This document shows, one piece after another, positions 1 to 64,000 of a DNA stretch of 64,000 nt. The DNA comes from Takakia lepidozioides. Its lineage: Eukaryota; Plantae; Bryophyta. The position numbers and the translations under genes were made by a program. The notes below the pieces were generated by a model, which searched no databases, was not told the DNA's origin, and saw only the letters and a list, made by a program, of their open reading frames with translations. The DNA lies in contig CM060731.1 in NCBI GenBank assembly GCA_030704615.1, positions 15,004,001 to 15,068,000 on the forward strand, in the 5' to 3' direction. Positions within the stretch are counted from its first letter, which is position 1; the number at the start of each line of letters is the position of its first letter.

Positions 1-1100
1 GCAATTACGCACATGGTCCTTCCAAATCATGCCATCCCGACCCTCCAAGATCAGGACTCCTGAGGGCAACACCTCTTGAACCCTCAAAATAGTACGTCCT
101 GCAGTCACATCCAAGGTCATAGGAGCAGTCTGCTACAGATAAACATAGTCACCAGGGTTGAATCTCCAAACCCCGGGACGATAGCCCCCACCACGTATGG
201 TAGCATACCTCAACGTATCACGATGTTGTGCAATGGCAAGGTTCTCGAAAGCCATGGGCATGACTTTCTTGAACAACTCTGCACGCTGCTCACATGCACG
301 TGCCCACACGTCCGGATCGTCAAGGTTAAGAACTGTAGCAGCTTCTCTGCGAATGGATGTAGGCAAATCCGGCTCTCGGCCAAAGAGAAGAAAGTATGGC
401 GAGAAGGAGGCAAGTGATGCTTGCTTGCTGAACCTGTAGCCCATGGCTAACCAGGGTAACTGAAGGTCCCAATCTCCTAGGTGTCCCTTCTGCAAGCCAT
501 ACTTGCGCAAACCCCTCTTTACTGTCTGAACAACTCTCTCTGCCAAGCCATCGGCCTCAGGATGATCCCGAGAAGTGGTGCGGTGGTCTATCAAGGCCTT
601 ATCACACAAAGCTTGAAACTCCCCCAAGAACTCTCTCCCTTGGTCCGTGAGTACCTCAGCTGGAGCACCGAATCGGCTAAGCACACAATCCAAGAATGCA
701 TACGCAGCTCCCTCACTAGCCTTATCAGGCAATGGAACCAATTCAATCCACTTGGAGAAGTGTTCCACCATCACCAACACGTACTTGTTATGGCGCATGG
801 TCAGTGGCAACGGCCCTGCGAAGTCAAGACTCTACCTGTAGCCTAATCCCATGATCGGAAAAGGGTGCAATTGTGGAGTAGGGGCGTTGAATGAAGCACG
901 CACCCTGTCACACACCATGCACCTAGCCACAAATTGTTGCACCTTTGTGTGCATACCACGCCACCAATACTGCCCCTGCAGTAGACTATGAGTGCGTCGC
1001 ACCCCAAAATGCCCCAACTCCTCATGGGCATGCCGCACTAACCGTGCCCGCTGTGTTGGGTGAGGCACAATCCTCACTCGACCATCCTCCCACACTCGGA
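1..1100 (-). pseudogene. G1 integrase (HHCC zinc finger + rve core), frameshifted, cut by window edge
   Basis: HAHEELGHFG..CMVC; DFAGP; EHFSKWIEL; TDQGREF; HPEADGLAERVVQTVK (ORFs 133..810 and 832..1551). Confidence 0.92.
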
Positions 1101-2790
1101 GCAGGTGTGTCCCCTCCCACTTGAACCTCTTGGCTCGTTGTAGGATCCGATCCCTCTCCTTGGCAGTCAGAGTGGCTGCAGTGTCTCCAGTGCGGAGGTA
1201 GTCCAACACAACTGAATCCTCATGTATATCTTTGGTGCCACTTTGCTCATTGCTGGCCTCAGGGTCCTCAGACACTTGATCTACAGTCATCCCTATTGTA
1301 GGTCCAACCTGGCCTTCCGCTGCCAAGATACACGGAAATGCAGATGCATGCCATCCGGGCACCATCTCCTCGTCTGTCTCACCATGCCACCGAGCTCCAG
1401 TATCATCCTGCTGGCTCGTGCATGGATTGCGACTCAATCCATCTGCATTGCGATTGACCAAACCCGGTCGATGCACCACCTGAAAGTCATACTCTTGAAG
1501 GATGAGTGCCCACCGTGCAAGCTTCCCCGTAAGCTTGTCTGACTCCATCAACCACTTGAGTGGTTGGTGATCCGTGAAGGGTGAAGAGATTGCCGTATAG
1601 ATAGCACCTGAAGTGTGCCACGGCCCACACTGCAGCTAAGCATTCTCCCTCATATTAGCTATACTTAGACTCTGCAGCATTGTTCGAGCGGCTAGCATAA
1701 GCCACTACGAACTCTCTTCCCTCATCATCCACCTGTGTGAGCACCGCTCCAAGCCCCAGCATGCTCCAATCTGTATGCAGCTGAAAAGGACGCCCCCTGA
1801 TAGGTCGTCTCAAGATGGGCGCCGAGGTCAACCTCGCCTTGAGCTCTTGAAAAGCTTGTTCTTGCTCTCTCCCACTGCCACTCCTGGTCCACCTTGGTCA
1901 GCTTGGTTAGAGCCTTTGCAATGGCACTAAATCCCTTAACAAACCATCTATAATAGTTTGCTAACCCCATGAAAGCTCGAACTCGACTCACATCCGTGGG
2001 GCGTGGAACCTGTGCAATGGACTCTACCTTAGTCTCTGCTGTACCCCCAATCCTCCAGGATATATCATGTGACCCAGATACTCAATCTGGTTGTGGAAAA
2101 ACTTGCAATTTCCCGGATGTAATTTCAATCCGTGTGCCCTCAAGCGCTCAAATACCCCCTGAAGGTGTCTCTCATGCTCTTCCACCGTAGCACTAAAGCT
2201 GATGATGTCATCTATGTAGCACCGAGCAAACTCCACCCTTGCTAGAATCTGTCCATGACTCTCTGAAACTCTGCCGGAGCGTTCTTAAGCCCAAATGGTA
2301 AGAACCGCCACTGGTATAGGCAATCCTTCCCGTGCTCATTGATCCCCCAGAATGCCGTCTTTTGCTTATCCACCTCCTTGATTGGCAACTGGTGATATCC
2401 GGATCGTAAATCCAACGTGCTAAAGACCTTGGCATGCCCAATGGCATCAAAGATCTCCTCTGGTGTTGGCATGGCATACCTATCGGACTTGGTCTGACGA
2501 TTTACAGGCCGGTAATCACCGCACATACGTCTCTCCGTCCAATTGCCAAAGACATCCTTCTTGGCTGACATCACTGTGGCTGAAGCATACTCTCCCCCAG
2601 ATAGCTCCACCAAACCAGCCTCCCAAAGGTCCTGAGTTCTCATCTGAATCAAGGACCTCTCCATGTCACTGTATCTATAGGGTCTCCGAAAGATTGGCGT
2701 GTCAGTAGCCAATTCAATGCGAATCTCTTGACCCTTTAGTGCTCCTAAGTCCTTCAAACTGAAGGCAAAGCAGTTTTTGTAAGCCCTCAA
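1101..2790 (-). pseudogene. G1 reverse transcriptase + RNase H, frameshifted
   Basis: RMCGDYRPVN, TLDLRSGYHQ, LPFGLKNAPAEFQR, YIDD, KLARWALILQEYDF, NADGLSR. Confidence 0.92.
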
Positions 2791-3199
2791 GAACCACCGT
2801 ATACGTCGTCTCTCTCCTCCGCTTACTATAGGTCCAACATCAGGCTCCCAGTTGTCCTCCGTGACTGCAACCTTGAGTCCAGCAGGCTTAGAGGTAGAAG
2901 ATGCGTCCCGTGGTTGCTATGCTGCAACCTCTTGAGCAGTGACCACTGCCTCCTCTGTCAGTGATAATGTCTCATCCTGCCCCATCATCCCATCCTTGAG
3001 GACCTCCTCAATCCGAGAAAAATCCCCAACCTTATCCATCACTGCCGCCTTGGCTGCCAACTCCTTCTGAACCTCGAGCACCTCCCACGCGTGCCATGGA
3101 TGCGGCCTGCAGCTCGTGGTCCTCACCTGCTCGCCCCCACTCGCTGCCTGTACCGTCTCGGTAGGCAGGGAGACCATGAAGGGAAGTGTACTCCGTACT

Positions 3200-4175
3200 C
3201 TGCGCTACTTAGCCATAGCCAAGCTGATAATCCAGGTCAAGCAATTGAGATCCATTGCTTGCCCTAACACCTGACGACGTGATGCCTCAGAAAGAGATGG
3301 CACCGCCGTGGTACCTGTGGTAAAACCCATCGCCGCTCCGCTCGTCAGCATTGGGCTCCACTAATTGTTACAACTGGCTATCCCACAAGAGGCCAGGTCT
3401 ACGATCCCGAAAAGCATGGGATCCTGGGAAGCTGAGCAGTGTAGGTAATGCTGCTCGTGGTTGACCAACCCTGTTGACCACTGCCAAAGGCGAACGGTCA
3501 TCGTGTCTCACACGTTGAGACTGCCTCCCTGTGTCCAAAATGCTATCCACTGTGAGGTGTGCTGGCCGCTACACCCCATCAAATGCACGCTTGAGCAGTG
3601 CGGGTGGCATCAAGTTAGTCCACCATAGCCGTGGACGATGAGCCCATGACCCCATTGCAGCTGCATCCAGCAACACTGCTGATCCAAGCCACGACCAGAC
3701 TTGATGCACACTGGCCATCACCCTGGCCCGAGAATCACCCATCAGTGGCACATTCTCCAAGATGTATGTTGGAGATACAGCTTGATGAAGCTGCAAGTGG
3801 CGCAAAATCCACACCATCTCCCAAAACAGACCCGTCCTCGAGTCTCGCAATCCATTGCCATGCCCGGCTGATGAATGCCCTTGGCAGGGCCAACCTACCA
3901 CTACCAGATCAATGGAGCCAACCCGCTCCAAATCCTGCGCCCCCAGCAACGAAATGTCTTCTGGCAAGGCTTGTTGGTATCCACGATCTGCAGACACTGG
4001 CAACAAATCAGGGTACTGCTGTACCAACTGAGCAACATGGCGCAGTGAGACGCATTGTGCAGTCTCATCCCTCTCCACATACAAGTAACGTTGAACTCGT
4101 ACACCTGCCTGCAGTACTGTAGCCAATCCAGTGCTGATCCCGCCAAACAAGTCCAGAAGGCATATGCCTTCATCT
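3200..4175 (-). pseudogene. G1 DNMT3-like C5 cytosine methyltransferase domain inside pol
   Basis: Motif I LDLFGGI, II YVERD, IV GWPCQG with catalytic Cys, VI ENV, VIII HRPRLWWTNL, IX/X MGF..RRQVLGQAMD. Confidence 0.9.
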
Positions 4176-4559
4176 GAGCACTGCCACACAAGAGGTGTGG
4201 TGTCCAATGGCGACAACTGAGGTGGTCCTGGTGCAATCGCCGCATTCTCCTCTTCTCCGGATGGTACGAAGGCCTCTACCCAGGCTTGTTGTATCCGTCC
4301 ATCAGCAGCCTGCTGCAAATCCTTGCTCGTATCCCATAATGGAGCGTGAGCAACCATGGCAGGCAACTCCGCCGTACCATGCATGTCATCCTGCTCTGCT
4401 GGAGGTGGCACATCCTCTGCATGGGCATTGCTTTCCAGCAACTCTCTAGGCCAACTAACTGCAGCTGTAAAGGCGGCTAGTGTTGGCATCTTGCCCCGTT
4501 GGGCAGCCGCAATACCCCCAATGAATGTCACAGGGAGCTGTGCACGACGACCATCCCCT

Positions 4560-4902
4560 GACTGCCATCCAGGCCTGTAGGATGCTGACTCCTCCCAAAA
4601 ATCCAGGGTGAAGCCCATGGGATATAACACTGCCCCACCAACAAGGACATTGTAAGAGACCGCATCTGTCACAATGGCCTTGGCTTGCATCACTGAGCCA
4701 TCTACAGGATGATCTGGTTGTAGTCCAATGGCCAACTCACGCCGTGTCATGCCCCGAGCCTGCTCTGATCCTCCCAGAGATGTCTGTATCTGGAAAGGAC
4801 AAGACTCCATATCCGCCTCCATGAGGCCCAAACCTGCAATAGCAGCTCTGCCCAACATCAGTGGCTGAGCTCCTGAGTCCAACAAATCCCGCAGTGGCCG
4901 GT
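4560..4902 (-). pseudogene. G1 aspartic protease
   Basis: LDSGAQ active site and YNVLVGGAVL in ORF 3569..4885, in frame with the DNMT domain. Confidence 0.85.
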
Positions 4903-5258
4903 TGTCAAGTTAAATAAGCACAGTGTGAAAATAACTAGAATAAAGCTAGTTATTTGTATTTAACACTTGGATTTAGGTCAAGTGTTAAATCAGGTGTCAA
5001 GTTTAGTTTGACACCTGAACCGCCTTATCTTCACGAGAGCGGCAGTCGCGTAGCTCATCTCTCTCGAGTTGAGCCTGCGCGACCGAGCTCCTTCATGCGT
5101 TTAGATCTGAGTGTGCTTATGATGGGAGTGTAGGTTGTTGTGGGGTGGAGTCCCCATAGCTTGGGGTGCCCCTGGCTCGACTTCTATTTTAAAGAGTGAT
5201 AGCGATGGATTTCATATTTCTTGTGTTGAGAGTGTGTGCCCTTTTAGCTTGTTTATCA
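4903..5258 (+). repeat. G2 5' partial LTR (segment A: distal U3-R-U5)
   Basis: Near-identical to 15610..15935; ends TTATCA just before the PBS-like tract. Confidence 0.85.
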
Positions 5259-5260
5259 CT

Positions 5261-5272
5261 CGAGAGAGATGA
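5261..5272 (+). promoter_or_regulatory. G2 putative self-priming primer-binding site
   Basis: ACTCGAGAGAGATGA (5258-5272) is the exact reverse complement of TCATCTCTCTCGAGT (5055-5069) inside the LTR. Confidence 0.7.
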
Positions 5273-7968
5273 CTATCTAGGTTTGTAGTGCTAAGCTAGA
5301 TAGGATGTTTGTCTTAGCACTATTATAATATAGCTTGCAAGTATTATATGAGTCTGTAGATTCGTACAGCAGTGTGTGTATGCGTAAGCTCATTTCTTAG
5401 TTCAAGTTCAATGGTTCCGCTGTCCAAGGCTTCAACACCGCACTCGTTGTAGAGCTTCCCACATAGTGTGGTGTGGCCGCCGCTTGTCTCAAACACCCAG
5501 CACAAGCAAATCCATGGAGGCAAGAGAGTGTGTGGCTTGGACATGGATATTGCACGGTGGGCTCCTATGCGTAGGGCATCGATTGGGGTGGTGTCTAGCG
5601 GTAACGGGAATCGTGGACTCTCACGTGGTTTGAAAGCTGAGGTTGTGCATGAGAAGGATGCATACACGGCTCCCATAAGCTGTGCACGGATTTGTGTTAT
5701 GGAGCATTTGAGCAGTTTTCAGAGGGGCTGGTGGTGAGGCTCGATAAGCCTATCAGCTATATCTCTGTTGTTATCCAGCTACAAGATAGTATGTGAGGAG
5801 CGCGTTAAAGGTGTTGCCCGTGACCTTCATCTTCAGCCGCAAATATGAGAATACCATCATGCAGGTAGTTCCATTGTTGTTGTGACCACTACCTAAGTGC
5901 GATGAGCTGTTTGCATTTGCCTGGATGTTGACGAGACCAACAGAAGCGTATTGTTAATGTGCAACCTCATATGACGCTCCTAGATGTGAGTTCATGATCA
6001 ATCTAGTGGAGATGTGGTAGCAAAGAAGACAAAGAAAAGAAACGAAGAGATGTAGTGGAGCTTCAGATCTGCATATGTCCAGATCTTCAGTGAACCGCAA
6101 CATAAATAGATGAACTTGTTGCGGTTCAACCATGTTGACTAAGATCACGTCTTGAGCGGCCACCACGGCCAGCCAAAATGGCAACATATGTTACGGTCTG
6201 CTTTCAGTTGCACATTTCGGTAGTGGTCAGCAGTGCACAAAAATAAGATATAGTCATTGCGGCTGGTTTTATAAGGCAGACCAAGATGTATATGGTGCAC
6301 GGAGGTTGATGAATGAGGCCTAAGACAACAATCCGGGCCTGAAGTTTAAAGACCCCGAAACCTGTGATTATACTTGCGGGGACTTACCATTCGTCCTAGC
6401 ATTGAACGTTGTAGAGCTGGTCAGCCAACTCACATCAGAGTCACTGGTGGTTACTAGCAATGGGTGGGAAGTCGGTGTGCGACTATAGCCCAGCCACCAT
6501 GAAGGAGTGGTTGTGGGCTGGTTGATGTGAGGTTGTCTGGCTGCACATCGCGAGGAAGCAAGCAAATGGATGGACGGGGTCAGGCTAGATTTTCTAGCAA
6601 GTGCGTAATTAAGGTGCTGTCCAACGAGCGTAGGAGCTGATCATGAAGCAGGCCAAAGGGGCGATGAAACAGACCAGAATGGAGGCCATTACAAATTCCA
6701 ACTTCTGATTGAAGATATTCGGATTTTATGGTGGGCTTTCATACATTGTCAGGTGCCTGTCATGGCAAATACCCACTAGCATTTTTTTTTGGATGGAAAT
6801 TCGACAGTCTCGGTTTTAATGAAACAGGTTCGGGCCTATTGGCAGTCAATTTGAAGGCAGCCCCAATATCAGCAGCAATATGCACGCCTAGGCTATGGAG
6901 AGCCTGACCCGAGACCTGCAATGCGGCAGCCATACTTCCTGCACCAACGAGAGTTGTGGCGTGGTTTGGGCAGTGCTAGATTAGCACGATGAATGCACCA
7001 AAGAGGGAGCATTGTGGAAGCAACCGCTTCAAGTGTCATCTCGGCTTCAGTGCAGATTACCCTGGTTGGGATGAAGCGCGCCCTAAGGGCAGCCACTCTA
7101 TACTAATCCATTGAGTACAGATCCGGAATGGGAGTTGCCAATATTTATGGAATCAGTAGCCGGTTGGTAGATTTCTGGTAGATTTCTGCTTGGACGATTG
7201 AACTCGGATATTGGTTGACAGACAGTCTACGGCAGGCTGATGCGAATGGCATAACAGGAGATGAAGCATTGATCGTTTCAAACTGTCGATCTGCCAGGCT
7301 CTTTACATTAACGGACACATTGTCTACCTGCTACTGAGCTTCAGCGTGCCACTATATTCATCGTAATTCCCCAAGACCCGCCCATGTGTGGAGAACTCGA
7401 GACGGGCTATTCAGATAGAAAATCGGGAACCTGCAGGGAACGGAGGGCACAAGTGTGGATATCACTTATCCGATAGATCAACCCGTAGATAACATGGGAA
7501 CAGTTTTTAATGGCGAGAACGTTTTGGTGTTAAAAAAAAAAAAAAAAAAAAAAAAACCTTTTTGATCTAATTCGAATGATTTAGAGCCTAATTGGTCATA
7601 TCTTTGTCATATGAGCTCCGTTTGGTACAGTTTTTGCGGGGATAGCTGCAGAAAGGGGAAATCTATCATGCATGCTTGACTGTGCGCCATGTAGGTTTTG
7701 TGTGGGCGCTTGCTTTCATAGGGATTAGGCCGGATTTGATCACCGGTCAATCCTAGAGTATGCTGTCGGTGGTGAGGCTGGAGTGATGACCAGCAAGACC
7801 ACCAGTGTTTCTTCTATGGTGAGGCTGGGTTGATGACCAGCCAACCATAGGAGTTCTTGCCGTGGATGCAGGTGCAGGTGCCCTGAGCCATTGGGATGTG
7901 ACCCTTAAACTGCAACAGGTGCCTACCCGTGTCACTATTAGATTAGTACTAGAGCCTTATAGTGTCAC

Positions 7969-10900
7969 GTGGAAGAGGTGCACATTGTGAGTGTCATTAC
8001 GGAGTTACCCAAGGGTTTTGAGGGGAGTACAGCTACAGGCAGTAACAGTGAGAGTGGGTTTACAAGACGAGGTATTCGGTTCAGACCACCTTCACCGCCA
8101 CCATCAACTACTGTAGAGTCAGACACAGACTCGGAGGCTTCATCAACAGGTGTGCAGTTTCATTCGCCATTGTTGTGGGACGACATGGAGGAGATGTATG
8201 GAGCTACCAAGGGGCCTGTAGGTACTCTGGAGCTGTGGGCACAATCGAGTTGGATGACTTTATCCAGGAGTTCGACAGCTGGTGTGATTTGCAACAGATG
8301 CGCAATCCACAGCTATTCACCCCATTCATGGCGTGGAAGGGACTGTTCCAGCATTTGGAAGGCCCGCCTATGGACGATTACCACGAGTTCAGGCGAGGAC
8401 ATGAAGCAGAGATTGAGGAGTGGAGGATATATTGGTCACCTGACTACGTCTCCATTACTCGAGGCACGACGCGACCAGTAGCTGCATCAATACCAATATC
8501 TCCCACTGCCAGCACTAGTAGTGGAGCAAGTAGTGCCGGTACTTCTACAGGTGGTACCAGTTCAAAAAGTGCTACTACTCCTCCTGCCACGACAACACAT
8601 GTGCCTAGATTCAACCCGGTGGTGGAGTTCTTCCAGGAGTTGCGGAGGAACTACCAAGGTGTACGGACAGAGAAGCTGCGAAGTTTGCAAGACTTCCAGC
8701 GCAAACCCAGTGAGAACCTGCGAGAGGCGTACACTCGTATGAGGCGCTTGATAAGTGTGACCCAAGGGGTTACTGAAGCTCAGACAATCCAATTTTGGTA
8801 TGGAATTCTGGACAAGGAGCTCAAGAGAAGGGTGCGAGATGCAACCCTGTTACAAGCAGCCCAACCCACATTAGCAGATGTGTTTCTGCTGGCTGAGCGG
8901 ATTGAGCTCAACATGGTGGAGGAGCGAGTTGTTACCATTGGATTTGGCAAGGACATGCCTGCAAGGCGCAGCTGCCAGCCCACATGCACAAGGGACTGCC
9001 CAACAGCGTGGTCAGGGGGGCAAGGTTTCCCAACCCAAGTTCCATGGAGCTTACAGGGGACCTCGGGTGCAGAGGCCCATGGCATCTTTTGCAGGCCAAC
9101 AGCAACCAGGGGTGATATGTTGGACATGTGGAGGACCCCATGTCAAGAGAGATTGCCCAGTGAGTGGCAGAAGGTCGGCACAAGCACAGCCTACACAGTT
9201 GCAGTGTGGGCATTGTGGCAAGTATGGGCATGGAGATGCCCAGTGTTATGACTTGCATCCTGAGTTGCGCCCAGGCCAGTTCCAAGGGAACAATGGTGGC
9301 CAGGGGCGAGGTGGACCAGCCCAGAGAGGATGAGGTGGTCGGGCACGAGGTGCAGGCCAAGGGCAAGCTCAACATGGCCAAGGACGCGGAGGTCAGGGTG
9401 TTGACCAAGGCATGGCCAACCGGCTTCAGCAGCTAGAGCAGAGGCTTGCTGCCATGGCTACAACTCAGGCGGTACCGGCTCCCAGGCGGGATGGTCCACC
9501 TCCTGTGCCTGAGGGAGGAGATATGGGAGGCATGGGATTCATGTGCAGAGCAGCACTACCACTAATGCAGGTGGAGTCTGTTGCAGCCGTGACTCGAGGA
9601 GCAGCACGAGTTCCTGAGCCACAAGGTGCAGAGGTGGAATTGGATCCACAGCATGGGGAGGCAAGCCGTCAGGCGAGGCTTCCTCAGTCATTCACATTGG
9701 CGGAGACTGTGTCGACGCCATCCATGGCACCTAGTTCTCGCCCGACTGTTACCGAGGCGGAGGTTTCTATGCCATTGGGGAGAGCTATACGTGTAGCACT
9801 GACACCTGTTGCCAAGGCTAGTGCAGCCGGTGTGTTGTTGGGGGCAGCCACCTCTGTGTGTCAAGCCCCACTGTTCTCGGCAACCATGATTGCGACGCCG
9901 GGGGTAAGACCAGCTGCAGTGTTCAGACTAGCAGCAACACTCTGTGAGAGTGGGGAGGTCACTTCATCTTCTGCGGAGTTACTGGAAGGTGTATGGGCAG
10001 AGGGATCCTCGGATTTGAGGGTCAAGACTGCCACGGCTGCGCCATGGCAAGCTGCAGCTGCCAGGTTGACGGAGCTGCCAGCTAGGCCAGCCTTTGAGCG
10101 CGCCATGGTGACACCTGCAGTTGTCTTGTTAGACAACCAGGATGACATTTTCTCTTTGAGTGGACCGGCAGGCAAGAAGTACCGGCCACTGCGGGTCTTG
10201 TTGGACTCAGGAGCTCAGTCACTGATGTTGGGCAGAGCTGCTATTGCAGGTTTGGGCCTCATGGAGGCGGATAGGGAGCCTTGTCCTTTCCAGATACAGA
10301 CATCTCTGGGAGGATCAGAGCAGGCTCGGGGCATGACACGGCATCAGTTGGCCATTAGACTACAGCCGGATCATCCTATCGATGGCTCAGTAATGCGAGC
10401 CAAGGCCATTGTGACAGACGCGGTCTCTTACAATGTCCTCGTTGGTGGGGCAGTGTTATACCCCATGGGCTTCACCCTGGACTTTTGGGAGGAGTCAGCA
10501 TTCTACAGGCCTGGATGGCAGTCAGGGGATGGTCGTCGTGCACAGCTCTCTGTGACATTCATTGGGGGTATTGCGGCTGCCCAACGGGGCAAGATGCCAA
10601 CACTAGCCGCCTTTACAGCTGCAGTTAGTTGGCCTGGAGAGTTGCTGGAAGGCAATGCCCATGCAGAGGATGTGCCATCTCCAGCAGAGCAGGATGACAT
10701 GCATGGTATGACGGAGTTGCCTGCCATGGTTGCTCACACTCCATTGTGGGGTACGAGCAAGGATTTGCAGCGGTTGCTGATCGACGGGTGCAACAAGCTG
10801 GGTAGAGGCTTTTGTACCGTCAGGAGAAGAGGAGAGTGCGGGTATTGCACAGGACCACCTCAGTTGTCACCATTGGATACCACACCTATTGTGTGGCAGT

Positions 10901-13900
10901 ATCCGATGAAGGCATTTGCCTTCTGGACTTGTTTGGCGGGATCAGCACCGGATTGGCTGCTGTGCTACAGGCAGGTGTGTGGGTAAGGCGTTACCTGTAT
11001 GTGGAGAGGGATGAGACTGCACGACGCGTCTCATTGCGCCATGTTGCTCAGTTGGTACAGCAGTACCCTGCTTTGTTACCAGTGTCTGCAATTCGTGGAT
11101 ACTAACAAGCCTTGCCAGCAGACATTTCGTTGCTGGGGGCACCGGATTTGGAGCAGGTTGGCTCCATTGATCTGGTAGTGGCAGGTTGGCCCTCCCAAGG
11201 GCATTCATCAGCGGGCATGGCAATGGATTGCGAGACTCGAGGACGGGTCTGTTTTCGGAGATGGTGCGGATTTTGCGCCACTTGCAGCTTCATCAAGCTG
11301 TATCGGCAGCATACATCTTGGAGAATGTGCCACTGATGGGCGATTCTCGGGCCTGGGTGATGGCAGTGTGCATCAAGTCCGGTCGTGGCTTGGGTAGCAG
11401 TGCTGCTGGATGCAGCTGCAGTGGGATAACGGGCTCATCGTCCACGGCTATGGTGGACTAACTTGATGCCACCCGCACTGCTCAAGCGTGCATTTGATGG
11501 GGTGCAGCGGCCACACACCTCATAGTGGACAGCATTTTGGACACAGGGAGGCAGTCTCAACGTGTGAGACATGATGACCGTTCGCCTTTGGCAGTGGTCA
11601 ACAGGGTGGGTCAACCACGAGCAGCATTACCTACACTGCTCAGCTTCCCAGGATCCCATGCTTTTCGGGATGGTGGATCTGGCCTCCTGTGGGATGCTCA
11701 GTTGCAACAGTTAGTGGAGCCTAATGCCGACGAGCGAGAGCGGGCTATGGGTTTTCCACTAGGACCACGGCGGTGCCTTCTCTTTCTGAGGCATCACGTC
11801 GTCAGGTGTTGGGGCAAGCAATGGATCTCAATTGCTTGACCTGGATTATCAGCTTGGCTATGGCTGAGCAACGTAGAGTGCGGAGTGCACTTCCCTTGAC
11901 GGTCTCTCTGCCTACCGAGACGGTACAGGCAGCGAGTGGGGGCGAGCCGGTGAGGACCACAGGGTATAGACATCCATGGCACACGTGGGAGGTGCTCGAG
12001 GTTCAGAGGGAGTTGGCAGCCAAGGCAGCTGTGATGGATGAGGTTGGGGATTCTTCTGGATGAGGAGGTTCTCAGGAGATGATGATGGGGCAGGATGAGG
12101 CCTTGTCATTGAGAGCAGGGAGGGAGTACTGCTCAAGAGGTTGCAGCATAGCAACCACGGGACGCGTCCTCTACCTCTAAGCCCACTGGACTTAAGGTTG
12201 CAGTTACGGAGGACAATTGGGAGCCTGACATTGGACCCATTGTCACCGGAGGAGAGAGACGACGTATGCGGCGGTTCCTGAGGGCTTACAAGAATTACTT
12301 TGCCTTCAGTTTGAAGGACTTGGGAGCACTGAAGGGTCAAGAGATCCGTATTGAGTTTGGGCACTGACACGCCAATCTTTCGGAGACCCTATAGATACAG
12401 TGACATGGAGAGGTCTTTGATTCAGATGAGGACTCAAGATCTCTGGGAGGCAGGTTTGGTGGAGCTCTCTGGTGGAGAGTATGCTTCAGCCACAGTGATG
12501 CCAGCCAAGAAGGATGTCTATGGCAATTGGACGGAGAGACGTATGTGCGGTGATTACCGGCTGTAAATCGTCAGACCAAGTCGATAGGTATGCCATGCCT
12601 ACACCAGAGGAGATCTTTGATGCCATTGGGCATTCCAAGGTCTTTAGCACTTTGGATTTACGATCCGGATATCACCAGTTGCCGATCAAAGAGGCGGATA
12701 AGCAAAAGACGGCATTCTGGGGGATCAATGAGCACGGGAAGGATTGCCTATACCAGTGGCGGTTCTTACCATTTGGGCTTAAAAACGCTCCCGCTGAGTT
12801 TCAAAGAGTCATGGACAGGATTCTAGCAGGGTGGAGTTTGCTCGGTGCTACATAGATGACATCATCATCTTTAGTGCTACGGTGGAGGAGCATGAGAGAC
12901 ACCTTCAGGGGGTATTTGAGCGCTTGAGGACGCACGGATTGAAATTACATCCGGCAAGTGCAAGTTTTTCCACAACCAGATTGAGTATCTGGGTCACATG
13001 ATATATCCTGGAGGATTGGGGGTACAGCAGACTAAGGTAGAGTCCATTGCACAGGTTCCACGCCCCACGGATGTGAGCCGAGTTCGAGCTTTCATGGGGT
13101 TAGCAAACTATTACAGACGGTTTGTTAAGGGATTTAGTGCCATTGCAAAGGCTCTAACCAAGCTGACCAAGGTGGACCAGAGAGTGGCAGTGGGAAGATG
13201 AGCAAGAACAAGCTTTTCAAGAGCTCAAGGCGAGGTTGACCTCGGCGCCCATCTTGAGACGACCTATCAGGGGCGTCCTTTTCAGCTGCATACAGATTGG
13301 AGCATGCTGGGGCTTGGAGCGGTGCTCACACAGGTGGATGATGAGGGAAGAGAGTTCGTAGTGGCTTATGCTAGCCGCTCGAACAATGCTGCAGAGTCTA
13401 AGTATAGCTCATATGAGGGAGAATGCTTAGCTGCAGTGTGGGCCGTGGCACACTTCAGGTGCTATCTATACGGCAATCTCTTCACCCTTGTCACGGATCA
13501 CCAACCACTCAAGTGGTTGATGGAGTCAGACAAGCTTACGGGGAAGCTTGCACGGTGGGCACTCATCCTTCAAGAGTATGACTTTCAGGTGGTGCATCGA
13601 CCGGGTTTGGTCAATCGCAATGCAGATGGGTTGAGTCGCAATCCATGCACGAGCCAGCAGGATGACACTGGAGCTCTCGGTGGCATGGTGAGACGGACGA
13701 GGAGATGGTGCCCGGATGGCATGCATCTGCATTTCTGTGTATCTTGGCAGCGGAAGGCCAGGTGGACCTACAACAGGGATGACTGTAGATCAAGTGTCTG
13801 AGGACCCTGAGGCCAGCAATGAGCAGGGTGGCCCAAAGATATACAGGAGGATTCAGTTGTGTTGGACTACCTCCGCAGTGGAGACACGGCAGCCACTATG

Positions 13901-15272
13901 ACTGCCAAGGAGAGGGATCGGATCCTACAACGAGCCAAGAGGTTCAGGTGGGAGGGGACACACCTGCTCCGAGTGTGGGAGGATGGTCGAGTGAGGATTG
14001 TGCCTCACCCAACACAGCGGGCACGGTTAGTGCGGCATGCCCATGAGGAGTTGGGGGCATTTTGGGTGCGACGCACTCATAGTCTACTGCAGGGGCAGTA
14101 TTGGTGGCGTGGTATGCACACAGAGGTGCAACAATTTGTGGCTAGGTGCATGTGTGTGACAGGGTGCGTGCTTCATTCAACGCCCCTACTCCACAATTGC
14201 ACCCTCTTCCGATCATGGGATTGGGCTATAGGTGGAGTTGACTTCGCAGGGCCATTGCCACTGACCATGCGCCACAACAAGTATGTGTTGGTGATGGTGG
14301 AGCACTTCTCCAAGTGGATTGATTGGTTCCATTGCCTGATAAGGCTAGTGAGGGAGCTGCGTATGCATTCTTGGATTGTGTGCTTAGCCGATTCGGTGCT
14401 CCAGCTGAGGTACTCACGGACCAAGGGAGAGAGTTCTTGGGGGAGTTTCAGGCTTTGTGTGACAAGGCCTTGATAGACCACCGCACCACTTCTCGGGATC
14501 ATCCTGAGGCCGATGGCTTGGCAGAGAGAGTTGTTCAGACAGTAAAGAGGGGGGTTTGTGCAAGTATGGCTTGCAGAAGGGACACCTAGGAGATTGGGAC
14601 CTTCAGTTACCCTGGTTAGCCATGGGCTACAGGTTCAGCAAGCAAGCATCACTTGCCTCCTTCTCACCATACTTTCTTCTCTTTGGCCGAGAGCCGGATT
14701 TGCCTACATCCATTCGCAGAGAAGCTGCTACAGTTCTTAACCTTGACGATCCGGACGTGTGGGCACGTGCATGTGAGCAGTGCAGAGTTGTTCAAGAAAG
14801 TCATGCCATGGCTTTGAGAACCTTGCCATTGCACAACACCGTGATACGTTGAGGTATGCTACCATACGTGGTGGGGGCTATCGTCCTGGGGTTCAGAGAT
14901 TCAACCCTGGTGACTACGTCTATCTGCAGCAGACTGCTCCTACGACCTGGATGTGACTGCAGGACGTGTTATTTTGAGGGTTTGAGAGGTCTTGCCCTCA
15001 GGCGTTGGTCTTGGAGGGTCGGGATGGCATAACTTGGAAGGACCATGTGCGTAATTGTGCGCCATGTCACCTTCCGAATGTCGATGGCAGGATGACCCAA
15101 ACTGGCAGTGGTATCTGCAGGTTTGAGGTGCATGTTGTGTGGGTCTGCTAGAGGGGCAGCCACCATGCTGGTGTGTGATCGATGCTCTAGAGGTTGGCAT
15201 ATGGGATGCTTGACTCCACCTCTTGAGATGGTTCCGGATGGGGATTGGTTATGTCCACATTGCATTGGATAG
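7969..15272 (+). pseudogene. G2 gag-pol polyprotein: Gag(2x CCHC, RGG)-PR-DNMT-RT-RH-IN-PHD, multiple frameshifts and stops
   Basis: CWTCGGPHVKRDC and CGHCGKYGHGDAQC knuckles; LLDSGAQ; LDLFGGI/ENV; YIDD; YSSYEGECLAAVWAVAHF; TDQGREF; CMLC..CDRC..WHMGCL..CPHC then stop at 15270-15272. Confidence 0.92.
10905..11860 (+). pseudogene. G2 DNMT3-like domain, inactivated
   Basis: LDLFGGI, ENV, HRPRLWWTNL, ERERAMGFP, RRQVLGQAMD; motif IV reads GWPSQG (Cys to Ser) and there is a TAA at 11103-11105. Confidence 0.88.
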
Positions 15273-15530
15273 TGTGAGTGGATACAACCATGGAAGGCTA
15301 ATAAGAAACGCAAGGCCCAGCTACTAGGAGACCTTGAACACACGAGGTCTTGGCTCAAGTTCACAGATTGCAAGACGGCGACTAACGATGGGGCTACTCT
15401 TGTACCCGGCCTCTTGGTCTATAGGGTTTGAGTGCAATAGGGACAGTGATAGAGGACTTAGTACGGCTGTGGCTATTACATCTTGTAGCTATCTGGAGTT
15501 AGAGGGACCTATCCACCAGCTAGGGGGGCG

Positions 15531-15973
15531 ATTAAGACTATGTGCATATATGTGTGGTGTGGTTTGGACAGCGATGTAGTTGTGTAGCGATATGTATGCG
15601 CACGACAGCTGTCAAGTTAAATAAGCGCAGTGTGAAAACAACTAGAATAAAGCTAGTTATTTGTATTTAACACTTGGATTTAAAATCAGGTGTCAAGTTT
15701 AGTTTGACACCTGAACCGCCTTATCTTCACGAGAGCGGCAGTCGCGTAGTTCATCTCTCTCGAGTTGAGCCTGCGCGACCGAGCTCCTTCATGCGTTTAG
15801 ATCTGAGTGTGCTATGATGGGAGTGTAGGTTGTTGTGGGTGGAGTCCCCATAGCTTGGGGTGCCCCTGGCTCGACTTCTATTTTAAAGAGTGATAGCGAT
15901 GGATTTCATATTTCTTGTGTTGAGAGTGTGTGCCCAGCGATGTAGTTGTGTAGCGATATGTATGCGCACGACA
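15531..15973 (+). repeat. G2 3' terminal repeat block B-gc-A-B
   Basis: PPT AGGGGGGCG 15522-15530; B 15531..15607; GC; A 15610..15935; partial B 15936..15973. Confidence 0.85.
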
Positions 15974-18157
15974 CGATACTTCTTGCCTGCCGGTCCACTC
16001 AAAGTGAAAATGCCTCTCTGGTTGTCTAACAAGACAACTCCAGGTGTCACCATGGCGCGCTCAAAGGCTGGCCTAGCTGGCAGCTCCGTCAAACCTGGCA
16101 GCTGCAGCTTGCTATGGCGCCGTGGCAGTCTTGACCCTCAAATCCGAGGATCCTCTGCCACTACAACCTTCTAGTAACTCCGCAGAAGATGAAAGTGACC
16201 TCCCCACTCTCATAGAGTGTTGCTGCTAGTCTGAACACTGCAGCTGGTCTTACCCCCGGCGTCGCAATCATGGTTGCCGAGAACAGTGGGGCTTGACACA
16301 CAGAGGTGGCTGCCCCAACAACACACCGGCTGCACTAGCCTTGTAGCCAGGTGTCAGTGCTGCACGTGTAGCTCTCCCCAATGGCATAGTAACCTCCGCC
16401 TCGGTAACAGTCGGGCGAGAACTAGGTGTCATGGATGGCGTCGACACAGTCTCCGCCAATGTGAATGACTGAGGAAGCCTCACCTGACGGCTTGCCTCCC
16501 CACGCTGTGGATCCAATTCACCTCTGCACCTTGTGGCTCAGGAACTCTTGCTACTCCTCGAGTCACGGCTGCCACAGACTCCACCTGCACTAGTGGTAGT
16601 GCTGCTCCGCACATGAATCCCATGCCTCCCATATCTCCTCCCTAGGAGCAGGAGGAGGACCATCCCGCCTGGGAGCCGGTACCACCTGAGCTGTAGCCAT
16701 GGCATCGAGCCTCTGCTCTAGCTGCTGAAGCCGGTTGGCCATTGTCTTGGTCAACACCCTGACCTCCGCGTCCTTGGCCATGTTAAGCTTGCCCTTGGCC
16801 TGCACCTCGTGCCCGACCACCTCGTCCTCTCTGGGCTGGTCCACCTCGCCCCCGGCCACCATTGTTCCCTTGGAACTGGCATGGGCGCAACTCAGGATGC
16901 AAGTCATAACACTGGGCATCTCCATGCCTATACTTGCCACAATGCCCACACTGCAACTGTGTAGGCTGTGCTTGTGTCGGCCTTCTGCCACTCTGGGCAA
17001 TCTCTCTTGACATGGGGTCCTCCACATGTCCAACATATCACCCCTAGTTGCTGTTGGCCTGCAAAAGATGCCACGGGCCTCTGCACCTGAGGTCCCCTGT
17101 AAGCTCCATGGAACTTGGGTTGGGCAACCTTGCCCCCCTGACCACGCTATTGGGCAGTCCCTTGTACCTGTTGGCTGGCAGCTGCACCTCGCAGGCATGT
17201 CCTTGCCAAATCCAATGGTAACAACTCGCTCCTCCACCATGTTGAACTCAATCCGCTCAGTCAGCAGAAACACATCCACTAATGTGGGTTGGGCCGCTTG
17301 TAACAGGGTTGCATCCCGCACCCTTCTCTTGAGCTCCTTGTCCAGAATTCCTTACCAGAACTGGACTGCCTGAGCTTCAGTAACCCTTGGGTCACACTTA
17401 TCAAGCACCTCATACGAGTGTAGGCCTCTCGCAAGCTTTCACTGGATTTGCGCTAGAAGTCTTGCAAACTTCGCAGCTTCTCTGTCCGTACACCTTGGTT
17501 GTTCCTCCGCAAATCCTGGAAGAACTCCACCACCGGGTTGAATCTAGGCACATGTGTTGTAATTGTGGCAGGAGGAGTAGTAGCACCTTTTGAACTGGTA
17601 CCACCTGCAGAAGTGCCGGCACTACTTGTTCCACTACTAGTGCTTGTAGTTGGAGATGTTTGTGTAGCTGCTGGTGTCACCGCTGCCCTTTAACCTCTAG
17701 TGATTGAGACATAGTTAGGTGACCAATACTCTCGCCACTCCTCAATCTCCACCGCATGTCCCCGCCTAAATTCATGGTATTCATCCATGGGCGGCCCCTC
17801 AAGGTGCTGGAATAGCCCTTCCACGCCATAAAGGGGGCGTAAACAGTTGTGGATTGCGCATTTGCTGCAAATCACACCAACTGTCAAACTCTTGTATAAA
17901 GTCATTAAGCTCGATGGTGCCCACAGCTCCAGAGTACCTACGTGGCCCCTTGGTAGCTCCATACATCTCCTCCATCGTGTCCCACAACAATGGCACGGAA
18001 ATGACTTGCACCCTCGGCGAGAATCCTCCTGACTCCGAGTCTGAACCTTCCTCAGAAGACACTGAAGGTGAAGTGGCCTAAACCGCACACCTTGTCTTGT
18101 GTACCCACTAGTATCATTGGTGCTTGTACCGGCACTCCCCTCAGCAGCTGGTGGCAC
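15974..18157 (-). pseudogene. G1 gag and pre-protease region, frameshifted
   Basis: YSGAVGTIELNDFIQEFDSWCDLQ, CGHCGKYRHGDAQC, NRLQQLEQRL; homologous to G2/G3 gag. Confidence 0.9.
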
Positions 18158-18940
18158 CTCCGTGATGAAAACTCACAACCCAGCCGGTTGTCAACCTGTC
18201 TCTAATCCCCACTTTCTACAATGTAACCGGGTAAAGAACCTGTTGCGGCTACTGGTTCAAGCAGGAATAATAGGTTTCTAACGTAGACTTGTACCTGCAC
18301 CTACATCCACCGCAAGCACTCCTATGGTCTACTGGTCATCAACCCAGCCTCACCATAGAAGAAACACTGGTGGTCTTGCTCGTCATCACTCCAGCCTCAC
18401 CACCGACAGCATACTCTAGGATAGGCCGATGATCAAATCCGGACCAACCTCCTATGAAAATAAGCGCCCACACAAAGCTAACATGGCGCACAGTCAAGCA
18501 TGCAAGTGTGGAGGGGATCCAAACACAAGAAAATCAAGACAGCAACTCCCCCACACCAAAAACACTCCACAGTGTCGCTCCTGCAAGGACACCCCAGCCC
18601 AAACCCGGACTGACTCTTGCCTCCACCTACGGAAAGGTTTTGGCCTACAGAGAGGGTGAAAGACTATGGAGAAGAGAAACTAAGGAAATTCCTAACCCCA
18701 AAATGCTCTCATCCCACCACTCTCCCTCCTGTCTCTATCCACTCGCTTGTATGGCCGTGGCAAGTATCCTTCAATATCCCTCAATCGATCCTTCAAGAGC
18801 TCTTCAACATTGTCCACCAAAGCTCCTCGAAGGGTCCTCCAAGGACCCCAAAGATCCTCCAAACACTCCTCCAAGGGCCCTCAAATATCTTCCAAACAAT
18901 CCTCTAAAGGCCCTTAAATTTCACTAAGTCCTTTCACTGT

Positions 18941-19421
18941 TGATACCTTAACAGAGGTATAGTCTGAGGTTGCTAGGGTCCCTTATGTTGATGATACCTT
19001 TATAGAGGTATAGTCTGAAAATGAGGGTTCTGTTTGGTATACTAACAGAGGTATAGTCTGAGCTGATTAGGGTCCACATATGGTGATACCTCAACAGAGG
19101 TATAAAAGGGACAAGCTCCTGTTTGGTATACTAACAGAGGTATAGTCTGAGCTGATTAGGGTTCACATATGGTGATACCTCAATAGAGGTATAGTAAATG
19201 GACAAGCTCCTGTTTGGTATACTAACAGAGGTAGAGTCTGAGCTGATTAGGGTTCACATATGGTGATACCTCAATAGAGGTATAGTAAAATGGACAAGTT
19301 CATGTTTGGTATACTAACAGAGGTATAGTCTCACATTAGGGTTCACATATGGTGATACCTCAACAGAGGTATAGTCAAAGGGACAAGCTCCTGTTTGGTA
19401 CACTAACAGAGGTATAGTCTG
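18941..19421. repeat. Tandem array, ~90-bp unit with two AGAGGTATAG-type cores (11 cores)
   Basis: Alternating GTTTGGTATACTAACAGAGGTATAGTC and GGTGATACCTCAAYAGAGGTATAG blocks. Confidence 0.85.
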
Positions 19422-21174
19422 AGCATACACTACTAGGGTTTGTAATGAAGAGCTAGAATGCAAGTCCTTGACTTCTATGCTTCTACTCAAGCAAAAATAT
19501 GGTCTCTAGTGGTCATAAGAGGCATCTTCTTGCTCTCTTCCACCCCAATGTGCAACCAAGAGTGGTCCAACTCAACTTGCAAGTCATTGTCCACCAAATC
19601 AATCCCCCTTCTAGTCCTTGGGATTTGATTGCAAACTACCATATCTCCATTGCCGAGCAATCATGCATTTGTCTCCTCATCACTTGACAATTGCTCCAAA
19701 TCAACACAAATTATCTCAATGTGTAGGAGCAATGCTTGTCACTTTACAATAATGCTCCCAAGCAATCCGCCTTGGATCCCACTCTCACGCCATATGCCTC
19801 ATTTGGGTCTTGCACCAATCCATCATCCATGTGCTCCCCGTGGTCATTTGAATGCATGTTTCATGACCTCTTGGCCTATGTGTTGCTCTCCTTCATCATA
19901 ACATAAATCAACACCTCTCCACTTCACACACAAATGGATCTCAAAGGCCTTCACCTCTTGCTAGTTCAAGAGCTCCCCTTCTCAAACTTGAACTTACAAA
20001 CTCAAGCGAGCATGCTCCACACATGCACCACTTGTTTGGTCAACTATCCACCACAAAGCTCGCACTACCAAGAGCATGAATAGCCAAGTATTGCCTCCCC
20101 CTCTTGTCACATTACATAGTTAGGGTGAAGCTATGCATACATTGAATGATGATTTCCCTTCAAGGATTTCCCACACATATTCTCCAAGCCCTTCCAATGG
20201 CACCCTAAGCTTGGCTCCACACCACCATGATTGGAAGATTTCTTCACATGCTCCCTTTCAACACCTCTTGAGCTTCTTAGTACTCTCCAAGTGCTTGCCC
20301 TTGTTGTCTTCAAGCCCAAGCATATATAGCTCCTTGGCTTCTCTTCCATAACATCCACACTTTGAACTTGCTTAACCCTAACTCGATAGTGAAATGAGCA
20401 CTAACAAGCCTTTAGTCACTCTCCACAAGCCATGGCGCACACCATCGACTCCATAATGCATACAAAGGATTTTCAAACCCTAGAATCCATGCTTCCACAC
20501 ACACAAGACTTCCTCCTTACAATCCTTGCAAAATCTTGTGACTCAAGAGCTTTCTTCTCAAGCTCTCCAACTCCTTGGTGCATGCAATACTCGAGCACCT
20601 TTCCTTGCAACCCCTTGCAAGCCTTGTGATACAAGAGCTAAATTCTCCTAGCTCTCAACCTCTTTAAAATACAAGTGCAAAACTAATCCTTACACTCCGC
20701 ACTCACAAGCATAAGGTGATCTTCTTGTAGTGATAAGAGATGAGAAATGAGAGAAGTAGAAGACAATGAAAGCTCTCAAAGCATGAAGCAATCACATGAA
20801 GAACAAGCCCTAGTCCTTCCAAGTGAAATCCACTCTATCACATAAACTAAGTCAAGCCAAGGGCACCTTTGCTAAAGGAATCCACCCTACAAAACCCTCA
20901 ACACACTCCCTCTCAATACCTAGAGCTATGGAGGTGAGAAAAGCTCATGGAGTCCGCTCAACTACAAGAAGATGAGCCTCCTCAACACTCACAAGGGAAA
21001 AACCTATCTCCATGTCTCAAGTGAGGCTCGACACCTCACTTGGCATGTGAGACCAAATGAAGTCCCAACACACAAAATATAAATATAAATATCTAAAATG
21101 TCCTAGTTAACTAGAAGTAGGTAATTCTAGATAACCATGACTAAAACCATGACAAGGGGGTCCCTCTTGTGACA

Positions 21175-21414
21175 CCTGGGAGTTGCAACCTCCACAACCT
21201 TAGTGCCCAGCCCCAGCCCCAGCCCCAGCCCCAACGTCGTCGCCGTTGTTGGCCCCCCCCCCTCTCCCCGCCAGACGCCCCAAGCGACGTCCTTGTGATG
21301 ACATAAACGGACTACAACACCATTGCGACCCCATGTGGCGACGCCGTTGCGACCCACTGCGTCGCAGCGTTGGCCATCCCAGTGACGTTTTTGTGAAGTT
21401 GAGGGCTGCAAAGT

Positions 21415-21447
<33 letters not shown>

Positions 21448-21854
21448 ATCATTGTGATGATACTGTTGCGACGCCCTGGCATCCCAGAGGTGCTGGGGCG
21501 GCCTCAATGACGCTTTGAATGCGACAATGAGGCGTCGCAATTTTTTTTATTTTTTTATTTTTTTATTTTTTATTTTTTTTTGGATTTGCGACGTTGGGGC
21601 ATCCCAAGAAAAAAAAATCCGTCGCAGCGAGGCCCTTTTTCCCTCTCATGCCACCTTGCGATGGCTGGGTGTCGCATTGGTGTCACAGCGGGAGATTGCG
21701 CCGGCTGGACGTTGCAATGGTGTCCCAACGGGAGATTGTGTCGTCGGGGCGTCGCAAATAAGTGCCGCGGGCTCGGCGTTGCAGGCTCAACGCCGCGCAA
21801 GGCGTGGGGGGGCGCGGCTGGCGTCGCAAAACTCCCCCCCCAATTGCTGTAGTG
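21175..21854 (-). mobile_element. CACTA-type DNA transposon end
   Basis: TGCTGTAGTG at 21845-21854 is CACTACAGCA on minus; many GCGACG/GTCGCA subterminal repeats in both orientations. Confidence 0.6.
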
Positions 21855-22109
21855 GTGGACGATATATACCAATTTGCTAGTCGAGAACGAGCTGAACTTG
21901 CTCACGGCCGGAGAAGGAATTGATTATGGGTGTCAGTCATGAAGGCTGTGACAAATTGTTCAGGGTGCGCCACAAGCACATAATGGAAAGGACGAAGCTG
22001 CTTCTTTTCGCATATATGCCCAACAGCGACCGATTTTGGTGCAGCCTGGGAATGTTTTATCGAAGTCGCAAGAAATGGTGCCCTTATGAGGGACAGTCCA
22101 GTAAGCCTA

Positions 22110-22464
22110 TGTCAAGTTAAATAAACACAGTGTGAAACTAACTAGAATAAAACTAGTTATTTGTATTTAACACTTGGATTTAGTTCAAGTGTTAAGTTAG
22201 GTGTTAAGTTTGAGCTTGACACTTGAACCATCTTATCTTCACGAGAGCGTCAGTCGCGCAGCTCATCTCTCTCGAGTTGAGCCTGCGCGACCGAGCTCCT
22301 TCACGCTTTAGAATCTGAGTGTGCTTATGTAGGGAGTATAAGTTGTTGTGGGGTGGAGTCCCCATAGCTTGGGGTGCCCCTGGCTCGACTATTATCTTAA
22401 CGAGTGATGCTGCTGGATTCATGTTGTTTCTTGTGTGAACAGTGTGTTCTTAGCTTTCTTATCA
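22110..22464 (+). repeat. G3 5' partial LTR (segment A)
   Basis: Matches 34340..34694. Confidence 0.88.
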
Positions 22465-22466
22465 CT

Positions 22467-22478
22467 CGAGAGAGATGA
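22467..22478 (+). promoter_or_regulatory. G3 putative self-priming primer-binding site
   Basis: 22464-22478 is the reverse complement of 22263-22277; it begins 2 nt after the LTR-terminal CA. Confidence 0.7.
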
Positions 22479-23889
22479 CGCTATCTAGTTTTCTAGTGCT
22501 AAGCTAGATACAATGTTTTTTTTTTAGCACTATTATAATATATATCTTGGGGCAGGAGTCCATCTGGCCCTGCTGTTGCCATGGGTATGCGTTTGTTGTT
22601 TACACATTGGCGTTGGTGGTGATCAGGGTGTAGTTATCCCTGTTTGTGGTGGCGGGTGCGTGCGGGGGCCCTGGCAGCCCTGCTGCTTGAGTGCTGGGGC
22701 AGGCTGAGCACCCAGTAAGCCAGTCGTGCCCAACTTGTGTGGTCCGTTGTGTTGCAGCCCAAGAAGGGCCATTGGCTTGTAGCCCATTCTGGCTTGCAGG
22801 CATATTGCTGGATTCACCGTGACCTATAGAGTTGATGATTTTACTTGGTGGGAGCGGTAGCTTGTCAAGAACCAGGTTGGCATGAGTGTAGAAATTGGCC
22901 AAGTTGGCCCCAAGTTCTTGGTGATGGAGTCTTGCAGGGACCACTGAACTGTCTGCCTGCACCTGTGTTGCTGCTTGTCCCTGTGCGGAGTCTCCGGACG
23001 TGCTGTCGACCAGTCTCAGCGTTGCGCGCTCGTGTATGGTGTGCGAGTAGTGAAGGTCGAACGAGAAGCAGAGCGCGCTGGATGGCGGGGCGCAGGGATG
23101 CACCATCTCTCCCATCCTTTGTTCCGCTGTTTTTATGGAAACACTTTGCTCATCAGTTTTTTTGGATCAAGAACCGAGGTGCAGAACAAGCCTTTCACAT
23201 CTTGTGGTGCTGGGGAGGCAGCGGAAGAGCAGAATGTGATTGGTAATGTTGGGGGACTGTAGAGAGGGATTGAGAGATGTACTCAAATGGAGCAGCAGAT
23301 TATGGTTTTCACTGATGCGTGATGCTTGCTTGCTGACCAGATTAAGGACTGGGTTATGGAGCTGAAAGCGGGATCCTACTTGTCAAGGCCCAAGTACGGA
23401 GTCCCTTCCAAGTGGTAGCTACGCCTCCTACGAAGCCTTCAGGGATCCCAACAAGATTAGGTCATAACACTTCGCTGTTTCTGTATGCGGGTATTCTATG
23501 CACCGTGAACTGTCTTTTGGCTTGACCAACACCTAGTAATCTGGTCGAAGAAGGGGCCTATAATGGGAAGAATCGCCCTTTTGAATATCTGGCATGTAGG
23601 TCAGCACTGGAGCATGGAACAGCGCTGACTGGAGTTCTTTAAAGATCCTTCACAATGATGCGACTGCAGCTTTGGCAATATGCTTATGTAGAACGTGAAG
23701 GAGTCTGTCAGGAAGGATATTTACTGACTCTGTTATTGTGAACTGGATTGTACCCCTGGTGGTTGAATGACGTAAGAGTCTTGGTTTTTCCTCGGAAAAA
23801 GGCTCTTACTGTCAGCAGCTTAGGTTGCTCTTTCTAAGCAGGGCAGGGAAGGAGGAAATTCGGGGTTTTTTCCCTTGTAGCTGGCAAGG

Positions 23890-24039
23890 TGCTTAGAATG
23901 GTTAAACAGCCATCCTCCGTCATCGGTTCTCTATATTGCCTTTGGAACCGTAGCACTACTCATTGCCACACAGATTGATCAGCTAGCTCTCGGACTCGAA
24001 GCCAGTGGACAACAGTTCTTTTGGGTTTTGAGAGCCCCT
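23890..24039 (+). pseudogene. Captured fragment of a plant family-1 UDP-glycosyltransferase
   Basis: Translates CLEWLNSHPPSSVLYIAFGTVALLIATQIDQLALGLEASGQQFFWVLRAP, the conserved segment that precedes the PSPG box. Confidence 0.85.
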
Positions 24040-24780
24040 GCCAGTAAACAAGGATCAGAGGGCAGATCTGCCACAAAGCCAGGCACATTGCAGAGTGGTC
24101 GAGGCACTCGTACTTCCGTGCACTGCAGCTGGGTTTCCACATAGCCAACGGGCTTGAAGAAAGGTTTTAGTTGGGGATCACTCAATTTGGACACTGCTAA
24201 GCTGGTGTGTGGGGCAGGCTTTGCAGGAACTTGCTTGCCAGCTTTACTTCAATGAAACTTGTGAGGGTGCCAAGGTGAACTGTTGCTAAGGGGAAATGAG
24301 CTCCACGACCTCCATCGTCACCACGGTTTTGTGTAGAAGACGGTTGGGATTCCAAAGCATGGTGAGCTGTTGAACTCAAATGAAATGGAGGGGAACAACA
24401 GGCACGTGGCCAGGGAACCTAGGAAACCATATAGAACTTAGGGAACCGGGAACCAGTTACCAGATATTTTGGGTGTAACTTTAAATTTTTAAATTTGAAA
24501 ACCTTAAAAAAAAAAAAAAAAAAAAAACCCTTTTGATCTAATTTAAATGATTTAGAGCCAAATTGGTCATTTTGTCAAATGGACTCTGTTTGACTCAGTT
24601 TTTGAGGGGATAGCTGCAAAAAGGGGAAATCTATTATCTAGACCTGGTTTTAGTTTTTGGGACTCTGCTAAGAATCTATGGAATTTTTAGAGTGTGAGTG
24701 TGCCATGAAAGATCCACAATTCTGTTTCTAGAACCTGTTCTGGTCTACATGAGAGATAAATCTGGGGATGTACTCCTTGT

Positions 24781-25302
24781 ATGGCTGGGGGAAATGAGGA
24801 CGTCATTGAAGGGCAGGTCTCTTCTCTTAGCCCGTGCACACAAGGGGACAGGATTTATGTTTCCCAAGGAACTCAGACTGATTTGAGTGGAGAACAGTTG
24901 GACGAGTTGATTGCATACTGGGAGTCAGGCATTAGCAGTAGACAACAAACTGCTGTAGTTGGCGTTGAGGGCCTCAATATTGCTTTGGACAGTCAGAACT
25001 CTGTTGGAGCCAGCAGTTCTGCAGCTGTAGGTGAAATACCAAAGTGGGTGAAAGCTAGGCTTGGAACACAGCCAAAGACAGCCCCGGGGACCAAGGTGTT
25101 CAGCCACAAGGCCGTGGTGTACTGGAGCAGAGGAGCAGGAGCTACACAAGTTTGTGCAATCAGACATGGTTGCAGCCGGACACGCTCTGCACAAGGCAAC
25201 CACGAGCGGGGGTTCATTGACAATGACAAGTTTGTTTTGCTTGAAGGAGATGCAGTCATTCGCAATGAGGACACCCGCAACGTCTCAAAGCTTTCGAGTT
25301 GA
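24781..25302 (+). CDS. Possible accessory ORF upstream of G3 gag, unknown function
   Basis: 173-aa ATG ORF; segment absent from G2; no recognised motif. Confidence 0.3.
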   Translation: MAGGNEDVIEGQVSSLSPCTQGDRIYVSQGTQTDLSGEQLDELIAYWESGISSRQQTAVVGVEGLNIALDSQNSVGASSSAAVGEIPKWVKARLGTQPKTAPGTKVFSHKAVVYWSRGAGATQVCAIRHGCSRTRSAQGNHERGFIDNDKFVLLEGDAVIRNEDTRNVSKLSS

Positions 25303-28300
25303 GAGACTGTCAGACCCTACCTTTGTTTTCTTTAGTGTTCAGTGAGCGGAGATAGGGGAGTACTGCTTTGTCTCTACCTGGCAGAAAGAGGAGGAGGGTT
25401 GGTTAGAGCGAGCTACTGTAGCTTGGGACAAGGTTAGTGGCAGTTTTGGACATAGATATACCGCCTACACCTTACCATCATGCAGAGCGAGGCACTTTGA
25501 GAGAAGTAGCAGTTGATAGCATAGATCAGGATTAGATCTTGCTTGGTCGGGCTTCTATTCTTCCCCTCCATCTCTTTACTATTTTCATTACTTGTACTTG
25601 TAGTTGCCAAAGCCTCTCTTGGTGGAGGCCAGTCAGTCCGGGGTTTTGGGCTGGGATATTCTGCAGGATCAGCATTGCAGATGGATTTTGGTGTGGGGGT
25701 GTTGATGTTTTGATTTCTTGTGTTTGGATCCCCCCCAACACCTGCATGCTTGACTGTGCGCCATGTTGGTTTTGTGTGGGCGCTTGCTTTCATAGGGATT
25801 AGGCCGGATTTGATCACCGGTCAATCCTAGAGTATGCTGTCGGTGGTGAGGCTGGAGTGATGACCAGCAAGACCACCAGTGTTTCTTCTATGGTGAACTG
25901 GGTTGATGACAGCCAACCATAGGAGTTCTTGCGGTGGATGCAGGTGCAGGTGCCCTGAGCCACTGGGATATGACCCTTAAACTGCAACAGTGCCACCGTG
26001 TCACTATTAGAATTAGTACTAGAGCCTTATAGTGTCACGTGGGGAGGTGCACATTGTGAGTGTCATCACGGAGTTACCCAGGGGTTCTGAGGGGAGTACG
26101 GCTACAGGCAGTAACAGTGAGAGTGGGTTCACCAGACGAGGTGTTCGTTTCAGACCACCTTCACCTCCACCCTCAACTAGTGCAGAGTCAGACACAGACT
26201 CGGAGGCTTCATCAACAGGTGTGCAGTTTCATTCGCCATTGTTGTGGGACGACATGGAGGAGATGTATGGAGCTACCAAGGGGCCTCGTAGGTACTCTGG
26301 AGCTGTGGGCACAATTGAGCTGGATGACTTTATCCAGGAGTTCGACAGCTGGTGTGATTTGCAGCAGATGCGCAATCCACAGCTATTCACCCCATTCATG
26401 GCGTGGAAGGGACTGTTCCAGCATTTGGAAGGCCCGCCTATGGACGATTACCACGAGTTCAGGCGAGGACATGAAGCAGAGATTGAGGAGTGGAGGATGT
26501 ATTGGTCACCTGACTACGTCTCCATTACTCGAGGCACGACGCGACCAGTAGCTGCATCAGTACCAATATCTCCCACTGCCAGCACTAGTAGTGGAACAAG
26601 TAGTGCGGTACTTCTGCAGGTGGTACCAGTTCAAAAAGGTGCTACTACTCCTCCTGCCACGACTACAACACATGTGCCTAGATTCAACCCGGTGGTGGAG
26701 TTCTTCCAGGAGTTGCGGAGGAACTACCAAGGTGTACGGACAGAGAAGCTGCGAAGTTTGCAAGACTTCCAGCGCAAACCCAGTGAGAGCTGCGAGAGGC
26801 GTACACTCGTATGAGGCGCTTGATAAGTGTGACCCAAGGGGTTACTGAAGCTCAGCAATCCAGTTTGGTATGGAATTCTGGACAAGGAGCTCAGAGAAGG
26901 GTGCGAGATGCAACCCTGTTACAAGCAGCCCAACCCACATTAGCAGATGTGTTTCTGCTGGCTGAGCGGATTGAGCTCAACATGGTGGAGGAGCGAGTTG
27001 TTACCATTGGATTTGGCAAGGACATGCCTGCACGAGGCGCAGCTGCCAGCCCACAGGCACAAGGGACTGCCCAACAGCGTGGTCAGGGGGGCAAGGTTTC
27101 CCAACCATGGAGCTTACAGGGGACCTCAGGTGCAGAGGCCCGTGGCATCTTTTGCAGGCCAACAGCAACCAGGGGTGATATGTTGGACATGTGGAGGACC
27201 CCATGTCAAGAGAGATTGCCCAGAGAGTGGCAGAAGGCCGGCACAAGCACAGCCTGCACAGTTGCAGTGTGGGCATTGTGGCAAGTATGGGCATGGAGAT
27301 GCCCAGTGTTATGACTTGCATCCTGAGTTGCGCCCAGGCCAGTTCCAAGGGAACAATGGTGGCCGGGGGCGAGGTGGACCAGCCCAGAGAGGACGAGGTG
27401 GTCGGGCACGAGGTGCAGGCCAAGGGCAAGCTCAACATGGCCAAGGACGCGGAGGTCAGGGTGTTGACCAAGGCATGGCCAACCGGCTTCAGCAGCTAGA
27501 GCAGAGGCTCGCTGCCATGGCTACAGCTCAGCAGGCTCCCGGGATGGTCCACCTCCTGCTCCTGAGGGAGGAGATATGGGAGGCATGGGATTCATGTGCG
27601 GAGCAGCACTACCACTAGAGCAGGTGGAGTCTGCTGCTGCAGCCGTGACTCGAGGAGCAGCACGAGTTCCTGAGCCACGAGGTGCAGAGGTGGAATTGGA
27701 TCCACAGCGTGGGGAGGCAAGCCGTCAGGCGAGGCTTCCTCAGTCATTCACATTGGCGGAGACTGTGTCGACGCCATCCATGGCACCTAGTTCTCGCCCG
27801 ACTGTTACCGAGGCGGAGGTTACTATGCCATTGGGGAGAGCTACACGTGCAGCACTGACACCTGCTGCCAAGGCTAGTGCAGCCGGTGTGTTGGGGGCAG
27901 CCACCTCTGTGTGTCAAGCCCCACTGTTCTCGGCAACCATGATTGCGACGCGGGGGGGTAAGACCAGCTGCAGTGTTCAGACTAGCAGCAACACTCTGTG
28001 AGAGTGGGGAGGTCACTTCATCTTCTGCGGAGTTACTGGAAGGTGTAGTGGCAGAGGGATCCTCGGATTTGAGGGTCAAGACTGCCACGGCTGCGCCATG
28101 GCAAGCTGCAGCTGCCAGGTTGACGGAGCTGCCAGCTAGGCCAGCCTTTGAGCGCGCCATGGTGACACCTGGAGTTGTCTTGTTAGACAACCAGGAGGCA
28201 TTTTCACTTTGAGTGGACCGGCAGGCAAGAAGTACCGGCCACTGCGGGGTCTTGTTGGACTCAGGAGCTCAGCCACTGATGTTGGGCAGAGCTGCTATTG

Positions 28301-28954
28301 CAGGTTTGGGCCTCATGGAGGCGGATATGGAGCCTTGTCCTTTCCAGATACAGACATCTCTGGGAGGATCAGAGCAGGCTCGGGCATGACACGGCTGTTG
28401 GCCATTAGACTGCAACCGGATCATCCTGTAGATGGCAGTGATGCGAGCCAAGGCCATTGTGACACAGACGCGGTCTCTTACGATGTTTGTTGGTGGGGCG
28501 TGTTATATCCCATGGGCTTCACCCTGGATTTTGGGAGGAGTCAGCATCCTACAGGCCTGGATGGCAGTCAGGGGATGGTCGTCGTGCACAGCTCCCTGTG
28601 ACATTCATTGGGGGTATTGCGGCTGCCCAGCGGGGCAAGATGCCAACACTAGCCGCCTTTACAGCTGCAGTTAGTTGGCCTGGAGAGTTGCTGGAAGGCA
28701 ATGCCCATGCAGAGGATGTGCCACCTCCAGCAGAGCAGGATGACATGCATGGTACGGCGGAGTTGCCTGCCATGGTTGCTCACACTCCATTGTGGGGTAC
28801 GAGCAAGGATTTGCAGCAGGCTGCTGATGGACGGGTGCAACAAGCCTGGGTAGAGGCCTTCGTACCGTCAGGAGAAGAGGAGAGTGCGGTGATTGCACCA
28901 GGACCACCTCAGTTGTCGCCATTGGACACCACACCTCTTGTGTGGCAGTGCCGG

Positions 28955-29900
28955 ATGAAGGCATATGCCTTCTGGACTTGTTTGGCGGGATCAGCACTGG
29001 ATTGGCTGCAGTACTGCAGGCAGGTGTACGAGTTCGACGTTACCTGTATGTGGAGAGGGATGAGACTGCACGACGCGTCTCACTGCGCCATGTTGGTTGG
29101 TACAGCAGTACCCTGATTTGTTGCCAGTGTCTGCAGTTCGTGGATACCAACAAGCCTTGCCAGCAGACATTTCGTTGCTGGGGGCGCAGGATTTGGAGCG
29201 GGTTGGCTCCATTGATCTGGTAGTGGCAGGTTGGCCCTGCCAAGGGCATTCATCAGCCGGGCATGGCAATGGATTGCGAGACTCGAGGACGGGTCTGTTT
29301 TGGGAGATGGTGCGGATTTTGCGCCACTTGCAGCTTCATCAAGCTGTATCTCCAGCATACATCTTGGAGAATGTGCCACTGATGGGTGATTCTCGGGCCA
29401 GGGTGATGGCCAGTGTGCATCAAGTCCGGTCGTGGCTTGGGTCAGCAGTGTTGCTGGATGCAGCTGCAATGGGCTCATCGTCCACGGCTATGGTGGACTA
29501 ACTTGATGCCACCCGCACTGCTCAAGCGTGCATTTGATGGGGTGCAGCGGCCAGCACACCTCACAGTGGATAGCATTTTGGACACAGGGAGGCAGTCTCA
29601 ACGTGTGAGACACGATGACCGTTCGCCTTTGGCAGTGGTCAACAGGGGGTCAACCACGAGCAGCATTACCTACACTGCTCAGCTTCCCAGGATCCCATGC
29701 TTTTCGGGATGGTGGACCTGGCCTTGTGGGATAGCCAGTTGCAACAATTAGTGGAGCCAATGCTGACGAGCGCGAGCGGGCGATGGGTTTTCCACTGGTA
29801 CCACGGCGGTGCCATCTCTTTCTGAGGCATCACGTCGTCAGGTGTTGGGGCAAGCAATGGATCTCAATTGCTTGACCTGGATTATCAGCTTGGCTATGGC
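28955..29900 (+). pseudogene. G3 DNMT3-like C5 methyltransferase domain, catalytic motifs intact
   Basis: EGICLLDLFGGI, YVERD, DLVVAGWPCQG, YILENV, HRPRLWWTNL, MGF..RRQVLGQAMD. Confidence 0.9.
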
Positions 29901-32900
29901 TGAGCACGCAGAGTACGGAGTACACTTCCCTTCATGGTCTCCCTGCCTACCGAGACGGTACAGGCAGCGAGTGGGGGCGAGCAGGTGAGGACCACGAGGT
30001 GCAGGCCGCATCCATGGCACACGTGGGAGGTGCTCGAGGTTCAGAGGAGTTGGCAGCCAAGGCGGCGGTGATGGATCAGGTTGGGGATTTTCTCGGATTG
30101 AGGAGGTCTCAAGGATGGGATGATGGGGCAGGATGAGGATTGTCACTGACAGAGGAAGTGGTCACTGCTCAAGAGGTTGCAGCATAGCAACCACGGGACG
30201 CGTCTCTACCTCTAAGCCTGCTGGACTCAAGGTTGCAGTCACGGAGGACAACTGGGAGCCTGATTTGGGTCACCGGAGGAGAGAGACGACGTATACGGCG
30301 GTTTTGAGGCTTACAGGAACTGCTTTGCCTTCAGTTTGAAGGACTTAGGAGCACTGAAGGGTCAAGAGCGCATTGAATTGGCTACTGACACGCCAATCTT
30401 TCGGAGACCCTATAGATACAGTGACTTGAGAGGTCCTTGATTCAGATGAGAACTCAGGACCTTGGGAGGCTGGTTTGGTTGAGCTATCTGGGGGAGAGTA
30501 TGCTTCAGCCACAGTGATGCCAGCCAAGAAGGACATTGGACGGAGAGACGTATGTGCGTGATTACCGGCCTGTAAATCGTCAGACCAAGTCCGATAGGTA
30601 TGCCATGCCAACACCAGAGGAGATCTTTGATGCCATTGGGCATGCCAAGGTCTTTAGCACGTTGGATTTACGATCCGGATATCACCAGTTGCCGATCAAG
30701 GAGGCGGATAAGCAAAAGACGACATTTTGGGGGATCAATGAGAACTCAGGACCTTGAGCTATCTGGGGGAGAGTATGCTTTGATGAAGCAATTATGTGCG
30801 GTGATTTGGTCAAGTCCGATAGGTATGCCATGGAGGAGATCTTTGGGCATGTCTTTTTGGGAGCCAATTGCCGATTTCCAATCGAGCTATCATGCTTCAC
30901 CACAGTGATGGAATTGGACGAGAGACGTATGTGCGGTGATTTGTAAATCGTTCCTCCATGAGGAATTAGCACACTCACCAGTTGCCGATGGATCATTGAT
31001 TCAGGAGATGAGCTATCTATGCTTCAGCCACAATGATGGACCGGAGAGACGTATGTGCGGTGATTACCGGCCTGTAAATCGTGTCCGATAGGTATGCCAT
31101 TCTTTGACATTGGGCATGCCAAGGCCCGATCCGGAGTTGGATTGATAGACGGCATCAATAGGACCTTTGGGAGGCTGGTTTGGTTGAGCTATCTGGGGGA
31201 GAGTATGCTTCAGCCACAGTGATGCCAGCCAAGAAGGATGTCTTTGGCAATTGGACGGAGAGACGTATGTGCGGTGATTACCGGCTGTAAATCGTCAGAC
31301 CAAGTCCGATAGGTATGCCATGCCAACATCAGAGGAGATCTTTGATGCCATTGGGCATCCAAGGTCTTTAGCACGTTGGATTTACGATCCGGATATCACC
31401 AGTTGCCGATCAAGGAGGCGGATAAGCAAAAGACGGCATTCTGGGGATCAATGAGCACGGGAAGGATTGCCTATACCAGTGGCGGTTCTTACCATTTGGG
31501 CTTAAAACGCTCCGCAGAGTTTCAAGAGAGTCATGGACAGGATTCTAGCAAGGGTGGAGTTTGCTCGGTGCTACATAGATGACATCATCATCTTTAGTGC
31601 TACGGTGGAAGAGCATGAGAGACACCTTCAGGGGGTATTTGAGCGCTTGAGGGCGCACGGATTGAAGTTACATCCGGGAAAGTGCAAGTTTTTCCACAAC
31701 CAGATTGAGTATCTGGGTCACATGATATATCCTGGAGGATGGGGGTACAGTAGACTAAGGTAGAGTCCATTGCACAGGTTCCACGCCCCACGGATGTGAG
31801 CCGAGTTCGAGCTTTCATGGGGTTAGCAAACTATTATAGACGGTTTGTTAAGGGATTTAGTGCCATTGCAAAGGCTCTAACCAAGCTGACCAAGGTGGAC
31901 CAGGAGTGGCAGTGGGAAGATGAGCAAGAACAAGCTTTTCAAGAGCTCAAGGCGAGGTTGACCTCGGCGCCCATCTTGAGACGACCTATCAGGGGGCGTC
32001 TTTTCAGCTGCATACAGATTGGAGCATGCTGGGGCTTGGAGCGGTGCTCACACAGGTGGATGATGAGGGAAGAGAGTTTGTAGTGGCTTATGCTAGCCGC
32101 TCGAACAATGTTGCAGAGTCTAAGTATAGCTCATATGAGGGAGAATGCTTAGCTGCAGTGTGGGCCGTGGCACACTTCAGGTGCTATCTATACGGCAATC
32201 TCTTCACCCTTGTCACGGATCACCAACCACTCAAGTGGTTGATGGAGTCAGACAAGCTTACGGGGAAGCTTGCACGGTGGGCACTCATCCTTCAAGAGTA
32301 TGACTTTCAGGTGGTGCATCGACCGGGTTTGGTCAATCGCAATGCAGATGGGTTGAGTCGCAATCCATGCACGAGCCAGCAGGATGACACTGGAGCTCGG
32401 TGGCATGGTGACGAGGAGATGGTGCCCGGATGGCATGCATCTGCATTTCTGTGTATCTTGGCAGCGGAAGGCCAGGTTGGACCTGCAACAGGGATGACTG
32501 TAGATCAAGTGTCTGAGGACCCTGAGGCCAGCAATGAGCAAGGCGCCAAAGATATACATGAGGATTCAGTTGTGTTGGACTACCTCCGCACTGGAGACTG
32601 CAGCCACTGTGACTGCCAAGGAGAGGGATCGGATCCTACAACGAGCCAAGAGGTTCAAGTGGGAGGGGACACACCTGCTCGAGTGTGGGAGGATGGTCGA
32701 GTGAGGATTGTGCCTCACCCAACACAGCGGGCACGGTTAGTGCGGCATGCCCATGAGGAGTTGGGGCATTTTGGGGTGCGACGCACTCATAGTCTACTGC
32801 AAGGGCAGTATTGGTGGCGTGGTATGCACACAGAGGTGCAACAATTTGTGGCTAGGTGCATGGTGTGTGACAGGGTGCGTGCTTCATTCAACGCCCCTAC

Positions 32901-33844
32901 TCCACAATTGCACCCTCTTCCGATCATGGGATTGGGCTACAGGTGGAGTCTTGACTTCGCAGGGCGTTGCCACTGACCATGCGCCACAACAAGTACGTGT
33001 TGGTGATGGTGGAGCACTTCTCCAAGTGGATTGAATTGGTTCCATTGCCTGATAAGGCTAGTGAGGGAGCTGCGTATGCATTCTTGGATTGTGTGCTTAG
33101 CCGATTCGGTGCTCCAGCTGAGGTACTCACGGACCAAGGGAGAGAGTTCTTGGGGGAGTTTCAAGCTTTGTGTGACAAGGCCTTGATAGACCACCGCACC
33201 ACTTCTCGGGATCATCCTGAGGCCGATGGCTTGGCAGAGAGAGTTGTTCAGACAGTAAAGAGGGGTTTGCGCAAGTATGGCTTGCAGAAGGGACACCTAG
33301 GAGATTGGGACCTTCAGTTACCCTGGTTAGCCATGGGCTACAGGTTCAGCAAGCAAGCATCACTTGCCTCCTTCTCGCCATACTTTCTTCTCTTTGGCCG
33401 AGAGCCGGATTTGCCTACATCCACTCGCAGAGAAGCTGCTACAGTTCTTAACCTTGACGATCCGGACGTGTGGGCACGTGCATATGAGCAGCGTGCAGAG
33501 TTGTTCAAGAAAGTCATGCCCATGGCTTTCGAGAACCTTGCCATTGCACAACATCGTGATACGTTGAGGTATGTTACCATACGTGGTGGGGGCTATCGTC
33601 TTGGGGTTTGGAGATTCAACCCTGGTGACTATGTCTATCTGCAGCAGACTGCTCCTACGACCTTGGATGTGACTGCAGGACGTGTTATTTTGAGGGTTCG
33701 AGAGGTTTTGCCCTCAGGCGTCTTGGTCTTGGAGGGTCGAGATGGCATAACTTGGAAGGACCATGTGCGTAATTCTGCGCCATGTCACCTTCCGAATGTC
33801 GATGGCAGGATTGACCCAAACCTGGCAGTGGTATCTGCAAGTTT

Positions 33845-33992
33845 GAAATGCATGTTGTGTGGGTCTGCTAGAAGGGCAGCCATCATGCTGATGTGTGATC
33901 GATGCTCTAGAGGTTGGCATATAGGATGCTTGACTCCACCTCTTGAGATGGTTCCTACTGGGGATTGGTTATGTCCGCATTGCATTGGATAG
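33845..33992 (+). other. PHD finger at integrase C-terminus
   Basis: CMLCGSARRAAIMLMCDRCSRGWHIGCLTPPLEMVPTGDWLCPHC fits C4HC3. Confidence 0.9.
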
Positions 33993-34241
33993 TGGGAGTG
34001 GATACAACCATGGGAGGCTAACAAGAAATGCAAGACCAAGCTACTAAGAGACCTTGAACACCCGAGATCCTGGCTCAAGTTCACAGATTGCAAGACGGCG
34101 ACTAACGATGGGGCTACTCTTGTACCCGGCCTCTTGGTCTACAGAGTTTGAGTACAACAGGGACAATGATAGAGGACTTAGTACGGCTGTGGCTATTACA
34201 TCTTGTAGCTATCTGGAGTTAGAGGGACCTATCCACCAGCT

Positions 34242-34250
34242 AAGGGGGCG
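34242..34250 (+). promoter_or_regulatory. G3 polypurine tract
   Basis: AAGGGGGCG followed by AT and TGTGGCAG. Confidence 0.75.
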
Positions 34251-34252
34251 AT

Positions 34253-34694
34253 TGTGGCAGACTACTTTATTGTGCATATATGTGTGGTGTGGTTTGGACA
34301 GCGATGTAGTTGTGTAGCGATATGTATGTGCACGACAGCTGTCAAGTTAAATAAACACAGTGTGAAACTAACTAGAATAAAACTAGTTATTTGTATTTAA
34401 CACTTGGATTTAGTTCAAGTGTTAAGTCAAGTGTCAAGTTTGAGCTTGACACCTGAACCATCTTATCTTCACGAGAGCGTCAGTCGAGCAGCTCATCTCT
34501 CTCGAGTTGAGCCTGCGCGACCGAGCTCCTTCACGCTTTAGAATCTGAGTGTGCTTATGTATGGAGTATAGGGTGTTGTGGGGTGGAGTCCCCATAGCTT
34601 GGGGTGCCCCTGGCTCGACTATTATCTTAACGAGTGATGCTGCTGGATTCATGTTGTTTCTTGTGTGAACAGTGTGTTCTTAGCTTTCTTATCA
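34253..34694 (+). repeat. G3 complete canonical LTR (TG..CA, 442 bp) = B-gc-A
   Basis: Starts 2 nt after the PPT; ends TTATCA, the position that precedes the PBS in the 5' copy. Confidence 0.8.
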
Positions 34695-34698
34695 CTAT

Positions 34699-34783
34699 TG
34701 TGGCAGACTACTTTATTATGCATATATGTGTGGTGTGGTTTGGACAGCGATGTAGTTGTGTAGCGATATGTATGCGCACGACA
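34699..34783 (+). repeat. G3 terminal segment B (first 85 bp of the LTR), relocated to the right end
   Basis: Duplicate of 34253..34337, joined via CA-CT-AT-TG at 34693-34700. Confidence 0.88.
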
Positions 34784-37700
34784 TCTACCTGAGTATATGG
34801 TTCTTCTGGAGAATTATGTCTGAAAATGTACATGCTCAGCTATAGGATTTTCTTGACACCCAATCAGCGCACACTAACCGGGCATGAAAGGTCGTGACAA
34901 GTTGGACTTAGTTAGGCGCTCTTTTAATGGCACTCGCATGATCGCACTGCATATTGCCCAAAGGCAGGCAAGCCTGTGGGCCAACCTCGGTCGTGTCTCC
35001 AAAAGCTTGGAGCGCCATCATTAGACAGAACCCAGCGTTGTAGTGTTCCAGGAGTACCTCAAGGATTCTCATTCTCTTGGACCCTGCTGACGATGACGAA
35101 TTCCAATTTGCAAAGGCAGAGCTGAAATAAACTTCGCAAGTGCCCATTGGCAAAGACGACATTGGAGCTTGTGGACAACGTTCCACAGATCACGCAAATT
35201 CCTTGTCCACACCAAACGAGTATGTCTCAGTCTCTGCACCACTGCAGACGGCAGCTCACTGAGCGCCCACTGGCTCTACGAATCATCTCTATATACCCAC
35301 ACAATTGCATTGAAAGCCTCTAAACCCATTCGACCGCCGTTCGGTTGACCACTTTTCCCCAGCTTGTGATGCTCAAATTTAGTGTTACTACTACTAACAT
35401 TTCTGCTCCAACGACGAAATTCTTCGAACAAACAGCCTAGTATGATCAGAGAGAGAGAGAGAGGGGGGGGGAGAGAGATTTACATTGAATGAGTGACATT
35501 ACTGACATTACCATTGGTGGCAGTTTTCTTTTTCGTTTTTCAAAGCCACGGGTCACATGTAAATTCTACACAGTGCCCATGTGGCGATATCAACGAGGTG
35601 GCAGGGTAAGAAAACTGGTTATATAACGGTGGCACGTTTTGCGAGTTCCACGTAAGCAAATTTAGGCTCTTGATTGGAGGCTTGCCTCTCCCCTCCAACT
35701 TACTACCTGCAACTACTAACTAATCTATGCCTAGGTCTCCACTAAAATATTATAGATATTATATATCATATTATATTTCTATAGTCCATATATTATAAAT
35801 GATTTATTAGATAGTAGAGGCTACATGTTGTACCTACACAGGGCTACATCAGCACCTACTATCTACCTTAAAAAGCAAAAATATGGAACAGGTACCATAG
35901 CTAGGGTATACTTGGCCTATTTTGCCATCATTGGAAGATGCTGTAAGACACTGGATTTCTTAAATGTTTAAAACAGTTTTAGACATGCAATCAACTTCAA
36001 GAGCAAATAGTTCAGAACCAGATGTCAAGATTCTCCGTGTTTAATCTGAATTTGCAAGCTGCAATTACGATGTTCTTGTGGTCACATATGACAGAATCCA
36101 TGGAAGCTGTTGTGTTTTGTGATGGATCATTACATGTCAAGCTTTGAAATCAACCAAGACCAAGCTTTAAATTCATTCTGTGGTGTCATGAGCATACATC
36201 ACCATTGTCCAGACCACTCACTCTTTCAATCTTTCAGTCATGGCATTATGCTGAGGTTGAAGATATCTAAGGGGTGTGGTGTATTCTCTCTCTCTCAAAT
36301 TTTTCAAGTTTGTTCTGCTTTCCGGACTGAATCTTTCAGTGACTTTCCAGGATAGTTCTACCAAAAGTGAAACACTCATGCTCGAATGCTTACACATGCT
36401 CGAGATACAGAGCTCATCTCCTGAACTGTTTTTTCCTCCTAGGCTGAAACCCTAAGCGATACAATTGTAGCCGTTGCTAATTTGAAGCTGCACGCTTTGA
36501 ATCATCCCGCGTGTCAACGTCGCATCCTTTTGCATGCATCGCATTACGTGCCCATGCGCAACATTTCTCTAGTGTCGCGACTCTGAAGCAAGGCACACCC
36601 GAGATTGTTTTGGTCTGATTAGGAGAGAGAGACGACAAGGTTTCAGATCCGTCAATGCGTCAGACTTGTCTTCCACTGCACGCTTGATCCCGCAAAGGAT
36701 AGAATCTCAAGATGATTTGAAAGAGAGTGAAGTATGCATGGAGGTGCAAACTAGCTGGTTAGTAGAGCTTTCTACCTACGAAGCAACCATGGCGACAGTG
36801 CAGTAACGATTAGAGGCTTGTGTCCAATTTCTCGAAGAGATTTTACAACTCCTTACCTTTCTGCCTACAGATTTTCAAGAAATTATTGGGCTGAAGTTGT
36901 GAGAAGCCATTACGATGCCAGCATATCGTTCCGCTAAAGTATCACAATGTCCGCTATCTCTTGCACGCAGTGCTCAGTGCTGCGTCTGGAGGCTCCTTGA
37001 CACCATTCAGCAGGGGGAAGTCGTCAACATGTCATTCTCCTCAATACCCTAAGCTCTGCTCAAGGTTAGGTGACGGTAACGAAGAGGATTTGTGTGCATT
37101 ACTGAATAATCTTACCTTGGAAGATGTGGGGGCTTCAGGTCCAACACCGATGGCAGGCCCTCCCGAACGTAATGAGGGAGGCAAGGAGTCGTCAGCCGAA
37201 GGCTACTCGATACCACTCCAAACATCTCCTCTCAAACTCTTCGTCTTATGCTCCATCTTGGCCAACTGCATTATCAGCGCTTGAATCAGACTCTTTCGTT
37301 CCACATCTGTCGCAACAGTCTCTCTTCCCGTCATTCCGCACAAGGTGTTTAGTAAGACCCAAACTCAGCCTGATGTCACCTTGGACAAACATGGACAGCA
37401 AACAGCAAACGGATTTGGAACGATTTAGTCTCCATCTACTAGTAAGAGCTCATCTTCTGATAGCATCATACCTCTCCATAGTCACACATTTTGCTCAAGG
37501 TTAGATGACCGTTTGCAGGCTGGAAGTTTCTAGCAAGTTGGCAATTGCTACATTGTTGTTGTGGCGGTGCTGGCACTCTGAAAGTCCGCATGCATGGAAA
37601 TATGCAATGGGTTCAATTGGGATATTTAAATTGGGTCGTTTGTTTTATGCTAAGAGTGTTAGCCTGTTAGTTGGATTATCCTTTCAGCTGTGCTTAACAT

Positions 37701-38408
37701 ATTTCTGAAGGTGTGTTTCAGATGGATTCTCAACAATCAGCTACAGGCCAAATAGCTGCGGATCGCAACGTAACCACATTTCCACATAGAACAACAGACG
37801 CATCAAGAGAATCAAAGCCTCAATGCGTCAATTCAGCAGCCGGCTTGAAGGTCCTCCAGTGTCTTATTTTGCAGTGCTGTTGAGAGAGTGCTTGAAAGTA
37901 GTTGGACTGCCTTGTTTTAGCCACTTGCGCACTGTTAGGAGGATCTGAAGGCTCTAAAGAAACGTTCAACCACCACCACACTTTTCCCTCAATCACCCCT
38001 GTAATGGTAATAAGAGATATGGTTCATCTTCTGTACACAAAAGGCTTTCCTGGGCCTTGAGTCTCCTGTTGATTGCAACTATGCTCCAAATGTCTCCTAA
38101 CAAGATTGGGCCTCAGTGCTATGTTTTGTTTGCCCTTGAGAGAATTACAACTTCGATTTATGATACATGTGGAAGTTTCAAAAATTGGTTATGTTGTGTT
38201 GCAGCATGCTTTGACTGGAGATCAAGACTTAGTTGTTCGTGCATCTGCCCCTTTTGCTGGTCACGTGCCCTCCTGTCAGGAGTCGCCCACTCCAGATGCA
38301 TTTGGTTTCAGTGATCAGGAGCTTCAGGAACACCCCGTTTCTGCTACAGGGAAAGTAGACACATCACTTGATAATTCTCAGGAAGTGGCCAGCTTACATC
38401 CTTTGGGC

Positions 38409-38817
38409 TATTAAAAGCAACTTCAGTACCCACTGACAACTACCAAGTATGCACGCACTTGGAAAGACTTTTAAATAATACACAGAACAAATGGTACTTG
38501 GAATACCCAGCAGTATGTATATTAAATGCAACAAGGATCAGTGATCACTGATCCTTACAAGGTCCTTAGGCAAGGACATGCACTCTTCTATAGCTTGGAG
38601 AGACACACTGCACTCACTCAGTCCGCTTTTAAGCTCAGCTAGCCACAGGACAAGAGAGAGTGACCAGACTACAACACCAGCCTTAGTGCTACAGGAACTG
38701 GGCAGGAGCCTCGCTCTCGGGTTCCTGTAGCCGCCCTGATTCAAACTGAGCCTGGCTGTCCCGCGGTGGTGGGTGCAAGCACTTCATGCCGTATAGCCGC
38801 GGTAGCTATTTCTGATA
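38409..38817 (-). repeat. Copia 3' LTR
   Basis: Direct repeat of 43173..43575. Confidence 0.93.
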
Positions 38818-38829
38818 CTCCCACTCGGG

Positions 38830-41800
38830 ATGAAGTGCCTTCTTCTTCGGATTCGATGTGAACTTCGGTAAGGCCAAGCATTGACTTGAGACGTTCGAAG
38901 CGAGGACGTTGTAGTGGCTTGGTTAGTATATCAGCCAACTGGTTGTTTGTATGAACATACTCTAGGCGGATAGTGCCCATGATGTATTCCTCTCGAATCT
39001 TGTGATATTGAACGTCGGATGGCGGCTTGATTGTCGCATAGCAGAGCAGTCGGTCCTCGCTGCGGATAGCCGAGATCGGTGAGAAGCTGGCGCATCCATA
39101 CTATCTCCTTGGTCGCTGTGTATGCGGCAATGTATTCGGCCTCTGTGGTGCTTGTTGCTGTGCATCCCTGCTTCTTGCTACCCCATGCAACGGGCCCACC
39201 ATTTAGCATGAGAACGAAGCCCGTTCTAGACTTCTTGTCATCCAAGTCGCCGGCATAATCAGCATCGATGTAGGCCACCAGCTGGTTGGCGGTGTTGTCG
39301 TTCGGGGCAGAGTATGTGATGCAGACGTCTGAGTGGCCATGAAAATGCTTGGGCAGGCGCTTGGCGCCGTTCACATGTGGTGTCTTGGGATTCTGGACAA
39401 ATTGAGCAATCTTGCTTGTCGCGAAGCTGACATCTAGACGGGTACCTGTGCTTGCAAACAGGACGCTACCAACTACTAGACGGTAGGGAAAACTAGTATT
39501 GACTTCATCATTGGCTGTAGAGAAGTACTCAAGGGTGCTACAGGGGTCAGCTGGCAAAGATATGGGGGCAGCATCTAGAAAGCCATATTTGGAAGAAATT
39601 TGTCGACGTAACGAGACTGATCAATCTGTATAGTGCGACGTGCCCTATCACGTGTTATCCGCAGCCCTACATATATCTCGGGACTGGACGTTGTTATTTT
39701 AAAAGCCTTCCCCATAAATCCGATTATGGTGATGACTCCCATCGTGCAGGTAACGTTACACAGAATACCATCGTCTACAAAGATCATAAGGATCAACCTA
39801 GGGTTTTTGGTGCTAACGTAAACAAACGCATCTGCAGACGTCTGGACTAGACTGTACTTGGTGAGAAAATCATTAAAACGTTGGTTCCAAACTCTACTGG
39901 ACTGTTTTAGACCATATAGAGCTTTCTGCAACTTACAGACTTTGCCTACAGGGAAAAGATCCTCGAAGCTGATCGGAGGAGCCATGTAAATTTCTTCTGT
40001 AATCTCCCCATGCAGAAAAGCTGCAGTGACATCGAACTGGGTCATCTCCAAATCTTCTGCGGCAACGATCGATAGTACAGCACGAATCGAGTTGAATTTA
40101 ACCACAGGACTGAAGGTTTCGTCATAGTCAACCCCTTCTTGTTGTGTAAACCCTTTCGCCACCAGTCTTGCTTTGTATCGCTCGATGCCTCCTTACAGAT
40201 TGTGTTTCAATTTGAACACCCACTTGTTCTTGACGAGGTTTTTTCCGGCTGGGAGATCACAAACCGTCCAAGTGTTGTTCTCGATGAGTGCATTATACTC
40301 AAACTGCATCGCTGCACTCCAATTGCTGGACTGTGGCGAATTCAGTGCTTCTTGCATTGTGAATGGCTCCTGGGGTTCTGCTATAGCTGTGCTCGTGGAC
40401 GTACGCCCAGTCACCATACCTATTGACGGGCTTTCGCTCTCTACCGCTGTATGGACTCAGTGGAGGTGCTGCACCCACTGGTTCAAATGCCTGTGGTATA
40501 CCGTCTGGCTGGACTCCCACTGGCACGATAGCTGGTGATATCTCCTGTGTGCGCTGCACTCCCACTGATTGCAATGCAGGCTGGGATGTGGCTGTACTGA
40601 TGTGGAACTGATGATCGACGGTGGGAAGATAAGGGGACTCCATCGTTAGATCTTCCCACGATGCCAACGTATCGTATGTGGATCCGTCGGGCTGATCAGT
40701 GTAGGCGTCACTCCCAGAATTCAGGTGTGCTACCTGATTGCTATTGCTGTGCTCATCTTGTGAACTGTAGTCACTGCCTGACGAGGTAGATGGAAGATCT
40801 ACCGGAGTTGATATCAGATCGGGGGTGGAGTAGATGACGATTGCTCTTGCGCTGTCTGGTTCACCTTGGACAGCCAGCAGGATGGTGTCATCGCGCTTGC
40901 CTTGTGATTTCCTTCTGTCTTGATCACTGACGACTGTGTTCAATGAGCCCACGTTGAAGATCACATCTCTGCTCTCCATGATTCTGTGTGTGTCGTTATT
41001 CCAGATTCGATAAGTTTTGCTCGTGCTGCTATTCCCCATAAAGATGCCTGGCTTGGCTTTGGGGTCTAGCTTCTTCCGAAGCTTGCGCACGTGAACGTAG
41101 GCATCTGAACCGAAAACCTTCATGTGCGCAACTGACGGCTTGACTCCATGCCAGCTCTCGAAAGGCGTCAGACCAGGTAGTGTACTAGTACCTGTGCGGT
41201 TCAGTGTGTACATGGCAGTAGCGACTGCTTCGCCCCAAAATCGCAGATGAATATCCGCAGAATATATCATGCATCTTGCTGCCTCCACTACGGTTCTGTT
41301 CTCCCTCTCAGCGGATCCATTCTGCTCCAGTGTGTGGGGGCAGGTGAGCTGTACTTCGATGTTCTTGTCTTCCAAGAACTTGTTCACGGCCTTGCATGTG
41401 AACTCGCCACCACGGTCGGATCGTAGTACTCGTATATCGAACCCTGTTTCTCTGTGCAGAGTTGCAGCGAACTTCTTTAAGCAAGAGAAAACATCAGACT
41501 TCTGCTTGATGATGTAGATGGTTCGATAATGCGAGTGGTCATCCTTGAACAACACGAATAAAGACGCTCCAGCTACTGTCTTTTTGTTCATGGGTTCACA
41601 TACATCCGCATGTATGATGCCGCCAACTGTGGCTGCATACACCCGATCTTCCTTCAGCGGAAAGGGTGCGCGATGAATCTTGCCGAGTACGCATCCAACG
41701 CATAAGCTTGGGTGTTGAGTATCGCCGCTCAGCTGCAAACCTTCGACAAGGTTCTGTGAGGCCGCCCTTCTGGGTTTCCATTCCAAAGGTGTTGGCAACG

Positions 41801-43054
41801 TATGCTCCAGGGACTGGGACCATAGTCTCGATAAACAGCTTGTACATAGTACCTTCGACGACTCCAGATATGAGGGTCTCTCCGTCTAGAACGAGCTTGC
41901 ATCCACACTTGGAGTGTACAGTGTCTACGTTTAACAATGCTGCCTTATAGACAGAAAACAAGTTTCTGCCTATGCCTGGTACATGCATGACATTGTTCAA
42001 TACTGCTGGCTCCCACGTCTTGCCGTTGAAAGTGCGTATGCTAATGGTCCCAATACCATACACGAGAAGGTTTATACCACCAATACCTTGTACGTGTCTT
42101 CGTTCTTCAGAGATGTCTTTGTATAGGGTAAACTAATAGCGCTTCTCCGTCATGTGGTCAGTACATCCGCTATCGGCGATCCAAGCATCGCCACTGTCTG
42201 TGGCAACTCCGGCGGATGCCATGTACGCGCGATGGGAGTTCTTGGAATCTGTGCTGGCAGAGCCCTCCGTCGATGTGTTCGATGTCGGCTTCTTGTCTTT
42301 GTCTCCCTCGGTGCACTCGCGAGCCCAGTGTCCAGTCTTACCACACTTCCAACACTCTATATTCTTCTTCTTGTCATTGATGTCCTTGCGGCGCTGCTGT
42401 CTTTCTTTGATACGTCATGTTGGAGCGATCTCCTGCCGACTTCCCTTTGGCGTTTGCGAGAAGGCAGAGGCAGGCGAACTTTGCTGCTCTCGTTCTTGAA
42501 TATCTTTCTGCTGCTCTCCTCCCGAACCAAGCGAATCAGCAGATTGTTGAGCGTCTTCTCAGCTGCTGCGGTACTGTCCCAAGAAGAATGGAAGTAGCTG
42601 TAGCAATTAGGGAGGTTGCCAAGGATTTTGGCGATGACATTTGTATTGGCTATGCTAATATCTCCTAGACGCGCTAGCTGACTCTTTATAACTTCGATTT
42701 TACTAAAGAACGTTGCTATGCTGTCACCTTGCTAAAACTTGCACTGATAGAACTTGACTTGCAGGTCATGGATATTATCGTTTGCTCGCTGATCGTGAAC
42801 TGTCTTGATCAGATCCCACTGATCAGATCAAGAATGGAGTCATCAATGGCTGAGCAAAGTAGTGATATGCCCTGACCGTCTTTCTTATCAACTCTCTCTC
42901 TCGGTGACTTGCGCTGCTGGGGGTTTTGGCACTGTGCCGTCTACGACTCCCATGAGCTCTCCCCTAGAAATAAGGCTCTCATTTGGAAACCCCAAATGTG
43001 GAAGTTCTGACCGTTGAACTTCTTGATGTTGGCAGTTTCGCGGCTAGAATCCAT
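38830..43054 (-). pseudogene. Copia Gag-PR-IN-RT-RH polyprotein, disrupted
   Basis: MDSSRETANIKKFNGQNFHIW; CWKCGKTGHWAREC; WIADSG; RSDRGGEF, QNGSAERENR; KALYGLKQ, FVDD; DADYAG, STTEAEY, ADILTK. Confidence 0.93.
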
Positions 43055-43172
43055 GGTTGGAACTCACTTTACCACAAGCTAAGACTTTACTGTTCAAAAA
43101 GCTGACAAAGATAAAACGCTTTTTCTGACTACTAGCGCAGACAAAGAAACGCTAGAAATAAGGCCCATAACC

Positions 43173-43575
43173 TATTAAAAGCAACTTCAGTACCCACTGA
43201 CAACTACCAAGTATGCACGCACTTGGAAAGACTTTTAATACACAGAACAAATGGTACTTGGAATACCCAGCAGTATGTATATTAAATGCAACAAGGATCA
43301 CTTATCCTTACAAGGTCCTTAGGCAAGGACGTGCACTCTTCTACAGCTTGGAGAGACACACTGCACTCACTCAGTCCGCTTTTAAGCTCAACTAGCCACA
43401 GGACAAGAGAGAGTGACCAGACTACATCACCAACCTTCGTGCTACAGGAACTGGGCAGGAGCCTCGCTCTCATGATGGGTTCCTGTAGCCGCCCTGATTC
43501 AAACTGAGCCTGGCTGTCCCGCGGTGGTGGGTGCAGGCACTTCATGCCGTATAGCCGCGGTAGCTATTTCTGATA
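43173..43575 (-). repeat. Copia 5' LTR
   Basis: Direct repeat of 38409..38817, followed by the PBS. Confidence 0.93.
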
Positions 43576-43699
43576 TGGGCATGAGCCTTCACAATCTGTC
43601 CCAAGTGTTATTGAGTTGTGAGTCATCAATCATTCAACAGAGCTTCATAGAACTACAAGGTGTTGCAAATGACAATTTACAATCTCTCTGTGTGCCTTG

Positions 43700-44077
43700 T
43701 TCATGAGGATCCTCAGACCTGGAGGTCAATTGTGCTCCCCCGCCATTCATTGGTACGCACATCTAATCTACAGGAATTTTGGTACGAGGGTATTCATGTT
43801 GCTTTTGCGTAATACGTTCCAAGTTTCGCCCATCTCCATCACCCTTGTGTCACTCCAATTGCCCGGAAACCGGCGGTCTAACTCACGGGCATACGCCCGC
43901 TTCGCGCCAAAGTGCTGATCAGCCCACTCGATGTGCAAAAGGAACCTCGTTGCGAGTTCGAAGGCTGGCTTCTTCATAGCCTCCCAAAACGCACCGTAGG
44001 GGTCACCATGGCGATTCACCTCCACCGGTGGCACCACGATCTTTGCCAACTCCACGTCCTGTATCGCCAAGGCCATG
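43700..44077 (-). pseudogene. Coding-like fragment, possibly CACTA/Ptta-associated protein
   Basis: MALAIQDVEL..FPGNWSD..W; weak resemblance only. Confidence 0.25.
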
Positions 44078-45092
44078 TTCTTCCCACCCTCTCCCTTCTT
44101 TGTAGCCTCCTTCCCCTGCTCCTTTGTTACCCCACTGCCCTCCCCCGCATGCACACTCACCCCTTCCTCTCCATGGGACTTCTTCTTCTGCTTCTTCTTT
44201 TCCTTCCCCTTCCCCGCTACTCCCTCTCTCTCCTTCTCCCTCTCCCTTCTCTCTCTCTCTCCCCTCTTACAAACTGTCATGTTCTCAGTTTTGAAGCATT
44301 ATTATGCATTGAGTTGGAAGGTGGTCAGTTAGCTTCAGGGCGATGGGACATGTTCAGCATTCCAGGTAATTTATGTTTATGATGGAAGGAACAAAACAGT
44401 CATTGAATTGGAATAGTGCTTGTACAGGATGTACAAGACGGGCTTTAGGCACGTCAATGTACTGGTGTTGCAACTACGGATGTGGTAACAGAAGCAGGTC
44501 GCCAGCAGGCATCAGTGTCGCATAGTGAACTCCCAAAGAAGGAGAGGGTACCCCCAAGGGTTGAAGAGATTGCAAACTGTATCTCAAATTAGCTTGGAGT
44601 GGGGTCATGCATGAACTGCAGTCAAGTCCGAAGTCTTGGGACTTCTCTGTTCTCAGGCCACATGAAAACATGCAAGTCCTACCTCCCAAGACCGGAATGC
44701 ACTTCGGCCTCACTGCACCTGTGCTTCACGAGATATTCCTTCACTGGTACCGGATCTCGGTGCACATTGCTCAAGTGGAAGTGGAACTACACATTTTTGT
44801 TGTCATATCCTTGTGTCATGATCCTTGCTTCCAAGACTCGAGTGTTGAGGCCAGATTATGTTCAATCAGTTTCGGTTTGCTTCTCACACCTATTGGAGTG
44901 TTGATCTTGGTTGTACATCTTTAGTTCCATCAGATGAAAGAATGGTACCTTGCTTTCAATGTTGAACGAAGCATCTTAAGAAAACATTCATGGAATGACA
45001 GAAATCTCAAGGAATCTTGTGGTTCATGGGTCCACTGCAACGCTTGCTTTAGGTGATAACTTTGTTTGTCTTGCTCTCTCATAAGGTCAAAG

Positions 45093-46067
45093 GAGTACGG
45101 ATCTGCTATATGGGTTGATAACTCCAACCAGGCTAAGTCTCTAGAATCCATTCAAGTGGGGGTGCTTAAGGAGTGTATGTCAGCATGCTCCAAAACAGCC
45201 AATGTGGCTGTTCGGGGTGAGTTTGGCATTCCGTCCTTAAGCTCCCGACGAGATGAATTCAAGGTCAGATGGTGGGGTCAGCTGCAACATATGCCCAACA
45301 CCAGATATCCTAAATTAATCGACTCTATATCTTGGAAACAGGACCGCCCTGTCAAACAGGCTAAGTCCTGGCAGAAGAGAGTAGAAGAGATCCTCAAGGA
45401 CCTGGACCTGGATCCGCAAGTCTTGACCCTGCTGGATAAATCTGACTTAGAGGCTGTAGTGTCCTCAGCCATGTCTGTTGCCATGAGATTGTCTGATGAA
45501 AATGAAGTTAGGCAGAAAACTTCCCTGAACTTGTTTCCAGTCTGTGACATGGGGGAGGACATCTTGGATGACCTCAAGGGTCTACCCACTCTCGGCACTA
45601 GACTGAAATTTAAACTCAGGGCAGGAAGCCTACCTTTGAACAGCAAACAGAAGCAGAGAGGAAAGGGAGAGTGCAATTGCCTGTTGTGTGGGCAATCTGA
45701 AGACAGTATTCATTTTCTGATACACTGTCCGGGGTTCTCTCACCAAAGAGACGCTCTCTTCAAATCTATTAAGGGAATTGTGCCTGTACCCCTGTTTACC
45801 AACTTTGAAAGTCTCGAGGCTGAGCCAAAAGCCCAGGCCCTCCTGAGGCCTAGTTTTTGGGCAAATCACACACAGCAGATTGATGCTTGTGTGAAGGGAT
45901 TTCTAGAGGATATCTGGAAAACCCGGATTAATTCTTTATATGGAGGTAAGTCTTACTACCAACGTCAGCCCCTGACAGAGGTAGGTTCTGTCCCTTTTGT
46001 TCCCGCTCAAACTGGGCGCAGGGTCAATGGCCACAAGGCTACGGCAAACAACGTCTTATGAGTACAA
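45093..46067 (+). mobile_element. 5'-truncated non-LTR retrotransposon (ORF2 C-terminus, probably RTEX-like)
   Basis: 16-bp TSD TCTCATAAGGTCAAAG (45077-45092, 46068-46083); open frame with YGSAIW..LESIQ, AVRGEFG and zinc finger CLLCGQSEDSIHFLIHCP. Confidence 0.85.
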
Positions 46068-47905
46068 TCTCATAAGGTCAAAGAGCAGTAAAGAGATATG
46101 GTGAATTGTGAACAAACACCAACACCACTGCATGTCATAGCATTTTTCCTAGATCTTGCAGTGGATCAGGGGTAATGGCTTTCGAGAAATCCATCAAACT
46201 CCTCAAAGTGGAGCTCACCAACCGTCATGGGTGTCTCAACATAGCTCTCCACCTTCCAGGGAACAACAATTTTTTCCTGTAAAGCTATAACAATATATCT
46301 GTAGCAGGTCAGTGTTTGGTCTCCAGTGGTGTTGATGTGATTGTGGACCAGCTCTTTTACAAACTGATCCATGAAGCTGCCTGCTGGACCTGGCGGGGAT
46401 CAGAAATCATCATCACTGGTATTACCGTCAATGTCATTGTTATATATGCCGTCAATGTCCAAAAGGTCCTCATCCGCTTCGTCAAGATCCTACATAACAA
46501 ATCAACAAAAGCTTGTTGCAGTCATTACAAAGGCTACTACACCAGATTCCATCAAAACTGTGAAGAGAAGGAAACAAATTAGTCTCTTTATCTCTTGATC
46601 CTTAAACCCCCCCACACAGAAGATGAGCTCTGGTGTATTCTTCACATACTGATGAAGAAAAGAACTAGACCAAAGTTAAACCCCCTCTATAGAGGAGATC
46701 TTCTCTTCCCCCACTGATCCCGTGTGCTGAGCTACGTCAGGGTCTGCATCACTTCCCTGGGTGCTGGGTCTCTTGCTGAGTCTCAGCGAAGAAATGTCTG
46801 GTGTACTCTTGTTGACGATACTCAACCTACTTCCACTCCAATTCAAAGGCCTCCTCTGCTAACACCATAGTTGCCAACTAGTGACTGTGTGCTCTTCAAG
46901 TCTGATTGGTACTCACCATGTCAGCAGTGTAGAGTCTCCAGAAGGGATTGACAGTAAGAGAAATGACTCAGTTGGGCTGCTTGGGATCCGAAATTTGTGC
47001 TAGAAAGGAGATAGTCAACAAAATAATGTCAAGAAAACTTACTTAGGGAGAACTTGTGTAAGTTCCATACTGGGAGTATTAGAATGTGGCAAGGACTAGG
47101 CCAGTGCAGGTCTTCGGTAGCCCGAGATGGTGAACCACCACTGCACAATCTCTCTCTCTCTATATATATATATATATACATTCGATTACCCCACAGGAGT
47201 TGGGGATGATGTCATTCTTTGTTCTTACAAAAGAGTTTTTCAACAACTTTCAGGACAGATGAGAACCGAGTAGTTAGTCAGTCTGACTGGCTGAGATGCA
47301 TACAGACGTAGTTCATAGGCTCACTGTGTCCTCAGAGGAATTCCCTGGTACTTCCATCAACACTTCTTAATTATCTCTTTTGAAGTACATGTTGAATTGT
47401 CAGGGCCACCTGACGAGATGGTGAGGAAGTTTGTGATCAACCCCATGCTTTCTCCCCTTTACTTGGTGAGCAAGCAGAAGTCTTGTTCCAACAAGTTGGA
47501 ACAAAGGCTCAGTACTCTTAGCTTAATTCATTTAGCCAGGTCAACAAATAAAGGGGTGGGAGGATAACTTATTGAGCAATCAAGAAGTCCGGCAAGCTGC
47601 TGTTCTGACCAATTTTTATTAGTGGCGGGTAACACCCACCATTTGGAGAAATCCATGCAGATTCCTTGGTGGAGTCGAAATAAAGAAAAGACTTTTGGCT
47701 CTGATATGACATTTTGGTACCATAGCCTGGAGGGTGCAACTGAAGTGCTGAGATTGTTCCTTGACCCTGGGTCCATCTCACACAGATGCTAATGATAGAA
47801 TACTTAAGGATCCAGCTCTGGTCTTGGTCACAACAGCTCAGTCACAAGAAACAAGGTATTCTTATGTTGTCAGTTGATGTTACAAAAATAGAAGTTTAGG
47901 CTCAC

Positions 47906-50900
47906 CTTGGGGAAAGCATTGTCACTGCTGCTACTGCCGAATGCGTCCAAGTCTTTCTGCATTCTAGACTTTGATGCACCCCCATTGTGCCAATTCCAGA
48001 AGTTGGTTCCTTCCCCTTCATACTCTTCTGAGCTTTCCATATTCACAACTGCATCATCAGCCACCTCCTCTCCTCGCAGGGTGCACAGCTCCTGTTCCCG
48101 CAGGTCAAACCAATCACAGATTTGTTCATGTTTTCCATTATTTTCGTGACTAATTTGCATGTGGTGTCGAATAGCCCAACCAATCCACTGAAGGACTGTA
48201 TAAAGGAATATATGACAACAAACCGATCACAACCAGCATCATAATCAGCTTCTCTAGAACTTTCCTCCATGAATGTAGGAAATGAGCTCCAGAAATTTTC
48301 TGTACCCGTCTAGAAATTTTGAATCCCACAGGCTCTGATGACCAGTGGTAATACTAAACTCTCATCCAACAAAACCGTCACTTTTTTCCCAAGCCAGAGA
48401 TGGTACAAACCTTGCCCATCCTAGACTTAATTCTTGGATGTGGAGTTCTCTGAGGTTGTCCATCATAGGAAGGGTAAGATCAAGTAGCAATGGACCTCAT
48501 TGTGTAACCGACGTTGCAAGCGGCGCATGCGGCGGTCTGTTTCATCCAGCTTTTCTTGTTCATCTCGGCTATGGCTTTCCATCTGACTCTCGAGCCACTG
48601 CAAGTTTCTCAGTTTCTCCACATATACCTAAAACAAACCATGCAAATCCTTCTGCAGCACTTCATACTCATCCATGTACGCTGGCCTGAACATCAAAGGA
48701 TCTTTGTTTGTGCCACTTCCAGACATGGATGTGGAGAGGTTTGCTACACCTTTTTGGCCTTGAAAAAGTAAAAGATAGGATCCTCACACCATGAGCACTA
48801 ATGGCATGTTGAACCAGCTCGGTCAGTATGTGGAACTCCCAAACATTTCCTAATCTTCATATTGGTTTCATCCCTCCAGGACTCCTAACCCTTGTTTTGG
48901 GTCAGGGGCATCCAGCACATCTTTCTATAAGGCGGTCTAGAAATGCTCGGGGCAGGGTGTTTTGTTTGTTTGTTTGTTATTTTCCCTTTCTTGTTTCTTT
49001 CTTTCTTTCTTTCCCATAAGCTCTATGAGCTTTCCGCGGACGTTATAAAGCACCATTTCATTTTCATTTCATTTCTCGTCCCATAGGCTCTTTGAGCTTC
49101 CCTGGATCTTATAAAGTACCATTTCATTTCATTTCATTTATATCTCATCTCTTTGTTTACTAGTTTGTGCATAGGCCCTTGGGGCCTCCAGTGGACATAA
49201 TATATGTGTCTTCGTCATCTTTTCCCTCCCCTGGACTTCCCAAAGGGTATTTGTTTCTTTTTATTCTAATTTACCAGTAGGCCATTAGAGCTTTTCTCTC
49301 TATCTCACAAGGTCTTCCCATGGTCATTATCCCTATAGAGTTACATAGACCTGGTGCGGAACAAACTACTTAAAGTCTTCTGTCGCTCCAACAAACCTGA
49401 CACTTTGGAGAGTAGAGAGGCATTTTTCACTGTGCTCCAGTTCAAACTTCCGTTTCTCATACTTAGCACGCAGGGCCTTCTCGTCTCTCTCCACAGAACT
49501 CTGTTCCTGTTCTGCGGATGCAATTCTCTCTTGTACTGCACTGATGGCATCTCTCATGCTGTGCTCTATTTCATCCATGTCAGTGTTCATCATGGTTGCT
49601 CTCCATCTTGCTTCCTATCCAATAAAAATTAGCACAAGTTGGACAGCAAAAACTAGACGGTTGTGGATCTCATGTTAATTTGGAAAGAGCGGTGTCCTGT
49701 CTTTCTCATGATGTTGATTAACTAATACTGCACTCTGAGACCCACTATACTTCAGGCTGCATACCCTTTGTAGGCTCATTTTACTACACAGAGGAAATCG
49801 GAAGGGGTACCATGACAGACCTGGAGTTCAGGCTCTGTCTCAAGAACATCATAGAGTGCCGCCCACATTTTGTAATCTCGCTAACAAGCACTCTGGTGGC
49901 CTTCACATCAAATGCTTTTATTGCTGGACCAAGCTCGGCATTGTCACTCTGTCCCCCCACCATCCAATATTCAAACCTCCCTGAATTACTGCCCTTCCCC
50001 GACTTCCCTCCCCCGGAGACTGAAAGGGAAAAGGTCAACTATGTAGAGAAATAGGAAGGAAAGGAAGACAAAAAAAAAACTTTAGAGCACAACATATCTA
50101 GTACCACAAAGCAGCTGATGGACAATGGTATCTCTCACAAAGACATTCATATTGCCTGTCTGACAGAAACCCTTACAAGTCATTAAGAAATCTCCTGTTG
50201 CAACAAATCCAATTTAATAATAAATTCCAGTCATTCTCATTGACTTGATAGAACCCTCAAAATATGGCTCTGCCATTGCTCTCTGACAGTCCATGATCCC
50301 CCTTCGCCAGATTCAGCTTCACTTTTAAACCACAGACAATAGAAGCTGCCGAGGTGGACAGGTAGAAGCATGTCATGCTAAAAGACCCCAAACTTCAATG
50401 AGCTAAAAGGGGAGTGTATTCACCTCATCAACAGTGGCAGCATTTGTTGCCAGCTGTAGAAGTGTTGCTATTTTCAGAAGTTCCTTCACAGCATACCCGT
50501 CTGCGGAATACAAGCGCTTTTGGTTCAACCTAATTCTGGCCCTTGCAAGCTGCATATTAACCAAATGTCAGTTGTGGACCTCTAACCAAGTGCCTGGCAG
50601 CCGACCTGCATGAGAGACTGTCTTTGGGCTGTGTTTGATGTTTTCTGAAGTGGTTTCTTGTTGTTCTACTTTGTCCCAGGTCCTCTGGGGTCTGGGGACA
50701 TTTCTAAGAGTTTTTTTCCTTCTTCTTTCTCTCCCTTCTTGTCACAGTTTTGTAAATCTGAAACCCTGTTCTTTGGTAGAAAGGTGGAACACTTCATTGA
50801 GGTTATACCAGTTAGTAACATCATATATGAAGGACATATATTCAAAACCCTTCACAGTTAAGAACTTGAAGAGGGGTGTGCTTATCGGAGGGAAAGGCAG

Positions 50901-51444
50901 TACCATAATCTGTATAGCACTTTTCAAAAAGGCTACGCGGTGGCTCTCAGTTGTGATAGATGTGTCCAGTTCCACTGTCGGGTCATATCTGCTCTCATCC
51001 AACAATGGACCGTGTTGCACACCCACTCAATTTGCCAGACGATGGTAAAGTCAGACACAGTTTGGACTGCCACAGCCCCCTATCACCGTCTGCTGGAACT
51101 TACACATTCTGCTATGTAACAGTCCTCCCTGAACATCCCTAATAGTTTAATTTTCTGAATTTGTAATGTGCATTTATGTTTGAACTTCTGCCTGGAAGGC
51201 TTAGTGTGTGCTTGTGCTGCTGCATTTTGGAATCGAGGGCAAATAAGAGACGTATTTGTAGGAACTGGAACCAGAGAGAGAGAGACACACGCACAGAATT
51301 TAAAAATGTCCACGGGGAGCCCAAAGGCCAGAGAAGTTCACCTGAGGATGAGGCAATCAGCAACCAGTTCAAAGTTGGGGGCGCGGAAGCTATCCATCGA
51401 TATCGTGCGAGGGTACCCTAGCGCCTTCATCAGCGCTCCAAACT
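47906..51444 (-). pseudogene. CLUAP1: Clusterin-associated protein 1 / IFT38, spliced, apparently pseudogenised
   Basis: Exons 51444-51342 (LMKALGYPRTISMDSFRAPNFELVA), 50988-50904, 50549-50424 (KRLYSADGYAVKELLKIA), 49948-49821, 49614-49397 (KRKFELE..LQSVR), 48685-48509 (PAYMDEYE), ~48103-47906; TAG at 48628-48630 and a 1-bp frameshift near 49860. Confidence 0.85.
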
Positions 51445-52656
51445 CTGACGTCCCCAAAGTCAGATGTTTTCCTCAGAAAATGTAAATTTGGAACAATCTC
51501 TTGCTACCAAAAAGAAATTGAGCACTCTTTTGAGCAGTTACAATTGCCTCCAAACCACACCAGAGGTTTCGTCCTGAAAAACCCTGTTTGATCTTCGTGG
51601 TGAAGATCAATTTGTGAAATCCGGTATTAAGCTCTTCCAATTACATTCAAACTCCGGAACTCCATACCTTTCTGGGGAGGAAAGTCGGGTACCCCTCAAA
51701 CCTTCCACGATGCGGGCATAGGAATGACATCTTGGAACCTTCGGGGGTACCAATTGCTTCTGGTTATCTACCGACCACATCTAGCTTACTCCAACCAAAT
51801 TCTCTTGTGTGAGATCTTAGCGTTGCACCATTAAAGAGTCAACTAACATTTCCATACGGCTAACTTTTAAGTTTTACCAAGAGGATGAAGGCTTCAACTT
51901 TCAAATGAAGACAGACGGGAAGGGAGAGGGTATAGGTAACTGCGGATGTGAGTGAAGGACATGATGCGTGAACAAGCTCCAATGATCAGACTTTCCTGAA
52001 TGCCATTGCAACTTCTCGACTAGCTTCGCAATGGGCACCGTGGGACTTGCCATCAAAGATCTGACTCCCACCAGAACAGTTGAACGGGATGGAAAGGGAT
52101 GGAAACTGCAATGTCTCATATGCCTAACTGTCCACTGTTCAAAACCCAGGTTAATAAAACATTGTCGATGCCGGCTTGTTGTTGACAATTGTGTCCTGCA
52201 TCCCAAGAGTCAAGTGGGCGCAATTGATCTGGTCTTCGAACTCCAGTATTGATATCCTGTGGGCGATCTGCGCTCGCATAATCGCAGAGTACCATGGCGG
52301 AGCTTTTTCCAGGCATTCTGCTGGACATTGTGGATGATGAATGGCTCTTGGACAAACTGCCACACGATGGTCTTTCTCGATCCCTGTCTCTTTGTCTTAA
52401 ACTGGGACTTTGATTGCCCACGTACTCTCTGTCAGCTTTGTGCAACATCTCGTCTCCTAGCTTTAAAACCGTCTCTCGCATTTAAATCTAAGGGTATGAA
52501 ACAATGCTTTCAATCTTGTGTAGTCTGAATGTATTCTTCAGTTGTAGTCGAACCCTTTCCCTCTCTTCTCTTTCTTACTTCTTTTCGTGCAACGTTTGGT
52601 TTGATTTTGGTTCCACTTCTACTCTATACCTCCTTGGCTCCCGTGGAACTCATAAA

Positions 52657-52658
<2 letters not shown>

Positions 52659-52712
<54 letters not shown>
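52659..52712. repeat. (CT)n microsatellite
   Basis: Direct reading; another (CT)n at ~53154-53199. Confidence 0.9.
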
Positions 52713-52714
<2 letters not shown>

Positions 52715-53151
52715 TCCTTCCTCCTCCAGAGGGAGAGATTGAGATCATGGATTGAGCTCGACCATGATTGCAGCCAGCCTGTCAGATATCTGTGGGACGT
52801 TCTTTACGTCTAGGAGTGAAAGGGGATGTATGAGTGTCAGTCCGTTCACAGTCTAATACTCAGAATCGTTACAACCCTGAGCTTTAATGATTATAGGTGA
52901 AGAATTCCGTACTTGGTAGAATGGTCTCAAGAAAACTACTAATTACAGCTGATTCCATACAGGTACATTTCAGAAATTTTCCAGAGAACTTATCCTTGAT
53001 ACAAGGAAGTCCCAGAACTTACCTACTTGCACTGGTTAGAGTTCTAGGGCCAGGAAAATCGCGACTGATTGAAATGTGGCCTTGATCCGATTGACAGATA
53101 TTCCATTCCCACCTGGCGTCGCACCTCCCGCTGACGAGATTGATGAAACAA

Positions 53152-53203
<52 letters not shown>

Positions 53204-54830
53204 ACATTGTGACTGGTAGTTCAACTTTGACACTGCCATATTGGTCACACTTGGTTCCAGCTAAAGCTAAACTGCAAATGATTTCAGGGTTCACGTTGAT
53301 AGGATTTTTGCTGTGAGGCCCAAAACAGAAATAGTTTTATGTCTATGACCAAGGGCGAGAGAGGCATCAGCATGCTATTTGGGATCTGGGGCACTCAAAT
53401 TTCACACTACAAGGCACTGAAGCTATTACGGGTTATCTGAACGTCACAACAGTATGGATAGAATTCCCTGATTTTGGAAGGGCTGGGTGGATCATTCCAA
53501 TATAGACCACTGCAAATGAACTTGACTCAGGTTGTGGCATTGATGATGCAGTTAAACAAGTGTATCCTCATTCCAGTTACTAATGTTGAGGAAGGAGAGT
53601 TGTGTGGCAGATCAAGAGCAGCAATTAGCGAGCCAGGACAAATGGACAGAACTGGGATTGCACACCATTCAGTGAGCACCTCTAGCATGAATTGCCAGAC
53701 ATATATTCCTGTATGAAGTATTTTAAGCTTTAATTGATGTATATGGGGATTTGCGCCCATCTACTGCTCAGTAACTTGCCGCAGCGTCTTCAGAGGTGTG
53801 ATGAAGCTTTTGGTCTATGACACTTGGGGTTCATGAGCTAGTCATCATGATACTTGCTAAGTTCAGCCAGTAATGCAGTTTCTCCAGGAGTGCCACAGTC
53901 CTTGTTTATACAGTAGTCCCTTGCATTCATGAGTCTTCTTACAAGGATTTGTCATGCAGTCTTACAATGGTAGTACTGATCTTTCTTGCCTTAAGTGGAC
54001 CCAAAAAATTCTCCTTTCTTTTCACTCTATGTCTCAGATCTCCAGTCAGTGGAAAATGTGCAGCAAAGATATGTACAACAACAGAGATTCTATTTACCCT
54101 AGATAGGGGAGCTGAAGTATGACCAAAATATACTACAAGATTCTGCACAGCCTTGGATGAACAAGGATGACTACTTGATACCGTACCTCTTTCTACTATG
54201 TTCCATAGGCTTCAAACACTGGTATCAAATAGATGCTTTGGTAACAATCTGTCTTAAGATACTCGGTATGGTAAGCCCTGCTACTGGGGCATTCTGGTCT
54301 CCTGCAAACCCACCTGTCTCTACTCTGCTCTACAGGTGTATACAAACAATCTTGGGACATGGTCAAGTCAATAGCAACTGCACACATTCTCTTTTTTCTT
54401 CATCCTTTATGACCTCCTCTACCCCATAAGTTTCCCTGTCCCATGAATGGTTTGCAATCGGCTTTGCACAGTTGCTCATGAAGATAAGTACGAACCCTCT
54501 TTTCCCAATATTGAGAGCTTCGAAAATGTGAGGGCATTACTAATACAAGCAGGTCTACTTACTTGTATGAGCACTCTGTTTTCCTTGCATTAGCTAAAAG
54601 TTCTATCCAGTAGCACAATTCCTTGAGACTGTCACAGCCAATAACATATGTGGACTAATTAAGTTTGTTGAAAGGCCCCTAATAACTGCTCTTAGCCCTG
54701 TTCGGGGGCACAATGAGAGACAAAATGCAATATGCCTAAATGCACCTGCACTGCAAGGACAGGCATTCCCCACCAGTTTGTGTGAGAAAGGGCGACAGTT
54801 AGTACCACTGGAGTGTCCTTCAAAGGAAAG

Positions 54831-57800
54831 CTATAGGCCCGACAAATCAAGCTCACTCACTGAAATTTTTTTGTAGTCTAAGTTATTGCGCCAGCGGTGT
54901 GGGAGGAAACACTGGCCACCCCAACGCTGCTGGCAGAAGATGAGCATGGCAAGGAGCAGAGTGCCACAAGGGATGACAATGTCCCATGCAGCAGAGTACA
55001 AGTCCCATTCAGGGTTTGCATACATGTACAGGTTGATATCAGTGGGTATGTATCTAAATGTGCGGCACAGATCATAGATGTGCGGCAGTGACCGGACAGC
55101 TGTTGTTCCAAAGTAGAATAGCTTGGCCAAGGGAGCCTTTTCCTTAACACCCCACAAGACATTTGCTACGACTTGAGGGAAGAGATGGAAATCCAGAACA
55201 AGGCCTGCATATGCCTTCATATCCCACCACCAGCCTTGCTGATTAGCATGCCACTTGAACTCCTTTTCCACTGGCCTGAAACCATTGGACTTATGGACAA
55301 AGCCCGCAATGACCCCAACCACGACATAGAGTGGCAGAACAATGTACAACACACGGTGTTCTTGAATGGCTGGGGCGAGGGTCCCTGCAGCCCGTGCATC
55401 CCACCGTGACTTCCATGCTAAATGAAGGACATGTAGTTGCATCAAAAATGCTATCATGGTTGTGATCCGGACCACCACTTCTTGCACCTCAGGCCAGCCA
55501 CCACTCACTTGCAGTACATTCCTGTATTTTGCCTTTTTTTGGAACAGGGCCTCAAAGTTGAGTACTAGCGGTATCATGTGGGCAAGACAAAGGAGACCCA
55601 ACATGAAAGTAGACATGTAGGGCAGGGTCTCTGGGTAGCGCTTGCTATAGAGAATCTGCAAGAAAATGAAAACCACGGTGAGAGAGAGCATCACTACACT
55701 CATCACAATCTCCAGGTCTTGCCGCCACACAGTGTCTAGGGACTGGACTCGCACTGATCCTGTAAATGTTTCTGTTTTGATATAGAGAGGGTCATTTTCC
55801 TCTCGCAAACTTCTCAAACTGCCCTTGAGCTCCTTCCCAGTCCGATTCGAAGGAGGAAACTGGACACTGAAAAACAATTGGCAGTCTTTTTGGGTGTCTC
55901 CTTCCAGATTTGTTAGCCCCTTTTTATTAAGGTCCACGAACCGGCACCCAATCAAGCAAAGATTTCCTGTAGCAGAATCATATGTACCCTCAGCTGTAAT
56001 GGGTTTGTTCCACAGATCCCCTTCCAAAAGGTCGTAATAGATATAGGAGCTCACACTGACCAATTTCTCTGTCACATTTGGTGGAGACATGGACTGGTTC
56101 CAAAATTGTCCACCAATATTTAAGGGGACCATGCTCACATACCTACTAAGGTTGTGCTTCCCTTCATCCCGTAAAGCATGAAATTGAAGGTCTTGCCAAT
56201 CCAATTTTCTGGGAGACATTGCCTTCCTTGACAACTTCTTTTTGCAATACTTCTCCACTGTCTGAAGCTTGCTGTAGGAGTAATGAAATTTGCCCATCTG
56301 TTTGGAAGACCCAAACTTGTGTCGCTGTCTGAAGGAGAAAGGCTTGAAGTAACGAGAGTCGTTTTCCCCCCTGAGGCTTCTTACTTGCCCTACCACGCCG
56401 TCCTGTTCCGTCACCGTCAGGGTTATTGGAAACTGCATCGTGATAGCAATCTGGCAATCTTCACCACCTGCAGGAAAAAAACAAAAATGAAATCAAAGCC
56501 AATGATCCACAATAATTCTGTTGTATTCTGATGTTAGCAACCATGGTTTGTAAGACAGGAAGGGAGGGTATACAAGATAAAGCAAAGAACAGAAACTCAA
56601 CCCACCACGGAGAGCCAAAGCAGTGACCTTTGGTCAAATATGCTGAAGCTCTTCATTTATTCAAAGGCTGTGTTTTGCAGTGCATGACATACAAACATTT
56701 TCCTTCAGATAAGATGTTCACTTGCAGCAATTTCAAAGTCTGTGAACTTGTTTATGAATACATTGAAAGCTTCCATGTACAGGTTGCTCTCAAAACTAGA
56801 GACACAGACACCATTTACATTCCCACACAACCAAAATCCACCGAAAGTGTAACAGATGATTGTTCAGTGCAGAAATGCATGTTCTTAACACATTGATAGT
56901 CTGTTGGCCGTCGAAATCTGAAAAGTTGACTGTACAAAATTTACAGGATTTAAGTTCTGGCAAGGCCGCATGCTGAATATGCCATTGGACGTTCATTTTT
57001 TTTGGCTAGAACTAGCATTTCTTGCTTCAAGTTTTCACAGTCATCAGAACAAGTAAACAATAAACCTCTGTGTGCATAGTAGCATGTCATAGGCACTTCT
57101 TCACGACTTTGGGCCTCCTTCCCTGACAGGACTGATGAAATCTCTCAGGAAAATAGAATGGAATGCAATGCAATGATTTTCTTTGGAATTTGTCGGGTTT
57201 GATATGTCCCGGGATTGACTAGTGCTGTACATTACTCATGCCATCACACCATCATCCAACACATGAAGTGAAGGAAAAAAAAAAAACCATATGTACAGCC
57301 CAGAAGGTGAAGGATTCCAACAATTGGAACACCATTAGAAAACAAACTTTCAAGCTATTATCTTCGTAATGGGTGGCAGTCAGTCAAGCATCAAAATGTT
57401 CTCATCATGCAACGCTTGCAGTAGTTGAATCTGCAAGATTTACCTTACATAGTCTGCAAATTCACTCACCTGTTGCTCCATTGAGGCAGGCAACCATGCA
57501 CAACTTGCCACTGGTTTTGTCCCATTTGCCCTCAGCTGTAAGAGACCCTTTCGTGGAATCCGGTCCAACCACCCGAGTCTTACCAACCTCTGACCGCCTT
57601 TCGGAGAAGACGAAGATGGCATTCACGAGGTCTCCATAGCAATTATACTGATGAACACCTAGAAAAGCTCTTCCCACATCCCTGCCAATACTCTCAAAAG
57701 GGCTGCAATCATTGCCCCCACACTCTCGATTCCAGGAAACCAGAATGTCCTGGTCAGGCATCCCTGTCCCGGACTTCCAGTCAAACCTACACGGATTATC

Positions 57801-58539
57801 GATCGTGGACACTTCGATGCTTCTTGGAACTAAATTAGACGCGGTCGTCTGCAGACCTTTGACTGTGGCATTCATCGTGTACACATAGGGTCCCTGGTAC
57901 AGTGATGTGATCATAATAGGATCGAAGTACCCATTATCAGTCTGCGGTCGGAGACTTTCCAGCTTGCCAGCTACAAAAGAATCATCTTGTCCCTGATTCT
58001 GGATACTGAAAGGTTAGCTTAATTTTGCAATCCCAGTCCGAATCTGTGCGTCTACATCCAGACAGGCAGAGCTCCCGACTGGCCGAAGAGAACACACCGG
58101 ACCCTACAACTGTAACACTTGGTGCAACTCGTGTACGCGGAATTCCCCTCGTCCCTTTCCGATACACCTGCGTGCTATACCACCGTCTAGTAGTAGCTAT
58201 CGTCACATCTGCCTTTACATTATACACATCTCTGTAGTTTGATGCTGTGGCCGCTCTGATCCACAATGACACTCGTTGAATACCCCGGAATAAAGAGTTA
58301 AAACCCCCCACGAGAAGAGGCCTTTCCCCCTGCGTGTACCCCCCGTTGATTCGTAGTACCTGGACATTCATGAAAGCCGTATCGTCTGAAATGCTCTCCT
58401 TCCATGCACTATCCTCCGAATCGGGAAACACAGGCTTACAATGGTCTTCAAAATCCTGTGCAATCAGTGGCTTCAGCTGCGCCAGAAGAAGCAAAACCCC
58501 CGCAGCCACAAGCAATCTAGCGCAATTGTGGTGCGCCAT
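54831..58539 (-). CDS. DUF2921-family secreted/multi-TM protein, 2 exons (58539-57470, 56467-54831), apparent frameshift near 57985
   Basis: Signal peptide; repeated AEGxWDxxxGxLCMVxC lumenal units; LGLLCLAHMIPLVLNFEALF; AYAGLVLDFHLFPQV; QQRWGG; GT-AG intron 57469-56468. Confidence 0.85.
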
Positions 58540-59111
58540 GGAAGCAAGAGAGAAGAGCTCCAGCGATGGCGGACATGGAGCTCTCACCCCCCTAACCGGA
58601 ACTCGACACTCTCGTTCAAGTCAAACTCTATCTGGCGTGGATGGATAGAATCCTTTTCCGACTGCAAACACATCCGTCCAGTCTGCTAACAGATGTTGTT
58701 ACGTCAGCGTAAACTGTCCGTTGTGCGGGTCGGCGTTGTTATCGATGCTTGGTCCTTTGTTCTTTCCTTTCTTCTTTTACCTTGTTATTTATATTATAGA
58801 GTTTTTCTTGTTTTTTAGGTATTTTTCCCTTTTAAAGTTTTATCAGAATGTTTTACAGCAAGCAGCATATAGTATCCAACCACTGTTGCGGCCCGTACGG
58901 GCCGGCAAGCATGAACAGGGCCCCCTTAGAAAATAAAAAATTGGAACCTCAACCATCATCTAACTAAAAAATCTCTTACTATGCAACAACAACAATTACT
59001 CAAGTACAGAGTAATTGTAAAAAACTCATCTCTCTGGTTGACAGCTACAGGCTTATGGATGAGAAATATCATGATCAGTTTTTTTTTTTTGGGAGAAAGG
59101 GGAGGAAGCCC

Positions 59112-59357
59112 CCTTTTTTTCTTTTTTTTCTTTTTTTTAAGGAAACCTGGGAGCTACTGCTCACAATTCAGGCACTTGAGGAGGGGGAAAATTTAACCCC
59201 CTTTCAGATAAGCCATAGGGCACACAGGAGGGAAACGTCACCACTAGACCAACCGGGTCACGAACAATCCACACACCAGGCAGGGCAGCAGGTTTGAACC
59301 CCGAACCACCAGGGCGACACAAAGTGCACTTACCAGCTGAGCTACCAGCAGATGTTC
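59112..59357 (-). mobile_element. tRNA-derived SINE
   Basis: A box GTAGCTCAGCTGG and B box GGTTCAAACC on minus; A-rich tail; TSD AGGAAGCCC (59103-59111, 59358-59366). Confidence 0.75.
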
Positions 59358-59869
59358 AGGAAGCCCTTGAGAGCTTTCAATATGATGAGCTTCCTAAAAC
59401 AAAACACACAATATAAAACCCCCCCCAAGAAAAACCATCATTGGCTGTTAAAGTTTTTTCTAATTTTTTTCACGAGCAGCCCGGAACCTCACTGATACGA
59501 ATTGGTGGGCTTCATCAGATTTTTTTGACTTAAATATATATATTTGTGGAGGATACATATGCCGTTGATTTCGACTGATGCTGAAAACATATGGACTATA
59601 CCTCTTGCACTAAAAATCTACCACCATAGTCCTCTCCCCTGACCCCTAGTGTTGTTACCTAATTTGAAATGATGTCATCCCTGAGGTGCACATCATATCC
59701 ACCACATGCGACAATTCCGTCCTCTACGCATTGCCAATGGGGATGCCGCTTTTAGCTCCACAATGCAGGACTATAAACGCCTGGGAGACGTTGTCATCCC
59801 CACCGGTGTGTGAGAAAAAGGTAAATATGTTTTGGTCTTTGTACTTGCAGCAACCCTGATGGAAGAAAC

Positions 59870-60097
59870 ATTTTTTATTTTATTTTAAAAGGGAAACACT
59901 TGGGAGCGACAACTCAGGCCCCTTAATAGTGAGAGGAGAAAATAACCTCTTTCACAGTAACTGCACCATGAAGCGTAGAAATGGGACACCGCCCAGGGAA
60001 GGTGGAGAAGAGTATACCACCCCGTCAGGGAGCAGGATTTGACCCCAGAATCATCTTGGTGGCACTCAGTGCACTTAACCAACTGAGCTTCTGACCG
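59870..60097 (-). mobile_element. Second, diverged tRNA-derived SINE
   Basis: AGCTCAGTTGGTTAAGTGCAC..GGGTCAAATCC head and A-rich tail. Confidence 0.55.
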
Positions 60098-60483
60098 TTG
60101 GTAAAACAAATGCAACATCGTCCTCTAATCATGGGAAACAACTTGGTCTTTATCCTTCCCGCATCACCTCCTCATACATCTGCAAAAGCCTCCATATCGC
60201 ATCTGCTATGTATGTCTCCAAGAATCCTTCTAGAGGCGTTAATATTTAAAATAATATTGTTATTCTCCAAAACATTTAATTTTGGCAAAGGGCATACATT
60301 CAACCGTTAGATCCTCATACATCTTACGAAAAAAATAATCATCCTCACATGATTTAACATCCTACGTCGACAACATGATCCACATCACATATCAACATTG
60401 CAACTATAATCTTAATTTTAAAAAAATTAAACCACGTGATATATGAATGTCTGAGTATTCAACACAACTGACCAAGTATTAAC

Positions 60484-60591
60484 CAGTGTTGGGTGGGTAT
60501 ATTGATTTCAATATACCCCGCGGGTCTGGGTTACCCCTTTTCAATTAAAAAAAACAATGGACCCTCCGGGTTAACTACCCGCCCAACGCTG
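60484..60591. mobile_element. hAT-type MITE (108 bp)
   Basis: TIRs CAGTGTTGGGTGGGTA / TACCCGCCCAACGCTG; 8-bp TSD GTATTAAC on both sides. Confidence 0.8.
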
Positions 60592-61499
60592 GTATTAACC
60601 AGTATTGGGCGGACGCAAAGGTGAGAGCCGGACATGCACCAGGGTTTGAACTCGGGTATGTCTAGGCATGACCTGTGGGCCGTCACCTGCTGATGGTTGT
60701 CCCAAGACCTACCTGTCTAGGCAGGTATGGGTTTCCATGGGCCTGCCCAAAGACCAGAATAGGCGGATTAGGGCTTCATGAAACCCGCCAAAAGACATGC
60801 ACATGTGGGTTAGAAGTTTGTGTAGTCGGGTGCAAGCTGGTGATGGTAAAATTTCTTACTAGTGAAATTAAAAGCCTAATGCAGAGGGAAGGAGTAGAAA
60901 ACGATTGCATTTGGGCAAGTGTGTGATGCTCAAAACACGTTTAGGGCTTGATTCTCCTTCCTCTACAAAAACGCCAGTATGAGGGGATGAAAATATGTCT
61001 CTCCCTCATTGCTCGGGAAAGCTTTATTCACACTCTAGATTTCAATGTAAAATGACAATATCAGCTGTCATTTACTACCTATGGACCAATATGAGTGTTT
61101 TATATAGGTGGATTTGTTCTAGTTTAGTACATCTTGTGTTTTTGGGCTTTTGAGGTATCAAATGATACAAAAATATAATCTACAATGGTTTGGTTGTTCA
61201 TTAGCCTGCAACTACCCAAGATCAAGGTGCAGCAAAGATCATGCAGTCATCCTCGAGCCTTCTTCTTCGGAGTGAACTCCACAGACCTGCATTCACCATT
61301 AACACAAAGTTAAAATCAAACTGCAACGTGTCAAATGGAGTAATTCTACAACAGGGACTACCTTAGAGATCTCCTCAACCAAGTGGTGTTGGAGAAGCAG
61401 AAGAGCTCTGTTTCATGCAACCATTTCATAGATCAGATAAGGACCGGCAATTCTTGTGTTGGCCTTGGATTCAATTGGCCCATGCTGAAGTTTAACATG

Positions 61500-62162
61500 T
61501 CATATTGTTTGACCTGCAACAAAAGTGGAAGAGTACACAACCCGCCTATTGTATTGCTTGGATTGAGCAAGCTGGGCTTTGGAGATATTAAACTTTGCAT
61601 CATCCAATGCTCTAGAGTGGTGTGCCTGTAGTTTCACAACATAAGAATCCCAGTCCTCAGGCACAACAATAACATGGTTCAGTGGAGTAAAATGAATGGG
61701 CGAGATACAAGGCCTACCATACAGAAGATCAAAATGAGTTCTGCGAGTACTAGCATGGACAGCAGTCCTATAAGCAAAAATAAGAGGGGGTAGAAGCACA
61801 TCCCATTCGTGAGTCAAAGCCCTATATTTCTCCAACATGAGGCACATGGTTTGGTTGAAGCGTTCCGTAAGTCCATTGCACTGTGGATGGTAAGGTTGGG
61901 TGGTTGCCTGATGTCTGGGCCCATATTGTGGCAATCATCAACATTAACAGGTTGCAAAACTCCTTGCCTTGGTCAGTAAGAATTTCTAAAGGACACCCAT
62001 GTCGTAAGATGATTTCATTGAAGAAAAATTGAGTCACACCGTCACGTCTGTCCATGGATGCCAGAGGCTAAACCTCTACCCACTTGGTTAGATTAATCCT
62101 AGCCACAATTATATAACTATGGCCCTTCGACGTGGGATTCAAAGGTCCAACGAGGTCCATAC
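61500..62162 (-). pseudogene. Degenerate Gypsy integrase fragment (different family)
   Basis: DLVGPL, HGCPLEILTDQGKEF, YHPQCNGLTERFNQT, FAYRTAVHAST. Confidence 0.85.
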
Positions 62163-62762
62163 TGTCACGGACATAGCCCAGAGGAACTTACCAGGAGTAA
62201 ATACCAGAAGTTACCAAGTTATCATGTTATCAAAAGTTACTATGATTTACCATGATTTATCATGATCTACCATGATTTATCATAAGTTACCATTAATTAC
62301 CAAATTATCGGGAGAGTTTATCAAATTACCGAGAGTAACTTGGGAAACTGTTCAGGAAGCTTCCTTTGGAGGAAACTTCTCCATTAAGATATCTCTTATG
62401 TTTAAGGAAACTTCTTCATCGAGAAACCTTCATTGGGGAAGCTTCTTAGGGAACTTCCTAGTAGTCAGTATATATAGGAGGCGAGACTGGACACTCTTCA
62501 GTCTCGCCAACACAAGTTCAAGCTACTCTTGTTTTCAGTCCCAGTATTCCAGTTCAGTTTCCAATATCTGGCACTCTAGTCCAGTTTCCTACATTCCAGT
62601 GTTCAAGTCAAGTTCCAGTATCTTGTACTTTTGTCCATTGTTGTAAAGGTCATCTTGATTCATATTTACTCATTATGCATTCGGGGGGGTTGCAAATCCA
62701 TGAGCATGAGCGGTGAACGCATGAGCATGAGCAGAGTTTCCCGACCCTCCCCCGAACCTATA
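62163..62762 (+). repeat. Probable LTR interrupting the integrase remnant
   Basis: Begins TGTCAC exactly where integrase homology stops; contains CATGATTTA tandems and a TATATAT box; no partner LTR in the window. Confidence 0.45.
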
Positions 62763-64000
62763 CCGAACCTAATCGAAGGTGGATATGAGCAACCAAAACT
62801 GCCGACTTAATGCATCTTGATAACAGTCCACGGAAAATAGGAGGTGGAACGCCTATGACCGTGGCCTGCAGGTGAGTTATTGTAGTCACCACCTTCATAA
62901 TTGGCAAGTCCGTACGGCGATGTTGGGTGTTATGGTCGCCACCGACTATATCATCCCCAGTCAAAGCTGGACCTAAGCTGGACCTGAACTGTTGTGTTTA
63001 TATCTACATAGTTCAAAGCTACTTGTTCTTGAAGTGTGATTGTCTATGAGGGAAGGAGTGTGAGCTTGGAAAGTAAAATATTTGGGCATTGTTGTTGTCA
63101 TGTCATGGCAACGGTCTTCACATCAATGAGCAGAGTAGTGAACTGATTCATTTGGATATTTGTCCCCGGTAATTTATGGCTTCAGCAAACCAGGCTCAGC
63201 ACTCCAGCAATTCCAAACCAGGGGAATGTGAAGGGTTGGAGGATGGCGAGGATGTGAAGCCAACATCTGACATTTAAGAAGTCTGAACATCCACATTGAA
63301 GTAAAATTATACGCAACATTCAATTACACCCATATCACTATACGATATTTTCCAAATGATTCAGCTCATCAGATAAACCCCTTTGTGTCTGCATTCCAAG
63401 AAAAGCAAATGCAACTACCTAACATTCGGATTATCAGGGTCCTCACCATACTCCGACGTTATGTCCTGCAACACCCCAGAAACTATTGTTGCGGGGGAGG
63501 GACCCGAGAGCAAGTCGAGGCCAAGTCTTAAACTGATCTTTGGGCTAGGAGTCCTCTTCTCACCAACGACCTCGTCAACACACTCTTCCTCGGAGCCTTC
63601 CTCGGTCGTTGGATCCTCGCTTTCCGATCTCTCTACTGCAGAATTCTCAAAATAGTTCCGTACCGTTGCAAATTGTGCAACAGCCCTCACCTGTGCTGGC
63701 CATTGTGTCTACTGAGACATTCTTGTCCACGGTTGTTCAGCCTGAGCATGCGCTTCTGCTGCCGCATAGGGAGACAAGTCGTACCCTTTCTCCGGAGTAG
63801 TTAGAGCAGCAACATGTTAAAGCATTTTCAACCTCTTCTCCCTACCAACGTCCGCCCTCCCGAAATCCGTGGAAGACCCTGGAATCCCCATGATGTCCTC
63901 AGCGGAACGCTTCGCAATCTACAAGGGCGGCTCGTAACTGCAATTACGACATAACATATTAGATCATATTTTGCAAGAATGATGATTTGGGGAAATGGGA

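Follow-up and report, generated by a model that had tools for sequence, protein, structure and literature searches.

A bryophyte Ty3/Gypsy family with a DNMT3-like methyltransferase in its Gag-protease frame and end repeats that suggest integration from a circular intermediate

The known element of the kind considered here is KnitGypsy-Dnmt3 of the streptophyte alga Klebsormidium nitens (de Mendoza et al., 2018; PMC5890265), whose methyltransferase, according to the review file of that paper, shares an open reading frame with reverse transcriptase (RT) and RNase H. In yeast, the isolated KnitGypsy-Dnmt3 domain produced no methylation, a result that its authors call inconclusive; SymbioDIRS-Dnmt3 was reported to methylate CG sites de novo in the same host, and a role in the methylation of cDNA was proposed for it (PMC5890265). 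Self-limitation was also raised for transposon methyltransferases, and the available text of the paper contains no replication model for the ends of KnitGypsy-Dnmt3 and, supplementary text included, no occurrence of "Marchantia" (PMC5890265). The use that a transposon makes of its own cytosine methyltransferase has been in question since 2018, and experimental manipulation of the known hosts is difficult.

For land plants such as tracheophytes, transposon-encoded methylases are described as absent in one review (PMC6338049), and two other sources speak of "streptophytes", naming no bryophyte elements in their accessible portions (PMC12344493; bioRxiv 10.64898/2026.05.21.726589). The accessible portions of six further papers make no mention of them (PMC9516144; PMC9985172; PMC12885004; PMC2864245; PMC8557442; PMC5009743). 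Titles and abstracts in the literature yielded nothing on the bryophyte element described here, on its stop or on circle integration by a Gypsy integrase; supplementary trees and figures may hold bryophyte copies. From another class of elements, a circular intermediate has been proposed to explain the repeat order of the PAT and Ngaro type (PMC3266345; PMC9210276).

The window analysed here, a stretch of 64,000 nucleotides from contig CM060731.1 of the bryophyte Takakia lepidozioides, contains three decayed copies (E1, E2 and E3) of one Ty3/Gypsy family, with the following copies and coding regions (the latter in E3):

22110-34783, plus strand: copy E3, complete ends TGTCA...GACA, 12.7 kb
22106-22109 (CCTA) and 34784-34787 (TCTA): target duplication of E3, 4 bp, one mismatch
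4903-15973, plus strand: copy E2, within the protease region of E1, target duplication CGGT/CGAT
1-4902, minus strand: 3' piece of copy E1, with protease, methyltransferase, stop at 2919, RT, RNase H and integrase
15974-18650, minus strand: 5' piece of copy E1, gag ATG at 17975
26254-27023, plus strand: N-terminal part of Gag, ATG at 26254, frameshifted, similar to Marchantia protein P0005
28129-28609, plus strand: aspartic protease, LLDSGA, frameshifted
30269-31801, plus strand: reverse transcriptase (RVT_1 match in copy E1)
31975-32337, plus strand: RNase H (PF17917, E 1.9e-35)
32719-33554, plus strand: DDE integrase, zinc-binding H2C2 and rve core
33810-33992, plus strand: C-terminal PHD finger, then stop (PF00628, E 5.2e-10)

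The coding order is Gag, protease, methyltransferase, stop, RT, RNase H, DDE integrase and PHD finger, and both the protease-RT-RNase H-integrase succession and the DDE integrase are those of Ty3/Gypsy elements. In copy E2, Retrotrans_gag gives a weak match and gag-asp_proteas one below the cut-off (E 0.0048). The 27 window ORFs scanned gave no match to a tyrosine recombinase, an rve integrase being present, and no chromodomain was matched, the integrase ORF (32955-33992) ending at the PHD finger. Copy E2 is nested in E1, a member of its own family, on the opposite strand, with target-duplication sites at 4899-4902 and 15974-15977; the outer end of the E1 5' piece (15974-18650) was looked for and not found. 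The RT region of E3 contains a scrambled tandem duplication of RT pieces (~30456-31458) that is possibly an assembly artefact. In PHD fingers, a Trp two places before the zinc-binding His forms the H3K4me3 cage. The window PHD finger (33810-33989) is without this Trp, and therefore likely reads unmethylated H3K4, as the ADD domain of DNMT3 does.

Elsewhere in the window lie a Ty1/Copia element (38408-43575, minus strand) with 410-bp LTRs that are 94% alike and rve, SH3 and RVT_2 domains, a tandem array of about five 90-bp units (18949-19424) near the 5' part of E1, and another integrase core remnant (61897-62133, minus strand) with 31% identity to the probe. A host gene occupies 54831-58620 on the minus strand; its product is a DUF2921 transmembrane protein that is E3-ligase-like and has several lipocalin-like domains at its N terminus.

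The methyltransferase was located in each copy, with its motifs in E3, as follows:

28957-29904, plus strand: DNMT3-like C5 cytosine methyltransferase of E3, motifs I-X in canonical order, frameshifted (PF00145)
4171-3196, minus strand: methyltransferase copy in E1
10908-11880, plus strand: methyltransferase copy in E2, PSQ
28978, plus strand: motif I, LFGG
29047, plus strand: motif II, YVERDE
29232, plus strand: motif IV, WPCQG
29367, plus strand: motif VI, ENV
29476, plus strand: motif VIII, HRPRL
29768, plus strand: motif IX, ERERAMG
29833, plus strand: motif X, RRQVLGQAMD

A sequence-only reading of this DNA had reported C5-methyltransferase motifs in non-permuted order, PCQ included, in all three copies. 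The canonical order stands, but PCQ is present in only two of the three, E2 having WPSQG at 11187. Frameshifts interrupt all three methyltransferase copies, that at 28957-29904 shifting frame twice within probe matches; in E1, as the same reading had noted, protease and methyltransferase share one frame, which extends up to 3569. The PF00145 search proposed there gave two in-frame window pieces above the 22-bit cut-off, at 29064-29501 (E 1.1e-13, 51.8 bits) and at 3569-4909 on the minus strand (E 3.5e-11, 43.6 bits). The circular permutation of DRM-type enzymes (motifs VI-X before I-V) was looked for in the window domain and is absent, the order running from I to X. Among 30 PDB sequences matched by the in-frame E1 domain, 29 are DNMT3A, DNMT3B or DNMT3C (best E 1.1e-6). 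A structure model was built for the Calypogeia relative P0204 (not a window copy; 45-row alignment, pLDDT 93.4), for which Foldseek ranked DNMT3A/B first (E 5.8e-18). In a wide structural search, this model aligned with DNMT3B at Z 24.6 (rmsd 2.8, 261 aligned), with M.MpeI at Z 21.5, with M.HhaI at Z 18.7 and with DRM2 at Z 10.2, the last over 134 aligned residues that cover model residues 11-156 only. Motif order together with the best sequence and fold matches thus bears out the earlier assignment to DNMT3 rather than to the permuted DRM type, and the window domain is confirmed, as far as its sequence and the modelled fold of a relative go, as a non-permuted DNMT3-like C5 methyltransferase with predicted activity.

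Relatives of this domain are numerous. A search of 1.84 billion representatives returned 249 proteins at E 1e-30 or better, and those named among 30 looked-up matches come from Marchantia, Calypogeia, Closterium, Scenedesmus, Mesostigma and Klebsormidium nitens. Close relatives, with up to ~70% identity, sit on Marchantia, Calypogeia and Sphagnum chromosomes, several of them on contigs of 8-47 Mb, so that the system reaches land plants. The 18 longer relatives include 14 from Marchantia polymorpha and one from Sphagnum fallax, and the 44 near-length relatives include four from Calypogeia fissa, three from Sphagnum and two from Marchantia. An extension to embryophytes, which had been proposed because the host of the window looked like a land plant, is thereby upheld by relatives in three bryophyte genera on chromosome-scale contigs, and the extension of methyltransferase-bearing Gypsy elements to bryophytes is solid. 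Vascular plants, hornworts and Physcomitrium gave no named match among 62 proteins, a weak negative from a word-limited search.

A metagenome scan added 73 loci, most with the same architecture, and those placed in a tree group with a Sphagnum protein. In an IQ-TREE analysis of 40 rows, the window domain falls in a 13-row clade (100/99) whose named members are all bryophytes, and stands weakly next to a Calypogeia row (91/78). Two architectures are found among the relatives: the methyltransferase follows the protease in all named streptophytes, and sits between RNase H and integrase in Scenedesmus (e.g., P0079, Scenedesmus sp.) and many others. The second, with the order RT-RNase H-methyltransferase-integrase-PHD, is the commoner (51 of the 62 rows in the RT tree; proteins P0027-P0168); it is recovered as a supported clade (100/97) when the methyltransferases are compared, the sole named member being a chlorophyte, and its existence indicates that the domain has moved within the polyprotein. 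In the RT tree, the protease-adjacent type stays together (11/62 rows, 0.983), which indicates that RT and methyltransferase travel together. With one named K. nitens row and no outgroup, FastTree grouped all protease-adjacent methyltransferases at 0.971, but IQ-TREE (40 rows) did not support their monophyly, and we therefore make no claim of a single origin for this type.

Methyltransferases that adjoin the protease or precede RT were seen across streptophyte algae, namely in Closterium (P0045, P0137, P0190), Mesostigma viride (P0161, P0258) and Klebsormidium nitens (P0113). In the Closterium models, and also in the proteins P0184 and P0189, no stop separates the methyltransferase from RT. 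A further protein of 1177 aa, P0018, combines a C5 methyltransferase domain with a precomputed PF05869 (Dam) match; by eye it looks like a DIRS-type Pol, perhaps from a dual-methyltransferase element.

The broken state of every window copy raises the question of whether the domain is an artefact or a passenger, that is, a captured piece of a host gene, a misassembly, a product of neutral drift or an algal contaminant. Between E2 and E3, 79 of the 106 indels have lengths of 1 mod 3, as would be expected from long-read error or decay, and other copies in short-read contigs keep bases that are missing from the window copy; the frame breaks in the window copies are thus either private decay or long-read error. 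Such an origin for the domain is nevertheless extremely improbable: the same architecture recurs in the three bryophyte genera and in most of the metagenome loci, the domain is under purifying selection (below), and 17,979 and 22,375 short-read contigs (two runs, one sample) fall on a 2.4-kb region of the element. These numbers point to a very abundant family in the sampled organism, contig depth not being equal to copy number. The DUF2921 gene of the same window is also of land-plant type, its protein being 35-39% identical to angiosperm proteins, with a best match of 53% (among proteins of 969-2765 aa). Taken with the bryophyte clade of the methyltransferase tree, this gene makes a liverwort or moss the likely host on sequence evidence.

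Selection was assessed by pairwise Nei-Gojobori comparison of the best single-frame match per locus, with four divergent loci (L067-L070) left out and near-duplicates removed (62 to 56 loci). For the methyltransferase, window E1 differs from 54 loci with pS 0.72 and pN 0.23 (dN 0.28, dS ~2.4, near saturation), and RT differs with dN 0.225 and dS 1.97; the dN/dS ratio between families is ~0.11 for both, with dS near saturation. Within the metagenome family, where the ratios are dominated by post-insertion decay, dN/dS is 0.65 for the methyltransferase, 0.70 for the protease, 0.46 for RT, 0.36 for RNase H, 0.42 for the integrase and 0.42 for Gag. The dN/dS comparison that had been suggested across copies thus indicates purifying selection between families and weaker selection within one, and by these ratios the methyltransferase is constrained over long times and less constrained than the core enzymes in recent copies.

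This weaker recent constraint, together with the inactivity of the Klebsormidium domain in yeast (PMC5890265), would suit a module that binds nucleic acid or modifies RNA, or that depends on a host cofactor, and so does not methylate cDNA. We regard this as unlikely, given that catalytic residues are kept in 98-99% of relatives chosen by similarity: in the 179 aligned relatives so chosen, 172 of 173 filled rows carry the catalytic Cys and 177 of 179 carry the motif VI Glu, and the two Arg of motif VIII are present in 174/178 and 173/176. The modelled fold also comes nearest to DNMT3, and DNMT2 scores lower (Z 17-18.5).

Where the enzyme stands in the expression of the element is indicated by a conserved stop:

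30185-30193, plus strand: in-frame stop TAG-CAA-CCA, end of the Gag-protease-methyltransferase frame, predicted readthrough site

TAG-CAA-CCA is present in all three window copies (30185, 12149 and, on the minus strand, 2919). The methyltransferase had been described as embedded in a polyprotein between protease and RT; its position is as described, but owing to the in-frame TAG it does not form one open frame with RT. Forty copies with both the methyltransferase end and the RT start were examined, ten of which have an indel in the linker. In all 30 same-frame copies a stop occupies one and the same position (19 TAG, 11 TAA), and CAA follows it directly in 29. With CAA-CCA, the three window copies fit the CAR-YYA consensus, a context that readthrough in TMV requires after the stop (PMC2754532); the stop context in the metagenome family, CAA-CCC within a different protein sequence, is one base off. 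Gene models from Marchantia (P0001, P0005, P0006) and Calypogeia (P0203) end 91-93 residues past motif X, and metagenome protein P0214 ends similarly; P0005, from the annotated Marchantia gene Mp_4g09160, is a 1278-aa Gag-protease-methyltransferase model with the methyltransferase at about residues 879-1204. These Marchantia and Calypogeia gene models look intact and are known here as protein sequences.

Because the conserved stop lies 3' of the methyltransferase, the enzyme belongs to the Gag-protease frame and its output is predicted to be at the level of Gag, so that the position of the stop predicts enzyme stoichiometry. RT and integrase are very probably made by readthrough of this stop, a prediction against which stand the 11 TAA stops in 30 copies and the CAA-CCC of the second family. 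In the metagenome family, an ATG two codons past the stop makes reinitiation possible there; it is absent in the family of the window.

The ends of the element are the second source of evidence, with the following features in E3:

22110-22464, plus strand: terminal repeat A1, 355 bp, 347/355 identical to A2
22263-22277, plus strand: predicted self-primer and predicted 5' end of the transcript, 15-nt exact complement of the site after A1
22464-22478, plus strand: predicted primer-binding site for self-priming, with a duplex that stops at the A of the terminal CA
34242-34252, plus strand: polypurine tract and two bases before B1
34253-34337, plus strand: repeat B1, 85 bp, TG...CA, 83/85 identical to B2
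34334-34343: palindrome GACA-GC-TGTC at the B1/A2 join, its halves equal to the outer ends of the element; predicted integrase site
34340-34694, plus strand: repeat A2
34690-34703, plus strand: A2/B2 junction, interpreted as a fusion of the two predicted cDNA ends that here encloses three primer-site bases
34699-34783, plus strand: repeat B2, right end of the element

The layout of E3 is A1...B1-GC-A2-B2, with unrelated flanks after 34783 in 40 contigs (run X3), and the identity of A1 and A2 indicates a fairly young insertion. As in other Ty3/Gypsy elements, the ends are TG...CA and the target duplication is 4 bp long; duplications flank all eight complete loci, six of them perfectly, and also the two complete copies of the window, each with one mismatch. 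In place of two full identical LTRs, the ends read A...B-A-B or A...B. Many loci are the same insertion in several assemblies, and the counts given here are therefore not independent.

The 15-nt complement exceeds the maximum of 12 reached in 2000 shuffles (RNA fold z -4.2), and in the window's family the predicted start has no evident TATA box upstream of it. The metagenome family, whose repeat sequence is unrelated, has an unrelated 12-nt primer complement with a duplex ending on the same A, and its polypurine tract, junction and palindrome follow the same logic. The best match of this complement lies at position 161-164 of A in 12 of 20 5' repeats, the others being mutated or partial. The polypurine tract adjoins B1, not A2, and the predicted linear cDNA runs from the A after this tract to the C before the primer duplex. 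In 7/7 metagenome loci, which represent six insertions, two with point changes, the predicted cDNA ends meet exactly at the A2/B2 junction. The three primer-site bases that E3 has at this point are missing from 8194/13,726 depth units of run X3 and from 103/177 of X1, 17 of 27 junction depth units in run X5 are without two primer-site bases, and E2 has a deletion across the junction. Integrated copies begin and end with the halves of the B/A palindrome, and no B precedes 5' A among the 5' A copies listed. As features of the DNA, the conserved stop and the end structure are solid, and the latter suggests that A...B-A-B represents a permuted LTR, B-GC-A.

Two accounts of this structure have to be weighed. 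In the first, a DDE integrase inserts a two-LTR circle that is opened inside the LTR; in the second, A...B-A-B is a split-direct-repeat design of the PAT and Ngaro type that is inherited as such, with a transcript that reaches B2 and a junction copied from the parent. The layout is the same as that of PAT/Ngaro repeats (PMC9210276; PMC3266345) and of KnitGypsy-Dnmt3, and the uniform junction of the metagenome family, identical in all seven loci apart from point changes, speaks for inheritance and against the circle. The form A-B-A...B was likewise not seen, though a circle has two palindromes. An inherited design is nonetheless doubtful, since in two families with unrelated repeats the junction equals a primer-defined right end joined to a polypurine-tract-defined left end, and in the window's family it varies by exactly the primer-site bases and is crossed by the E2 deletion. 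The DDE integrase, the target duplications and the lack of a tyrosine recombinase match in the scanned ORFs weigh in the same direction. Insertion of a two-LTR circle by the DDE integrase is thus the probable account, and the circular intermediate that the sequence-only reading had mentioned in passing is favoured by the self-primer, polypurine tract, junction and palindrome.

Copies of the A...B form, without A2-B2 (10 of 17 3' ends bearing a polypurine tract), were considered as insertions of one-LTR circles, and this was rejected. Loci L007 (B only) and L048 (B-A-B) have right flanks 94.6% identical over 93 nt, so that at least one such copy arose by later B1-B2 recombination; L007:13371-13575 and L048:7607-8263 are the same insertion site, with B and B-A-B in different assemblies.

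With a rough probability of 0.5, we propose that the methyltransferase is made at the level of Gag, is packaged and likely methylates newly made cDNA of the element itself, a two-LTR circle being the likely form from which this cDNA inserts. The enzyme would be produced at the end of the Gag-protease frame, and RT and integrase would follow by readthrough of the conserved stop. Self-priming of the Tf1 type would yield a linear cDNA whose true LTR is B-GC-A; the protease would free the methyltransferase, and the cytosines of the cDNA would be methylated before integration. The cDNA ends would be joined into a circle, which the integrase would open at the palindrome of the left LTR to give A...B-A-B. 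Methylated cDNA might then pass as host DNA or land pre-silenced.

Given its fusion to Gag, its conserved catalytic residues and an intermediate that is extrachromosomal and double-stranded, the enzyme most likely serves to methylate cDNA, a role to which, taken by itself, we give an even chance. The enzyme may instead act on chromosomal DNA, on integrated copies or competing elements, and so damp transposition or shape the insertion site. Enzyme made at Gag level would far exceed cDNA, self-limitation has been raised before (PMC5890265), and E2 and E3 differ by transitions more often at CG (6.8% of sites) and CHG (7.5%) than at CHH (3.0%). CpG observed/expected is likewise 0.48-0.56 in the element copies and 0.80 in the adjacent Copia element. 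We consider a chromosomal target improbable: the CG/CHG signature is explained equally well by host silencing, host exons and intergenic DNA are equally CpG-poor (0.37-0.71), and the Gag fusion points to the particle. For retroviruses, an end-joined two-LTR circle has long been discarded as a route of integration. If the proposed cycle is true, two rules would be broken at once, by a DDE integrase that inserts a circle and by a DNMT3-like enzyme at capsid level. More tentative is the broader picture of an old green-plant Ty3 lineage, alive in peat mosses and in liverworts, the model Marchantia among them, that combines circle insertion at an LTR palindrome with a leaky-stop DNMT3-like enzyme at capsid level and cDNA methylated before integration.

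The relatives in Marchantia polymorpha, for which methylation mutants and routine transformation exist, provide a testable system, and the end structure suggests a specific way, open to checking, in which a DDE integrase could make use of a circle. Contrary to the review cited above (PMC6338049), bryophytes clearly have transposon-encoded methylases. The permuted-LTR reading may also explain the "DIRS-like" repeats noted for the Klebsormidium element.

Among known systems, KnitGypsy-Dnmt3 shares with the window element its Ty3/Gypsy domains, an intronless, non-permuted DNMT3-like domain with catalytic residues, purifying selection and, by the legend of Fig. 4c, a DIRS-like repeat layout (PMC5890265). 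The K. nitens protein GAQ93235.1 (P0113), recovered in our domain search, has the same order of zinc knuckle, protease and methyltransferase. The window element and its relatives differ in their land-plant hosts and high copy number, and in the conserved stop that separates methyltransferase and RT in 30/30 same-frame copies, the frame being the same; the K. nitens domain is also distant from the bryophyte methyltransferases. SymbioDIRS-Dnmt3 and the EpiLTRs likewise bear a C5 methyltransferase on a retrotransposon, but belong to other element classes and hosts, and the EpiLTR enzymes are described as the sister group of DNMT4 and are accompanied by DAM and a chromodomain (PMC5890265; bioRxiv 10.64898/2026.05.21.726589). 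The in-frame stop-CAA-CCA resembles the UAG-CAR-YYA of tobamoviruses and the case of rice RIRE2 (PMC2754532), with the difference that here the stop comes after protease and methyltransferase. PAT, TOC1, kangaroo and Ngaro have the same A1...B1-A2-B2 layout but, as described, use a tyrosine recombinase, with a DIRS1 model that involves no target duplication (PMC3266345; PMC9210276), whereas the window element combines a DDE integrase with TG...CA ends and 4-bp duplications, and also has a polypurine tract and a self-priming site. Finally, Tf1/Sushi and plant Tcn1 elements are also Ty3/Gypsy, with predicted self-priming in place of a tRNA primer and occurrence in non-seed plants; these chromoviruses are reported with ordinary LTRs and a chromodomain (PMC6317226; PMC2864245), whereas the repeats of the window element are permuted and it carries a PHD finger along with a methyltransferase.
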